NCBI GenBank assembly: GCA_020630275.1
Contig: JAHDBU010000003.1
Location: 1-59,845 of the forward strand
Direction of reading: 5' to 3'
Source of the DNA: Hellea sp.
GTDB taxonomy: Bacteria; Pseudomonadota; Alphaproteobacteria; Caulobacterales; Maricaulaceae
DNA: 59,845 bases
The position numbers were made by a program, and so were the translations under genes. Shown in pieces: positions 1 to 59,845 of the stretch. Position 1 is the stretch's first letter. Each line of letters opens with the position of its first letter. Below the pieces are notes generated by a model, which was given only the letters and a program-made list of their open reading frames with translations, did not search any database and was not told the DNA's origin.

Positions 1-182
1 TCGGTCTCACGAATAGCCGCAAACTCAGGGTCTTCGCCTTTATCAATGCCGCCTTGCGGGAACTGCCATTGATAAGGACCTTTTTGCTTGATGCGACGGC
101 CCAGCCATACCTGGCCTTGGGCATTAAAAATGACCATGCCGACGCAAGGACGGTAGAGATGTCTATCAGGTCGGGGTGACAC
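1..182 (-). CDS. rppH: RNA pyrophosphohydrolase (NUDIX hydrolase), N-terminal part; continues beyond the window
   Basis: Hand translation of the minus strand gives (GTG)[59 protein letters not shown], which matches the start of the NUDIX box of RppH. The GTG start at 182..180 abuts the stop of the upstream ORF. Not in the ORF track because it is open-ended. Confidence 0.8.
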
Positions 183-1454
183 TTAACGGTTTAAGACATA
201 TGAGGCCGGCGCTAACTCCATGCCTTTCATGTCCAAAGATCCAACCCAGTTCTTCACAGCCATAAAAGTTTCGGGTAGGGCAAAGCCGACTCCGATTTGC
301 GCTGAGCCGGTCGAAGCGGATTCGAGATTGGCGAGATTGGCTTGAATAAGGCCGACATCGGATTGCTCATCAATGATCGCAAAAGCTTTCTGGTAGCGCA
401 TGCCGGACGTCACCGCAGTTGTGGCCAATGTCCCGTCATTATTGGAACCATCATAAATAAAGCCGACACCAGAATTCGTCAGATGCTGCAGGATCGGGAG
501 CAGGGCGCTCTGGCTCTCTATTAATCGTCCACCATTGTAATTCGTCACAGCGAAATAACCTTGGGCGCGGCTCATCAACCAATCCAGGTTACGTATATTC
601 GTCGAGGGCGGCGTATCAACTTTCAAGGCTCGACCAGCACCGGGCTCGGCGGCGTTAAAGTTAAATCCTTCCATTGGAATCTCTATAATCACTTCATGGC
701 CACGTTCTCGGGCCTGATGTACCCAAGTCTGAAGCCCGTTGGTGTGAGCCGCGAAAGATAAAGTCACCTCAGGTGGAAGTTCATTGATAATCCGCCGAGT
801 CAAGTTTCGGTCAATGCCCAGCCCGCCAATAATAATAGCGACTTGTGACTTGCCTGGTGTTGGCGAAAATGACCTTGCATATGCCGTCACAGCTTTATTG
901 CCTGTTGGCGATATAGTCGGGATGGGGCCGTAAGGGCTTGTTCTCGAAATGTCCGCAAACGGTGCACGCGGGAGAGCCGCCGTCGGGAAGGATCCTCCTG
1001 CAATAGGTTTACCATCAATCATGATGGTCTTTGGACCGGTTGGTGAAATGGGTTGAATATTAGCTATTGTTTCGACAGGGGCAGTTTGCGGCTGAGGATT
1101 GCTGCCTGCCAATCCAAGCGTAACTTCAGTCCCAATGGGATTGCCTAGCGCATCGGTGAGTTCAGTTGGGTTAGCCCCGTCCGGAACTTCGCCGTCGAGC
1201 AGGTCAGGTAAGTCCGTCCCGTTGCCTGCGAGATTGTCCGATGCTGCTGGTAGTGGTGCTTTTTCAATCTCAACGGTTCCGGTCGCAATCGCGTCGCCCT
1301 CATTGCCAACAAATTTATAGCTGACGAAAAAGACCGAGAAGGCCAGTAAGAAAAAGAAGAGGGCGCGAAAGGCATGGCTTTTCACTGATGGACGACGAGA
1401 TTCACGTCGTTTCACATAGGTGACTGAACCTTTCTGAAATGTCTCGTCTGACAT
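183..1454 (-). CDS. Divergent polysaccharide deacetylase family protein (YibQ-like), N-terminally membrane anchored
   Basis: 423 aa with an N-terminal TM segment (FRALFFFLLAFSVFFVSYKF), a Pro/Thr-rich linker and a C-terminal domain (IIIGGLGIDRNLT..EVTLSFAAH..HEVIIEIPMEG). It sits in the canonical alphaproteobacterial position between ctpA and rppH. GAAGGG RBS upstream. Confidence 0.7.
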   Translation of the reverse strand: MSDETFQKGSVTYVKRRESRRPSVKSHAFRALFFFLLAFSVFFVSYKFVGNEGDAIATGTVEIEKAPLPAASDNLAGNGTDLPDLLDGEVPDGANPTELTDALGNPIGTEVTLGLAGSNPQPQTAPVETIANIQPISPTGPKTIMIDGKPIAGGSFPTAALPRAPFADISRTSPYGPIPTISPTGNKAVTAYARSFSPTPGKSQVAIIIGGLGIDRNLTRRIINELPPEVTLSFAAHTNGLQTWVHQARERGHEVIIEIPMEGFNFNAAEPGAGRALKVDTPPSTNIRNLDWLMSRAQGYFAVTNYNGGRLIESQSALLPILQHLTNSGVGFIYDGSNNDGTLATTAVTSGMRYQKAFAIIDEQSDVGLIQANLANLESASTGSAQIGVGFALPETFMAVKNWVGSLDMKGMELAPASYVLNR

Positions 1455-1521
1455 ATTTGCCCTTCGATATTTGCAAGAATTTATGGTTTATAGCCCGTTA
1501 ACCCTAAATAGCTCGTAAATA

Positions 1522-2853
1522 TTACCGATATCGTATGAGTGTGTTTTTAGCGGAAAGCTGCGATTTTAAATTTGGGCTTTTGACCAATTCGATCGCTTTG
1601 GACAACTGGAAATCTTCGTCGTCGGGCCAGCTTTCCGAGGGGAAAACCATTGCATCAAAATCTTCTTCCTCGACGTCCATTTCCTTACCCAGAGAGTTTT
1701 TAAGATCAGACTCACGGAACCGCTTGCGAGTCGTTTCGCTTTCCGGTCGGGCTGAAACCAGGACATCCGGCATAATACCCAGCCCTTGGATGGACCGTCC
1801 AGATGGCGTGTAATAGCGCTCGGTTGTCAGTCTTAGAGCACCTTCAGATTTTACATTCATAATGGATTGGACCGAGCCTTTGCCAAAAGAGCGACGCCCC
1901 ACGACTAACGCTCTGTTACGATCTTGAAGTGCCCCAGCAATGATTTCCGCGGCAGAGGCCGATTGGCTGTTGATGAGTACGACAATAGGGACTTCAGGGA
2001 TGAGCTCGCCTTGGTCCGCATGATAGCGCTTGGTAAATGTCTTGTCGCGCCCACTGGAGGAGAAGACCTCGCCCCCGTCCAGAAAGTAGCCCGTGACGTT
2101 CACCACTTGATCGACGCGACCACCAGGGTTGCTACGTACATCAATGATCAAACCAGGCAGCCTTCCGCCAAGTTCGGACTTCAATTCTTCAACGGCTGTT
2201 TTCACATCATCAGTCAAGCGTGGGTGGTTGAAAGACTCGATATAAATATATCCAACACCTTCCTCGACACGGTGACGGACCGCGCGCCCTAAAATTTTCT
2301 CACGAATAACTGTGACCTCTCGGGTCGTGTTATCGGCTGACAGAACAGTAACATTGATCGGGTCACCGGCAAGGCCCCGCATACCGTCAACGGCGTCATT
2401 CAGCGTTTTGCCGAGGACTTTCTCACCCTCGACGGCCGTAATAAAATCACCACGTTTAATGCCTTGTTTCGCGGCTGGACCGTCTGGGATGACATAATTC
2501 ACCTTTACCAGACCGCTTTCCAAGGTAACCTCAATTCCAAGGCCGCCATATTCGCGGCGTGCATTTTTTTGACGTTCTTGATGATCTTCTGCGGGCAAAT
2601 AAGAAGAGTGAGGATCAAGAGAACTCAGAGCCCCGTTGAGCGCTCCGTCAATCAAGTCCTCGTCAGAGATATCTTCCACATAATTGTCTCGCACCATGGC
2701 AAAGACTTCGGCAAACAAATCCAATTGTTTGCGCATCTCTACATCTTCAGCAGCCTGGTTGTCTTGGGCAAACGCAGGAGCACCCCATAGCGGCACAGAG
2801 CTAAGCGCAGTGGCAAGTGATAAAGCCAGACAAAAGCGGGAAAGAATCTTCAT
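1522..2853 (-). CDS. ctpA: S41 family carboxy-terminal processing peptidase (paralog 2 of a tandem pair)
   Basis: 443 aa with a signal peptide (..GAPAFAQD), a PDZ-like segment (GIEVT..GLVKV..PDGPAAKQGIKRGDFI) and an S41 core (DVRSNPGG, LINSQSASAAEI, GRRSFGKGSVQ). Confidence 0.9.
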   Translation of the reverse strand: MKILSRFCLALSLATALSSVPLWGAPAFAQDNQAAEDVEMRKQLDLFAEVFAMVRDNYVEDISDEDLIDGALNGALSSLDPHSSYLPAEDHQERQKNARREYGGLGIEVTLESGLVKVNYVIPDGPAAKQGIKRGDFITAVEGEKVLGKTLNDAVDGMRGLAGDPINVTVLSADNTTREVTVIREKILGRAVRHRVEEGVGYIYIESFNHPRLTDDVKTAVEELKSELGGRLPGLIIDVRSNPGGRVDQVVNVTGYFLDGGEVFSSSGRDKTFTKRYHADQGELIPEVPIVVLINSQSASAAEIIAGALQDRNRALVVGRRSFGKGSVQSIMNVKSEGALRLTTERYYTPSGRSIQGLGIMPDVLVSARPESETTRKRFRESDLKNSLGKEMDVEEEDFDAMVFPSESWPDDEDFQLSKAIELVKSPNLKSQLSAKNTLIRYR

Positions 2854-2871
2854 AATGGCTCGTTAATGGAT

Positions 2872-4182
2872 TTACTGCAGTTCGGCCAGCTTGGTTTTGT
2901 AACTTCCATCTTTCAGGATTTGGATTGCCCGATCAAGTTGATAGTCACCGTCTTCGTCAAACCCTTCCGGTGGATATTCGATTTTGATCTCGACCTCGGC
3001 GTCTTCAGTCGCCAATTCGTTTTGAATGGAATTTGGCAAATCAGACTCTGACAAGCGATGGTTATCTTTTCCGTCATCCGCAGAGGCGGCCACTGAAATA
3101 TCCGGTGTTATGCCTGTACCCTGAATAGAACGGCCTGACGGCGTATAATAACGTTGTGTTGTCAGACGCAGCGCGCCGTCTCGGCCGCCCCGTAAAGGGA
3201 CAACAGCTTGCACCGAACCTTTACCAAAGGATGTCATGCCCAGGACAATACCGCGGTTGCGGTCCTGAACAGCTCCGGCCACGATTTCAGAGGCCGACGC
3301 AGATGCGCCGTCAATAAGCACCACCAAAGGTACGCCTTTAACAAGCTCACCGTTTTTGGCCGACAATCTTGTCACGTCATCAGCGCGTCGTCCCCGTGTG
3401 GAGACAACTTCGCCGCCATCCAGAAATGCGCTACTGACCTTGACCGACTGGTCCAGCAATCCGCCAGGATTACCGCGCAGATCTAGAACGATGCCCGGGA
3501 TATTGCCGTTAAATTCTTTCTTGAGCGCTTTGACAGCACCTTCAAGCGTTTCGTAAGTCTGTTCATTGAATTGTGGGATACGTAGATAGCCGACGCCGTC
3601 TTTGACTTCCCATTTGGTTTTGCGGGATTTGATAACAGCCCGGACCAGGTCAAACTCAAGCGGATCTTCTTCTCCGCGAATAACCGTAATGGTGATCGGC
3701 TCACCGGGTTTTCCGCGCATGCGATCAACGGCTTCATTCAGAGAAACGCCCAATATGCTCTCACCGTCGATTTCAGTGATATAGTCACCAGCCTTAATGC
3801 CGGCATCTTTGGCGGGGCTGTCATCAATGGGCGCTACGACCTTAACGACGCCACTCTCAGTCGTGACTTCCATACCCAATCCGCCATATTCGCCACTCGT
3901 CGTCGTTTGCATACGCTTGAAAGCTTCGGGATTGATATAGCTGGAGTGCGGGTCCAGAGATTGCAACATGCCGTTCAGTGCGCCTTCGATCAGCTCAGCG
4001 TCATCGACATCGACCACATATTCCGTTCGAACTCGAGCCAAAACGTCCGCAAACAGCTCTAATTGCTTGAATGTGTCAACTCGAGACGAGGTATCTTTGG
4101 CATTGGCCGTATAGGACACGGAAGAGAAGGCAAAAAGACCTGTCGCAGCAATCGCGCCGAGAGTCGGCAAAATATATTTCAT
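2872..4182 (-). CDS. ctpA: S41 family carboxy-terminal processing peptidase (paralog 1 of a tandem pair)
   Basis: 436 aa with a signal peptide, the same PDZ plus S41 motifs (DLRGNPGG, LIDGASASASEI, GMTSFGKGSVQ) and a GGAGA RBS. Collinear homology with the adjacent 443-aa ORF. Confidence 0.9.
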   Translation of the reverse strand: MKYILPTLGAIAATGLFAFSSVSYTANAKDTSSRVDTFKQLELFADVLARVRTEYVVDVDDAELIEGALNGMLQSLDPHSSYINPEAFKRMQTTTSGEYGGLGMEVTTESGVVKVVAPIDDSPAKDAGIKAGDYITEIDGESILGVSLNEAVDRMRGKPGEPITITVIRGEEDPLEFDLVRAVIKSRKTKWEVKDGVGYLRIPQFNEQTYETLEGAVKALKKEFNGNIPGIVLDLRGNPGGLLDQSVKVSSAFLDGGEVVSTRGRRADDVTRLSAKNGELVKGVPLVVLIDGASASASEIVAGAVQDRNRGIVLGMTSFGKGSVQAVVPLRGGRDGALRLTTQRYYTPSGRSIQGTGITPDISVAASADDGKDNHRLSESDLPNSIQNELATEDAEVEIKIEYPPEGFDEDGDYQLDRAIQILKDGSYKTKLAELQ

Positions 4183-4240
4183 TTATGTTCTCCTTGCTTC
4201 GCAGCTTATCGGTCAAATCCTGCCCATGCCAGCGAAAATG

Positions 4241-5452
4241 TTAGCCTGTTTCAGGTTTTGCAAACTTAGTGCCGAACCAGGGCGTTGGGTTGACTGTAGA
4301 GCCGTTTTTCCTGACTTCGATATACAAATTTTCGTTAGATGCCGAATTAACAGGCAGTAATCCTACAGGATCGCCTGCTGAAACCTGCGAATCTGTTTGA
4401 ACCAACACTTTCCCTAAGCCTGTTAACAGCACATAATATCCGTCATCCACATTGAGAATGACCACTTGGTCGTAGTTTTTAAACGGACCAGCAAATTCGA
4501 CGCGACCGGCTGCCGGAGCCCAGACCTGCGTCCCGTTACGTGCGGATACGGAAATGCCCGGATGGTCGCTGGAGTAGCGTTTAGAGAGCTTACCGACCAC
4601 GGGCGTATGCAGCCGCCCTTTAGAAGACGAAAACCTCAGCGCGCCCGTTGGTAAACTTACCGGGGCAGAGGACAAACCACCTGAGCTTGTTTCTGGTTCA
4701 TCCTCAACGGCATCTGGATCTGGTTTGATACGCGGCACAATTTCGCGGGATTTGCGTTCTAGGGCCGAAATTAAGTCCTGCAGATCCTGCGCTTGGGCCG
4801 CAAGGGCTAGCCTTCGGGTTTTGGCGGCCTCGAAATCAGCACTGAGGGATTTCTCTAGCGCGTTTTTCTCACTGACTTTGCTCTGTATTTGCGACTGCCG
4901 TTTGGACATGGCGGATTTATTGCTGGCAAGCGCTGTTTTTTCGACCGTAATTTGTTCCCGCAACTCATTCACAGCCGCGAGCTCTTTATTCAGCACGGCG
5001 ACCCGGTCCTTGAGTTGGAGGGTCAGACCCCGCATCAAAAGACCGGCGCGGGAGGCATTGGCCGCATCTGTCGGACTGGCCGCCAAGGCCGGGGGTGGAT
5101 TGTTTTCGATCCGCTGCAAGGCAGAGAGCAGATTGGTCACCGAGGCCTTGCGGTCGGTGATAGTCGCTTCGGTCACTATTTTTTGGGCCTCGAGCTCAGC
5201 AATATTCTCGGCCAGTTTCCGGTCTTCGGCTTCTAGTTTCGCCAACCTCCCAGACATAGTTCGGACCTCTTTTGATAGAGAAGAGATTTCCTTTTTGACT
5301 TTATCCTGCTTGGCTTTAATTGCGGCTTCACGCGCCTCCTCGGCTGCAGCCTGGTTTTTTAAATCTTCCAGATGGGACGGATCTACATCCTGCGCACTGG
5401 CCACACCGGAGGCCAGCCCATAGAATACAAAGATGAAAAGGGATCGCCACAT
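4241..5452 (-). CDS. Murein hydrolase activator EnvC-like / M23 (LytM) peptidase family protein
   Basis: 403 aa with a signal peptide, a long coiled-coil region rich in A/E/K/L, and a C-terminal LytM-type domain (GISVSARNGTQVWAPAAGRVEFAGPFKNYDQVVILN..GYYVLLTGL..GDPVG). Confidence 0.8.
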   Translation of the reverse strand: MWRSLFIFVFYGLASGVASAQDVDPSHLEDLKNQAAAEEAREAAIKAKQDKVKKEISSLSKEVRTMSGRLAKLEAEDRKLAENIAELEAQKIVTEATITDRKASVTNLLSALQRIENNPPPALAASPTDAANASRAGLLMRGLTLQLKDRVAVLNKELAAVNELREQITVEKTALASNKSAMSKRQSQIQSKVSEKNALEKSLSADFEAAKTRRLALAAQAQDLQDLISALERKSREIVPRIKPDPDAVEDEPETSSGGLSSAPVSLPTGALRFSSSKGRLHTPVVGKLSKRYSSDHPGISVSARNGTQVWAPAAGRVEFAGPFKNYDQVVILNVDDGYYVLLTGLGKVLVQTDSQVSAGDPVGLLPVNSASNENLYIEVRKNGSTVNPTPWFGTKFAKPETG

Positions 5453-5489
5453 AACCTGTTCGCGCTAAATCAATCTCATGATCAGAGAA

Positions 5490-5960
5490 TCAGTCGCGAT
5501 GATAAGGGGTTCCGGCCAAAATGGATAGGGCGCGGTACATTTGTTCCGCAGCCATCACCCTTACCAATTTATGGGGCCAGGTCTGTTGACCAAAGGACCA
5601 TTTGATTGCCCCCCGCGGAATATCACCGGGTTCAAACCCATCCGCTGCGCCAATGGCGAAGATGAAACTATCTATGCCGTCTGCCTGCGCGTTGCTGATT
5701 TGGTTGGCGATCTGGCGGGACGTCACGCTTTTACCGCGTTCATCCAGGACAACCAGCTTTGAACTTGATGATAGGCCTGACAGGATTTTTTGGGTTTCCT
5801 CTGACCGGGATTTGCATTTCTTGACATCAATCTCGTATTCGGAAACTGAATGCAGACCGCACCGGGCCGTCAGACCATTGGCACGTTTCAAATAGTCATC
5901 GACCAGATCACGTTCCGGGCCGGAGCGCATCGACCCACCGGCGCGGATTATCAGCTTCAT
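5490..5960 (-). CDS. rlmH: 23S rRNA (pseudouridine1915-N3)-methyltransferase
   Basis: 156 aa SPOUT fold. The C-terminal motif ..WSFGQQTWPHKLVRVMAAEQMYRALSILAGTPYHR is typical of RlmH. 4-nt overlap with rsfS. Confidence 0.9.
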   Translation of the reverse strand: MKLIIRAGGSMRSGPERDLVDDYLKRANGLTARCGLHSVSEYEIDVKKCKSRSEETQKILSGLSSSSKLVVLDERGKSVTSRQIANQISNAQADGIDSFIFAIGAADGFEPGDIPRGAIKWSFGQQTWPHKLVRVMAAEQMYRALSILAGTPYHRD

Positions 5961-6361
5961 TCAGGTTGGAAAGATTCGCCTGCCTGCTGAACGGCTTCGG
6001 GCAGGGGAACAGACCAGATTTTTTCCAGATTATAAAAGGCGCGCACCTCGGGGCGGAATATATGCAGAATAACGTCGCCAATATCCACGAGGACCCAGTC
6101 ATTACCTGTCTGGCCTTCGACACCCAAAGGTATATGTCCTTCTGCCTTGAGCTCTTTCAAGACATAGTCAGCCAGCGCACCAACATGACGGTTGGAGCGG
6201 CCACAGGTCACGATCATCACATCAGCCACAGAGGACTTGCCTTTGATATCAATCTTGATGGTGTCTTGAGCTGAGTTTTCGTCCAGGACTTTCAGGACGA
6301 GTTCCGTGACGATCCGGGTTTGGTCATCTTCGGTAAGTTCCTTTTTGGAACTTGCGGGCAT
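5957..6361 (-). CDS. rsfS: Ribosome silencing factor
   Basis: 134 aa; motifs DIKGKSSVADVMIVTCGRSNRHVGALADYV and WVLVDIGDVILHIFRPEVRAFYNLEKIW; conserved nadD-rsfS-rlmH order. Confidence 0.9.
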   Translation of the reverse strand: MPASSKKELTEDDQTRIVTELVLKVLDENSAQDTIKIDIKGKSSVADVMIVTCGRSNRHVGALADYVLKELKAEGHIPLGVEGQTGNDWVLVDIGDVILHIFRPEVRAFYNLEKIWSVPLPEAVQQAGESFQPE

Positions 6362-6439
6362 TGTTTTAGTCAGGATTTATCTCCATTATGTCTGACAGGA
6401 CCATGGTAACATGGAAAAATTTACAAATCTACTACCGTT

Positions 6440-7027
6440 CTACTTTGTCTTTCGCGCCGCGCGAATAGCCGACGATGACTGAGAATTCATAGGCGGGGTC
6501 AGATAGCACCAGGCGGGCGCTTCACAATATTTCAGGATATCTGCCCGCGCCTCTGGCAGACGGTAATCCCTATAGATTTGCGCCGCTTTGCCGGTTCGGG
6601 CCCGGATAGCAGAATAATTCTTTCCTGGTCTGGCGATGATGGCAATGGGCACAGTTTCTACGATAGACCGCCAATTCTTCCACTGGGGGAGTTGCAGGAA
6701 ATTATCCGCGCCCATTAAAAAGACGAAATTGGTTTTGGGCCATTTCTGCCGCGCCAACTGCAGCGTATCTACCGTATATTGCGTACCAAATGCGACCTCC
6801 ATGTGGGAAATGCGCATGGAATAGGGTAGGCCGAGCGCCCGCACTGTATCAACGCGACTTTCATAGCTGGGCTGCTCCGGCTTGAGAGGGTTTTGCGGGC
6901 TGACCATCCACCAAATTTGATCCAGATCCAGAGCGCGCAATGCCGTATTGGCGACATGCATATGCCCGTCATGGGCCGGGTTAAAAGAGCCGCCAAACAG
7001 GCCTATGGAAAGACCTTCATAGTTCAT
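6440..7027 (-). CDS. nadD: Nicotinate-nucleotide adenylyltransferase
   Basis: 195 aa; GLFGGSFNPAHDGH nucleotidyltransferase motif and a C-terminal ISSSAIR-like motif (SSSAIRA); 4-nt overlap with proA. Confidence 0.9.
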   Translation of the reverse strand: MNYEGLSIGLFGGSFNPAHDGHMHVANTALRALDLDQIWWMVSPQNPLKPEQPSYESRVDTVRALGLPYSMRISHMEVAFGTQYTVDTLQLARQKWPKTNFVFLMGADNFLQLPQWKNWRSIVETVPIAIIARPGKNYSAIRARTGKAAQIYRDYRLPEARADILKYCEAPAWCYLTPPMNSQSSSAIRAARKTK

Positions 7028-8291
7028 TTGGGGCGAATATGTCCCTGGCCGTGGACCAGATATTTATAAGTGGTGAGATGCTCGGCGCCAACGGGCCCGC
7101 GGGCATGTAAACGGCCTGTCGAAATGCCGATTTCGGCACCAAACCCAAATTCGCCGCCATCGGCAAATTGGGTTGAGGCGTTATGGACGACGATAGCGCT
7201 ATCGACGGCCTGATGGAAATAGTCAGCCGCATCCTGATTTTCAGTGATGATTGCGTCCGTGTGGCCGCTGCCATAGTGGCTGATGTGATCGATGGCCGCT
7301 TGGAGGTCATCAACAATTTTCACATTGATAATCGCCGCCAGATACTCGGTAAAATAATCGTCCTCTGTGGCCGGTTTGACGGAGGTGTGATAGCTTTGCG
7401 TCGCTTCATCACCTCGAACCTCGCATCCATTTTTCGTCAATGTTTCAATCATTTGCGGCAGAAACTTCGTAGCAATCGCAGCATCAACCAAAAGCGTTTC
7501 CGTCGAGCCACATACGCCGGTGCGGCGCAGCTTGGCATTCATGACGATTTCCTTGGCCATATCCAGATTAGCGTCCGTATGGACATAGCTATGGCAAAGC
7601 CCTTCGAGGTGGGCGAGCACTGGCACGCGGGCATCGCTTTGCACCCGGGCAATCAGGCTTTTCCCGCCCCGGGGAATGATCATATCGACCGTATTATCAA
7701 GCCCGGACAAGAGATGACCAACGGCGGAACGGTCTGTTGTGGGGATGAGTTGAATAGAGCTTTCTGGCAATGCGGATGATTGCAGGGCTGAAACAATAGC
7801 GCGGTGTATGGCCTGATTGGAGTGAAAGGCTTCGGATCCCCCGCGCAGGATACAAGCATTCCCGGATTTGAGACAGAGAGCGCCTGCGTCTGCCGTTACA
7901 TTAGGGCGGCTTTCATAGATCATGCCGATCACGCCAATAGGGATTTTTACCTTGGAAAAGCTTAGCCCGTTCGGCTGTTCCCATTCTTTCTCGACGAGGC
8001 CAACCGGGTCATCCATGGCGGCAATGGCTTCGATACTGCTGGCAATGCCTTCGATCCGGTCTTGATTGAGTGCCAGACGGTCGAGCATAGCCGCAGAGAG
8101 GTCTTTCGCTTTGCCGTTTTCCAGGTCTTCGGCATTGGCCTTGAGAATGGCGTCAGACTGCGACCGGATTTCATCGGCTATTCGCTGGAGAGCATCGGAT
8201 TTGTCCGCCGCACTGGCTAACCCTAAAGCGCGCGCGGCAGCCCGGGCACTTTTCCCGATTATTTTCAATTGGTTATGAAGATTATCTGACA

Positions 8292-8292
<1 letters not shown>
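7024..8292 (-). CDS. proA: Glutamate-5-semialdehyde dehydrogenase
   Basis: 422 aa, collinear with ProA (..NACILRGGSEA.., ..VCGSTETLLV.., ..HGSGHTDAIIT..). Its start overlaps the proB stop (TAATG). Confidence 0.95.
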
Positions 8293-11082
<2,790 letters not shown>

Positions 11083-11100
11083 TTCCGGCTCCATGCAGGG

Positions 11101-11133
11101 AAAAAAGAAGGGAAACCGGCGATCCGATTTCCC
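11101..11133 (-). terminator. Rho-independent terminator/attenuator after rpmA
   Basis: The minus-strand transcript reads GGGAAAUCGG-AUCG-CCGGUUUCCC (10 bp with one G-U) followed by UUCUUUUUU. It lies between the rpmA stop and the GNAT start. Confidence 0.7.
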
Positions 11134-11176
11134 TGCATTATCAGATCGCTGTTGCGACCTGTCTATATTGGGGTCG

Positions 11177-11446
11177 CTATTCTGCGGCGTCCGCGAGCGG
11201 GGCTACAGATACGTAAGTTCGTTTGTTGCGTTTCGTCGCGAACTGCACCTTGCCTTCGGTCAGAGCATAAATCGTATGGTCTTTGCCCATACCGACATTT
11301 GTGCCTGGAAAGAACTTGGTACCGCGCTGGCGTACAATAATATTTCCTGGGATGACGGCTTGGCCGCCGAATTTCTTTACGCCGAGGCGTCGGCCAGCAC
11401 TATCGCGACCGTTATTGGATGAACCACCTGCTTTTTTATGTGCCAT
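11177..11446 (-). CDS. rpmA: 50S ribosomal protein L27
   Basis: 89 aa; [29 protein letters not shown].. is the hallmark L27 N-terminus. Confidence 0.97.
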
Positions 11447-11457
11447 CTCTAGTCTCC

Positions 11458-11769
11458 TTAGCCTTTAATCGCCGTAATTTTGACGACCGTCTCATTTTGG
11501 CGGTGACCGCGCTTACGACGATAAGTCTGACGACGCTTTTTCTTGAAGACAAGAACCTTGTCGCCTTTGCGTTGTTCGAGAACTTCGCCTTTTACTTCTG
11601 CCCCTTTAACGAGAGGCTCTCCGATTTTGACCTTGGCGCCTTCGCCACAGGCCAATATATCCTTAAAGGAAACGGTCTTTCCCTCTTCAGCGTCAAGTTT
11701 CTCAACGATGATGATATCGTCCTTAGCAACTTTATACTGTTTACCGCCGGTCTGAATGACTGCAAACAT
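11458..11769 (-). CDS. rplU: 50S ribosomal protein L21
   Basis: [14 protein letters not shown].. is the canonical L21 start, and AAGGA lies upstream of the ATG at 11769. The track ORF begins 10 codons earlier at 11799. Confidence 0.95.
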
Positions 11770-11811
11770 TTGTTTTTCCTTATCTTTTTGCGCGCCCAAT
11801 GGGAACGCTTG

Positions 11812-11859
11812 AAAAAATTGAGGCCGCCTAGATGTGCCATATTACACGAGTCAGCGGCC
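11812..11859 (-). promoter_or_regulatory. Possible rplU 5' leader stem-loop (attenuator-like)
   Basis: In the minus-strand leader, GGCCGC...GCGGCC closes an imperfect hairpin of about 38 nt followed by UCAAUUUUUU. It lies between the predicted promoter and the rplU start. Confidence 0.3.
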
Positions 11860-11871
11860 AATTCGTCGGTC

Positions 11872-11899
11872 TATATACAGAGCGGGTCTGTAAAGTCAA
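11872..11899 (-). promoter_or_regulatory. Candidate sigma70-type promoter for rplU-rpmA
   Basis: The minus strand reads TTGACT-N16-TATATA about 100 nt upstream of the rplU ATG and downstream of the giant-gene terminator. Confidence 0.45.
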
Positions 11900-11936
11900 C
11901 GGTTCCGAAAATTATCCTGAAAATAGTTCTTCCAAG

Positions 11937-11961
11937 AAAAAACCCGCGCTCAAGGCGCGGG
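11937..11961 (-). terminator. Rho-independent terminator of the giant repeat gene
   Basis: The minus-strand transcript reads CCCGCGC-CUUGA-GCGCGGG followed by UUUUUU, about 25 nt after the TAA at 11985. Confidence 0.75.
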
Positions 11962-11984
11962 CTGAAACTTAATCTGGTTTGGTC

Positions 11985-14900
11985 TTAGTTACCGAGCCAG
12001 CGACCGATGACCTGGCCAGCGGAGTTGATAATGTTTCCGCTTCCGTCAACGCGACCGATAACAGTACCGGTTGAGCTAACGACAGATCCGTCAGCGCGGA
12101 GCGAGTAACCGCCTGCGCTTCCGAGGCTCAGTGAGCTACCGCCGGATGACAGGGCACCTGAGGCTGCGCCTGCTGCACCGCCTGTTGACAGTGAGCCGCC
12201 GCTGAAGCCGGAGATACGACCGATGATCGCTCCAGAAGAGGTAACGATGTTACCGCTGCCGTCGACAGTACCAATCACGGCACCTGAAGCATTCAGGACC
12301 TGACCAGAGCTGGTGATCGTGTAAGTCGCACCATTGATGGTCATTGTCTGGCTACCGCCGGAGATGGTTCCGCCGGATGTACCTGTCGCTGGGAAGCCAC
12401 CAACAGTTGATCCGATAGAGCCGGAGTAGCTACCACCAGAGCCGCTGACCATTGAGCGCCAGTCAACACCCAGTCTCTCAACAGTTGTCAGGGTCAGACC
12501 ACCGGTAGAGAGGCCTTTCGCACGCTGATACTGCTCGACTGCAAAGTAGGTCTGCTGACCCAGGCGGCCATCAATGGCACCTGTGTAGTAACCTTCTGAC
12601 TTCAGAGCCCGCTGGATGGCGGAGATCACTGTTGTGGTCGCGTTCGCTTCACAGAGAACCTGACGCCACTCAACCTTCTCAGGTGAAAGAGCGTTCCGCT
12701 TAGTGATTGAACCGTACTCAGCCGGGATAAGGATCGACTCTGTGCGAGCTGGTTCAACCATCTTCGTCACTTCGATAGTGTCGTAGACAGCAGGGACCAG
12801 ACGACGTTCCATACGAGGTGTTCCGTCAACGACGCGGCGAGTTACCTGCTTGGTAACGGCCGGGATGACGCGCTCCTCTGTACGGGCCGGTGTCTTAACG
12901 ACCTGACGTGAGACCTGCTTCGTGATTGCTGGGATAACTTTCTCAGCAGTACGGGCCGGTGTTTTCACGCGACGGCGAGTCTCTGTCTTAGTGACAGCCG
13001 GGATGACCTTCTCGACAGTCCGTGCCGGTGTCTTAACGACGCGGCGTGAGACCTGTTGAGTGACAGCCGGTACCGGACGCTCGGAGGTCGATGCCGGTGT
13101 CTTAACGACACGACGTGAGACCTGTTTCGTGACCGCTGGGATGACACGCTCAGTTGTTGCAGCTGGTGTCTTAACAACACGACGCTGAACTTGCTGAGTG
13201 ACAGCCGGGATCACTTTCTCACGAGTCTGGGCCGGGGTCTTAACAACCTGACGGCTGACAGTCTTCGTAACAGCTGGGATCACCTTCTCGACGGTACGAG
13301 CTGGCTCTTTCACAACGCGGCGAGTGACCTGCTTAGTGACAGCTGGCACAGCGCGCTCTTGTGTAGAAGCCGGTGTCTTGACCACGCGACGGGAGACTTG
13401 CTTGGTGACCGCTGGGACGACCTTCTCGACAGTGCGAGCTGGTGTCTTAACGACACGGCGAGTTTCCTGCTTTGTGATTGCCGGGATCACACGCTCTTGC
13501 GTCGAAGCTGGTGTCTTGACCACGCGACGTGTCTCAACCTTCGTGACGGCCGGTACGACCTTCTCGACGGTACGAGCCGGTGTCTTAACAACACGACGTG
13601 TCAACTGCTGTGTTACAGCTGGGACAGCGCGCTCTGTTGTAGAGGCCGGTGTCTTAACAACGCGACGTGAAACTTGCTTGGTCACAGCTGGGATCACCTT
13701 CTCGACGGTGCGAGCTGGTGTCTTGATGCGACGGCGAGTTTCCTGCTTTGTGATCGCCGGGATGGCTTTCTCAACAGTGCGAGCGGGCGTTTTAACAACA
13801 CGACGTGATACCTGCTTAGTTACAGCCGGGATCGTCCGCTCTCTGGTCGCTGCCGGTGTCTTCACAACGCGACGTGTTTCCATCTTAGTGACAGCTGGAA
13901 TGACACGCTCTGTTGTAGAGGCCGGTGTCTTAACAACGCGACGTGAGATCTGCTTGGTGACGGCCGGGATGACCTTCTCCACAGTCTGTGCCGGTGTCTT
14001 AACGATGCGGCGAGTTTCCTGCTTTGTGATCGCTGGAACAACACGCTCTTGCGTTGCAGCCGGTGTCTTAACAACACGACGGGAGACCTGCTTCGTGACA
14101 GCTGGGATCACCTTCTCGACAGTGCGAGCCGGTGTCTTAACAACACGCTGAGTTTCCATCTTAGTCACAGCTGGGATGACACGCTCTGTGGTTGCAGCCG
14201 GTGTCTTAACGACACGGCGTGTAACCTGCTTCGTGACAGCCGGAATGACTTTCTCGACGGTACGGGCCGGTGTCTTGATGACACGACGCGTTTCCATCTT
14301 CGTCACAGCTGGGATTGCCTTCTCGACAGTACGCGCTGGCGTCTTAACGACCCGGCGAGAAACCTGCTTGGTCACAGCTGGGATCACCTTCTCGACGGTG
14401 CGAGCTGGTGTCTTGATGCGACGGCGAGTTTCCTGCTTAGTGATCGCTGGTACAGCGCGCTCTTGCGTTGCGGCTGGTGTCTTAACGACGCGACGAGAAA
14501 CCTGCTTGGTTACAGCTGGAATAACTTTCTCAACTGTGCGGGCAGGGGTCTTAACGACACGGCGAGTTTCCTGCTTAGTGATAGCTGGAACAACACGCTC
14601 TTGCGTTGCAGCTGGTGTCTTAACGACACGGCGCGTAACCTGCTTTGTAACAGCCGGAACAGTGCGTTCCTGGGTCGCTGCAGGCGTTTTCACAACACGG
14701 CGAGTTTCCATCTTAGTCACAGCCGGAATGACACGCTCTTGCGTTGCAGCCGGTGTCTTAACGACGCGGCGAGAAACCTGCTTGGTGACCGCTGGGACAA
14801 CCTGCTCAACGGTGCGAGCTGGTGTCTTAACGATACGGCGAGTTTCCTGCTTCGTGATGGCCGGAATGACCTTCTCAACAGTTGCCGCTGGCTTATCAAC

Positions 14901-17900
14901 GACACGACGCGTGATTTGCTTCGTGACAGCTGGGATTGTCCGCTCTTGCGTTGCGGCTGGTGTCTTAACGACACGACGCTTACGCATTTGCGTGATGGCC
15001 GGGATGACCTTCTCGACAGTCCGTGCTGGCTCTTTAACAACGCGGCGAGAAACCTGCTTGGTCACAGCTGGGATCACCTTCTCGACGGTGCGAGCTGGCG
15101 TCTTGATGCGACGGCGAGTTTCCTGCTTCGTGACAGCCGGAATGACACGCTCTTGGGTCGCAGCTGGCGTCTTAACAACGCGGCGCTGAACCTGCTGCGT
15201 GACAGCTGGTATGACCTTCTCAACAGTACGAGCAGGAGTCTTAACGACACGGCGTGTCTCTTGCTTCGTAACAGCTGGGATCACCTTTTCGCGAGTTTGA
15301 GCCGGTGTATCTACGACACGGCGCGTAACCTGCTTCGTGACAGCTGGGATAACTCTCTCAACTGTACGGGCCGGTGTTTTCACGCGACGGCGCTGTTCCT
15401 GCTTGGTGACAGCCGGTATCGCACGCTGTGTTGTTGACGCTGGTTGGTCAACAACGCGACGTGTGATTTGCTTTGTCACAGCCGGAATGACTTTCTCAAC
15501 TGTACGAGCCGGTGTTTTCACGACACGTCGTGAAACCTGCTTCGTCACAGCCGGGATAACCTTCTCGACAATGCGGGCTGGTTCAGCAACCTCAGTGACT
15601 GTGTAAGAGCCCATGCGCTGACCGAACTGGCCAGAACCACCGCTGCGTCCGCCACCGTAGTAACGAGAGCCGACACCAGCATTGTTGGCATCACGATCTG
15701 CAGCTGCAGCTGCTGTACGTGACATGCCGTCACGATCATCACGACCGTCGCCGTTTCCGTCTACAAATCCGGAAATGACGCTACCAGCAGCTTCTGAGCG
15801 AGACACGACACGGGCCGGTGTCTTAACGATGCGGCGCGTGATTGTATCTGTCACAGCTGGGACCGGGATCTCGCGTGTTGAGGCTTCACGGTCAACGACA
15901 CGACGTGTGATCGTCTTAGTGACAGCCGGGATACGCTTCTCAACAGTCCGGGCAGGGGTCTTGATGACCTGCTTGGTGATGGTTTTGTATTGAGCCGGGA
16001 TCAGAACACGACAGATAATCTCACCGGTTGGAGAGACAGATGTCTGCGTTGACTCGACGATCCGTTCGTTGACACCGTCAAATACAGTGAACTGACCACG
16101 TGTATTTGTGTTCACGGTACCGGAGGCACGGAACTGACCAGCATTGACCGCTTGAGTCGCTGATTTCCACTCTTCACGAGCTGGAGAAATCAGAACGCGC
16201 TCTGTCTTGGTCTCATATGTTGCCGGAATGACGTCGATGTCGACGGATTCTGGACGAACAACAACTGTCTCGGTGACAGTCTTATAAGAGGCCGGGACAG
16301 CTTCTAGGCGAGTTGATGCTTCCTGAACAACGATTGTCTCTGTGACAGTTTCGTAAGTTGCAGGGATCACAACCAGCTCTTCAGCGGCATCCTTGGCAAT
16401 GTAGCTCTCGTTACGCGTTGTCATTTTTGCCGGAACAGTGACGTACTCGACGCCCTGTGGCTGAACAACAACGGTTTCTGTTACAGTCTCGAACTCAGCC
16501 GGGATCGTTACGAGCTCGGTTGTCGCTTCCTGAACTACAACTGTCTCAGTGACAGTCTTGTAAGTAGCCGGAACAGCGATCAGCTCTGTAGTTGCTTCCT
16601 GGACAACAATAGTCTCTGCGTATGTTTCGTATGTGGCCGGAACTGTCTCATAAGTGACAGATTGTGGCTGTACGACAACAGTTTCAGTGACTGTTTTGAA
16701 TGTTGGAGGAATTGTCACCAGCTCTGTTGACGCTTCGCGTACAACAACAGTCTCAGCGACAGTGTCGTATGTGGCCGGTACGGTAACCAACTCAGTCGAA
16801 GCTTCCTGAACAACGACAGTTTCATTGACGGTCTCGTAAGTCGCCGGAATTGTTACGAGCTCTGTAGAGGCTTCCTGGACAACAACTGTCTCAGTGTAAG
16901 TCTCGTACTCGGCAGGTACAGTCACATAGTCAACACTTTGCGGCTGAACAACAACGGTTTCTGTTACGGTCTCATATGTTGCTGGAACAGTGATAAGTTC
17001 GGTAGTCGCCTCTTGTACGACAACAGGCTCTTCCACTGTTTCAAACGTAGCCGGGATGGTTACCAGCTCGGTTGAAGCTTCCTGAACGACAACTGTCTCG
17101 GTGACAGTTCTGTAGGTTGCTGGAACCGTCACAAGCTCCGTAGAGGCTTCCTGAACAACAACAGTCTCAGTCACAGTATCGTAAACAGGTGGAACTGTTG
17201 TGTAGGTCACAGACTGAGGCTGAACGACAACGGTTTCAGTGACAGTCTCGTATGTGGCCGGAATTGTTACCAACTCAGTCGAAGCTTCTTGAACAACAAC
17301 AGGTTCCTGAACAGTTTCGAATGTGGCAGGAATTGTCACATACTCTGTCGTTGCCGGTTGCACGACGATTGTTTCAGAAACCGTCTCGTAAGTGGCCGGA
17401 ATAGTCACTAGCTCTGTAGAGGCTTCCTGGACAACAACTGTCTCAGTTACGTTCTCATAGACAGGCGGTACAGTTTCGTAAGTCACTGACTGAGGCTGAA
17501 CGACAACCGTTTCGGTCACAGTTTCAAACGTAGCTGGGATGGTAACCAACTCGGTTGACGCGTCCTGAACAACAACTGTCTCTGTGTAAGTCTCATATTC
17601 GGCTGGAACCGTGATGTAGTCGACGCCTTGTGGCTGCACGACGATAGTCTCAGTAACAGTTTCGTATGTGGCCGGAACAGTAATCAGCTCAGTTGTAGCT
17701 GGCTGAATAACAACAGGCTCTTGAACCGTTTCGTATGTCGGAGGAATGACCTCATATGTGACAGACTGCGGCTGAACGACAACAGTTTCTGTGATAGTTT
17801 CGAAGACCGGCGGAACTGTAACTAGCTCAGTCGAAGCTTCTTGAACCACAACAGGGTACTGTTTGGTTTCGTAAGTTGCTGGAATTGTCTCGTAAGCAAC

Positions 17901-19847
17901 AGATTGCGGCTGCACGACGACAGTTTCAGTAACAGTTTCAAATGTCGCTGGGATTGTAACCAACTCAGTTGAAGCTTCCTGAACGACAACAGTCTCGGTG
18001 ACTGTGTCATATACAGGTGGCACAACAACATATTCAACAGACTGTGGCTGAACAACAACCGTTTCAGTGACTGTTTCGAACGTAGCCGGGATCGTCACTA
18101 ACTCTGTTGAGGCCGCTTGAACCACAACAGGCTCTTGAACAGTTTCAAAAGTTGCAGGAACAGAAATGTATTCAGTCGTTGCCGGCTGAACCACAACAGT
18201 CTCAGTTACAGTATCGTAAACAGGCGGCACAGTGACCAGCTCTGTTGAGGCATCCTGTACAACAACTGTCTCTGTGTATGTTTCATACTCAGGAGGTACA
18301 ACAACGTATTCCACTGACTGAGGCTGAACAACGACTGTTTCGGTAACAGTTTCAAACGTAGCCGGGATCGTTACCAACTCAGAAGTCGCATCTTTCACAA
18401 CAACTGTCTCAGTTACAGTCCCAAATTCGGCAGGAATTGTAACCAGCTCTGTTGTTTGAGGCTGAACAACAACGGTTTCAGAAACAGTTTCGAACGTTGC
18501 CGGGATTGTAACCAGCTCTGTTGAAGCTTCCTGAACAACGACCGTTTCCGACACTGTTTCGAACGTTGCCGGGATTGTTTCATAAGTAACAGACTGAGGC
18601 TGAACAACGACTGTTTCGGTTACAGTTTCGAACGTTGCCGGGATAGTAACCAACTCTGTCGAAGCATCCTTCACAACCACTGTTTCAGTCACGGTTCCGA
18701 ATACTGGCGGCACAGTGACCAACTCAGTTGTGGCCTCTTTAACGACCATTGTTTCGGATACTGTTTCGTATGTTGCAGGAATTGTCACCAACTCAGTCGA
18801 CGCGTCCTGAACAACAACAGTCTCAGTTACCGTCTCAAAAGTCGCAGGCACAGTGACGTAATCGACACTCTGCGGCTGGACCACAACGGTTTCGGTAACT
18901 GTTTCATAGGTAGCAGGGATTGTTACGAGTTCGGTTGCCGCGTCTTTCACAACAACAGTCTCTGTGACCGTGTCGTAAACGGGGGGAACGGTTACGAGCT
19001 CGGTCGATGCTTCCTGCACGACGACTGTTTCTGTGTAAGTTTCGTACTCAGCTGGAATAGTTACGTATTCAACAGACTCAGGCTTTACGACGACGGTCTC
19101 TGTCACTGTCTCATATACAGGAGGGATAGTGACGAGCTCAGTCGAAGCTTCTTGTACGACAACAGTCTCGGTTACGGTTCTGAAGGTTGATGATAGCTGA
19201 CCAGCAGATCCGCCTGTTGCGGTAACGCGCACGGCGCTTCTAGCCAACATGGCACCACCGGTGCTGACAACGTTTCCGCTGCTGTCTACGCGACCGACGA
19301 CAATGCCGCCTGGCGCGCTACCGGAGCGGTACACGGCACCGTTGGAACCAATGATGTAAATTGTTCCGCCAACAGAAACAGCGGAAGGATATGACCCGTT
19401 CGCCAAGCGGGCAGCTGCGCCGCGTGCGATGACTGAACCATTTGCGGCGACAATGTCACCGTTGGCGTTGACGCTTCCAATTGAGGAGCCGCCGCCGCCA
19501 CTGCCTGCAGTGGAGACTGTTCCGTCTGGGGAAATATTAAATAGAACACCACCAATTGTTACGGTTGATGGATAACGGTAACCACCAGTTCCGACTGGGA
19601 CGAGTTGATAGGACTCCTCCTGAACCAGAACGCGCTCAGGCACGGTTTCGTAACGTGCTGGGATTTTTCTCAGCTGCGTTGCTTCCGGCTTGATCAGGAT
19701 CTGCTCGGTTGTGGTTTCATAAGTTGCCGGGACAATCACCCGGGCAAAACATTCACCCGGACGCGGGTCACCTGGCGGCAACTCCTGGGCGATGGTCGGT
19801 GCGGTTAGCACCACGGCACTAGTGGCCAGTAATAGAGTACGTTTCAT
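11985..19847 (-). CDS. Giant secreted repeat protein (about 2,620 aa): acidic 23-aa repeat array, basic 23-aa repeat array and a C-terminal peptidoglycan-binding domain
   Basis: Single uninterrupted ORF. The likely start is the ATG at 19847 (MKRTLLLATSAVVLTAPTIAQE signal peptide). Seed motif GECFARVIVPATYETTTEQILIKPE, then 43 acidic and 40 basic units of 23 aa. PG_binding_1-like segment TTVISAIQRALKSEGYYTGAIDGRLGQQTYFAVEQYQRAKGLSTGGLTLTTVERLGV at about 12465..12638. The gene has its own terminator. Confidence 0.85.
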   Translation of the reverse strand: MKRTLLLATSAVVLTAPTIAQELPPGDPRPGECFARVIVPATYETTTEQILIKPEATQLRKIPARYETVPERVLVQEESYQLVPVGTGGYRYPSTVTIGGVLFNISPDGTVSTAGSGGGGSSIGSVNANGDIVAANGSVIARGAAARLANGSYPSAVSVGGTIYIIGSNGAVYRSGSAPGGIVVGRVDSSGNVVSTGGAMLARSAVRVTATGGSAGQLSSTFRTVTETVVVQEASTELVTIPPVYETVTETVVVKPESVEYVTIPAEYETYTETVVVQEASTELVTVPPVYDTVTETVVVKDAATELVTIPATYETVTETVVVQPQSVDYVTVPATFETVTETVVVQDASTELVTIPATYETVSETMVVKEATTELVTVPPVFGTVTETVVVKDASTELVTIPATFETVTETVVVQPQSVTYETIPATFETVSETVVVQEASTELVTIPATFETVSETVVVQPQTTELVTIPAEFGTVTETVVVKDATSELVTIPATFETVTETVVVQPQSVEYVVVPPEYETYTETVVVQDASTELVTVPPVYDTVTETVVVQPATTEYISVPATFETVQEPVVVQAASTELVTIPATFETVTETVVVQPQSVEYVVVPPVYDTVTETVVVQEASTELVTIPATFETVTETVVVQPQSVAYETIPATYETKQYPVVVQEASTELVTVPPVFETITETVVVQPQSVTYEVIPPTYETVQEPVVIQPATTELITVPATYETVTETIVVQPQGVDYITVPAEYETYTETVVVQDASTELVTIPATFETVTETVVVQPQSVTYETVPPVYENVTETVVVQEASTELVTIPATYETVSETIVVQPATTEYVTIPATFETVQEPVVVQEASTELVTIPATYETVTETVVVQPQSVTYTTVPPVYDTVTETVVVQEASTELVTVPATYRTVTETVVVQEASTELVTIPATFETVEEPVVVQEATTELITVPATYETVTETVVVQPQSVDYVTVPAEYETYTETVVVQEASTELVTIPATYETVNETVVVQEASTELVTVPATYDTVAETVVVREASTELVTIPPTFKTVTETVVVQPQSVTYETVPATYETYAETIVVQEATTELIAVPATYKTVTETVVVQEATTELVTIPAEFETVTETVVVQPQGVEYVTVPAKMTTRNESYIAKDAAEELVVIPATYETVTETIVVQEASTRLEAVPASYKTVTETVVVRPESVDIDVIPATYETKTERVLISPAREEWKSATQAVNAGQFRASGTVNTNTRGQFTVFDGVNERIVESTQTSVSPTGEIICRVLIPAQYKTITKQVIKTPARTVEKRIPAVTKTITRRVVDREASTREIPVPAVTDTITRRIVKTPARVVSRSEAAGSVISGFVDGNGDGRDDRDGMSRTAAAAADRDANNAGVGSRYYGGGRSGGSGQFGQRMGSYTVTEVAEPARIVEKVIPAVTKQVSRRVVKTPARTVEKVIPAVTKQITRRVVDQPASTTQRAIPAVTKQEQRRRVKTPARTVERVIPAVTKQVTRRVVDTPAQTREKVIPAVTKQETRRVVKTPARTVEKVIPAVTQQVQRRVVKTPAATQERVIPAVTKQETRRRIKTPARTVEKVIPAVTKQVSRRVVKEPARTVEKVIPAITQMRKRRVVKTPAATQERTIPAVTKQITRRVVDKPAATVEKVIPAITKQETRRIVKTPARTVEQVVPAVTKQVSRRVVKTPAATQERVIPAVTKMETRRVVKTPAATQERTVPAVTKQVTRRVVKTPAATQERVVPAITKQETRRVVKTPARTVEKVIPAVTKQVSRRVVKTPAATQERAVPAITKQETRRRIKTPARTVEKVIPAVTKQVSRRVVKTPARTVEKAIPAVTKMETRRVIKTPARTVEKVIPAVTKQVTRRVVKTPAATTERVIPAVTKMETQRVVKTPARTVEKVIPAVTKQVSRRVVKTPAATQERVVPAITKQETRRIVKTPAQTVEKVIPAVTKQISRRVVKTPASTTERVIPAVTKMETRRVVKTPAATRERTIPAVTKQVSRRVVKTPARTVEKAIPAITKQETRRRIKTPARTVEKVIPAVTKQVSRRVVKTPASTTERAVPAVTQQLTRRVVKTPARTVEKVVPAVTKVETRRVVKTPASTQERVIPAITKQETRRVVKTPARTVEKVVPAVTKQVSRRVVKTPASTQERAVPAVTKQVTRRVVKEPARTVEKVIPAVTKTVSRQVVKTPAQTREKVIPAVTQQVQRRVVKTPAATTERVIPAVTKQVSRRVVKTPASTSERPVPAVTQQVSRRVVKTPARTVEKVIPAVTKTETRRRVKTPARTAEKVIPAITKQVSRQVVKTPARTEERVIPAVTKQVTRRVVDGTPRMERRLVPAVYDTIEVTKMVEPARTESILIPAEYGSITKRNALSPEKVEWRQVLCEANATTTVISAIQRALKSEGYYTGAIDGRLGQQTYFAVEQYQRAKGLSTGGLTLTTVERLGVDWRSMVSGSGGSYSGSIGSTVGGFPATGTSGGTISGGSQTMTINGATYTITSSGQVLNASGAVIGTVDGSGNIVTSSGAIIGRISGFSGGSLSTGGAAGAASGALSSGGSSLSLGSAGGYSLRADGSVVSSTGTVIGRVDGSGNIINSAGQVIGRWLGN
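12822..15581 (-). repeat. Tandem array of 40 x 69 bp (in-frame; basic 23-aa unit PARTVEKVIPAVTKQVSRRVVKT)
   Basis: I counted 40 consecutive 23-aa units in the translation (aa 1428-2347 of the 2,625-codon ORF). The boundaries were checked against the codons at 15579..15581 (Pro) and 12822..12824 (Gly). Confidence 0.9.
16197..19163 (-). repeat. Tandem array of 43 x 69 bp (in-frame; acidic 23-aa unit VVVQEASTELVTIPATYETVTET)
   Basis: I counted 43 consecutive 23-aa units (aa 234-1222). The boundaries were checked against the codons at 19161..19163 (first Val) and 16197..16199 (final Arg of ..ETKTER). Confidence 0.9.
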
Positions 19848-19975
19848 TTCGAAAACCCCCAAACTCTCTTTATTTTAACAATCAACTGCTAGGCACAGCT
19901 ACGTTCACCTTACCTAATCGTAAACGATTTGGCTAGGCGTTAGTTCCTCTTTAAGGAATTAAAATTGAAATTCAA

Positions 19976-20599
19976 TCATTCATCTGCAGTTAGGCGAAAA
20001 GGTCGCCAATGAGACACTTCTGCGGCGTGTAACATCTCTTTATCTCCTCTAGTATCGCCATAGGCGTGATTGATTTTCACTGATCTTGGCGAAAATTCCG
20101 CCAGAATCCGTCTAACTTTGCCTGGACCCCAGACATTCCATCCTTTGATTCTGCCAGTGCAGACCCCATCTACAACCTCTAACTCAGTGGCTAAAATGTT
20201 GTGGATATTATGCCGCTCCCCCCAGGCTCGAAGGTAAGGCGTGATTGATGCACTGCATATATATAAAGACTCTGGGCCTTTTTTTCGTTGTTCTATCTCG
20301 CTCAATGCACCGGGACGAATCAATCCTGGGATGACTGAGTGAGCAAATTTCCGAGCTTTAGACTCGACCTTTGATATGGGTTGTCCTCTGAAAAAACGGT
20401 TGATGACGTGCTTTTTGACGGCATTTCTATCGATCAGCCGGACACCGTACCCAAGGAAGACAGGTAACAGAGCTAAAATACGCCACGTCCACCCCAATGG
20501 ACCGGCATAATACCGCAAAAACAAGGCAAAAGTATCCTTAGTCGTGATCGTTCCGTCAAAGTCGAACACGTTGATTTCTATTGTTTTTGTCGCGTTCAC
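19976..20599 (-). CDS. HAD-IB family hydrolase (phosphoserine phosphatase-like)
   Basis: 207 aa; motif I FDFDGTIT near the N-terminus; C-terminal YGDTRGDKEML (motif IV-like). Confidence 0.7.
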   Translation of the reverse strand: MNATKTIEINVFDFDGTITTKDTFALFLRYYAGPLGWTWRILALLPVFLGYGVRLIDRNAVKKHVINRFFRGQPISKVESKARKFAHSVIPGLIRPGALSEIEQRKKGPESLYICSASITPYLRAWGERHNIHNILATELEVVDGVCTGRIKGWNVWGPGKVRRILAEFSPRSVKINHAYGDTRGDKEMLHAAEVSHWRPFRLTADE

Positions 20600-20831
20600 A
20601 GGTCCCCTCAGACGCTCGAATCTAATTGTTTTTGTGGGAGCTGGTTAGCGCCCACCTTTAAAAACTCAAGCCCTGAACCGACTCAAAGTTTCCAGCGGAT
20701 TAATTTTACCTATATGAATGAAAGCTGACCGCTTGTTTTTTGAGTCGAATTGTGGATTGTATCTCATGAGTGCTTTACGCCAGTGGGGCGAAAAAGGTCA
20801 TTTAAGTTATTGTAATAATTGGAAAACACCC

Positions 20832-23669
20832 ATGCGCGTAAATTCAAAACTATTTTTTACCGGACTACTTGCCGCGGTGATCTTTGTGTCAGGGTGCAAA
20901 GAAACCAAAACGATCAAGGAGTCTGATTTTTTTCATGAAACAACAGACTTAAAACCTGACACCGGCATAGAATACGGACGGCTTGAGAATGGCTTGAGAT
21001 ATGCGGTCATGCAAAACGCGACCCCCTCCAATACAGCGACGCTTTTGATGCGCTTTAACACGGGGTCCATCAATGAGGCTGATGATGAGCGTGGACTGGC
21101 CCATTTCCTGGAACATATGGCCTTTAACGGTTCAGAAAACGTCCCTGAGGGCGAATTAATACCGCGACTCGAGAAGTTTGGATTGGCGTTTGGTGCGGAT
21201 ACTAATGCCTCAACCGGGTTTTTTGAGACGATTTATCAGCTCGAATTGCCAGAAGTGAACGATGATATCATCAATGAGGCTCTGTTTATTATGCGGGAAA
21301 CAGCGTCAAATCTGCTTTTGGAGCCCGAGGCCATCGAAAACGAGCGGGGAGTGATTCTGGCTGAGAAGCGCGCCAGAACCAGTCCGGCCTTTCATGCCTC
21401 CATTGCCCAGCTCAATTATTTTATGGATGGGACTTTGATCCCAGACCGTCTGCCAATCGGAACTGAAGACACGATTAAGTCTGTCACACCCGAACAATTC
21501 CGGGCCTTTTACGAGGGTTATTACCGTCCGGAAGATACTTTCATCGTGCTCGTCGGGGATATGGAAACGGCCTATGCGAGCAATAAAATCTCGGAATATT
21601 TCAGAGATTGGACCGCAAAAGGTGTGGATAAAAGTATCCATGAGCTAAAGGTTCTTGGGCCCAAACCTTTTGAAGCGACCTATTACTCCGACCCGGAAAT
21701 CCAAACCACTGTTTCGATCAACGTCATGAGTGCACCCGATCTGAGGGCTGATAAAAAGGCCAATCGCAAAGATTTCTACGTCGAGGCCCTGGGCAATCGG
21801 ATTTTGTCCCGCCGACTGGCCGCCATTGCCCAAACAGAGGAAGCTCCCTTTATCTCTGCCGGGGCCAGCACGTCGACGACCTACGATGCTATTCGCATTT
21901 CCTCCGTCAGCCTGTCCTCACAACCAGAAAACTGGGCGCAGGCTCTGGCGGCCGGAGAACAGGAGCTCCGAAAGGCGCTCGAATTTGGCTTTACTCAGGC
22001 CGAACTCGACGAACAGATTGCCAATTCCCGACAATCCCTAAAAGTTGCCGTCGAGCGCGCGGAGACGCGACGAACGTCCGGCTTGGCGCGTAGTATTCTT
22101 GGGAACTATTCCGGAGACGTTGTCATGACGAGTCCGGAATTTAACCGGGATTTCTTCGAAGAATATGCTGACACGATTACGCCGGAGCAAGTGCACGCTG
22201 CGTTCAAGGCGTATTGGGCAGGCATAGAAGAACCGCAAATATATATATCTACATCGGAAATTATCGAAAACCCGGAAGAAGCTATCAAGCAGGCTTACAG
22301 AGATAGCCAATCAGTCGGTGTCCAGGCTAATGAAGTCGTTGAAACCGCAGAATTTGCTTATCGGAATTTCGGCGAGCCAGGCAAGGTTAAGAGCCGTGTA
22401 AACGTAGAAGACGTAGATTTCACCCAGATTGAATTTGAAAACGGTGTGCGGCTTAATTTGAAAAAGACACCTTATCAGAAGGGGGTTCTTTCTGTGGATA
22501 TGGCCTATGGCAAAGGCGAATTGTTTTTAGAGGATGACGGAACACCAACGCGTTGGTTGCTGGGTAACGCCTTATCTTTGGGTGGGCTAAAAGCTCATTC
22601 CGCTGATGAGCTCAGAACAATCATGGCCGGAAAAAGCGTTGGCGTTGGCCATAATATGGGCACCAGGCAAATGTTTATGAATGGCGGAACAACTATGGAG
22701 TTCCTGCCTGAGCAGCTAAACTTAATGATGGCCTATTATCTGGAACCTGGGTTCCGGGACGAGGCTAAGGCTCGCTATGATAAGTGGATTAGTTCGTTCT
22801 ATCCGACGCTCGATTCAACTCCGGGCGGTGTCGCGTCGCGCGACCTGGAGCGCCTGATTCGTTCCGATAATCCGCGTTTTGGCATACCATCCGAAGAAGA
22901 TCTACGTGCCGCCAGCTTGGAAACCGCATCAAGCTGGCTAGACGACAGTAAAAGAGGCGAGTCTATCGAGATTGGAGTTGTCGGAGATATCGAAATTGAC
23001 ACGGTGATTGCGGAAGTGGCTCGGACATTTGGTACGCTGCCCAAAGTTAAAGCGGCTGCCCCCGTGGCGCCTGCTGATAAAATCAAACTGAAATTTGCAA
23101 ATGCCACAGATCGTCCGACAGTTCTGTCCCATGCTGGGGAGGACAATACGGCATTGCTACGGGTATACTGGCCGTCTCCGGACGGTCGCGATGATATGGT
23201 CGTCCGTCGCATGAACTTGCTTAATTCCATGTTTAAACTGCGTTTGGTAGAGGTTCTGCGAGAAGAGTTGGGCACGTCTTATTCGCCGTCTTCATTTGTT
23301 GTTTCGCCGCGCACCTATCCTGAATTTGGCTATCTGGCCGCGTCACTCGAAGTGAACCCGGAGGATATTACTAAGGCCGAAGCCCGCATCCACACCTTGG
23401 CCGAAGAATTTAAAAATGGCGAGTTTGATGAAGATCTATTTGAGCGGGCCATCACGCCGATTCGCGAAAACATAGAAGAATCTCTTGAAAGCAATGCCTA
23501 TTGGATGAACATTATTGCCCGTTCACAGACTGACCCCGAAATCGTGGCCCGTCATCGGCGTCGGCATGATGCTTATCAGGAGATGAAGCTCGAGGATCTA
23601 AAGCCTCTGGGCAAATCTGTGTTTAATCGTGACAAAGCCGTGGTTTATCATATCGTGCCTTCGCCATAA
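20832..23669 (+). CDS. M16 family zinc metallopeptidase (pitrilysin-like), lipoprotein
   Basis: HFLEHMAFNGSE inverted zinc motif. About 945 aa with duplicated M16 halves. The start is taken at MRVNSKLFFTGLLAAVIFVSGC (lipobox), not at the track start 20718. Confidence 0.85.
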   Translation: MRVNSKLFFTGLLAAVIFVSGCKETKTIKESDFFHETTDLKPDTGIEYGRLENGLRYAVMQNATPSNTATLLMRFNTGSINEADDERGLAHFLEHMAFNGSENVPEGELIPRLEKFGLAFGADTNASTGFFETIYQLELPEVNDDIINEALFIMRETASNLLLEPEAIENERGVILAEKRARTSPAFHASIAQLNYFMDGTLIPDRLPIGTEDTIKSVTPEQFRAFYEGYYRPEDTFIVLVGDMETAYASNKISEYFRDWTAKGVDKSIHELKVLGPKPFEATYYSDPEIQTTVSINVMSAPDLRADKKANRKDFYVEALGNRILSRRLAAIAQTEEAPFISAGASTSTTYDAIRISSVSLSSQPENWAQALAAGEQELRKALEFGFTQAELDEQIANSRQSLKVAVERAETRRTSGLARSILGNYSGDVVMTSPEFNRDFFEEYADTITPEQVHAAFKAYWAGIEEPQIYISTSEIIENPEEAIKQAYRDSQSVGVQANEVVETAEFAYRNFGEPGKVKSRVNVEDVDFTQIEFENGVRLNLKKTPYQKGVLSVDMAYGKGELFLEDDGTPTRWLLGNALSLGGLKAHSADELRTIMAGKSVGVGHNMGTRQMFMNGGTTMEFLPEQLNLMMAYYLEPGFRDEAKARYDKWISSFYPTLDSTPGGVASRDLERLIRSDNPRFGIPSEEDLRAASLETASSWLDDSKRGESIEIGVVGDIEIDTVIAEVARTFGTLPKVKAAAPVAPADKIKLKFANATDRPTVLSHAGEDNTALLRVYWPSPDGRDDMVVRRMNLLNSMFKLRLVEVLREELGTSYSPSSFVVSPRTYPEFGYLAASLEVNPEDITKAEARIHTLAEEFKNGEFDEDLFERAITPIRENIEESLESNAYWMNIIARSQTDPEIVARHRRRHDAYQEMKLEDLKPLGKSVFNRDKAVVYHIVPSP

Positions 23670-23776
23670 AAAAGCAAAAAGCCGCGACAATTAGGGCCGG
23701 ATTAGGCTAAATTTAAGTCTTCGCATTCAGATCAACCCTGTTTATACCAAAGCAAATCAGTCAATAAGGTTGTCCC

Positions 23777-24556
23777 ATGGTTCAGCTTACGCTCCCAAAG
23801 AACTCGAAACTCTCCAAGGGTAAGGATTGGCCAGCCATTGCTGGTGGAAAACGGCTGAAAACATTCAAAATTTACCGTTTTGACCCGGCAGACGGGCAAG
23901 GACCTCGCTGGGATACCTACCAGATCGATCTGGATGAATGCGGGCCTATGGTGTTGGACGCTTTGATTAAGATTAAAAACGAAGTTGATCCGACGCTGGC
24001 ATTCCGCCGCTCATGCCGCGAAGGGGTTTGTGGTTCCTGCGCCATGAATATTGGCGGACGAAATACATTAGCTTGCACCAAAGGCATTGATGAAGTCGGC
24101 GGCGGCACCATCGCCATCAGCCCGCTGCCACACATGCCAGTTGTCAGAGACTTGGTTCCTGATCTTTCGCAATTCTATGCCCAATACGCGGAAATCCAAC
24201 CTTGGCTACAAACCAGCGAAGCTGAACCCAAGGGCGAACATCAACAAACTATCGAAGACCGTGAAAAGCTCAACGGCCTCTACGAATGTATTCTCTGCGC
24301 GTCCTGCTCAACGTCATGCCCGTCTTATTGGTGGAACGGGGACCGATATCTCGGTCCAGCGGCACTCCTACAGGCGTATCGCTGGCTGATCGATAGCAGA
24401 GATGATGCCACGAATGAGCGCCTGGACAGACTGGAAGATCCGTTCAAGCTTTATCGCTGTCACACAATTATGAACTGCGCCAATGTTTGCCCAAAGGGCT
24501 TAAACCCGGCCAAAGCCATTGCAGAAGTCAAGAAGATGATGGTGGAGCGGGCCTAG
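23777..24556 (+). CDS. sdhB: Succinate dehydrogenase iron-sulfur subunit
   Basis: 259 aa; three Cys clusters ([15 protein letters not shown]; [12 protein letters not shown]; [17 protein letters not shown]). Confidence 0.95.
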
Positions 24557-25803
24557 GTCACTTTATAGCGCTTGAGGTATTTCGGGTTATCCCATTGTTT
24601 TTCTTTGATTATCTTGTTAACGGCCTGCAAGACATTCCAAATATCGATATAACGGATATAAAGTGGCGACAGACCAAACCTAATCGTTGATGGCGTTCTA
24701 AAATCCGTTTGAAACCCTTGATCATGCAGTGCCCGTGAAATGGCGTAAGCGTTTTCAAGCTCCAAGCTGACATGGCCACCGCGATGGGCTGCTGTTTTGG
24801 GAGATGAGATACACAGCCCCATACTCTCCGCCATGGCGACACACAAATCACCCAGCTTTCCAGATTTTTCCTCCAGATCATGGATATCTACACCCTCAAA
24901 ACAGCTCAGAGCGCCCCCTAGAGCGCTAAGAGAGAGAATAGGCGGCGTGCCTGAGGCAAAACGCGAAGAATTGTCTGTGGGGGCGTATATGGGCTCAAAT
25001 GAGAAGGGCCGGGCATGTCCCATCCATCCGGGGAGCGGCGTCGTCATATCGCTCAACAAACTCTTGTGAACATAAAGAAACGACGGGGCGCCTGGACCAG
25101 CATTCAGGTATTTATAGGTGCAACCTGTTGCCAGGCGAGCCCCGACGGCTTGCATGTCTAAGGCAACAACACCTGTGGCGTGGGATAGATCCCAGATAAT
25201 CAGAGTGCCAGATTTAGCAGCGGCTTCTTCATAGTCTTTCATATTGACCCGGTTGGAATTCCGAAATCCGACCGCGCTTTTGATATAAATACCGCCGGAA
25301 TTCAGCGCTCGCTTTTCATCTCCCGTAGTGACCCTATTGCAGGATATACCTTTTATCCTGGCGATACTGTCCGCCATGTACTGATCCGTCGGGAATTCGG
25401 TCTCATCCACATAAATAACCTTCGCATTGACCAAGGGGAGTGCGGCGATGGCCAATTTGAATATATTGGTCGAGACCGTATCCGTGACCATGACCTCCTT
25501 GGGATGGGCTCCAATTAACCCAGAAATCTTGGCCCCTAATGTCTTGGCCATGTCGAACCAGCCTGCCGAATTCCAGGATCCGACCAAACCGTTTTTCCAA
25601 TCCTCTTCCAGGCATCTTCTAACGGCATCGATGGAGGCCATACTCGACGGGCCGAGTGAATGCCCAACGAGATAAACTACATCTTCTTGCAGGTGAAAAA
25701 GTGATCTCTTATCGGCGAGGGGATCGGCTGCATCCAGCGCCAGCACGGCGTCACGATTTTTCGGTATTTCCATAGTTTTCTTTTGCCTCACGGCCAGAGA
25801 CAT
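24553..25803 (-). CDS. kynU: Kynureninase
   Basis: Collinear with bacterial KynU as I remember it ([50 protein letters not shown]). The true start may be Met11 at 25773 (MEIPKNRD..). Confidence 0.9.
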
Positions 25804-25817
25804 GGCTAGTAGGATTT

Positions 25818-26768
25818 ATGGTTTCTTTGTTCGTCAGATTACTGCCATTGATTGCGCTCAGCGGATGTGCACCTCAAACTTCTGATTTAGAGGCTGCAAG
25901 CAAATCCACTCAACAGGATGTCATCGTGGAAAAACAGATCATGACATGGCCGGATTTGACAAACCAGCCGCTTCCCGAGCCAACCACATCCATAACCTAT
26001 AGTGATTTGCCCACGGCTATTGTCGATGTCTGGCTGCCCGATAACCAGGGGCCGCATCCTGTAGTCTTAATGATCCATGGCGGTTGCTGGCAAAAGTCAA
26101 TCGCGGACCGATCGCTTATGAATTACATGGCCGAAGCCCTGCGCAAGAATGGGATGGCGGTCTGGAATGTCGAATATCGCGGCGTAGATGAGCCAGGAGG
26201 CGGATATCCGGGCACGTTTGAAGATGTAGCCATGGCAGGCAATGCGCTCTCTGAGCACGCCTTAGAACTCAATCTGGATTTGAACAGGGTTGCGGGTTTT
26301 GGACATTCGGCGGGAGGGCATCTGATCACTTGGTATGCGGGATCCGTAAATCTGCCCGAATTTACCGAAATTAATGCTCGGCGAGAGACACCTCTCAAAG
26401 GCATTATCAATTCCGGGGGCTTGGCCGATTTGGTCGCTTCCGAACCAATAACTTTGGCATCTTGCTTGGCAGAAATCCGACCGCGTTTGACAGGGCGGGC
26501 TAGCAAGACCCGACCAGACCCATATGCGGACACCTCAAGTGACCGTCTTTTGCCAACTGGCGTGGCCATATACAACGTCAACGGCGAGAAAGATAAGATA
26601 GCACCTGAGGAACTCGGGATGGCATATACAGAGGCTGCGACTATCGCTGGTGACAATGCCGCTTATGCCCATGCGGCCGGAGAGGGGCATGTTGAATTGA
26701 TTGCCCCGGGAACGAAAGCTTTTGAATTGCAAGTCGAAATCTTAAAAAGCCTGTTGATGCCTACATGA
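25818..26768 (+). CDS. Alpha/beta hydrolase (esterase/lipase fold), lipoprotein
   Basis: 316 aa; lipobox LIALSGC at residues 11-17; HGGCW oxyanion motif and GHSAGGH nucleophile elbow. Confidence 0.75.
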   Translation: MVSLFVRLLPLIALSGCAPQTSDLEAASKSTQQDVIVEKQIMTWPDLTNQPLPEPTTSITYSDLPTAIVDVWLPDNQGPHPVVLMIHGGCWQKSIADRSLMNYMAEALRKNGMAVWNVEYRGVDEPGGGYPGTFEDVAMAGNALSEHALELNLDLNRVAGFGHSAGGHLITWYAGSVNLPEFTEINARRETPLKGIINSGGLADLVASEPITLASCLAEIRPRLTGRASKTRPDPYADTSSDRLLPTGVAIYNVNGEKDKIAPEELGMAYTEAATIAGDNAAYAHAAGEGHVELIAPGTKAFELQVEILKSLLMPT

Positions 26769-26990
26769 ACCCACGGGATTCATCCAAATATTAAATTTCG
26801 GAATTAAGAAAAATTCGCGCCGTTAACAATTTCGGCTCAATTGATTAAGAATTCAGCAACTATTTCTTTTAGCATTCAAGCGAATTTTGCACCGTTTTGA
26901 ACCACATTCCCTCCTGAGGAGAAAACCTCAATTTACCTAAGTTTTACAAGAACTTGGTAGTGTTAGGCGAACCAAAAACGAGGTTGGGAA

Positions 26991-28211
26991 ATGGTGGACT
27001 TTACGGCTCGAGATCGCCTGAAACTTTTACTAGGCGGCAGTGCACTTTTGTTAACAGCATGTGGTGGAGGTGGTAACGAACCGGTCTCCGGAGGTGTTTT
27101 CAACGGAAAGCCGCCCCCTCCACCCCCGCCGCCTCCGCCTCCATCTCCGCCGCCAACGGGGAGTGATACGCCGGTCACCGGCATGTTGCGGGATTACTAT
27201 CGAAATAATTTCAAAATCGGCACAGCGATTAATCACCAACAAGTCGACGCGCGGGACAAATCCGCCCAAATTGCTGCTGATCAATTTAATTCCATTACGC
27301 CGGAATGGGAACTTAAACCGTCTGTCATCAACCCATCTCCAGGCGTTTATAATTTTTCGGAAGGCGACCGCATTGTTGATTGGGCCCTTGAGAATAACAT
27401 GGCCGTCCGCGGTCACGCTTTACTATGGCATGTTTCCACACCTCATCATTTCCTTGAAGGCAGCCGAGAGGATATCAAACTCCGGCTAGAGGATTATATC
27501 TGGACTGTCATGGATCACTATCGTGGCCGAATTCATGTCTGGGACGTCGTTAACGAGATTGTCTCACCCGACATCTACCGAGGTTATGACGGGGTGGGAC
27601 CAGACCGACGATCAAACTGGTACAATGCCGTCGGAAATTCGGATTATATCGACTGGGCATTTCATGCGGCGAGAGCAGCTGACCCGAACGTTCAGCTCTT
27701 CCTCAATGAATATGACACAGAGACACCCCTAAAACGCGAATGGTTTGTTCAAATTCTACGTCGACTGAAGCAGCGTGGCGTTCCGCTCGATGGCGTCGGA
27801 CACCAAATGCATATGTTTTATGACACGGATTATAAAGAGGCTCTGGCCGCGATCGAGGCCGTCGACAACGAATATATGGGTCTTATCCAGCATGTCACTG
27901 AGATTGATGTGAGCGTTTATCATGATCCCGGTGAGTGTTGGCAGACGTCAACAAATTGTGACGCCGATTACGGTCCAAACCCGCCGACAGAGGTGTTAAA
28001 CACTCAGGCCGCACTGCTTAAAAATCTTTTAGATGGCCTAACGCTCAAACCCAGCGTCGAATCTGTTTCATTCTGGGGCGTTCGGGATGGGGATAGTTGG
28101 CTGAATACGTCTCCGATTGAGCGACATAATCACCCGTTATTGTTTGACCGGGATGGAAAGCCAAAGCCTGCTTTCCACGCTCTTACCGATCCAAACTATA
28201 AAACCGAATAA
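26991..28211 (+). CDS. GH10 endo-1,4-beta-xylanase, lipoprotein with poly-Pro linker (copy 1)
   Basis: 406 aa; lipobox LLTACGG; linker KPPPPPPPPPPPSPPP; GH10 motifs RGHALLWH, WDVVNEI (acid/base Glu) and VTEIDVS (nucleophile Glu). Confidence 0.88.
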   Translation: MVDFTARDRLKLLLGGSALLLTACGGGGNEPVSGGVFNGKPPPPPPPPPPPSPPPTGSDTPVTGMLRDYYRNNFKIGTAINHQQVDARDKSAQIAADQFNSITPEWELKPSVINPSPGVYNFSEGDRIVDWALENNMAVRGHALLWHVSTPHHFLEGSREDIKLRLEDYIWTVMDHYRGRIHVWDVVNEIVSPDIYRGYDGVGPDRRSNWYNAVGNSDYIDWAFHAARAADPNVQLFLNEYDTETPLKREWFVQILRRLKQRGVPLDGVGHQMHMFYDTDYKEALAAIEAVDNEYMGLIQHVTEIDVSVYHDPGECWQTSTNCDADYGPNPPTEVLNTQAALLKNLLDGLTLKPSVESVSFWGVRDGDSWLNTSPIERHNHPLLFDRDGKPKPAFHALTDPNYKTE

Positions 28212-28292
28212 GCGTTAAGGATAAGGCTCTCAATTTTCACCGATAATTTACGGGATTTAAGTATCCTTTAAAAAAAAGAATTAGAGGTTAAG

Positions 28293-29516
28293 ATGGTGGA
28301 TTTTACGGCAAGAGACCGTTTGAGGTTGCTCTTGGGCGGTAGTGCGCTGGCACTGGGAGCCTGTGGCGGCGGCGGAAGTTCTCAGACAGCATCCGGTGTA
28401 TTTCAAGGCGGAGGCAATCCGCCACCTCCGCCGCCACCAACTCCGCCAACGAACGGAAGCGGGGGGACTACTGGAGAACTGACAACCGGGCTATTGCGCG
28501 ATACTTTTCGAAACAATTTCACAGTTGGCACCGCCTTATCCAATCAACGGGTTTCCGCCATGGATCCGTCTGCGGAATTAGCCTTGGATCAATTCTCAAG
28601 CATTACCCCTGAGTGGGAGTTAAAGCCTGATGTGATTCAGCCTACGCCCGGCGTATTCAATTTCTCGGAAGGTGACCGGGTCGTCGACTGGGCGCTGGAA
28701 AACGGCATGGAAGTTCGTGGGCATGCATTGGTTTGGCACGAATCGATGCCTGAGCATTTCTATCAAGGGACGCCAACCGATATTAGACTTCGTTTGGAGG
28801 AATATATCTCGACAGTGGTTGATTACTTCCGTGGAAGAGTGACAGCTTGGGATGTGGTTAATGAAGTAACGTCGGCTGATATTTACCGAGGTTCTGATGG
28901 TATAGGACCCGATCGTCGAAGTGAAATGTATAATGCGGTCGGAAGTGCCGATTATATCGATTGGGCATTCAGAGCGGCTCGCGCTGCCGATCCAGACGCA
29001 CTATTGTTTATCAGCGAATATGATACGGAAACTGAATTCAAACGAAATTGGCTAATGGAAATTGTCAGGCGGTTAAACCAGCGTGGGGTTCCCATCGATG
29101 GTGTGGGGCATCAGTTCCATTTTTTCTTGGATACCGACCCGGCGCAGGCCCTGGCGGCTATTGATGCAGTCGACAATGAGTTCTTGGGTCTAATCAATCA
29201 TGCAACCGAAATTGATGTGTCTTTCTATCGTGATCCTGGGGAGTGCTGGCAGCAGAGAACAAATTGTTTGGCCGACCTTGGACCGAATCCGCCCGACGAT
29301 ATGTTGGCGCAACAGGCCCAGCTATTACGGACTTTGTTTGAAGGCCTGGCCCTTCGATCTTCGGTCGAATCGGTCTCTTTCTGGGGCGTTCGGGATGGCG
29401 ATAGCTGGCTGAATTCTTCACCGATCGAGCGGTTCAACTATCCGCTCTTGTTCGATAGGGAGGGCCAAGCCAAACCGGTTTTCCATGCGATTACGGATCC
29501 GAATTACGTGATATAA
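28293..29516 (+). CDS. GH10 endo-1,4-beta-xylanase, lipoprotein with Pro-rich linker (copy 2)
   Basis: 407 aa; same N-terminus MVDFTARDRLRLLLGGSAL..GACGG; motifs RGHALVWH, WDVVNEV and ATEIDVS; GAGG RBS. Confidence 0.88.
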   Translation: MVDFTARDRLRLLLGGSALALGACGGGGSSQTASGVFQGGGNPPPPPPPTPPTNGSGGTTGELTTGLLRDTFRNNFTVGTALSNQRVSAMDPSAELALDQFSSITPEWELKPDVIQPTPGVFNFSEGDRVVDWALENGMEVRGHALVWHESMPEHFYQGTPTDIRLRLEEYISTVVDYFRGRVTAWDVVNEVTSADIYRGSDGIGPDRRSEMYNAVGSADYIDWAFRAARAADPDALLFISEYDTETEFKRNWLMEIVRRLNQRGVPIDGVGHQFHFFLDTDPAQALAAIDAVDNEFLGLINHATEIDVSFYRDPGECWQQRTNCLADLGPNPPDDMLAQQAQLLRTLFEGLALRSSVESVSFWGVRDGDSWLNSSPIERFNYPLLFDREGQAKPVFHAITDPNYVI

Positions 29517-29574
29517 TAATCGTGTTTTGACAGAAACTGGTCCGGCGCATAAGCCGGGCCCAAGGAGTCCTGTC

Positions 29575-30537
29575 ATGGCAAACAATAATTCAAAGCTCAA
29601 AGTCGCTTTACCGCAGATCTCACCCGTATGGTTAGACCGCGATAAGACTCTGGCTAAAGTTATCAAAACAATTGAGGACGCCGCGAAGTCCAATGCTGAG
29701 TTAATTGTATTTGGTGAAGGACTAGTCCCTGGTTATCCGTTTTGGCCGGATCTGACCGGCGGGGCCAAGTTTAATAATGCCAAGCAAAAAGAACTATTTG
29801 CCCATTACGCGGACCAGGCCGTCACGATCGAAGATGGCCATCTCGAAGGCGTATGCGAGGCCCTGAAAAAGTCCAAAATGGCCTGTTACTTGGGAATCAT
29901 TGAGCGCCCGCGTCAAAGAAGTGGTCATTCTCTCTATGCCAGTTTTGTTTATATTGATCCGGTCGGCACGATCCAGTCTGTGCACCGTAAACTCCAGCCG
30001 ACTTATGAGGAGCGCCTAGTCTGGTCGCCTGGAGATGGGGCGGGGCTAGTCACTCATCGCTTGGGTGCCTTTACTCTCGGTGGGCTGAACTGCTGGGAAA
30101 ACTGGATGCCTTTATCTCGTGCGGCGCTCTACGCTCAGGCAGAAGATTTGCACGTCGCTTGTTGGCCCGGAAGCCTCAGAAATACGGTCGATATTACACC
30201 TTTTTTGGCGAAAGAAGGCCGGAGTTATTGCATATCAGTGTCTAGTCTTATGCGGCCTTCCGATGTCCCAGATGATACCCCTTTTTCAAATGAAATCAAA
30301 GACTTAATGCCAGAAGTTGCAGCGGATGGCGGGTCGTGTATTGCTGCGCCCGACGGTAGTTGGGTGCTCGAACCTGTAACCCACGAAGAAGGGTTGCGAT
30401 TTGCGGAATTAGACCCGAAATTGATCCGGCAGGAGCGTCACAATTTTGATGCGGCCGGGCATTATTCCCGACCTGATGTAACCCAACTCACAGTTAATCG
30501 ACAGCGACAGTCGATAGCGCGCTTTGAGGACGAATAA
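29575..30537 (+). CDS. Nitrilase / carbon-nitrogen hydrolase family protein
   Basis: The start at MANNNSKLKVALPQISPVW is preceded by AAGGAG. Motifs FGEGLVPGYP (Glu), HRKLQPT (Lys) and GGLNCWENWMP (catalytic Cys). Confidence 0.85.
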   Translation: MANNNSKLKVALPQISPVWLDRDKTLAKVIKTIEDAAKSNAELIVFGEGLVPGYPFWPDLTGGAKFNNAKQKELFAHYADQAVTIEDGHLEGVCEALKKSKMACYLGIIERPRQRSGHSLYASFVYIDPVGTIQSVHRKLQPTYEERLVWSPGDGAGLVTHRLGAFTLGGLNCWENWMPLSRAALYAQAEDLHVACWPGSLRNTVDITPFLAKEGRSYCISVSSLMRPSDVPDDTPFSNEIKDLMPEVAADGGSCIAAPDGSWVLEPVTHEEGLRFAELDPKLIRQERHNFDAAGHYSRPDVTQLTVNRQRQSIARFEDE

Positions 30538-32230
30538 GCTCCAGCTTTTGCAGCATACCAGCCTCTAATATGTCCAACTTTTCTTTGCGGTAATGCTTGA
30601 TCGCTTCAGTCGCGAGCTCATCATTGGCCGCAAGACGCATCCAGTTGCCATCTCCATATTCAGGCCAGTCTGGAAGGCCTTTGCCATTGGGGTTACCGGT
30701 CCGAGCGAAATTGACCCAGTAATTTTGCATGATCTCTGCTAGGACATCGTCCTGTCGGGACCATCCAAAGATCTTTTGTGGGGTTCCAAATACGAATTGT
30801 GTTTCCGCAAAATGAAAGGCGCCAATGGTTTGATCTTTATTTGGCGGAATACGGGTAAAAACAAAGCTGTAAGAGGGTTGCCCATGTCGACTATTGAGTT
30901 TGGACACCAGACGAACATTCACGCCAAATATTTCATCTCCCATGAACTGTTCTCCGCCTTTATCGAAATCTTTATCCAATCCATAGAGGTCAACCAGTCG
31001 CGCTGACGCGTCGCCGAAATGCCGTTTTAGGGCTTCGATTTGACCTGCTCGATCATCTCTGGGAACGTCACGAGTCCAAAGGGTCGGATGTGGATCATTA
31101 GGGAAGAATACCGTCGATTCATCGCTATTATACCCGAACAAGGTCGGAACCGCGTAATAATCACCGTCCTGGAAAGCGTGACCAACGTTTTTGGGAAAGA
31201 CTACGCCGTCACGGATATGATGGAAGGCGCTACTCATTTCTAGATTTAAAACATCAATAATCTTGTCAGCCGAGACAGCCCGGAGATCATCCGCTGAGGG
31301 ATTTTTCAATCCTAGCGCGTCGGAAAGCAATTGACCGCCTTCGTACCCATCTTTCCATTCAGTTGGGTCCTCGGCCATTTGACCCAGATGATAAGTCGAC
31401 GCGCCGCTTTGTCCGATGGCGCGATGGAAAAGACCTTTTGCAGCTGGGGCACTCATCAATTCCGTTACAGACCAGGCGCCGGCGCTTTCGCCAAAGATCG
31501 TTACATTCTCTGAATCACCACCATAGGCCGAAATATTGTCCCGAACCCACTCCAAAGCGGCGATTTGATCCAAAGTGCCGTAATTGCCGGACACACCTCG
31601 TGGATCGTCTGCTGACAGGGCGGGATGGGCCATATAACCAAATGCACCCAAGCGGTAATTGATCGTGACGAGCACCACGCCTTTGAGGGGTAAGGCATCA
31701 CCCTGATAAATATTGAAATCCCCAGATCCAAACTGATGACCACCCCCATGTATCCACACCATGACGGGGAGGGGATCGCCTTCGACCTTGCCGGTTTCGT
31801 TCAGATTAGGCGTGCGGACATTCAAATAGAGGCAATCTTCGCTGATCTTGGAATCTCCTGAGGCACTGACAGCTTTGCGGATCAGGAATTTCTTGAAAGA
31901 CGATAATCCATGGCGCTCGATCATCAGGTTGAGAAATCCGCCGCCGTCTCCTGTTGCCTGCATACACTGGTTGCCAAAACGCGTTGCGTTTCGGGTTTCA
32001 CTCCATGATGCGGCTTTGACCGGTGGTCGCCATCTCAGATCCTCTATTGGGGGCGCAGCAAAGGGCAGTCCTTTGAAATTATGGACCTTATTGGGCGTTA
32101 TGAGCCCCTGTACCGGACCTTGAGGCGTTTCGATTACGGGACCCTCTTTGTCCTTGGGTTGCAATACAATAGCCGCCAGGACGCCAAATGTGGCCAACAG
32201 CGTGAGAATGAGGAAAAGTCTTCTGATCAT
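30494..32230 (-). CDS. Type-B carboxylesterase (para-nitrobenzyl esterase-like), exported
   Basis: 578 aa; N-terminal hydrophobic signal/anchor; EDCLYLNV, WIHGGG and FGESAGA motifs. Confidence 0.88.
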   Translation of the reverse strand: MIRRLFLILTLLATFGVLAAIVLQPKDKEGPVIETPQGPVQGLITPNKVHNFKGLPFAAPPIEDLRWRPPVKAASWSETRNATRFGNQCMQATGDGGGFLNLMIERHGLSSFKKFLIRKAVSASGDSKISEDCLYLNVRTPNLNETGKVEGDPLPVMVWIHGGGHQFGSGDFNIYQGDALPLKGVVLVTINYRLGAFGYMAHPALSADDPRGVSGNYGTLDQIAALEWVRDNISAYGGDSENVTIFGESAGAWSVTELMSAPAAKGLFHRAIGQSGASTYHLGQMAEDPTEWKDGYEGGQLLSDALGLKNPSADDLRAVSADKIIDVLNLEMSSAFHHIRDGVVFPKNVGHAFQDGDYYAVPTLFGYNSDESTVFFPNDPHPTLWTRDVPRDDRAGQIEALKRHFGDASARLVDLYGLDKDFDKGGEQFMGDEIFGVNVRLVSKLNSRHGQPSYSFVFTRIPPNKDQTIGAFHFAETQFVFGTPQKIFGWSRQDDVLAEIMQNYWVNFARTGNPNGKGLPDWPEYGDGNWMRLAANDELATEAIKHYRKEKLDILEAGMLQKLELIRPQSALSTVAVD

Positions 32231-32248
32231 GCTCGCCTTATGGCGGAC

Positions 32249-33061
32249 TTAAAGCGACTCGACAATCTGTCGGATCATCGCAGTGGCGTCATCGGCGTTC
32301 TTTGAGAGTGTTTCCGGGCCAATAAGGGGGCCAAAAGTCAATTCGAATTTTTGCCCTTTTTTGTTTAATAGTTCGCGGAACAAAGTAATATCCCTTAGCT
32401 CACCATTGGTTTTGGCAAAGAAATAATAGAGAGAGGAATTGCGGGCCTTGATCCTTAGCGGGATTACTGGAACATTATACTTCTTGGCCAGCATAGCAGC
32501 GGAGCTCTCCCAGGGTTTGTCAACAATGCCAGTCCAAGTCAGGGCGGCCAGTTTACCAGATGGAAAAATCACCACACAGCGTCCGTCCTTAAAGGCGTTG
32601 CGGGTTTTCGATAGGGTTTCTCGGGTTTTGCCAACGGATCGCTTGCTGAGCACCCACTCAACTGGGATAATGATGTCCTCGCAGTCAGGGATGACACGCA
32701 AGGCATCCGCATTGGCCAAGTAGATGTGATCGGGACGCCGAGCCTTTATGGCCTCGAATACAGCTATCCCGTCTGCAAGACCGGTCGGGTGATTGGAGAT
32801 CAAAACACAGGGACCCGTTTCCGGAAGGTTATCAATTCCCTTCACAATAATTTCGGGCTTCATCATGTCAGAGACCAAGGCAAAAGCTTCGTGGCCGGAC
32901 ATAGATTTTACTTTATCTGCTAGCTCCACAGCGAGATCATAGTGAAGAGCTTTATTCAGTGCTGGTTGAATGACGCGATAGAGTCTTTTGCGGGAAACCA
33001 ACCGGGTCGCGCGTTCGGCAATTAGCTGATCAACAATATGCATTGCTAAATTGGCCCTCAA
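32249..33061 (-). CDS. Lysophospholipid (1-acyl-glycerol-3-phosphate-type) acyltransferase family protein
   Basis: 270 aa; H(X)4D motif NHPTGLAD; FPSGK motif; 18 nt upstream of the esterase gene. Confidence 0.65.
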   Translation of the reverse strand: MRANLAMHIVDQLIAERATRLVSRKRLYRVIQPALNKALHYDLAVELADKVKSMSGHEAFALVSDMMKPEIIVKGIDNLPETGPCVLISNHPTGLADGIAVFEAIKARRPDHIYLANADALRVIPDCEDIIIPVEWVLSKRSVGKTRETLSKTRNAFKDGRCVVIFPSGKLAALTWTGIVDKPWESSAAMLAKKYNVPVIPLRIKARNSSLYYFFAKTNGELRDITLFRELLNKKGQKFELTFGPLIGPETLSKNADDATAMIRQIVESL

Positions 33062-33107
33062 ATCCTAGAGGGTTGAATACCCACCACTCATGCGATTGCA
33101 AGGTAAA

Positions 33108-33596
33108 ATGGCTGTCAACGTTCTATTCCTCTGTACAGGTAACTCGGCCCGTTCCATCCTCTCTGAAGTCCTTCTCCGAGATTTAGGTGAGGGGAGGTTC
33201 GTTGCCTTTTCGGCTGGAAGCCAACCGAGTGGACAACCACACCCGGATGGGCTTGCCGAATTGCGCCGACGCGGGCATGAGCCAGATGATGTGGCTTCGA
33301 AGAGCTGGGATGTGTTTGCGGACAAAGATGCGCCGATCATGGATATTATCATTACGGTCTGCGCAAGTGCAGCTGACGAGACATGTCCCGTCTGGCCACA
33401 CAAACCCGGTCACACTTCTATCTGTGTTCATTGGGGCGCAGAGGACCCGGCGCATATTGAGCCCCTCTCTGCACGGCAGAAGGCGTTCTCTGATGTTTAT
33501 GAGCTATGCCGGGTGCGCGTTCAGGCATTGATCGATCTAACAGAATATGAGCTGTCTGATCGAGATGCTTTGCAGCTTATTGGCGATATCATTTAG
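33108..33596 (+). CDS. arsC: Arsenate reductase, LMW-PTPase family
   Basis: VLFLCTGNSARS P-loop and downstream Cys pair (VCASAADETCP). Start taken at MAVNV with an AAGG RBS; the track ORF starts at 33090. Confidence 0.8.
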   Translation: MAVNVLFLCTGNSARSILSEVLLRDLGEGRFVAFSAGSQPSGQPHPDGLAELRRRGHEPDDVASKSWDVFADKDAPIMDIIITVCASAADETCPVWPHKPGHTSICVHWGAEDPAHIEPLSARQKAFSDVYELCRVRVQALIDLTEYELSDRDALQLIGDII

Positions 33597-33598
33597 GC

Positions 33599-33623
33599 AA
33601 AAAAAAACCGCCTCGGAAGGCGG
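33599..33623 (-). terminator. Rho-independent terminator for the minus-strand membrane-protein gene (weakly bidirectional)
   Basis: CCGCC-TCGGAA-GGCGG hairpin. On the minus-strand transcript it is followed by nine U residues (an A9 run on the plus strand at 33599..33607). Confidence 0.55.
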
Positions 33624-33649
33624 CTCTCTATATCAATTATCGGGACCGA

Positions 33650-34900
33650 TTACTTAGGCCACCACTGGTTCAGCTTCTTGGCTGCCCACTCGCGACCACC
33701 CAGGCCGAAAGCGATTGCACCGCCAACACCCAGAGCAATACCCAGACCCCAAGACAGGGATTGGAAGGCATTCTGAACGATGTCAGCACCCAGATCCATT
33801 TGAGCCAGACCCATGAAGGTTACGATCAACAGAGTTGCGTACTTCACGATTGAACCAGCCAGATCGCCAGATGTCTGTGTAACGATCTTGGACACAAAGT
33901 TAGCAATGAACAGACCTGCACCGATGATGATAGCACCCAGGACGATCTTACCGCCAATGGCCATCAATGTCTCGAATACGCTTGTCAGCTGTGGAATACC
34001 CAAAGCGTTCATAGCGGCCGAAAGACCCATTACCAAGATACCTGCGAATGACAGTGTACCGAACAGCTTGGAAGGTACAAAACCTGGACGTGATGTTCCG
34101 TCGAGGCTTGCGATTGCACCCAGCGAGTCATCAACACCCAGTGAAGGTAATGTTGTACGAACTAGGTTGGCAATGAAGCGACCGATAAAGACGGTTATCG
34201 CCAAGATCAGAGCTGCAGCCAAAATGTTCGGGATGTAGGCAATGATGGTTTGAAGAAGGTTATCGATTGGCTCAGACAGCGTTTTGATGTCCAGAGCGCC
34301 GATAGCACTAGAGGCGGCAAGGATCAGAACGATCGCACCGGCCAGTCCACCAAGTCCACGGGAAATACCATTCGATGGGGCACCATCATCAGCGCCAGCA
34401 AAGCCAAAACGTGACGCCAGATTGTCGACTTGAGCAGCTTCAAGCGTGCTTGAAAGAGCTTCTTTAACGACTTTCGCCAAAACGGTACCAATACCCATGA
34501 TGATGGCAGCTGCAATCAGCTTTGGTACGTATTCAAAAATAGTGTCGAGCATGCCATCAACGAAGTCGAGCTGGCTTGACAGTTGAGGGAACTGGCGCAG
34601 TCCCATTAGGATGAATACTAACCAAAGTACCCAGAAAACGGCTTTTGAGAGCGAGCGACCGATGTTGCCGCCTGTTGATTTGGCACGACGGCCAAGTCCA
34701 GTCTTATTGATTGCGCCGGCGACAAGAGCACCAGCTATCTTAGCGATAAAGTAACCAACAATGATTACGATCGCTGTCATTGCCAGATCGGCAATCCAGT
34801 CAAAATTTTCTCCAGGGATCAGTCCTTTGAGCCAACCCGAAAACTCGTTTACACGAGCCGTCTCGGCCAAGGTGTCCTGGATTTTTCTACTTTCCTGCAT
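33650..34900 (-). CDS. Membrane protein with conserved TM-helix repeats (CmpX / mechanosensitive-channel-related)
   Basis: 416 aa with multiple repeats of the pattern (Y)(I/V)P(N/K)(I/L)xAAxIIxxxGxxxAK/N; highly hydrophobic; strong GGAGG RBS. Confidence 0.6.
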   Translation of the reverse strand: MQESRKIQDTLAETARVNEFSGWLKGLIPGENFDWIADLAMTAIVIIVGYFIAKIAGALVAGAINKTGLGRRAKSTGGNIGRSLSKAVFWVLWLVFILMGLRQFPQLSSQLDFVDGMLDTIFEYVPKLIAAAIIMGIGTVLAKVVKEALSSTLEAAQVDNLASRFGFAGADDGAPSNGISRGLGGLAGAIVLILAASSAIGALDIKTLSEPIDNLLQTIIAYIPNILAAALILAITVFIGRFIANLVRTTLPSLGVDDSLGAIASLDGTSRPGFVPSKLFGTLSFAGILVMGLSAAMNALGIPQLTSVFETLMAIGGKIVLGAIIIGAGLFIANFVSKIVTQTSGDLAGSIVKYATLLIVTFMGLAQMDLGADIVQNAFQSLSWGLGIALGVGGAIAFGLGGREWAAKKLNQWWPK

Positions 34901-35089
34901 TTAGGAACCTCCAAATTATAGTTATAGGCTCCCGTCAGGAACCCCCCGTAAACAAACTCCATACACAGCTACGCGCAAGGCGCGCAAGCGTATATCGTTA
35001 ACTCTTAGTAAGGATTACATAAACAGGAAATGAACAAAAGGAAACCCTGAATACTTGACGAAAAATCCGCGGGTGTTAGGCGGATATTT

Positions 35090-35191
35090 ATGTCGACTCC
35101 TATCAAAAATCGCCCGCTATTGACGTTTTTGACGGTATTCTCCTTTGGCTCATTGGTTCTGGCCATCATTTGGATTAAAACTCAGTCCTGA
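35090..35191 (+). CDS. Candidate 33-aa single-TM small protein, stop overlapping the zapE start
   Basis: Hand translation gives MSTPIKNRPLLTFLTVFSFGSLVLAIIWIKTQS. Its TGA shares one base with the zapE ATG (TGATG). It is below the ORF-track size cutoff and has only a weak RBS. Confidence 0.35.
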   Translation: MSTPIKNRPLLTFLTVFSFGSLVLAIIWIKTQS

Positions 35192-36336
35192 TGCGCAGCG
35201 TTCTTAAAGAACTACGGTGTAGAATCGCGAATGGCGAGTTATATGAGGATGATGCTCAAGTCAGAGCCGCACAGGCATTAGACGACTTGCTATCGCGAAT
35301 TTCGGAAGGTTCAGATAAGTCAATTTTTTTCTGGCGGGAAAAGCAGGCACCCAAAGGGCTCTATCTTTGGGGAGGTGTTGGCCGGGGTAAGTCCATGTTA
35401 ATGGATTGGTTTTTCGAGGCCGTCGATGTCAAAGAGAAATCCCGCGTACATTTTCATGCTTTCATGCTCGATGTCCACGAGCAGATCGGGGTTTGGAGAA
35501 AATTAAGCGACAAAGAACGACGAAGGGCTGATCATTATGTGCGCGGCGCAGGTGACGATCCAATTGCACCAGTCGCCAAACTTATCGCGGATAGATCGCA
35601 GGTTTTATGTTTCGACGAGTTTCATGTTACGGACATCGCCGATGCTATGATTTTGTCCCGATTATTTCAAGCGCTATGGTCCAAAGGGGTTGTCGTGGTA
35701 GCGACGTCGAATCGACCCCCAGAGGATTTATACAAACATGGCCTCAACCGAGATCTGTTTGAACCGTTTATCGAATTAATGCCGGAGCATCTGATCATTC
35801 ATGAATTTGCTGGCGATGTCGACCATCGATTACGCCAGCTAACGGCAGCTCCCGTTTATTACTCCCCTCTGGGAGACGGTGCAGAACTGGCCATTGAGTC
35901 CGCTTGGAATCGTTTGACTGGCGCTGCGATTGCACGCCCGACAACGTTAAGAGTGCAAGGACGAGAATTGGTCTTGGAAAATACAGCCGCCGGAACAGCA
36001 AGGACGACTTTTCAGCGCTTGTGTGGAAATCCGCTGGGACCAGCGGACTATCTCAAGCTAGCCCATAGTTTTCAAACGCTCATTCTCGAAAATGTCCCGG
36101 TTATGGACCGGTCTATGCGCAATGAAGCCAAACGTTTTGTCACGCTTGTGGATGCTCTTTACGAGACCAAGACCAAGCTCGTTATGAGCGCTGCGGGAGA
36201 GCCACAAGCCCTATATCAAAAAGGGGACGGCGCGTTTGAATTTGAACGAACGGTCAGCCGCCTGATCGAAATGCGCAGCGAAGACTATCTCGGTTCTCGT
36301 CGGAAATTTGACAATATAAAATCCGATAAAACTTGA
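35191..36336 (+). CDS. zapE: Cell division protein ZapE (AFG1-family ATPase)
   Basis: 381 aa; Walker A GGVGRGKSMLMD; Walker B VLCFDEFHV; overall AFG1-like organisation. Confidence 0.88.
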   Translation: MRSVLKELRCRIANGELYEDDAQVRAAQALDDLLSRISEGSDKSIFFWREKQAPKGLYLWGGVGRGKSMLMDWFFEAVDVKEKSRVHFHAFMLDVHEQIGVWRKLSDKERRRADHYVRGAGDDPIAPVAKLIADRSQVLCFDEFHVTDIADAMILSRLFQALWSKGVVVVATSNRPPEDLYKHGLNRDLFEPFIELMPEHLIIHEFAGDVDHRLRQLTAAPVYYSPLGDGAELAIESAWNRLTGAAIARPTTLRVQGRELVLENTAAGTARTTFQRLCGNPLGPADYLKLAHSFQTLILENVPVMDRSMRNEAKRFVTLVDALYETKTKLVMSAAGEPQALYQKGDGAFEFERTVSRLIEMRSEDYLGSRRKFDNIKSDKT

Positions 36337-36381
36337 GCTGGATACCAAAGACGATTAGCCAGTATAAAAGGGGAGACATAG

Positions 36382-36645
36382 ATGGCTGACGAAATCGAAA
36401 CAAATGCCAAGGGCTATTGGCGCGCAACTTTGCGATTAACACTATTTTTGCTGGCTATCTGGTTTATGGTTTCATTCGGCGCCGGAATCCTCTTCCGAGA
36501 CTATTTAGATCAATTCTCAATCGGTGGCGCTCCACTTGGTTTTTGGTTTGCGCAAAACGGCGCAATCTATGTCTTTGTCGCGCTGATTTTCATCTACTGT
36601 TTCAAGATGAAAAAATATGAGAAGAAATACGGAATTAAGGACTAG
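36382..36645 (+). CDS. DUF4212 small membrane protein (putative solute:sodium symporter small subunit)
   Basis: 87 aa with two TM segments; YWRATLRLTL..PLGFWFAQNGAIYVFV is typical of DUF4212. It lies 3 nt upstream of the SSS permease. GGGGAG RBS. Confidence 0.8.
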   Translation: MADEIETNAKGYWRATLRLTLFLLAIWFMVSFGAGILFRDYLDQFSIGGAPLGFWFAQNGAIYVFVALIFIYCFKMKKYEKKYGIKD

Positions 36646-36648
36646 GTC

Positions 36649-38415
36649 ATGGGAGAGCTATTCTGGACCTGGTTCTGGGTCGGCCTGACTTTTAGCGTTT
36701 ATATTTTCATTGCCTGGCGGTCGCGGGCAGGGTCTACAACTGATTTTTACGTGGCGGGTCATGATGTTCATCCGGTTATCAATGGTATGGCCACGGCCGC
36801 CGACTGGATGAGTGCGGCGAGTTTTTTGTCTATGGCCGGGCTCATAGCTTTTATGGGTTACGGAGGCTCGGTTTACTTGATGGGATGGACAGGCGGCTAT
36901 GTTTTGCTCGCCTTGCTGTTAGCTCCTTTTCTAAGGGAGTTTGGAAAGTTCACCGTGCCTGATTTCGTAGGGGACAGGTTTTACTCACCGACTGCGCGTG
37001 TGATTGCCGTGATCTGTGCATTATTCGTATCCTTCACGTATATTGCGGGTCAAATGAAAGGAGTAGGCGTTGCGTTCTCCGGATTTCTCAACATTTCTTA
37101 TGAAAGGGGTATTTTCTTTGGCATGTTTATTGTCTTCATCTATGCCGTTTGGGGCGGGATGAAAGGCATTACCTATACACAAGTCGCCCAATATGTCGTG
37201 TTGATCTTCGCTTATACGGTCCCAGCTATTTTTATTTCAATCATGATCACGGGCAATGCCATCCCGCAATTGGGCTTTATTGGAGACATGAAGGGCACGA
37301 ATACACCGATGCTAGAAAATCTGAATAAGGTCGTTCGGGATCTAGGCTTCACTGAATATACTTCAACAAATAAATCTCAATTGGATGTCTTTTGCATAAC
37401 AGCAGCGCTCATGTTTGGAACAGCAGGATTGCCTCATGTCATCATCAGATTTTTTACTGTTAAATCGGCGCAGGCCGCTCGGATTTCAGCCGGTTGGGCG
37501 TTGGTTTTTATTGCCATTCTATACACGACGGCGCCGGCCGTGGCTTCATTTGCCCGAATGAATTTCATCGATACGGTCAATGAGGCCACATATATCGCCG
37601 ACACTGAAGACTACGAGGCGCGTGCGACTGCAATTCTGGCGGAGGGCGGCAAGCCGGTGCCTAAATGGTATAAGGATTGGGAAGCTTCTGGATTGTTGAA
37701 GTTTGACGATGAAAATGGAGATGGGATCATGCAATATCGTGGTCCGAAAGCGCCGGATGGTATCGCGAATGAGGTCACACCTAATCGGGATATTTTTGTA
37801 CTTGCCAATCCAAAGATTGCGGAACTCCCCAATTGGGTGATTGGGCTTGTTGTTGCTGGTGGGCTAGCAGCAGCGCTCTCCACGGCAGCCGGGCTCTTAA
37901 TGGTCATAAGTTCCGCCATATCCCATGATCTGTTAAAACGAACCTTTGCGCCCAATATGTCAGAACGCCGGGAAATGTTGGTCGCTCGGGTCTCGGCTGC
38001 TGCAGCCGTTATTGCAGCGGGACTATTGGGAATCTATGCCTCGTCCTTACCATTTGTGGCGCAAGTGGTGGCCTTTGCTTTCGGACTAGCAGCCGCGTCT
38101 TTATTCCCTGTGATTTTCCTTGGGATTTTCTGGAAACGCATGAATCGCGAAGGGGCCATCGCTGCTATGTTGGTCGGGTTGATTTCCACATTCAGTTATA
38201 TCTACTACTTCAAGTTTGTGAATGCAGACGATCCGTCGGCCTGGTGGTTTGGCGTTTCTCCAGAAGGCATAGGATTTCTGTTTATGTGGTTGGCACTTGC
38301 TGTTGGAATCGTGGTCAGTCTTATAACCAAAGCGCCCCCTCAACACATACAGGATTTGGTAGAGGACATCAGAGTTCCGGGACAAAGGCTTAAACACGGA
38401 CCGGAAGGTGTATGA
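36649..38415 (+). CDS. Sodium:solute symporter family permease (VC_2705-like subfamily)
   Basis: 588 aa polytopic protein with SSS-type motifs and a cytoplasmic insert (aa about 300-390). The pairing with DUF4212 is characteristic of this subfamily. Confidence 0.85.
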   Translation: MGELFWTWFWVGLTFSVYIFIAWRSRAGSTTDFYVAGHDVHPVINGMATAADWMSAASFLSMAGLIAFMGYGGSVYLMGWTGGYVLLALLLAPFLREFGKFTVPDFVGDRFYSPTARVIAVICALFVSFTYIAGQMKGVGVAFSGFLNISYERGIFFGMFIVFIYAVWGGMKGITYTQVAQYVVLIFAYTVPAIFISIMITGNAIPQLGFIGDMKGTNTPMLENLNKVVRDLGFTEYTSTNKSQLDVFCITAALMFGTAGLPHVIIRFFTVKSAQAARISAGWALVFIAILYTTAPAVASFARMNFIDTVNEATYIADTEDYEARATAILAEGGKPVPKWYKDWEASGLLKFDDENGDGIMQYRGPKAPDGIANEVTPNRDIFVLANPKIAELPNWVIGLVVAGGLAAALSTAAGLLMVISSAISHDLLKRTFAPNMSERREMLVARVSAAAAVIAAGLLGIYASSLPFVAQVVAFAFGLAAASLFPVIFLGIFWKRMNREGAIAAMLVGLISTFSYIYYFKFVNADDPSAWWFGVSPEGIGFLFMWLALAVGIVVSLITKAPPQHIQDLVEDIRVPGQRLKHGPEGV

Positions 38416-38468
38416 TTTTGCTCATTTCCGACTTGCTCTGTACAGGGCAAATCACCTAATGGCGGCTA

Positions 38469-39605
38469 ATGCTTGATCGCACTTCCGATAAGATCCGCCG
38501 TCCATCAGTACAATTGATTGGGACGTCAGACAAAAGACTTTGGGGCTTGCCGCTCATGGAATGGCAAAGACGAGCCTATACCAAAGTCGGCGGCACAGTT
38601 GTGGATAACGATGAAAGCGATATCGTTGCCGATATTCGCTATGTGTTATCGGCTAGTACCATGAAGGCATTTCTAAAATCGCCGGATACGGCCTTGTTGG
38701 ATAACGGAAAGATTGTCGCAACATATGGAATTAGCAAGACAAAAGCTAAAGGCCTGATTGGTCAAGCCTATAACGCGGACAATTCTACATTAACTGCGGT
38801 TGAAGCGAGTGAGCTTGGCACAGGCTACATAAAAGAGCTGAGAAAAACCGAACCCGGTTATGTGTTTGATACAGAAAGCCAATCAATGACCGAACTCATG
38901 AAGCGACAGTTTGACAGTTCGTATAAAGGCATCACGGACTTTGTGACCAAGTTTATCTGGCCGGTGCCTGCATATTACGTCACTCGGCTCTGTGCGAATT
39001 TGAAACTTTCGCCTAATATGGTGACAACCATCGGAATGTTTCTAATGCTGGCGGCGCTGTATTTTTTTTATCAGGGTCAGTGGTTATTAGGCTTTTTAAC
39101 CGGTTGGACCATGACTTTTCTAGATACAGTCGACGGAAAACTGGCCCGAACAACGATGACTTATTCAACCTGGGGCAATATTTACGATCATGGTATCGAT
39201 CTTATACACCCTCCTTTTTGGTATGCGGCATGGTTCGTTGGCTTGGGCGGGACATTTGCTTTTGCTGGATTAAATTCCAGCCCGCTTTCGTTGGCCCTCA
39301 TGGTGATATTGGCAGGGTATGCGGTCGACCGAATAATTGAAGGCATATTTATCAAAGCATTTGGGTTTCATATTCACGTTTGGACCAAGGCCAATTCCGT
39401 CATGCGGTTCATCATCGCCCGTCGAAACCCCAATATGTTTATTTTTATGATCGGAATCCTTTTGTCCACGATTTGGCCCAAAGCTGGCCATTGGGGATTT
39501 TATGCGGTCGCAATCTGGACAGTGTTTTGCATTCTCTACAATCTGGGATTTTTGTTTGCAGCAGTGCTGACCCGCAAGCCTGTATCGTCCTGGCTTGAGT
39601 CCTAG
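38469..39605 (+). CDS. CDP-alcohol phosphatidyltransferase family protein with a soluble N-terminal extension of about 150 aa
   Basis: The motif D-x2-DG-x2-AR..G-x3-D-x3-D reads LDTVDGKLARTTMTYSTWGNIYDHGIDLIHP. Several TM helices lie C-terminal to it. The start codon is uncertain. Confidence 0.75.
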   Translation: MLDRTSDKIRRPSVQLIGTSDKRLWGLPLMEWQRRAYTKVGGTVVDNDESDIVADIRYVLSASTMKAFLKSPDTALLDNGKIVATYGISKTKAKGLIGQAYNADNSTLTAVEASELGTGYIKELRKTEPGYVFDTESQSMTELMKRQFDSSYKGITDFVTKFIWPVPAYYVTRLCANLKLSPNMVTTIGMFLMLAALYFFYQGQWLLGFLTGWTMTFLDTVDGKLARTTMTYSTWGNIYDHGIDLIHPPFWYAAWFVGLGGTFAFAGLNSSPLSLALMVILAGYAVDRIIEGIFIKAFGFHIHVWTKANSVMRFIIARRNPNMFIFMIGILLSTIWPKAGHWGFYAVAIWTVFCILYNLGFLFAAVLTRKPVSSWLES

Positions 39606-39777
39606 ATAGTATTGAAACAATTTCACATAAATATCACATTCCATTCAGTTATTTATTGAGTTCTGGACAGGGTCGTATCAGGACGCTAAACATGCGGGAA
39701 TTTTTGAAATAAAAACAAAATCACTCACTCTTTGCATTGGGGACTTGCGGGAATTGAGGCTGGACTGGAGATGAGAG

Positions 39778-40533
39778 ATGCACGCAATAATCTTGAGTGC
39801 TGGACGCGGATCGCGGTTGCTACCCTTGACCACGGATATGCCTAAATGCCTATTGCCAATCGGTTTAACCACGGTATTGGGCATGCAGTTGGACACTTTG
39901 TTCAAATACGGTGTTGAAAAGGTTACCGTTGTAACCGGGTTTAATGCGCACTTGGTCGAAACGGAAATTAACAGCCGTCAAACGGGCCCGAAGATCAAAA
40001 CACTATTCAACCCATTCTATCAAGTGGCCGATAACCTTGCGAGTTGTTGGATGGCGCGTAAGGCCATGAAAAATGAGTTCTTGCTGATTAATGGCGATAC
40101 ATTATTCAGCCCGGCCTTGCTCGAGAAAGTTCTCACGGCGCCCCCGACAAACATTTCGGTCACAATTGATCAAAAGGATCAATATGACGGCGACGACATG
40201 AAGGTCACACTAAATGGAACAAAGCTAACCGCTATCGGTAAGACTTTGCTGCCGCAACAAACCGACGGTGAATCCATCGGCATGTTACGCTTTATGGGTG
40301 AGGGACCTGCAATTTTCCGTGAGCAGCTCAAGCATTTGATGCGTCATGAAGATGGAACTAAAAGTTGGTTTTTGAGCGCCATTCACGGGCTAGCGTCCTC
40401 TGGGATTGAAATCGATACGATCAATATTAAAGGCTCAACCTGGTCTGAACTGGACACGCCAGAAGATTACGAAGTTTGTCGGGTTCTGTTTGGAAATAGC
40501 GACATGGCCCGTAAGAGGTTTGCCGTTATTTAA
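39778..40533 (+). CDS. Nucleotidyltransferase (sugar/alcohol-phosphate cytidylyl- or nucleotidyl-transferase, LicC/GlmU-N-like)
   Basis: 251 aa; MHAIILSAGRGSRLLPLT signature; LINGDTLF; GGAG RBS 7 nt upstream. Confidence 0.75.
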   Translation: MHAIILSAGRGSRLLPLTTDMPKCLLPIGLTTVLGMQLDTLFKYGVEKVTVVTGFNAHLVETEINSRQTGPKIKTLFNPFYQVADNLASCWMARKAMKNEFLLINGDTLFSPALLEKVLTAPPTNISVTIDQKDQYDGDDMKVTLNGTKLTAIGKTLLPQQTDGESIGMLRFMGEGPAIFREQLKHLMRHEDGTKSWFLSAIHGLASSGIEIDTINIKGSTWSELDTPEDYEVCRVLFGNSDMARKRFAVI

Positions 40534-40549
40534 TCTTTCGCTATTGCAA

Positions 40550-40580
40550 AAAAAAAGGCCGCTGGATGCGGCCTTTTTTA
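40550..40580. terminator. Bidirectional rho-independent terminator between convergent genes
   Basis: AAAAAAAA-GGCCGC-TGGAT-GCGGCC-TTTTTT: a perfect GC stem flanked by an A-run and a T-run. Confidence 0.8.
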
Positions 40581-40602
40581 GTGCTTTTATTACTTTGAAT
40601 AT

Positions 40603-42069
40603 TTAAAATTCAGCGGATCCTTTCCCGAATACATTGTGAGCATCCCAAACCGGCTTGCTCCCAAGCAGTCGGCTAAGAAGCAGCGCCGTTGAAACACTCA
40701 GGATGAGGGTGATTGCCATTTGATGGATGTAATGCAGGTTAATATTCTGATGGTTTTCATTGAGTGGGCTAGTTCCGTAAGCATAGAATGCAACAGCGAT
40801 AATCACAGCAACGATCATGGCACGAGCATCAACGTTTTTAAACAAAAGCCCAACAACAAATGCAGACAGGATTGGCATGGATAGCAAGCCATACATGGCC
40901 TGAACTTTATTGATGATGCTCGACTCAGGGTTATTGAAGATCGGGATCATGCAAAATGCCAAAATAACCATGACAATTGACACCCAGAGAGAAAGTTTTC
41001 GAACGTTTGGATTTTTGTTGAAGTAGGTCTCATGGATGTCGCAAACCCACAAAGCCGCAGATGCGTTTAGAATCGAGTTGAAGGTCGTTAATACTGCCGC
41101 AAATATAGCTGCAGCAAACGCACCGGATAAAAATGTTGGCAGTAGGTCGCCAACAATCTGTCCATAGGCGGTATCACCAATATCGCCATATAGTTTGTAG
41201 GAGACAATACCAGGGATAACAATGATCGGAGGAACAATTAAAAGACGGATAGCAGCTGCTGCAAAAATACCCTTTTGGGCTTCTTTTACTGTCGGCGATG
41301 CCATGGCTCTTTGGGTAATTGTCTGGTTAGTTGACCAGTAGAACATTTGAATAAAGATCATTCCAGTTAACAGAGTTTTCCAGGGGATGTCCGAGTCATC
41401 AGCTCCAATAAGCGTCAGACGCTCCTTAGGGATACCTTGAAAATCCCAATTGATAGCGTTCAAAGCCAGAATCGTGATTGTGATGGCTAAACCTAATAAC
41501 AGTATGCCGGAGAATGTATCTGAAACGGCAACGGCCCGAAGACCCCCGAAAATGGCATAAGCGGAGCCGACAATCGCAAAAATTGCCGCTAAAATATAAA
41601 GGTTTACGTCGATCCCGAACATGCTTTGCATAAACAGTGAGCCACCATATAAAATTGCGGGTAAGAAAATAAAAATATTCCCCAGCAAAAATAAGATCGA
41701 GATCAGAGCCCTGATATGAGGATTGTTGTATCGTTTCTCCAAAAGCTCGGTTGTCGTTGTACAATTATATTTGTAGTACACGGGTATGAAAATAAAGCAC
41801 AACATCATAAGGCCGACAACGGCCGCAAGCTCCCACCAAGCAAGAAGAGCCATTTGATTCCCATTCATACCAACAAGTTGATCGGTGGATAGGTTTGTTA
41901 ATGTGATTGATCCGGCGACAAAATACCACTTGAGACTTCCGCCTGCTAGAAAATACTCTTTCTCACCGTCATCCGATGCTCGAGCTTTCAAACAATACCA
42001 GATCGTCACGCCGGCGATGAGTGCGGTAAGCAACAAAAAGACGCTAAATTGTGTGAGATTTAATCCCAT
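40603..42069 (-). CDS. Sodium:solute symporter (SGLT/SSF-type, probable galactoside or galactose transporter)
   Basis: 488 aa polytopic protein with SSF features. It is the last gene of the GH42/Leloir operon, 12 nt after the GH42 stop. Confidence 0.75.
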   Translation of the reverse strand: MGLNLTQFSVFLLLTALIAGVTIWYCLKARASDDGEKEYFLAGGSLKWYFVAGSITLTNLSTDQLVGMNGNQMALLAWWELAAVVGLMMLCFIFIPVYYKYNCTTTTELLEKRYNNPHIRALISILFLLGNIFIFLPAILYGGSLFMQSMFGIDVNLYILAAIFAIVGSAYAIFGGLRAVAVSDTFSGILLLGLAITITILALNAINWDFQGIPKERLTLIGADDSDIPWKTLLTGMIFIQMFYWSTNQTITQRAMASPTVKEAQKGIFAAAAIRLLIVPPIIVIPGIVSYKLYGDIGDTAYGQIVGDLLPTFLSGAFAAAIFAAVLTTFNSILNASAALWVCDIHETYFNKNPNVRKLSLWVSIVMVILAFCMIPIFNNPESSIINKVQAMYGLLSMPILSAFVVGLLFKNVDARAMIVAVIIAVAFYAYGTSPLNENHQNINLHYIHQMAITLILSVSTALLLSRLLGSKPVWDAHNVFGKGSAEF

Positions 42070-42081
42070 GTTTTTCCCCTT

Positions 42082-43947
42082 TTATCCAATTATTTCAACG
42101 GTTTGCGTTTTGTAATTCAAGTTAAAAACAGATTTATGCGTGCGAATTACCCTGTCGCATTCTCCATGTTCGTCCGTTGAAGTCATAATATCCCTCAAGG
42201 TTGATTTCATGGTTTCCGGATCCAGCCATCCTGCAATGTAATGCAGGTTATCTTTGGACAACATGGCCGGAGTGCCGTCTGCTTTCTTGAGGCTGACCAA
42301 ACTTGATTGATCCAGACACTCATTCCAGATATGGATTTTCCCGCCATCTTCGAGATCGACTAGCTCTGCCGGTCGAAGCGACTCAACTAAGTTCAGATTT
42401 ACCTTTTCATTGAAAAGGCGGGCAATTCCATCTTGTTGGATTTGAAAATCCTTTGTCTTGCTGTTTGTCCTAGGCCCATAAATCACTGGAGTATTGGATT
42501 CTTGCAAAGACGTTATCAACTTTTTGGATATATTGAAAAGTCCAGGCGCCAGAATGAGATCATATTCTCTGAAATCTGAATGCTCAGGTGAGAGAATGTC
42601 AATCGTCTGTCCCAATTCTCTAGCCGCACAATAGTAGGCATAGACCAACTTGAAATAATCAAAATCAGCACCTTGAGGCTGTACTTCCCAGGCCCATTGA
42701 GACTTATAGTCAAAAATAATGGCAATGTCGGCTTTGACGGCGGCAGGCTCATAGGTTTTAAGTTCGTCCGCAACCCGTTGGATTTCGCCACAAACCGGGT
42801 AGGGGGTGTTGTCCGGACGTTTCAAGGCCGTATGCATTTGTTCCTGTGCAAATGGCGGCTGACGCCACCGGAAATAACAAACAAATTCTGCGCCGTGCGC
42901 GATAGCCTCCCAAGTCCAAAGACGGACCATGCCAGGTTTGGGTGCGGGATTGTAAGGGGCCCAATTTACCGGACCTGGTTGTTGCTCCATCACCCCCCAG
43001 CGGCCGCGCCCAACCGCTCTATATAGATCATGATGAAAAGCCTGAAAATCCGGATCGCCCATTCTGCAGTATTGCGCCTTAAAAGCTTCTGAACGATCAG
43101 ATCGGTCCTCTAGAAAGCCAAGAGGATAACTGTCCCAAGTGGCGATCTCCAGATTTTCCCCTAGTTTGAAGTGATCAAACTCCAATACTCGCCCCATATA
43201 GTTGTGGGAAATAGGTTTTGAACAGTGTTCGCGAATGGCCCTTATTTGGGCCAGATCCCAGCGAGCAACTTGATCTGAGGAAAACTGGCGGAAATCCATG
43301 ACATGGGCTGGATTAGGCTCGGTGACCGTCATATTTGGAAGATCAACATCATCGATCTCGGTATAATCCATAGACCAGAACACATTACCCCAGGCCTCAT
43401 TGATAGACCGGTTGCCATATTTTTCTTTTAGCCATGTTCGAAACTCAGCGCGGGCATGATCACTGTAAGAGATAACCGTATCGTGACAGCCATATTCGTT
43501 GTCCGTTTGCCAGAACACAATATGAGGATTATCAGCATAACGTTCTGCCAGTCGACCAGCCATTTGCGCAGCAAAGTCGCGATATTCAGCGTGTGAAAAG
43601 CAATAATGGCGGCGAGAGCCGAATTTTCTGGGACGGCCATGTGCATCCACAGCCAGCATATCGGGAAATTTATCGAGTACCCATTTAGGGGGTGTCGCGC
43701 TCGGCGTCCCTAAAACAACTTTTAAACCAGCAGAACCAAGCGTTTTGATTGCTCTGTCTAACCACTCGAACTCAAATTGACCCTCTCTAGGCTCTAGACG
43801 GCTCCAGGCAAACTCGCCAATCCTTACTAACTGGAGCCCCATCTCGACCATTTCTCGGGCGTCCTCCGCCCACATAGCCTCCGGCCAGTGCTCAGGATAG
43901 TAGCAAACACCCAATTGCGGTCGCGGATTCGCCGTCATAGTTGCCAC
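42082..43947 (-). CDS. GH42 beta-galactosidase
   Basis: 621 aa; the N-terminus LGVCYYPEHWPE..W..D...M...G...VRIGEFAW and WQTDNEYG (acid/base Glu) are typical of GH42. Confidence 0.88.
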   Translation of the reverse strand: MATMTANPRPQLGVCYYPEHWPEAMWAEDAREMVEMGLQLVRIGEFAWSRLEPREGQFEFEWLDRAIKTLGSAGLKVVLGTPSATPPKWVLDKFPDMLAVDAHGRPRKFGSRRHYCFSHAEYRDFAAQMAGRLAERYADNPHIVFWQTDNEYGCHDTVISYSDHARAEFRTWLKEKYGNRSINEAWGNVFWSMDYTEIDDVDLPNMTVTEPNPAHVMDFRQFSSDQVARWDLAQIRAIREHCSKPISHNYMGRVLEFDHFKLGENLEIATWDSYPLGFLEDRSDRSEAFKAQYCRMGDPDFQAFHHDLYRAVGRGRWGVMEQQPGPVNWAPYNPAPKPGMVRLWTWEAIAHGAEFVCYFRWRQPPFAQEQMHTALKRPDNTPYPVCGEIQRVADELKTYEPAAVKADIAIIFDYKSQWAWEVQPQGADFDYFKLVYAYYCAARELGQTIDILSPEHSDFREYDLILAPGLFNISKKLITSLQESNTPVIYGPRTNSKTKDFQIQQDGIARLFNEKVNLNLVESLRPAELVDLEDGGKIHIWNECLDQSSLVSLKKADGTPAMLSKDNLHYIAGWLDPETMKSTLRDIMTSTDEHGECDRVIRTHKSVFNLNYKTQTVEIIG

Positions 43948-44951
43948 CGTGACCTATGGAAATTCCAAGCGCTTCTTATGATGTATTCCAAATCCGAATA
44001 TTGCGGCACAAAGTTTAGCTCTGCTTTTGCCTTGCTTGCGTCAGCAAACAATTGAGTTACATCACCAGGTCGCCGCGGAGTTGCATCATAGGGTAGGGGT
44101 AATCCGGTAACTTCCTCGACCATCTTCAGAATTTCCAAATTTGAATACCCATTTCCAGTACCGATATTGACCTCTAGATTTGTTAGTCCAGCGTCAAATT
44201 TTCCAAGACCAAGTATATGAGCCCGAGCAATATCGTTGACATGGATGTAGTCTCGAACGCAGGTACCATCGGGCGTTTCATAGTCTGTCCCGAATATTTT
44301 CATTTTACCACGAAGACCTGCTGCAGCTTGCATGGCAATGGGAATTAGATGGGTCTCGGGATCATGCTCTTCGCCAATTTCTCCACTTGGATCGGCCCCC
44401 GAAGCATTGAAATAGCGCAATGTAATATATTTCAACCCGTATGCGTTGTGATAACTTTGTATCATGTGTTCAATGGCAAGCTTGGTTTTACCATAGACAC
44501 TAAAAGGATTTTGGTTTTGGTCTTCTGTGAGGGGTACTTTATTCGTTTCACCGTAAGTGGCACAAGTCGACGAAAAGATGAATCGATCCAGTCCGTGTTT
44601 CCGCATCCCTTCAAGCAAGTTAAAAGCACCAATGACGTTATTATTGTAAAAACCGGCTGGGTCTTTCTCACCAATGCCTACCTCGATAGAGCTTGCTAAA
44701 TGAATGACGCTGCTAGCGTCTTGATATGCACTTAGGGCTTCGTTTAACGATTGAGCATTTCTTAAATCCACGTCGATAGCTGGGCCCCAACGAACAGCAT
44801 GTGGATGCCCCGACGAAAAATTATCAAATGTCACGGGTTCACCACCATGATCAGCGATCATTTTGCAAACATGACTGCCAATATATCCAGCTCCGCCGAC
44901 AACAATATGAGTTTGCCCGTTCAGTTTCATGGCTGGATACTCAGCAGACAT
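43935..44951 (-). CDS. galE: UDP-glucose 4-epimerase
   Basis: 338 aa; VVGGAGYIGSH Rossmann motif; YGKTK catalytic motif; operon context with galK and galT. Confidence 0.92.
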   Translation of the reverse strand: MSAEYPAMKLNGQTHIVVGGAGYIGSHVCKMIADHGGEPVTFDNFSSGHPHAVRWGPAIDVDLRNAQSLNEALSAYQDASSVIHLASSIEVGIGEKDPAGFYNNNVIGAFNLLEGMRKHGLDRFIFSSTCATYGETNKVPLTEDQNQNPFSVYGKTKLAIEHMIQSYHNAYGLKYITLRYFNASGADPSGEIGEEHDPETHLIPIAMQAAAGLRGKMKIFGTDYETPDGTCVRDYIHVNDIARAHILGLGKFDAGLTNLEVNIGTGNGYSNLEILKMVEEVTGLPLPYDATPRRPGDVTQLFADASKAKAELNFVPQYSDLEYIIRSAWNFHRSRWQL

Positions 44952-46005
44952 AAAACGCGTCCTGATGTTTGCTCAGCAGCTCTGTTTTCCACTGGTCTAA
45001 TCGTGTTTTTTCCACACAGGCAACGATACAACCTCCAAAACCGCCCCCTGTCATACGGGCACCAAGGGCGCCAAATTTGATGGCATCCTCTACCAATTGG
45101 TCTATGGCCGGCAAAGTGATTTCAAAGTCATCTCGCATTGAGTTATGGCTTTCTATCATCAGACGGCCAAGTTCAGGCAAATCATTTTCGAGAACAGCAG
45201 TAGCCGCCCCTATGGTTCTGCGGTGTTCGGTCATACAATGACGGGCTCTTCTTTGAAAAACCTCATCTAAATTAGAGAGGCCATCCAATTCTTTTTGTGA
45301 AATTTGACAAATATCGTTACGACCCAGCGCAGATTTGACAACATCGCATTCCTCTTTGCGCTCTTTGTAACGACCTTCATTGAGAAGTCGGTATTTCCCT
45401 GAATGTACAACCGCCATGTGATGGTCCTCAGGTAAGTCTACAAGGTCATATGTCAGTGCGTCTGTATCCAAAAACAATGCCTGTCCGGGGCTAGCGATGG
45501 CGACAGCCATTTGATCCATAATCCCACAGGGCATGCCAATGAATTCATTTTCAATCCTTCGGGCGATTTGCGAAATCGTGACATCATCCATCTCTGAGCC
45601 GGATAAATCTCTAGCGAGTTTCAGAATCCCAACGGTGATAGCAGCGGAAGAAGACAAACCGGCACCTTCGGGAAGGGTGCTTGAAACAGCTATATCTGCC
45701 CCGCCTGCCAAAAGCCCAGTTTTACCTGCATACAAAATTGCACCACGAGCATAATCTGACCAATGATCGGTCGGCGGCGCATCCAAAAGAGCTTCTGATC
45801 TCCCATCATACCCTTTGGAGACGATACGAACCTTTTGATCATCACGTGGTTTAATCGCGATGGTCAAACCCAGCTGAAGAGCTGTCGGCAATACATACCC
45901 GCCGTTGTAATCTGTGTGCTCACCTATAAGATTTACCCGCCCGGGTGTGAATCCCTCGGCCTCAGGGCTATATCCGAACGCCGCATTGAAGATATCTTTG
46001 ATCAT
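44941..46005 (-). CDS. galK: Galactokinase
   Basis: 354 aa; GRVNLIGEHTDYNGG signature; GHMP motif PEGAGLSSSAA. Confidence 0.95.
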   Translation of the reverse strand: MIKDIFNAAFGYSPEAEGFTPGRVNLIGEHTDYNGGYVLPTALQLGLTIAIKPRDDQKVRIVSKGYDGRSEALLDAPPTDHWSDYARGAILYAGKTGLLAGGADIAVSSTLPEGAGLSSSAAITVGILKLARDLSGSEMDDVTISQIARRIENEFIGMPCGIMDQMAVAIASPGQALFLDTDALTYDLVDLPEDHHMAVVHSGKYRLLNEGRYKERKEECDVVKSALGRNDICQISQKELDGLSNLDEVFQRRARHCMTEHRRTIGAATAVLENDLPELGRLMIESHNSMRDDFEITLPAIDQLVEDAIKFGALGARMTGGGFGGCIVACVEKTRLDQWKTELLSKHQDAFYVC

Positions 46006-47075
46006 TAGACAGTTCGCAATGCTTTGGCTGCCGTATCCGGCATGACATCGACTGTAAAAACACCCGTCGATTGTTCGACAGAGGCAAGATACTTAACCCT
46101 GTCTTTCGAGCGCAGAAGTGGATAAAATTGTGCAGTAAAATGAAAATCGTCCTCATGGCCAGCGGGCGCCGCATGAAGGCTTAACATATAAGCAGTTTCG
46201 CGCTCAAAGAATGCATCGTATCTGCGCGTAATATCGCCGAGTAAATGTGCAAATCCGTCGATTTCTGTTTTCGACATTGCCCAGGGACCCGGGCTAAATT
46301 TACGGGGTGCTAGCCAAACCTCATAGGGAAAACGGGCAAATGGTGGACAAAAAGCACTCACACCGCCCGCTTCGGTAACCTCGAGATCAGGTCTGATCGT
46401 TTCCATTAGCTCTGTTAACTTGAAGCCACTTCTAAATGAATTGGCCGCGCGCTTTTGGACGTCCGGTATGAATGGAAAGGCATAAATCTGACCATGCGGG
46501 TGATGCAGCGTAACGCCAACTTCATCGCCTCGATTTTCAAATGGAAGAATGAAGCGATGACCTTGATCATAATGCGCTTGGTAACGATCTATCCAAGCTG
46601 CAACTAAAAGCCGCCGTTTTGATTGACCGATACTATTTAAATCACCATGTGACTCCGGCCCATAAACGATAACATCGCAATGTCCTTTGGCTTGCCCCGT
46701 TTTAACGCCGGTAACATCCAAAGCAGCAGGGGCTTCAATATGGAGACTCGTAAATTTATTTTCAAATACGGCGAGTTCAAAGTCCTCAAAAGGAATTTCG
46801 GTTGGTAGAGAACCAGGCCGGCTTGGAGCCAGTGGATCATCCGCCGCGACAGGTTTAAATGTTCTATTTTGCCGATGCGGCGCATAGATATTCCATTCTT
46901 GCCTAAGTGGATGCCAACGTAACTCCCCACCTTTTGAAATATCATCATTGGTTTGCGCCATAGGAGGGAGGGCGTGTTCCTTATAACCATATAGAAATAG
47001 GTTTCGACCATCCGCTTTCCGATAGGTTCGACGAAAAATTTCCGCATCACCGTTTGGCATCGAAAGGCGCTCCAT
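46005..47075 (-). CDS. galT: Galactose-1-phosphate uridylyltransferase
   Basis: 356 aa; HHPHGQIYAFPF (HPH active site). The start may be Met6 at 47060, which has a GGAG upstream. Its stop overlaps the galK start (TAATG). Confidence 0.9.
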   Translation of the reverse strand: MERLSMPNGDAEIFRRTYRKADGRNLFLYGYKEHALPPMAQTNDDISKGGELRWHPLRQEWNIYAPHRQNRTFKPVAADDPLAPSRPGSLPTEIPFEDFELAVFENKFTSLHIEAPAALDVTGVKTGQAKGHCDVIVYGPESHGDLNSIGQSKRRLLVAAWIDRYQAHYDQGHRFILPFENRGDEVGVTLHHPHGQIYAFPFIPDVQKRAANSFRSGFKLTELMETIRPDLEVTEAGGVSAFCPPFARFPYEVWLAPRKFSPGPWAMSKTEIDGFAHLLGDITRRYDAFFERETAYMLSLHAAPAGHEDDFHFTAQFYPLLRSKDRVKYLASVEQSTGVFTVDVMPDTAAKALRTV

Positions 47076-47210
47076 CTGATCGAGTTCGTCCTTACTTGAG
47101 GATAAATGGGCGATATTTAAGTCGATATTCAGTTTTCCCCCCCGAACCCGCTATTTGCTTTAATCTTGTGTTGCGAGTATGAGCAATGGACAAGTACACG
47201 TATTTTTCGT

Positions 47211-47228
47211 ATGTTCGAAATCGAACAT
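47211..47228. promoter_or_regulatory. Candidate operator: perfect 8-2-8 palindrome ATGTTCGA-AA-TCGAACAT
   Basis: Read directly from the galT / DeoR-regulator divergent intergenic region. A near-identical copy lies upstream of the TonB-dependent receptor gene. Confidence 0.55.
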
Positions 47229-47313
47229 AGGCTAGCGGGATAGTGTAAAAGCTACCGACTCGTCAATCAATTTGTCGTGAAAGTTCGGCGGAAAATAAGA
47301 AATCAGGGGAAAA

Positions 47314-48081
47314 ATGTCTGAGTTTGTGCCCAATAAGCGCCAAGCGGCCATTTTAAAGATGTTGTCGGAGGACGGCTTTGTCGCGACGGACGATATGGTT
47401 TCAAAATTTGAGGTAACCCCGCAAACTATTCGCAGGGATCTCAATGAGCTGAATAAGTTCGGGCTAATTACGCGGTTTCATGGCGGAGCAGGGCAGGCAA
47501 AAGATATGGGCAATCGGCCTTATCGAGACCGTGTCAACACGAGGGTGGAGGCGAAACAAACGATCGCAGCTTTGGTGAATGATATGATCCCGGATGGCGC
47601 CACTCTTTTTATGAGTAGCGGGACGACAATTGAGGCTATCGCAAGGGCATTATTGAACCATAAGTCATTGAAAATAGTGACTAATAACGTAAATGTGGCT
47701 CAAATTATGAGCCAAAACGAAACCTTTGAGGTTATGATTGCCGGAGGTCAAGTCCGGAGCGTAGATGGCGGAATTGTAGGCTTGTCGTCACTAGAATTCA
47801 TGGAGCAGTTTCATATGGACTTTGGCCTTGTCGGCACAAATAGCGTTGATGAGTCTGGCGTCTTGTGGGACTTTGATCAGCTTGAGGTTCGGATTGCCCG
47901 TGCGACCATAAAGAATTCACACAAAGTCATTCTTGTGGCCGATTATCAAAAGTTTGGACGTCGGGCCATGAATCGCATGGGGCATGTATCGGAGTTTGAT
48001 TACTTGGTGACGGATAAGCCGTTGAATGCGCCTTTTGACAAGTTGTTCGCCGACTCAGGCGTTAAAATTGTCGCTCCATAG
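47314..48081 (+). CDS. DeoR/GlpR family transcriptional regulator
   Basis: 255 aa; N-terminal wHTH (RQAAILKMLSEDGFVATDDMVSKFEVTPQTIRRDLNEL) and a C-terminal DeoR sugar-phosphate sensor domain. Confidence 0.9.
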   Translation: MSEFVPNKRQAAILKMLSEDGFVATDDMVSKFEVTPQTIRRDLNELNKFGLITRFHGGAGQAKDMGNRPYRDRVNTRVEAKQTIAALVNDMIPDGATLFMSSGTTIEAIARALLNHKSLKIVTNNVNVAQIMSQNETFEVMIAGGQVRSVDGGIVGLSSLEFMEQFHMDFGLVGTNSVDESGVLWDFDQLEVRIARATIKNSHKVILVADYQKFGRRAMNRMGHVSEFDYLVTDKPLNAPFDKLFADSGVKIVAP

Positions 48082-48182
48082 ATTTTTTCGCCCTCAATTT
48101 ACCTGTTTAACCCCGCGCTCAGTGTGGCATTCTAGTCACATCTGGCTTGAAATATTCGTTTTCAACTAAATATCGGTCTCAA

Positions 48183-48200
48183 ATGTTCGAAAACGAATAT
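48183..48200. promoter_or_regulatory. Candidate operator copy ATGTTCGA-AA-ACGAATAT upstream of the TonB-dependent receptor gene
   Basis: 16 of 18 positions match the 47211 palindrome. It lies about 88 nt upstream of the TBDR start and is embedded in a 13-bp inverted repeat (AAATATTCGTTTT at 48150..48162, AAAACGAATATTT at 48190..48202). Confidence 0.5.
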
Positions 48201-48287
48201 TTTTGGCTTGACCTTGTTCTTATTCGCCCTAAAACTCGTCTGAAAAGCCTCGGTAGAGGGCGACGTTCTTATAATGGGAGAAAACAT

Positions 48288-51041
48288 ATGAGATCTAATT
48301 TAATCAGAGTTCTGGCTTGTTCAGCTGGCGCCGCTGCAATGATGACGGCGGCCCCTGTCGAGGCTCAGGACGTAGAAGACGAAATTATTGCTGTTGGCAT
48401 TCGAAGCTCTATTAAGAGAGCTCAGGATATCAAAAGAGACGCAACCGGTATCGTCGACGCAATTGCCGCTGAAGATCTGGGTAAATTCCCTGATTTAAAC
48501 GTCGCCGAATCGTTACAGAGAATTTCTGGTGTTGCTATTGACCGCTCGGGCGGTGAAGGCCAGCAGGTAACGATCCGCGGTTTGGGTCCTCAATTTAACA
48601 CCGTTCTTTTAAATGGTCGTCAAATAGCGACAGACAGTGGCGGTCGTGAATTCAATTTTGATGTATTAGCTGCAGAGCAAATTTCTGGCGCTAATATCTA
48701 TAAAACCGGCGTAGCACGGCTGCAGGAAGGTGGTATAGGCGGTACGATTAATGTCTTGACAGCTCGGCCTTTGGATAATCCTGGATTCCATGCTTCGGCT
48801 TCTATCAAAGGTGTGTATGAGAGTTTATCTGAAAAGGTTGCTCCAGCGGCCTCTCTGCTCGTCTCTAATACATTTGATGACGATCGGCTGGGCGTTCTCG
48901 CGGCGGTTAGCTATCAAGAGCGGGACGTGCAAATCAACCGCATCCAGACCGTCGGCTGGCGTCCGGGGCAAACGATTTCCAACAACCAAGACGGTGTTCT
49001 GTTTGAGAACGCCTACATCCCTCGGAACTGGGATCAGATTGTTGATGAGCAAGAGCGCAAGCGTTTGAATGCCAGTCTGGCATTACAATATGCGCCAAAC
49101 GACGATATGACCGTTACTTTGGATGGCTTTGTGTCCAAGTTTGAGGTCGACTCTCTGGCGACAGACTTGGCTTCATGGTTTGAGCCAGACCGTGTAGGCT
49201 CTGGCCAGGTTGACTCAAATGGCACATTGATTGCCTTCACCCAAGAAGTCGGCCTTTCCGGCGGCTCTGGTGATCCAGCCACAGACTTTGTGTCTTCAAC
49301 ACGCTTCAGTCGCGATACAACAACCTATGGCTTTGGTGGCAATCTCGATTGGAACCTTTCTGACAATCTAAGCGTCAGCTTGGATGCTTTCCACTCAGAA
49401 GCTGAGAATGACCGGGCTGGTCGGGACCGTTTCAATGTTATTGGGATTATCAATAATTACTCGTTTGATGGCACAGGCAGCCTTCCGACGGTCGCTCATG
49501 ATGGGTTCACAAACGGTAGTCTGCCGTCTGACACATTGACCCGTCTACACTACAATGAACAGGGCAATCGTCCAACAGATGAGGATGCCATTACTGAGTT
49601 TAAAGCCGACTTCGAGTACACGCCGGACGTGGACGCGATCAAAGCTGTTAGATTTGGTGCTTACAGCCAGATGCGCGATAAGTCCCAATTCCAGATTTTT
49701 GGAAATAACTGTTTCTATTGTGGTTATCAGGTGGCTGCCCCCAATGCTCAGCTGAACCTAAGACCATTTACTGCGAATAACTTCTTCTCTGGCCTCATTG
49801 ACACATGGTACACTTATGACGGCGATGCTTACATCGACTTCCTAAATAGTGATCCCGTGTCAACGATTACGCCAACCCTACAAAACAACCGTTATGACAT
49901 CAGCGAGGATATCCTGAGTGCTTATACCGAGTTTACATTCGGGTTTGATGCGGGCTCCATGCCTGTTGAAGTCAATGTCGGTGCTCGTTATGCTAACACC
50001 GACATAGACGTCGGCGCTGTACAAAGCTTCATTGCTGACGTTGTTCCAACATCAGACTTGACCCTTTTCTCAAACGTGTTCGGACCTGCTACGGAATTCA
50101 GCGAAGGCGGTTCTTACAGCAACTTCCTGGGCAATGTTGATTTCAATATCGATGTATCTGAGGACATTAAGGTTCGATTGGCAGCATATGAAACAATGAC
50201 CCGCCCAACAATGTCCCAGCTCTCACCAGCTACGACATTCGGCGAGCCACGTCGTCAAAACCTTACTGCCTCTGGTGGTAACCCCGCTCTGGAGCCATTC
50301 ACGTCGACAAATTTTGATGCTGGCGTTGAATGGTATTATGACGATAACAGCGTCTTCTCAGCTTCGGTCTTTCACAAAGATATCGAAAATATTATCGTAA
50401 CCTTGGTTGGTGATGAAGTGTTTGAACTCGCAAATCGAAATGCTGCAAATGGTTTCCGTTGTGGCGATCCAAATTGCGCGGTTGGCGTTGACCTTGATCC
50501 GACGAGACCTGGTTTCGACATTGTTGCCAATACTGAAGAGCTGAACGGCGCGACAGAAATCTATCGCGCCAGCCGTCCTCAAAATGGTGAGTCTGCTAAA
50601 GTCACCGGTTTTGAAATTGCTCTGACGCATGTCTTTGATAATGGCTTTGGTTTCAGTGGTAACGCTACATTCGTTGATAGTAACGTGACTATCGACCCAA
50701 CATCAGCTACGAATTTCTCGCTGGAAGGTGTTGGCGACTCTCAAAACGCCGTTATCTTCTATGAGAACGATCGTTTGCAAGCTCGTGTGGCTTACAACCG
50801 CCGCGAAGGCTTCCTTCGGAACATCAGCAATGGCTTTAATGGCGAGCCGATCAATACGGAGACGTTTGGTCAGTTCGATGCCAGTGCAAGCTTCGATGTA
50901 ACCGAAGACTACACAATCTTTGTCGAAGGTATCAACATCACCGAGGAAGAGCTGGTTCAAACGGGTCGCTTCCCGAACCAGATCTATAACGTAGAGGATA
51001 ATGGGTCCCGTTATGCTGTCGGTGTGCGGGCTAAGTGGTAA
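48288..51041 (+). CDS. TonB-dependent outer-membrane receptor (carbohydrate-type)
   Basis: Start at MRSNLIRVLACSAGAAAMMTAAPVEAQD (signal peptide, GGGAGA RBS). Plug motifs (DATGIVDAIAAEDLGKFPDLNVAESLQRISGV, RGLGPQFN). The C-terminal residue is Trp (..GVRAKW). Confidence 0.9.
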   Translation: MRSNLIRVLACSAGAAAMMTAAPVEAQDVEDEIIAVGIRSSIKRAQDIKRDATGIVDAIAAEDLGKFPDLNVAESLQRISGVAIDRSGGEGQQVTIRGLGPQFNTVLLNGRQIATDSGGREFNFDVLAAEQISGANIYKTGVARLQEGGIGGTINVLTARPLDNPGFHASASIKGVYESLSEKVAPAASLLVSNTFDDDRLGVLAAVSYQERDVQINRIQTVGWRPGQTISNNQDGVLFENAYIPRNWDQIVDEQERKRLNASLALQYAPNDDMTVTLDGFVSKFEVDSLATDLASWFEPDRVGSGQVDSNGTLIAFTQEVGLSGGSGDPATDFVSSTRFSRDTTTYGFGGNLDWNLSDNLSVSLDAFHSEAENDRAGRDRFNVIGIINNYSFDGTGSLPTVAHDGFTNGSLPSDTLTRLHYNEQGNRPTDEDAITEFKADFEYTPDVDAIKAVRFGAYSQMRDKSQFQIFGNNCFYCGYQVAAPNAQLNLRPFTANNFFSGLIDTWYTYDGDAYIDFLNSDPVSTITPTLQNNRYDISEDILSAYTEFTFGFDAGSMPVEVNVGARYANTDIDVGAVQSFIADVVPTSDLTLFSNVFGPATEFSEGGSYSNFLGNVDFNIDVSEDIKVRLAAYETMTRPTMSQLSPATTFGEPRRQNLTASGGNPALEPFTSTNFDAGVEWYYDDNSVFSASVFHKDIENIIVTLVGDEVFELANRNAANGFRCGDPNCAVGVDLDPTRPGFDIVANTEELNGATEIYRASRPQNGESAKVTGFEIALTHVFDNGFGFSGNATFVDSNVTIDPTSATNFSLEGVGDSQNAVIFYENDRLQARVAYNRREGFLRNISNGFNGEPINTETFGQFDASASFDVTEDYTIFVEGINITEEELVQTGRFPNQIYNVEDNGSRYAVGVRAKW

Positions 51042-51070
51042 TCGCTTAACCGGTTGAAACATCCCCTTTG

Positions 51071-51107
51071 GGGCTGGTAAGGCTAAGTCTTTATCAGCCC
51101 TTTTTTT
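51071..51107 (+). terminator. Rho-independent terminator/attenuator between the TBDR and downstream genes
   Basis: GGGCUGGUAAGG-CUAAGU-CUUUAUCAGCCC (12 bp including 2 G-U) followed by U7. The halogenase-like gene starts 9 nt later. Confidence 0.7.
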
Positions 51108-51115
51108 GTGGAAAT

Positions 51116-52633
51116 ATGTCAGAACAAGTTTCATCTATTTTAATCGTTGGCGGCGGAACAGCCGGGTGGTTGTCCGCGGCTATTATAGCTGCTCATCACC
51201 GCGATCGTGCCGACAAGTTGAAAATTACTTTGGTGGAGGCCTCGGATATACCGACGGTCGGTGTCGGAGAAGGGACCTGGCCTACGCTTCGGAATACTGT
51301 CCGAATGATTGGTTTGGACGAAAAAGAAATCTTCCAAACCTGTTTCGCCGGTTTCAAGCAGGGCGGAAAATTCGTCAATTGGGTCACTCATGACGATTTT
51401 TATTATCATCCCTTCACCGTACCCCTCGGCTACGGCCAAATGGATATGGCGCCCTATGTGAATGATATTGAAACCTTCGCTCGTGAAGCTAATTTTCAGG
51501 AAGCCGTTTGTGAAGCAGGACTCGCGCCCCGGCAAGTTTCCGAGGGAGCGTATCAAGGGATTTGTAATTACGCATACCACTTGGATGCGGGAGCATTTGC
51601 CGAAATGCTGAAAAATCACTGTCGCGATGAATTGGGCGTCAGCCACGTAATAGGTACGGTCAAAGATGTTACCTTGTGCGATGACGGGTTTATTGAAAAG
51701 TTACACTTAGAAGAAAGCGGAGAGAATTTTGAGCTCGCCGCGGATCTTTTTGTCGACTGCTCGGGTTTTAGGTCTCTTTTACTTGGGCAAGCGCTCGGGG
51801 TTGAGTTCGTATCCAATGAAAAATACCTGTTCAATGACTCCGCCTTGGCAGTTCGCGTTCCTTATGAGGATGAAGACGCGCCATTGGCTTGTCACACAAT
51901 AGCTACCGGACAGAATGCAGGGTGGACATGGGATATTGGCTTAACCAATCGTCGAGGCATTGGCCATGTCTACTCCAGTGATTTTCTAAGCGATGAAGAG
52001 GCTGAACAAAATCTAGAAAAATACATTGGACGGCCGCTGACAAATTTGAACGTAAAGAAAATTAAATTTAAGTCGGGCTTTCGCCGTAAAGCTTGGAAAA
52101 ATAATTGCGTAGCGATAGGTCTCTCGGGAGGTTTCGTCGAGCCCCTGGAAGCCACAGCAATTATGTTAGTAGAAGTCGCAGCGCGTTACGTGGCTGAAAA
52201 TTTACCCGCTGATCGGACTATTTTTTCGATTACGGAAAAGCGTTTTAATCAGCAGATGGATTACCGCTGGCAAAGGATTACGGATTTCCTGAAACTGCAC
52301 TACATGTTGACAAAACGGCCCGAAGCCTATTGGCAGGCGCACACAGATGAAAATGGTATCCCAGATAGTTTAAAAGAGGATCTCGCGATCTGGAAGTACA
52401 GAGGTCCAATCAAATCAGATTTTGAAGGCGTTGCCGAATTGTTTCCAGCCGCAAGCTATCAATATGTATTATACGGAATGGGGTATAAACCTGAATTTTC
52501 AAGCCAGGGCTATCTTTATAATGCGCAGGATCAGGCGGACCGCTTAAAACAAAAAAATCAAGTCATGACACAGCAATTATTGCAATCTCTGCCGTCTCAT
52601 CGGCAATATATAAATCATTGGTTGGCGAGTTAA
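51116..52633 (+). CDS. Tryptophan halogenase family (flavin-dependent halogenase-like) protein
   Basis: Start at MSEQVSSILIVGGGTAGW (GxGxxG). GWTWDIGL (W-x-W-x-I motif) and GGFVEPLEATAI are present. The family commonly sits beside TBDR genes. Confidence 0.85.
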   Translation: MSEQVSSILIVGGGTAGWLSAAIIAAHHRDRADKLKITLVEASDIPTVGVGEGTWPTLRNTVRMIGLDEKEIFQTCFAGFKQGGKFVNWVTHDDFYYHPFTVPLGYGQMDMAPYVNDIETFAREANFQEAVCEAGLAPRQVSEGAYQGICNYAYHLDAGAFAEMLKNHCRDELGVSHVIGTVKDVTLCDDGFIEKLHLEESGENFELAADLFVDCSGFRSLLLGQALGVEFVSNEKYLFNDSALAVRVPYEDEDAPLACHTIATGQNAGWTWDIGLTNRRGIGHVYSSDFLSDEEAEQNLEKYIGRPLTNLNVKKIKFKSGFRRKAWKNNCVAIGLSGGFVEPLEATAIMLVEVAARYVAENLPADRTIFSITEKRFNQQMDYRWQRITDFLKLHYMLTKRPEAYWQAHTDENGIPDSLKEDLAIWKYRGPIKSDFEGVAELFPAASYQYVLYGMGYKPEFSSQGYLYNAQDQADRLKQKNQVMTQQLLQSLPSHRQYINHWLAS

Positions 52634-52634
52634 T

Positions 52635-53393
52635 ATGAGTGAACTGAAAGCCATAAATGCCAAGGCTCATGGCAAAACAAAAATCGCCAAAAATAATTTT
52701 GTCACCTTTGCCCGGAAGCGGCACATGCTGGCTTTGCGGGTAACGGAGGTGCCCCGTGCCATTGTTGATTTTGCTGTGCTCGTTAGCCGACATCAACATA
52801 ATGGGAGTTTTGCCTTATCCGCGTTGACGAGTCTCGAGCCAGAGAAAAATCTTTACATAGAAGGCGAAGAATGGTCGTCGAGTTTCAGATCAACAGCCAT
52901 GACATCGTACCCTCTTTTTCTGATGAAAGACCCTGATGGATCAGATCAACCAGTATTGGGAATTGATGAAGGTAGTGAAGCTTTGGCAAAGAAAGACGGT
53001 CATGTTTTGTTTGATACCAAAGGTAAAATTTCATTGTGGCAGGATCAGCAGAAAAAGGCATTACTCGAAGATGCACGCAACTCGGCCCTTACACAACGTT
53101 TCTTGCAGGTTTTGGATGATCTAAATCTCCTTCGAGACGTAACCTTAAACGTGCATTATGCGGATCAAGAGATAAGCCATATCCGCGGTTTGTTCATGAT
53201 CAATGAGGATAACCTACAAGCCCTTTCAGCAGAGAAACTGGATGAGCTGAGAAAGCTCGGCTATTTGCCAGCAATCTACGCCATGTTGTTCTCTGTGTTC
53301 CAACTCAACAACCTTATTTTACGTCACAACAAGGCGGGGCTTCGTCAGATATCCAGAATTAATCTGGAAGTCGCCAAGCAGCCTCAATCCTAG
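52635..53393 (+). CDS. SapC family protein
   Basis: 252 aa; N-terminal pattern (LKAINAKAHGKTKI.., RVTEVPRAIVDFAVLV.., EPEKNLYI) matches SapC-like proteins. It starts 1 nt after the halogenase-like stop. Confidence 0.7.
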   Translation: MSELKAINAKAHGKTKIAKNNFVTFARKRHMLALRVTEVPRAIVDFAVLVSRHQHNGSFALSALTSLEPEKNLYIEGEEWSSSFRSTAMTSYPLFLMKDPDGSDQPVLGIDEGSEALAKKDGHVLFDTKGKISLWQDQQKKALLEDARNSALTQRFLQVLDDLNLLRDVTLNVHYADQEISHIRGLFMINEDNLQALSAEKLDELRKLGYLPAIYAMLFSVFQLNNLILRHNKAGLRQISRINLEVAKQPQS

Positions 53394-53410
53394 AATTATT
53401 GGAGCCCTCA

Positions 53411-55624
53411 ATGCCGGATCTAATCCAGGTTTCAAAAGATAAAACTTTTGCGCTAACCAACCGGTTTTTCAGCTATGTTTTTCGGGTTTCTCCTGAAGGC
53501 ATTTTGGAACATTTGCATTACGGTGGTCCGCTTTCTGATCCGCTAAATGTATCCGTGCACCATATTCGAACCCAACGAGAGGTCGCTTCAACTTTTCAGG
53601 GGGGTAAGTTTTTTAGCCTGAGTGATACACCCCAGGAGTTCCCGAGTTTTGGAACATCTGACTATCGGTTCCCGGCCTTGCATGGTCGGAATTCCGACGG
53701 CAACACAGTCTTCTCTCTTCATTATAAAAGGCACAAAATCTCAAAGACCAAGAAGCCGCTCAAGGATTTGCCTTCAACCCGGGGCGGGAATTGTGAGACG
53801 CTGGTTGTTACCTTGGAGGACCCGCTCCACAAGCTGGACGTTGAGCTTCATTACACGATCTACCAAGACTTCGGTGTCTTGGTCCGCTCGGCCAAGTTCA
53901 AAAATAAATCTGATACAGAAATCCAGCTACAACATGCCTTCAGTACGGCGCTTGATCTCCCACCGGCAGAATATGAGATCCTGCATTTTCACGGCACGTG
54001 GTCGCGCGAGTTCAATGAAGAGCGCATTGAGGTACCCAAAGGTCGCTTTGTCGTCGACTCAGCGCGTGGCACGTCGAGTGCTGCGCACAGCCCTTTTGTT
54101 GCAATTATGCAGAAGGGGGCGTCAGAGGCTGTTGGACGAGTCTATGCGACCACGCTTGTTTATTCGGGGAATTTTTCTATCAATGTTGAAAAAGGCGAGT
54201 TTGAAGATGTCCGTATCCTCGCTGGTATCAATCCGTTTAACTTCCATTGGCGTCTTAAACCCGGCAAGAAGTTTTGTACGCCAGAAGCACTTCATGTCTT
54301 CACCGAAGACGGCCTGCGCGGCATGAGCCACATCTGGCACGACTTCATCCGGGAAAAGATCTCGCCACCCCAATTCAAGTATAAGCCAAGGCCGACTTAT
54401 CTCAACACATGGGAAGCGGCCTATTTTGACGTTAACGAGGACAAGGTTCTTGCACTGGCTGATAAGGCTAAACATGTGGGCGTTGATATGTTGGTCTTGG
54501 ACGATGGCTGGTTCGAAGGCCGCAAGGACGACACCTCATCTCTGGGAGACTGGGTGGCCGATAAGGAGAGATTTCCTAATGGAATACCTTGGTTGGCCTC
54601 CAAAGTTAAAGCGAAGGGATTGAAATTCGGTATTTGGTTTGAACCAGAAATGGTCAACCCGCGCAGTATGTTATTTGAAAAGCATCCGGATTGGATATTG
54701 CATGTACCGGGACGTAAGCCATCTTTGGGTCGTAATCAGCTCACACTCGATTTGTCCCGGGAGGAAGTGACCGACTACATCTTTGAAAAAGTCGACGCCA
54801 TCCTGTCTTGTGGGGACATCGATTATGTCAAATGGGATATGAACCGGAATATGACTGAAGTCGGCTCGGCAGGTCTGGCCCGTAACCGACAAAGAGAGGT
54901 ATCGCATCGCTATATGATCGGTCTTTACCGCCTGCTCAAAAAGCTCACGGCTAAGTATCCGGATGTTTTGTTTGAAAATTGCGCCAGTGGTGGCAACCGG
55001 TTCGATCTTGGTATGCTGAGTTTTATGCCACAAACGTGGACCAGTGATATGTGCGACCCTGTAGGCCGCCTGGACATCGTCAATGGGGCGTCTTATCTCT
55101 TCCCGCTGGATGTCACGGCCGCCTATGTGGGCCCTTCGCCTAACCATCAGAACGGCCGGGTGTCCTCCATTCAGACCCGTTTTATGGCAGGTGTCTTTTG
55201 CGCTGCTCGAGGTATGTCGCTAAACGAGCAAGATCTGGCGGACAATCACGAAGAACTTAAAGAGCTCATGGCCTTCGCCAAAAGAACCGCGCCGGACATG
55301 GTAGGCGGACGTTTTGACCGTCTAATCAAGTCAGACAATGAGGTTTGCTGGCAATACACAACACGAGATCAAAAGACCGTTTACGTGGCTTATTTCCACA
55401 TTCTCGCGGCTCCCAACTTACCTTTCCGAAGAGCGCGGCTCGTAGGCCTGGATGGAGGGGCTGAATATGTATTGCAAGAGGATAAGGCTAAATATCAGGG
55501 CGATTCGCTCATGAATAACGGCCTGCCACTGCCTTATGTTACAACGGGGCATGTTAAAGAAAATGTCCGCTACATGGCGAAAGGGGATTTTTCTTCATAT
55601 TTATTCGAATTCACGAAGAAATAG
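53411..55624 (+). CDS. GH36 alpha-galactosidase
   Basis: About 737 aa; motifs LDDGWF, KFGIWFEPEMV, YVKWDMNR and CASGGNRFD. The ATG at 53411 has a GGAG 6 nt upstream; the track ORF begins at a TTG at 53399. Confidence 0.9.
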   Translation: MPDLIQVSKDKTFALTNRFFSYVFRVSPEGILEHLHYGGPLSDPLNVSVHHIRTQREVASTFQGGKFFSLSDTPQEFPSFGTSDYRFPALHGRNSDGNTVFSLHYKRHKISKTKKPLKDLPSTRGGNCETLVVTLEDPLHKLDVELHYTIYQDFGVLVRSAKFKNKSDTEIQLQHAFSTALDLPPAEYEILHFHGTWSREFNEERIEVPKGRFVVDSARGTSSAAHSPFVAIMQKGASEAVGRVYATTLVYSGNFSINVEKGEFEDVRILAGINPFNFHWRLKPGKKFCTPEALHVFTEDGLRGMSHIWHDFIREKISPPQFKYKPRPTYLNTWEAAYFDVNEDKVLALADKAKHVGVDMLVLDDGWFEGRKDDTSSLGDWVADKERFPNGIPWLASKVKAKGLKFGIWFEPEMVNPRSMLFEKHPDWILHVPGRKPSLGRNQLTLDLSREEVTDYIFEKVDAILSCGDIDYVKWDMNRNMTEVGSAGLARNRQREVSHRYMIGLYRLLKKLTAKYPDVLFENCASGGNRFDLGMLSFMPQTWTSDMCDPVGRLDIVNGASYLFPLDVTAAYVGPSPNHQNGRVSSIQTRFMAGVFCAARGMSLNEQDLADNHEELKELMAFAKRTAPDMVGGRFDRLIKSDNEVCWQYTTRDQKTVYVAYFHILAAPNLPFRRARLVGLDGGAEYVLQEDKAKYQGDSLMNNGLPLPYVTTGHVKENVRYMAKGDFSSYLFEFTKK

Positions 55625-55699
55625 ATCCCGCTAGTCACTGGAATTCTCCTTCAAACCAGTTAGATACTCTGCCTGTACTTTAAAAAGGTAGAGAATTGT

Positions 55700-56176
55700 A
55701 TGGTGGACAAGGGGCTCGATCGAACCGATCAGAAAATATTGGCCGCGCTCCAAAAGGACGGACGGTTATCGAATGTCGCGTTGGCCAAGGCAGTCAATCT
55801 CAGCGCGACCCCGTGCCTGGAACGGGTTCGCAGACTCGAGCGCGATGGTTATATCGAAAGCTATCACGCCAAACTCAGCGCCCAGAAAATGAAAGCGGAT
55901 TTTTTGACCTTTATGACCGTATCCCTGGATAAAACCAATGAAACAGTTTTCGAAGAATTCAAGGCCGCAATTGCCGACATCGATGAAATCGTCGAGTGCC
56001 ATATGGTCGGAGGAGGCTTCGATTATTTACTGAAAGTCCGAACGGAGAGCATGGCCGCTTTCAGAAAGCTTATGGGGGAGAAATTGTCGGGCATATCCTC
56101 GATCGCGACGACAAGCAGTTACTTCGTGATGGAAGAAATCAAGAATACTCGATTCTATAAGATTCCATCACGATAA
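55700..56176 (+). CDS. Lrp/AsnC family transcriptional regulator (PutR-like by context)
   Basis: 158 aa; LDRTDQKILAALQKDGRLSNVALAKAVNLSATPCLERVRRLE HTH plus a C-terminal RAM/AsnC_trans_reg domain; immediately upstream of putA. Confidence 0.85.
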   Translation: MVDKGLDRTDQKILAALQKDGRLSNVALAKAVNLSATPCLERVRRLERDGYIESYHAKLSAQKMKADFLTFMTVSLDKTNETVFEEFKAAIADIDEIVECHMVGGGFDYLLKVRTESMAAFRKLMGEKLSGISSIATTSSYFVMEEIKNTRFYKIPSR

Positions 56177-56299
56177 TGGCCGGTAAGCAGTTTTTTATCC
56201 TGAGGTTGAGGTAATACCATAGCTATATCACCTAATTTTTTCTGAAACGCCAGTGGAGTTCAGAATCTAATTTGGCCGAAACTGTGCATAATTTGTTTT

Positions 56300-59200
56300 A
56301 TGAGTACGGCGAAAAACCCATTCCAGAATATTTTTGAGCGAAAATATACGCCCGAAGACGTCGTCGTCGCTGAGCTATTGAATGATAATCAGTTAAATTC
56401 CGAACAGCTACAAAACATCGAAGACACCGCCGCCAATCTGGTCCAGGCCTTTCGTGATCGCCCACAAAAGCCGGATATGCTGGATTCTTTCCTTCAGGAA
56501 TACGGCCTTTCCAATCAAGAAGGTATCGCGCTTATGTGTCTGGCAGAAGCATTACTGCGCATTCCAGACAAAGCTACAAGGGACGATCTGATCGCCGATA
56601 AAATTGCTCCGCGGGACTGGGCGTCACATCTCGGTAATGCCAGTTCCGCTTTAGTCAACTTCTCAACAATTGGCCTTTTGATGACGGGGCGGGTGACATC
56701 AATGGATGACGACTTCTCCGTCGAACCTGTGAACTTTATCGAAAAAATGATTAACCGTTTGGGCGAGCCGGTCATTCGCCGGTCGGTCGTCCGAGCTATG
56801 AAAATTTTGGGCGGAGAATTCGTCCTCGGCGAGACCCTCAGTGATGCGCAACGCCGAGGAAAAAAGTTCTTCGGAAGCGATCAGATTTATTCCTTTGATA
56901 TGCTGGGCGAAGGGGCTCGGACATTTCCCGACGCGCAACGTTATTTCGATGCCTACAAGCAAGCCATCGAACATATAGGTCAGCTGGATCAGGGCAAATC
57001 TATCTTCGATCGATCCGGAATCTCGGTCAAACTTTCGGCCATTCACCCGCGCTATGAATATCTCAACAAGGACGCAGCGGTTCGGGAGGTGGGTGCCGGG
57101 CTGTTAAAGCTGGCACAATTGGCCGCTCAGCTTGATATTAAGCTTACCGTCGATGCGGAAGAAGCAGACCGCTTGGAATTATCTCTCGAAATTTATGAAT
57201 ATGTGGCTAGGGCCATGGTCGGTTCAGATTGGCACGGCTTTGGGCTAGCCATACAGGCCTATGGCAAGCGCGCCCGTCAGGTCATAGCGTGGGTCGCTGA
57301 TCTGGGCGCAGAGCTTGGGTCACGGTTTATGGTGCGTCTGGTTAAAGGGGCCTACTGGGACAGCGAGATTAAACACGCGCAGGAGGAGGGGCTGCCAGGC
57401 TTTCCGGTATTTACGCGTAAATCAACGACCGACCTTAGCTATATGGTCTGTGCGCAGGATATGCTCGCGCGCAATAATATCCTGTTCTGTCAGTTCGCCA
57501 CCCACAACGCCCATACCATCGCCGCAATCATAGAGATGACACAGGGGCAAGCTTTCGAATTTGAGTTTCAGCGTCTGCACGGCATGGGTGAGGCTATTTA
57601 TGGGGTTTCCGAAAAACACTTCGATGATTTCCCACCTGTGCGCATTTATGCGCCTGTAGGTGGCCACAAGGACCTGCTGGCTTATCTTGTCCGCCGTCTA
57701 CTTGAGAACGGCGCTAACAGCTCCTTCGTCAACCGTTTCATGGACGCTGAAATTCCGCCCCATGATGTCGTCAAGGATCCGGTAGCTGTTACCTCAGCAC
57801 TCACAGAGATCGCGCACCCGCTCATTCCACCGCCCGTAAGGATATTTGGTATGTCTAGAAATAACTCCAAAGGCTTCGATATGTCCGTCGCCGAAAACCT
57901 GGAGCAGCTTAATGCGACCCTGGATGACATCTATAGTCAGACGTTTAATGTGAGCTCGCTCTGGCCATTTGAAGGGCAGGGCAGCGGGACGCCTGTCGCC
58001 AACGTCAACCCTGCCCATCTCGACGACGTAATAGGACAGGTCCGATATTGTAGTGAGGAGGATATCAACAAAGGATTCGCGGCTGCGAAAAAGGCTCAAA
58101 AGGCTTGGGATCGCCTTGGCGGCGCCAAGCGGGCGGAAATTATTCGGCGGGCCGGGCAAGCCCTTGAGGATCAGACTCTTCGTTTTATGGCCATTTTGAC
58201 CCGCGAGGCGGGGAAGACTCATGACGACACATTGGCCGAGGTCAGGGAGGCTGTGGACTTTTTCCGCTATTATGCTGATCAGGCCGAAAAGGAATTTGAA
58301 ACCGCACAGGAATTACCAGGGCCAACAGGGGAGGCCAATTCCATCTCCCTGACCGGATGCGGCGTGTTCGTTTGTATCAGCCCTTGGAATTTCCCACTGG
58401 CCATTTTTCTTGGGCAACTAGTCGCCGCTTTGGCGGCAGGTAACACCGTTATCGCCAAACCTGCCGAGCAAACGCCGATCGTAGCTGTTGAGGCTGTCAA
58501 ACTATTGCACGAAGCAGGCGTCCCAAAAGATGTCCTCATGCTGGCGCTCGGCGACGGAAAAATCGGTGCGGCTCTGACAGGACACAAAGACGTCGCCGGC
58601 GTTGCATTTACGGGCAGCACTGAGGTCGCCAAAATTATCAACCGGGCTTTAGCGTCCAAAGACGGGCCTATTGTGCCATTAATCGCCGAGACCGGTGGCC
58701 AAAACGTAATGTTTGTCGACAGTACAGCCCTATTGGAGCAGGTTACGGATGATGTGATTAAATCTGCCTTTAAGAGTGCGGGACAGCGCTGTTCTGCCTT
58801 GCGAGTGCTCTATTTGCAGGAAGACATTGCCGATAACGCAATTACAATGATCAAGGGTGCCATGGAGGCACTGAATATTGGGGATCCAAGGAAATTGGAA
58901 ACAGATATTGGGCCCATCATAGATCAAGATGCCATGAAAAGCCTTCAAGCCCATGCGAGCGAGATGACCAAACAAAAGGCGCTTATCTATGATGTCGCGA
59001 GCGATGGCTTGACAGGTGGTACTTACCTCACGCCAAAACTGTTTGAAATCAGTGATATAAATGACCTTTCTAAAGAACATTTTGGCCCTATTTTGCATGT
59101 CATTCGCTTCAAATTAGACGAACTTGATGACACTCTTAAGAGCGCATTTTCGACAGGGTATGGGCTAACCTTGGGAATCCACACCCGCATGGATACGCGC

Positions 59201-59422
59201 TGGAGCGAGATCTTTGAGCGCGCCCCTGTTGGCAATACCTATGTGAACCGGAATATTACCGGTGCCGTCGTTGGGTCTCAGCCTTTTGGCGGGCAGGGAC
59301 TTTCAGGTACCGGTTTCAAAGCCGGTGGACCGCGCTATCTTTACCGATTTGCCCATGAGAAAACGCTAACGGTTAATACCATGGCGTCGGGTGGCAATGC
59401 TGATCTACTGACATTGGAGTAG
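56300..59422 (+). CDS. putA: Bifunctional proline dehydrogenase / L-glutamate-gamma-semialdehyde dehydrogenase
   Basis: 1040 aa; PRODH barrel region (VRLVKGAYWDSE, FATHNAHT) followed by an ALDH domain (ISPWNFPLAI, ETGGQN, GQRCSA). Confidence 0.93.
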   Translation: MSTAKNPFQNIFERKYTPEDVVVAELLNDNQLNSEQLQNIEDTAANLVQAFRDRPQKPDMLDSFLQEYGLSNQEGIALMCLAEALLRIPDKATRDDLIADKIAPRDWASHLGNASSALVNFSTIGLLMTGRVTSMDDDFSVEPVNFIEKMINRLGEPVIRRSVVRAMKILGGEFVLGETLSDAQRRGKKFFGSDQIYSFDMLGEGARTFPDAQRYFDAYKQAIEHIGQLDQGKSIFDRSGISVKLSAIHPRYEYLNKDAAVREVGAGLLKLAQLAAQLDIKLTVDAEEADRLELSLEIYEYVARAMVGSDWHGFGLAIQAYGKRARQVIAWVADLGAELGSRFMVRLVKGAYWDSEIKHAQEEGLPGFPVFTRKSTTDLSYMVCAQDMLARNNILFCQFATHNAHTIAAIIEMTQGQAFEFEFQRLHGMGEAIYGVSEKHFDDFPPVRIYAPVGGHKDLLAYLVRRLLENGANSSFVNRFMDAEIPPHDVVKDPVAVTSALTEIAHPLIPPPVRIFGMSRNNSKGFDMSVAENLEQLNATLDDIYSQTFNVSSLWPFEGQGSGTPVANVNPAHLDDVIGQVRYCSEEDINKGFAAAKKAQKAWDRLGGAKRAEIIRRAGQALEDQTLRFMAILTREAGKTHDDTLAEVREAVDFFRYYADQAEKEFETAQELPGPTGEANSISLTGCGVFVCISPWNFPLAIFLGQLVAALAAGNTVIAKPAEQTPIVAVEAVKLLHEAGVPKDVLMLALGDGKIGAALTGHKDVAGVAFTGSTEVAKIINRALASKDGPIVPLIAETGGQNVMFVDSTALLEQVTDDVIKSAFKSAGQRCSALRVLYLQEDIADNAITMIKGAMEALNIGDPRKLETDIGPIIDQDAMKSLQAHASEMTKQKALIYDVASDGLTGGTYLTPKLFEISDINDLSKEHFGPILHVIRFKLDELDDTLKSAFSTGYGLTLGIHTRMDTRWSEIFERAPVGNTYVNRNITGAVVGSQPFGGQGLSGTGFKAGGPRYLYRFAHEKTLTVNTMASGGNADLLTLE

Positions 59423-59517
59423 GTTTTGCACGCCGCGTTAACAACAAATTAACCATAGGCGTAGTCAAATAGAAATGTATTTATCGAATCTGTGCGCGGG
59501 GCCCGGGGAGGGAACTC

Positions 59518-59845
59518 ATGGTAGATTTAAAAGAACTAGGTGCCGAGCATCTCAGTAAAAAAGGTTGGGCCAACCTGGTGGCGAGCCTTGAGGAAGTCAA
59601 TAAGGCGAGGACCGATCCACGTTTCTTCCGCCAAGTTGATCGCTTTTTGCGTCATTTCAGGGAACTCACATCTGTGGCTGTGGAACTCAATTCCAACAAA
59701 GAGGCCGCAGAGACAGCCTATGATCACGTTAAGGCCACCAAAATTTTCGCCCGCAATAAATCCATCAATCGCTTCGAAGACATCCATAAACAAGCTTACG
59801 ATGTCTGCCTGGAAGCGTTAAATCAAGATTTTGAAAATATGTACC
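59518..59845 (+). CDS. Hypothetical protein, N-terminal 109 codons; continues beyond the window
   Basis: ATG at 59518 preceded by GGGGAGGG. The frame stays open to the window end (MVDLKELGAEHLSKKGWANLVASLEEVNKARTDPRFFRQVDRFLRHFRELT..). It is not in the ORF track because it is open-ended. No family recognised. Confidence 0.5.
   Translation, partial: MVDLKELGAEHLSKKGWANLVASLEEVNKARTDPRFFRQVDRFLRHFRELTSVAVELNSNKEAAETAYDHVKATKIFARNKSINRFEDIHKQAYDVCLEALNQDFENMY

Follow-up and report, generated by a model that had tools for sequence, protein, structure and literature searches.

Lpp, Pal and OmpA serve as outer-membrane-to-wall tethers and periplasmic spacers. CW_binding_1, curli CsgA and FapC are beta-hairpin or beta-solenoid repeat proteins, with strand-turn-strand repeats of about 20-23 residues. 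Complementary charge ladders have been invoked to close a hairpin in the 'charge zipper' model for TatA, reportedly put forward by Walther et al. in 2013.

Here we describe a giant gene of Hellea sp. (assembly GCA_020630275.1, contig JAHDBU010000003.1, positions 1 to 59,845; this whole stretch of 59,845 nucleotides is called the window). From its sequence, the product would resemble Lpp, Pal and OmpA in being a non-covalent peptidoglycan-binding protein of the envelope. Unlike the OmpA and Pal tethers it has neither a lipobox (there is no Cys in the signal peptide) nor an OmpA_C (PF00691) match in Pfam. Its repeat unit has the length, and in structure models the strand-turn-strand form, of those in CW_binding_1, CsgA and FapC, and the model proposed below would close a hairpin with complementary charge ladders as in TatA. 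Searches by sequence and by fold, however, linked it to none of these four, and in contrast to charge-zipper and solenoid systems the pairing is proposed to occur between two separate arrays of one chain.

Architecture of the giant gene and its product

The gene is a single unbroken reading frame with no internal stops, starting at an ATG at position 19847 (Table 1). A first-pass annotation had given it its own terminator and placed it directly upstream of rplU. Both statements were confirmed: a hairpin followed by a T-run lies 3′ of the gene, and rplU and rpmA come immediately after it. An Rfam scan of the window gave no match.

Table 1. Features of the giant gene and its product (positions in the window)
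Feature	Positions	Strand	Residues	Remarks
Whole coding sequence	11985..19847	minus	2,620 aa + stop codon	
Likely ribosome-binding site	19856..19860	minus		GGGGG, 8 nt 5′ of ATG; read from sequence
Signal peptide	19788..19847	minus	1-20	MKR + hydrophobic core + TIA|QE, without lipobox; judged by eye
N-terminal cap	19548..19757	minus	31-100	GEC33FARV + 3 units
Gly-rich spacer 1	19164..19547	minus	101-228	GxVIGRVDxxGNIV-type motifs
Acidic array	16197..19163	minus	229-1217	43 units x 23 aa; net -137
Trp cap and turn of hinge	16038..16196	minus	1218-1270	EEW1227K
Second cap	15831..16037	minus	1271-1339	GEIIC1279RV + 3 inner basic units
Gly/Asp-rich spacer 2	15594..15830	minus	1340-1418	predicted disordered (pLDDT <50)
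Basic array	12696..15593	minus	1419-2384	42 units x 23 aa; net +156
C-terminal cap	12645..12695	minus		NALSPEKVEW2394RQVLC2399EA
PG_binding_1 domain	12471..12626	minus	2408-2459	Pfam match
Gly/Ser-rich tail	11988..12458	minus	2464-2620	GxVIGRVDxSGNI motifs
Terminator-like hairpin, then T-run	11941..11963	minus		22 nt past stop codon

The PG_binding_1-like domain expected near the C-terminus was recovered by Pfam (PF01471) with 35.7 bits against a gathering cut-off of 23. It makes up just 2% of the protein, and a catalytic domain is absent. The C-terminal domain also matches the SleB peptidoglycan-binding domain. It resembles the PG_binding_1 domains of SleB and SltB2 by sequence, and by fold in the model of a homologue, P0068, which Foldseek superimposed on the SltB2 domain (7qvd) with an rmsd of 1.6 Å over 58 columns. 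Other matches were rejected as family assignments: UFL1_C, DUF3659 and Bflower_2 in Pfam and HxsA/SleB in NCBIfam reflected repeat-composition noise or the peptidoglycan-binding domain only, DUF3659 and Bflower_2 matching the Gly/Ser tail below the cut-off. All giants contain exactly three Cys residues, one at each cap position, and Cys33 is invariant in all giant orthologs and across the wider family described below.

The earlier description of the protein as secreted holds as far as the Sec-type signal peptide goes; beyond that, the periplasm is the default location. By its size and repetitiveness, and by the attached lifestyle of the host clade, the protein might be taken for a surface adhesin exported past the outer membrane, like the giant repeat proteins LapA, Bap and SiiE. 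Pfam and NCBIfam detected no RTX, Ig-like, autotransporter or sorting-signal domains, however, nor did the protein show the C-terminal secretion signal or beta-barrel of T1SS or autotransporter adhesins, and no secretion-system or transporter genes lie nearby, the neighbours being a HAD hydrolase, an M16 peptidase and rplU-rpmA-obg. The combination of PG_binding_1 and a Sec signal peptide favours the periplasm over the surface, and we consider an adhesin very improbable.

The 23-residue unit and its charge

Tandem Repeats Finder detected the predicted 69-bp periodicity in both arrays (12844-15570 and 16461-18830), with super-periods of 138 and 276 bp. From one [IV]P[AP] anchor to the next the distance is always exactly 23 residues, and neither array contains an indel. 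The acidic array has 155 Asp/Glu and 18 Lys/Arg over its 43 units, and the basic array 225 Lys/Arg and 69 Asp/Glu. Anchor spacing and charge counts bear out the proposal of a common scaffold with inverted charge and near-equal unit number.

The finer claims fared less evenly. The count of 43 acidic units stands, and that of 40 basic units is correct for well-formed units, two degenerate ones raising the total to 42; additional units follow the N-terminal GECFARV (three) and lie inside the hinge (three, basic). Acidic units had been credited with 4-6 Asp/Glu and almost never a Lys/Arg, whereas we counted 2-5 Asp/Glu, mostly 3-4, and at least one Lys/Arg in 12 of the 43. Replacement of Glu by Lys/Arg in the basic unit is seen at positions 18 and 22, and not at the other two of the four Glu sites; the remaining basic residues, at positions 3, 7 and 11, flank Glu 5 and Glu 9.

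A widespread family of shorter relatives

When the non-array parts were used as a query, matches over 89-97% of the query length were obtained for upwards of 1,800 proteins, each 300-760 aa long. They share the landmarks GEC[YF]A, WKxG...TGEIMC and EWRxVLCExN, and PG_binding_1. Short relatives fused to PG_binding_1 or OmpA domains, which the first-pass annotation had mentioned, do exist in large numbers in sequence searches. Thousands of family members, 300-835 aa long, occur in Pseudomonadota, Bacteroidota and Acidobacteriota and carry no label but 'peptidoglycan-binding protein'. Three cap motifs follow one another in the giant: G-E-C-[YF]-A near its N-terminus, W-K...G-E-[IV]-[MI]-C at mid-length and, ahead of the peptidoglycan-binding domain, E-W-R-x-[VI]-L-C-E-x-N. 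Both its halves (A and B) consist of 23-residue units with an [IV]-P-A-x-[YFT] anchor, and they match in length, with 43(44)/42 units in the window protein and 52/50 in two orthologs. Judged by its sequence, the giant is an extreme, hugely expanded member of this large uncharacterised family.

Equality of the halves is a feature of the family. Among 93 family proteins, the lengths of the A and B halves were correlated with r = 0.98. Modules occur as 1+1, 2+2 or 3+3, and members of about 800 aa have A/B halves of 283/283 to 297/287 aa. In the smallest members the loop joining the halves is only about 10 residues long.

Short members such as MEL6504247.1 (from a Pseudomonadota MAG) and those of Maricaulis sp., Limnohabitans sp. 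(B9Z38_14320) and Acidiferrobacterales share with the giant the 23-aa unit and the three Cys/Trp caps. Short members also have the same order of A half, hinge, B half and PG_binding_1, and a basic bias in the B half; members from Flavobacteriia have the unit and caps together with an OmpA domain. They differ in having far fewer units in each half (4-10, where the giant has about 45), in a charge split that is mild (mean -2 and +12) or absent where that of the giant is extreme, and in lacking its Gly-rich modules. Many are lipoproteins with a coiled-coil leader, unlike the giant, and some resemble the Pal and OmpA tethers in having a lipobox, a coiled coil or an OmpA_C domain. As several short members have little charge polarity, charge is not the force that keeps the family fold together. 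Their gene neighbourhoods showed no conserved operon, one member lying beside a YkuD-like gene.

No model in Pfam or NCBIfam covers the 23-aa unit, and literature searches by motif and keyword found no description of proteins built from it. The giant, with two arrays split by charge, seems to be a protein design not described before.

Array lengths change together in giant orthologs

Seven syntenic orthologs with a common architecture, intact and 2,500-3,055 aa long, were found in independent assemblies of the Hellea clade (Robiginitomaculaceae). The first-pass annotation knew of no description of an 83-unit, charge-split version, and homology and phmmer searches turned up no giant outside that clade. 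An exhaustive phmmer search with aa 620-1819 gave no match above 1,044 aa in length; its library lacks the giants, which exact look-up did not retrieve either. A full-length homology search was discarded, being swamped by low-complexity word matches to alpha-2-macroglobulin-like proteins.

Repeats are prone to assembly error, one database fragment (P0009) is frameshifted and the giants are missing from protein libraries, all of which could suggest that the arrays are an artefact of assembly or annotation. The units are only 62-66% identical at the DNA level, however, and the longest exact repeat in the gene is 74 nt. Seven independent assemblies have intact reading frames in common synteny, and unit-by-unit positional orthology holds from species to species. 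The arrays described in the first-pass annotation are real; an artefact is hardly credible.

Acidic/basic unit counts are 44/42 for five of the orthologs and 52/50 for the other two. There are thus only two classes of counts, from mostly short-read assemblies, and no mismatched ortholog was found among the seven. Ortholog L024 is 92% identical to that of Hellea balneolensis outside the repeats, yet has eight more units in each array. The distant L002 has identical counts (52/50). The coupled change of +8/+8 therefore arose at least twice.

These data bear on whether the arrays pair at all. Unpaired, the acidic arm could be a Ca/Mg sink or bind a basic polymer, and the basic arm could bind LPS, holdfast or capsule polysaccharide, or peptidoglycan, their equal lengths being accidental. 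Such roles would suit the extreme net charges (-137 and +156), a clade described as marine and surface-attached, and the excess of basic residues over their acidic partners when the two arrays are tabulated face to face. They would not account for coupled gains in two lineages with no mismatches, for half lengths correlated across the whole family, or for the antiparallel covariation seen in three family classes (see below), and we regard independent arms as improbable.

The patterns of unit subtypes are mirror-symmetric, imperfectly so in L023 and L025. As the pattern is palindromic, per-unit charge correlation and subtypes are indecisive between parallel and antiparallel pairing, and were dropped as a test. 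Duplication of a whole array was also rejected as the origin of the common subtype pattern, since acidic unit i shows no unit-by-unit similarity to its basic counterpart.

Covariation between the two halves

Covariation was calculated on the shorter homologues as mutual information with average-product correction, a simple statistic, with few effective sequences (Neff 19-54). For the 800-aa class, the line i+j = 878 ± 3 took in 13 of the 25 highest-ranking inter-half pairs, against an expectation of 0.62, and one 7-wide window contained 17 of the top 50, compared with 4-5 in row-permuted controls. The two outer Cys also lie on this line, seed Cys (column 158) plus final Cys (column 723) giving 881. 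The 2+2 and the 1+1 class were anchored alike: in either, 11 of the 40 best pairs lay near the Cys+Cys sum. An arrangement with the A and B halves antiparallel and in register, and the first and last conserved Cys adjacent, is moderately well supported by these sequence comparisons in three size classes of homologues. The suggestion that the two halves zip together thereby gains comparative support, both from homologue covariation and from arrays that change length together. No enrichment was found at a separation of 23 residues, the sign of parallel solenoid stacking, although this test is weak; the giant also gave no Pfam match to the curli or Fap families and has none of their dedicated secretion genes nearby.

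In the giants themselves, where support is indirect, this topology predicts a register in which the last three acidic units face the three inner basic units. The same reverse offset gives the strongest per-unit charge anticorrelation in all seven orthologs (r = -0.29 to -0.68). The subtype-pattern register and the net-charge register are one unit apart. At the residue level, the two most charge-complementary antiparallel registers of the giant have sums of 17 and 21, out of 23 possible, both within the window of 17-22 derived from covariation.

Covariation fits antiparallel contacts between chains as well as within one. The acidic array of one molecule might pair with the basic array of another, polymerising the protein into fibres or a gel-like mesh, either on peptidoglycan or extracellularly, with the long Gly-rich spacers as flexible joints; the mirror-symmetric subtypes would allow either orientation. 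The loop of about 10 residues in the smallest members, however, favours a simple hairpin, and both terminal Cys lie on one register line. Equal unit numbers would also be needed less strictly in a network than in a closed hairpin. Pairing between molecules is unlikely on this evidence, though less so than independent arms.

AlphaFold2 models were all-beta, with pLDDT values of 80-90 for the units and a pTM of 0.36 for the segment of the giant. Each unit was modelled as two strands, the first of 7 and the second of 12 residues, each followed by a turn. The P0068 model has three helices after the final Cys. Foldseek searches of the PDB with both models found no match beyond the peptidoglycan-binding domain.

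A model for the giant protein

The reading that we favour, and think rather more likely than not, is an intramolecular, charge-complementary beta zipper forming a periplasmic rod anchored to the cell wall. The protein would be a Sec-exported, peptidoglycan-anchored structural component of the envelope. Its A and B halves would run antiparallel, paired unit for unit into one long hairpin, and the hinge (W...GE[IV][MI]C) would form the far turn. At the open end, the first Cys (GEC-F/Y-A) and the last (EWRxVLC) would lie side by side, probably as a disulphide staple, directly followed by PG_binding_1. In the giants of the Hellea clade each half has expanded to about 43 units (about 51 in certain lineages), with an A side that has become almost purely Glu-bearing and a B side rich in Lys/Arg. 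The hairpin would then be a rod measuring tens of nanometres and kept closed by dozens of salt-bridged rungs, which would explain why unit numbers in the two arrays must stay equal. We infer for the giant the pairing of its homologues, the disulphide, the periplasmic location and a role as an envelope strut or scaffold attached to the wall of these stalked marine bacteria. Because a hairpin puts both protein ends at one end, the rod itself would not span from membrane to wall. The third Cys of the giant has no partner in this arrangement.

More tentatively, and with chances that we put a little below even, the family may embody a new fold principle, in which two arrays of the same two-strand unit in one chain interlock antiparallel and can lengthen only by additions on both sides. 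In the Hellea clade the outcome would be a peptidoglycan-anchored rod of about 43 to 51 rungs, stapled by a disulphide and held by salt bridges, that could act as a strut, ruler or salt-sensitive spring in the envelope or stalk of these prosthecate marine bacteria.

If the hairpin model is true, thousands of 'peptidoglycan-binding protein' annotations across several phyla would gain a structural explanation. The giants would represent a new kind of extensible beta architecture, with two coupled repeat arrays as the genetic determinant of its length, and rare natural evidence of repeat-number co-evolution inside one gene. They could be of interest for envelope mechanics, namely how the periplasm or stalk acquires its spacing or stiffness in bacteria without Lpp, and, as natural block polyampholytes of defined length, for the design of protein materials. 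A practical warning is that giant genes are absent from, or fragmented in, large protein catalogues. Small charge-split blocks, which also speak for the hairpin, were noted in other proteins of marine Alphaproteobacteria, in which n basic units are followed by a DGS turn and then about n acidic units.

Layout of the gene and its product

The giant protein is encoded by one uninterrupted ORF (11985..19847, minus strand), with GGGGG preceding its start ATG and a GC-rich hairpin and T-run 22 nt 3′ of its stop codon. An Rfam scan of the whole window (1..59845) gave no family at the gathering score, and this covers the rplU leader region that follows the gene. Tandem Repeats Finder confirmed the 69-bp periodicity noted in the first-pass annotation, in two arrays with super-periods of 138 and 276 bp, and the [IV]P[AP] anchors of the units are spaced by exactly 23 residues with no indels.

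The unit counts of that annotation proved essentially right, and the PG_binding_1 domain it had placed near the C-terminus is matched in Pfam. Its figure of four to six Asp/Glu per acidic unit was too high: the units carry two to five, mostly three or four. The suggested exchange of Glu for Lys/Arg between the two units holds at the same position only for Glu18 and Glu22; elsewhere, basic residues at positions 3, 7 and 11 flank Glu5 and Glu9. The observation itself is confirmed and its interpretation supported in its core.

Features of the giant protein, from N- to C-terminus
Feature	Residues	Window	Remarks
Signal peptide	1-20		no lipobox
GEC33FARV + 3 units			directly N-terminal to Gly-rich spacer
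Gly-rich spacer	101-228	19164..19547	
Acidic array, 43 units	229-1217	16197..19163	18 Lys/Arg, 155 Asp/Glu
EEW1227K + turn			between acidic array and GEIIC1279RV
GEIIC1279RV + 3 basic units			between turn and Gly/Asp spacer
Gly/Asp spacer (spacer 2)	1340-1418		
Basic array, 42 units	1419-2384	12696..15593	225 Lys/Arg, 69 Asp/Glu
EKVEW2394RQVLC2399E cap			between basic array and PG_binding_1
PG_binding_1	2408-2459		35.7 bits, cut-off 23
Gly/Ser tail		11988..12458	C-terminal to PG_binding_1

The Gly-rich modules flanking the repeat machinery (19164..19547 and 11988..12458) contain a repeated GxVIGRVDxxGNIVxxxGxxI motif and gave only sub-threshold matches to DUF3659 and Bflower_2; their copy number differs among orthologs. 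The plus strand opposite the basic array (13191..15437) has several long reading frames, the longest of 462 aa, which look like repeat shadows, not genes.

Conservation of the giant form

DNA identity between units is only 62–66%, and the longest stretch repeated exactly within the gene measures 74 nt; it follows that the array is old and unlikely to collapse in assembly. An assembly artefact ranks as the least likely of four rival explanations. When the non-repetitive hinge was used to scan genomes and metagenomes, seven orthologs of 2,500–3,055 aa were identified, in Hellea balneolensis DSM 19091, a Hellea MAG, two other Maricaulales/alphaproteobacterial MAGs and three marine metagenome contigs. 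The gene order HAD hydrolase, giant gene, rplU, rpmA, GNAT, obg is common to all four orthologs checked, and the Obg proteins of the window and the Hellea MAG are 84% identical, which places the source of the window among the relatives of Hellea. Positional orthology of units is retained between species, and every ortholog has exactly three Cys, one per cap position. The group to which Hellea belongs, the Robiginitomaculaceae (Maricaulales), is described as comprising prosthecate marine bacteria.

An exhaustive search of 1.8 billion representative proteins returned nothing longer than 1,044 aa, and the giant form therefore seems limited to the Hellea clade. Neither of two large protein collections contained the orthologs other than as fragments: P0009, from a 57.5-kb ENA contig, ends in a frameshift, and P0017, P0067 and P0106 are C-terminal pieces. 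Genes of this type are evidently broken by gene calling or assembly.

A wider family

A query built from the non-array parts of the giant found over 1,800 proteins of 300–760 aa, with matches extending across some 90% of the query. Their landmarks are a signal peptide or lipobox, G-E-C-[YF]-A, acid-leaning units, W-K-x-G...T-G-E-I-M-C, basic units, E-W-R-x-V-L-C-E-x-N and PG_binding_1. An additional class of about 800 aa is plentiful in Burkholderiales and elsewhere. Its members (P0307-P0422, P0010 and P0129; Limnohabitans, Hydrogenophaga and others) have in addition a conserved, Cys-rich domain of about 150 aa at the N-terminus, with the motif HGNVGYDTAAECDAAV...GACD...QQCDNNF. The 23-aa unit is also present in OmpA-, CAP-, YfbK/vWA- and DUF900-containing proteins.

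Source names for family members are 'hypothetical' or 'peptidoglycan-binding protein' and nothing else. Neither Pfam nor NCBIfam has a model for the unit, the PDB offers no sequence or fold match to it, and a literature search found no paper describing the family or the unit. Within this family, known to databases yet undescribed, the giant stands as an extreme variant.

One short member of alphaproteobacterial type, P0068 (locus L020, 3998..4738), lies divergently beside a YkuD-like gene (L,D-transpeptidase, weak match) and DAP epimerase, a possible cell-wall context; the Maricaulis locus L021 does not share this neighbourhood.

Coupled repeat numbers

Across 93 family proteins the lengths of the N-terminal (A) and C-terminal (B) halves are correlated with r = 0.98. 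Modules number 1+1, 2+2 or 3+3, and A/B halves of the ~800-aa class range from 283/283 to 297/287 aa. Counted alike, the giant orthologs have 44/42 acidic/basic units in five cases and 52/50 in two. One long ortholog, L024, is 92% identical to that of H. balneolensis outside the repeats; its acidic array contains a clean extra block of eight units at the centre, and its basic array eight additional central units. The distant ortholog L002 has the same counts, 52/50, and the +8/+8 change therefore occurred at least twice, in both arrays each time. As the two arrays share only 37% DNA identity, a single recombination event cannot account for both increases. The added units are not identical copies.

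The order of unit subtypes is mirror-symmetric and common to both arrays (in the giant of the window and in L002, L003, L006 and L023-L025), with blocks of 3, 3, 4, 4, then 8 (or 12) doublets, then 4, 4, 3. In long orthologs the added units lie among the central doublets of both arrays. Compared unit by unit, the acidic and basic arrays show no sequence kinship.

Probable antiparallel pairing of the two halves

Covariation was measured as mutual information with average-product correction in an alignment of 118 proteins of the ~800-aa class (Neff 53). Antiparallel pairing has the signature of a constant i+j. Among the 25 highest-ranking column pairs between the halves, 13 obey i+j = 878 ± 3 (0.62 expected), and one 7-wide window takes in 17 of the top 50, compared with 4–5 in row-permuted controls. 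Adding the columns of the seed Cys (158) and the final Cys (723) gives 881, which puts both residues on this line and hence next to each other. The 2+2 and 1+1 classes, for which the alignments held fewer sequences, likewise have pairs concentrated at their own Cys+Cys sum. The resulting facing rule is A position + B position = 17–22 (mod 23).

Among the 23 possible antiparallel registers of the giant's own unit profiles, the two with the highest charge complementarity, sums 17 and 21, lie inside this 17–22 range. In the register predicted from topology the three inner basic units face the last three acidic units, and the strongest per-unit charge anticorrelation occurs at the predicted offset in 7/7 orthologs. 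These sequence-based checks are in modest agreement with antiparallel pairing. AlphaFold2 predicted all-beta units, each with a 7-residue and a 12-residue strand (unit pLDDT 80–90), and disordered spacers.

We conclude with moderate confidence that the halves pair as a hairpin zipper; such an antiparallel A/B zipper, common to the whole family and with repeat numbers that change together, seems to be new. Zippering between molecules into a mesh is the likeliest of the four rivals, followed by arrays acting as independent ion- or polymer-binding arms.

A proposed hairpin rod

In this hairpin, the giant would be exported to the periplasm and fold back once along its length, the acidic array outbound and the basic array returning with complementary charges face to face. 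The hinge would close one end and probably a Cys33-Cys2399 disulphide the other, where PG_binding_1 would attach the hairpin to the sacculus. The N-terminal Gly-rich spacer and C-terminal tail would lie at the base and spacer 2 near the tip. If strands of 12 and 7 residues alternate, each long strand would have free edges of five residues, which the partner array could fill, and this geometry may be the reason for the 12/7 asymmetry. As to cellular role, we tentatively favour a structural rod attached to the wall, which would serve the envelope or stalk as a strut, scaffold or salt-sensitive spring; a surface adhesin ranks third among the four rivals, behind the mesh and the binding arms.

YfbK/vWA-type membrane proteins of marine Alphaproteobacteria (P0132, P0138, P0156, P0160, P0161 and P0193) have a small block of n basic units, a 'DGS' turn and a block of about n acidic units, all of this 23-aa type, and look like miniature versions of the giant's hairpin. 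In P0160, insertions within the basic and acidic blocks lie opposite each other.
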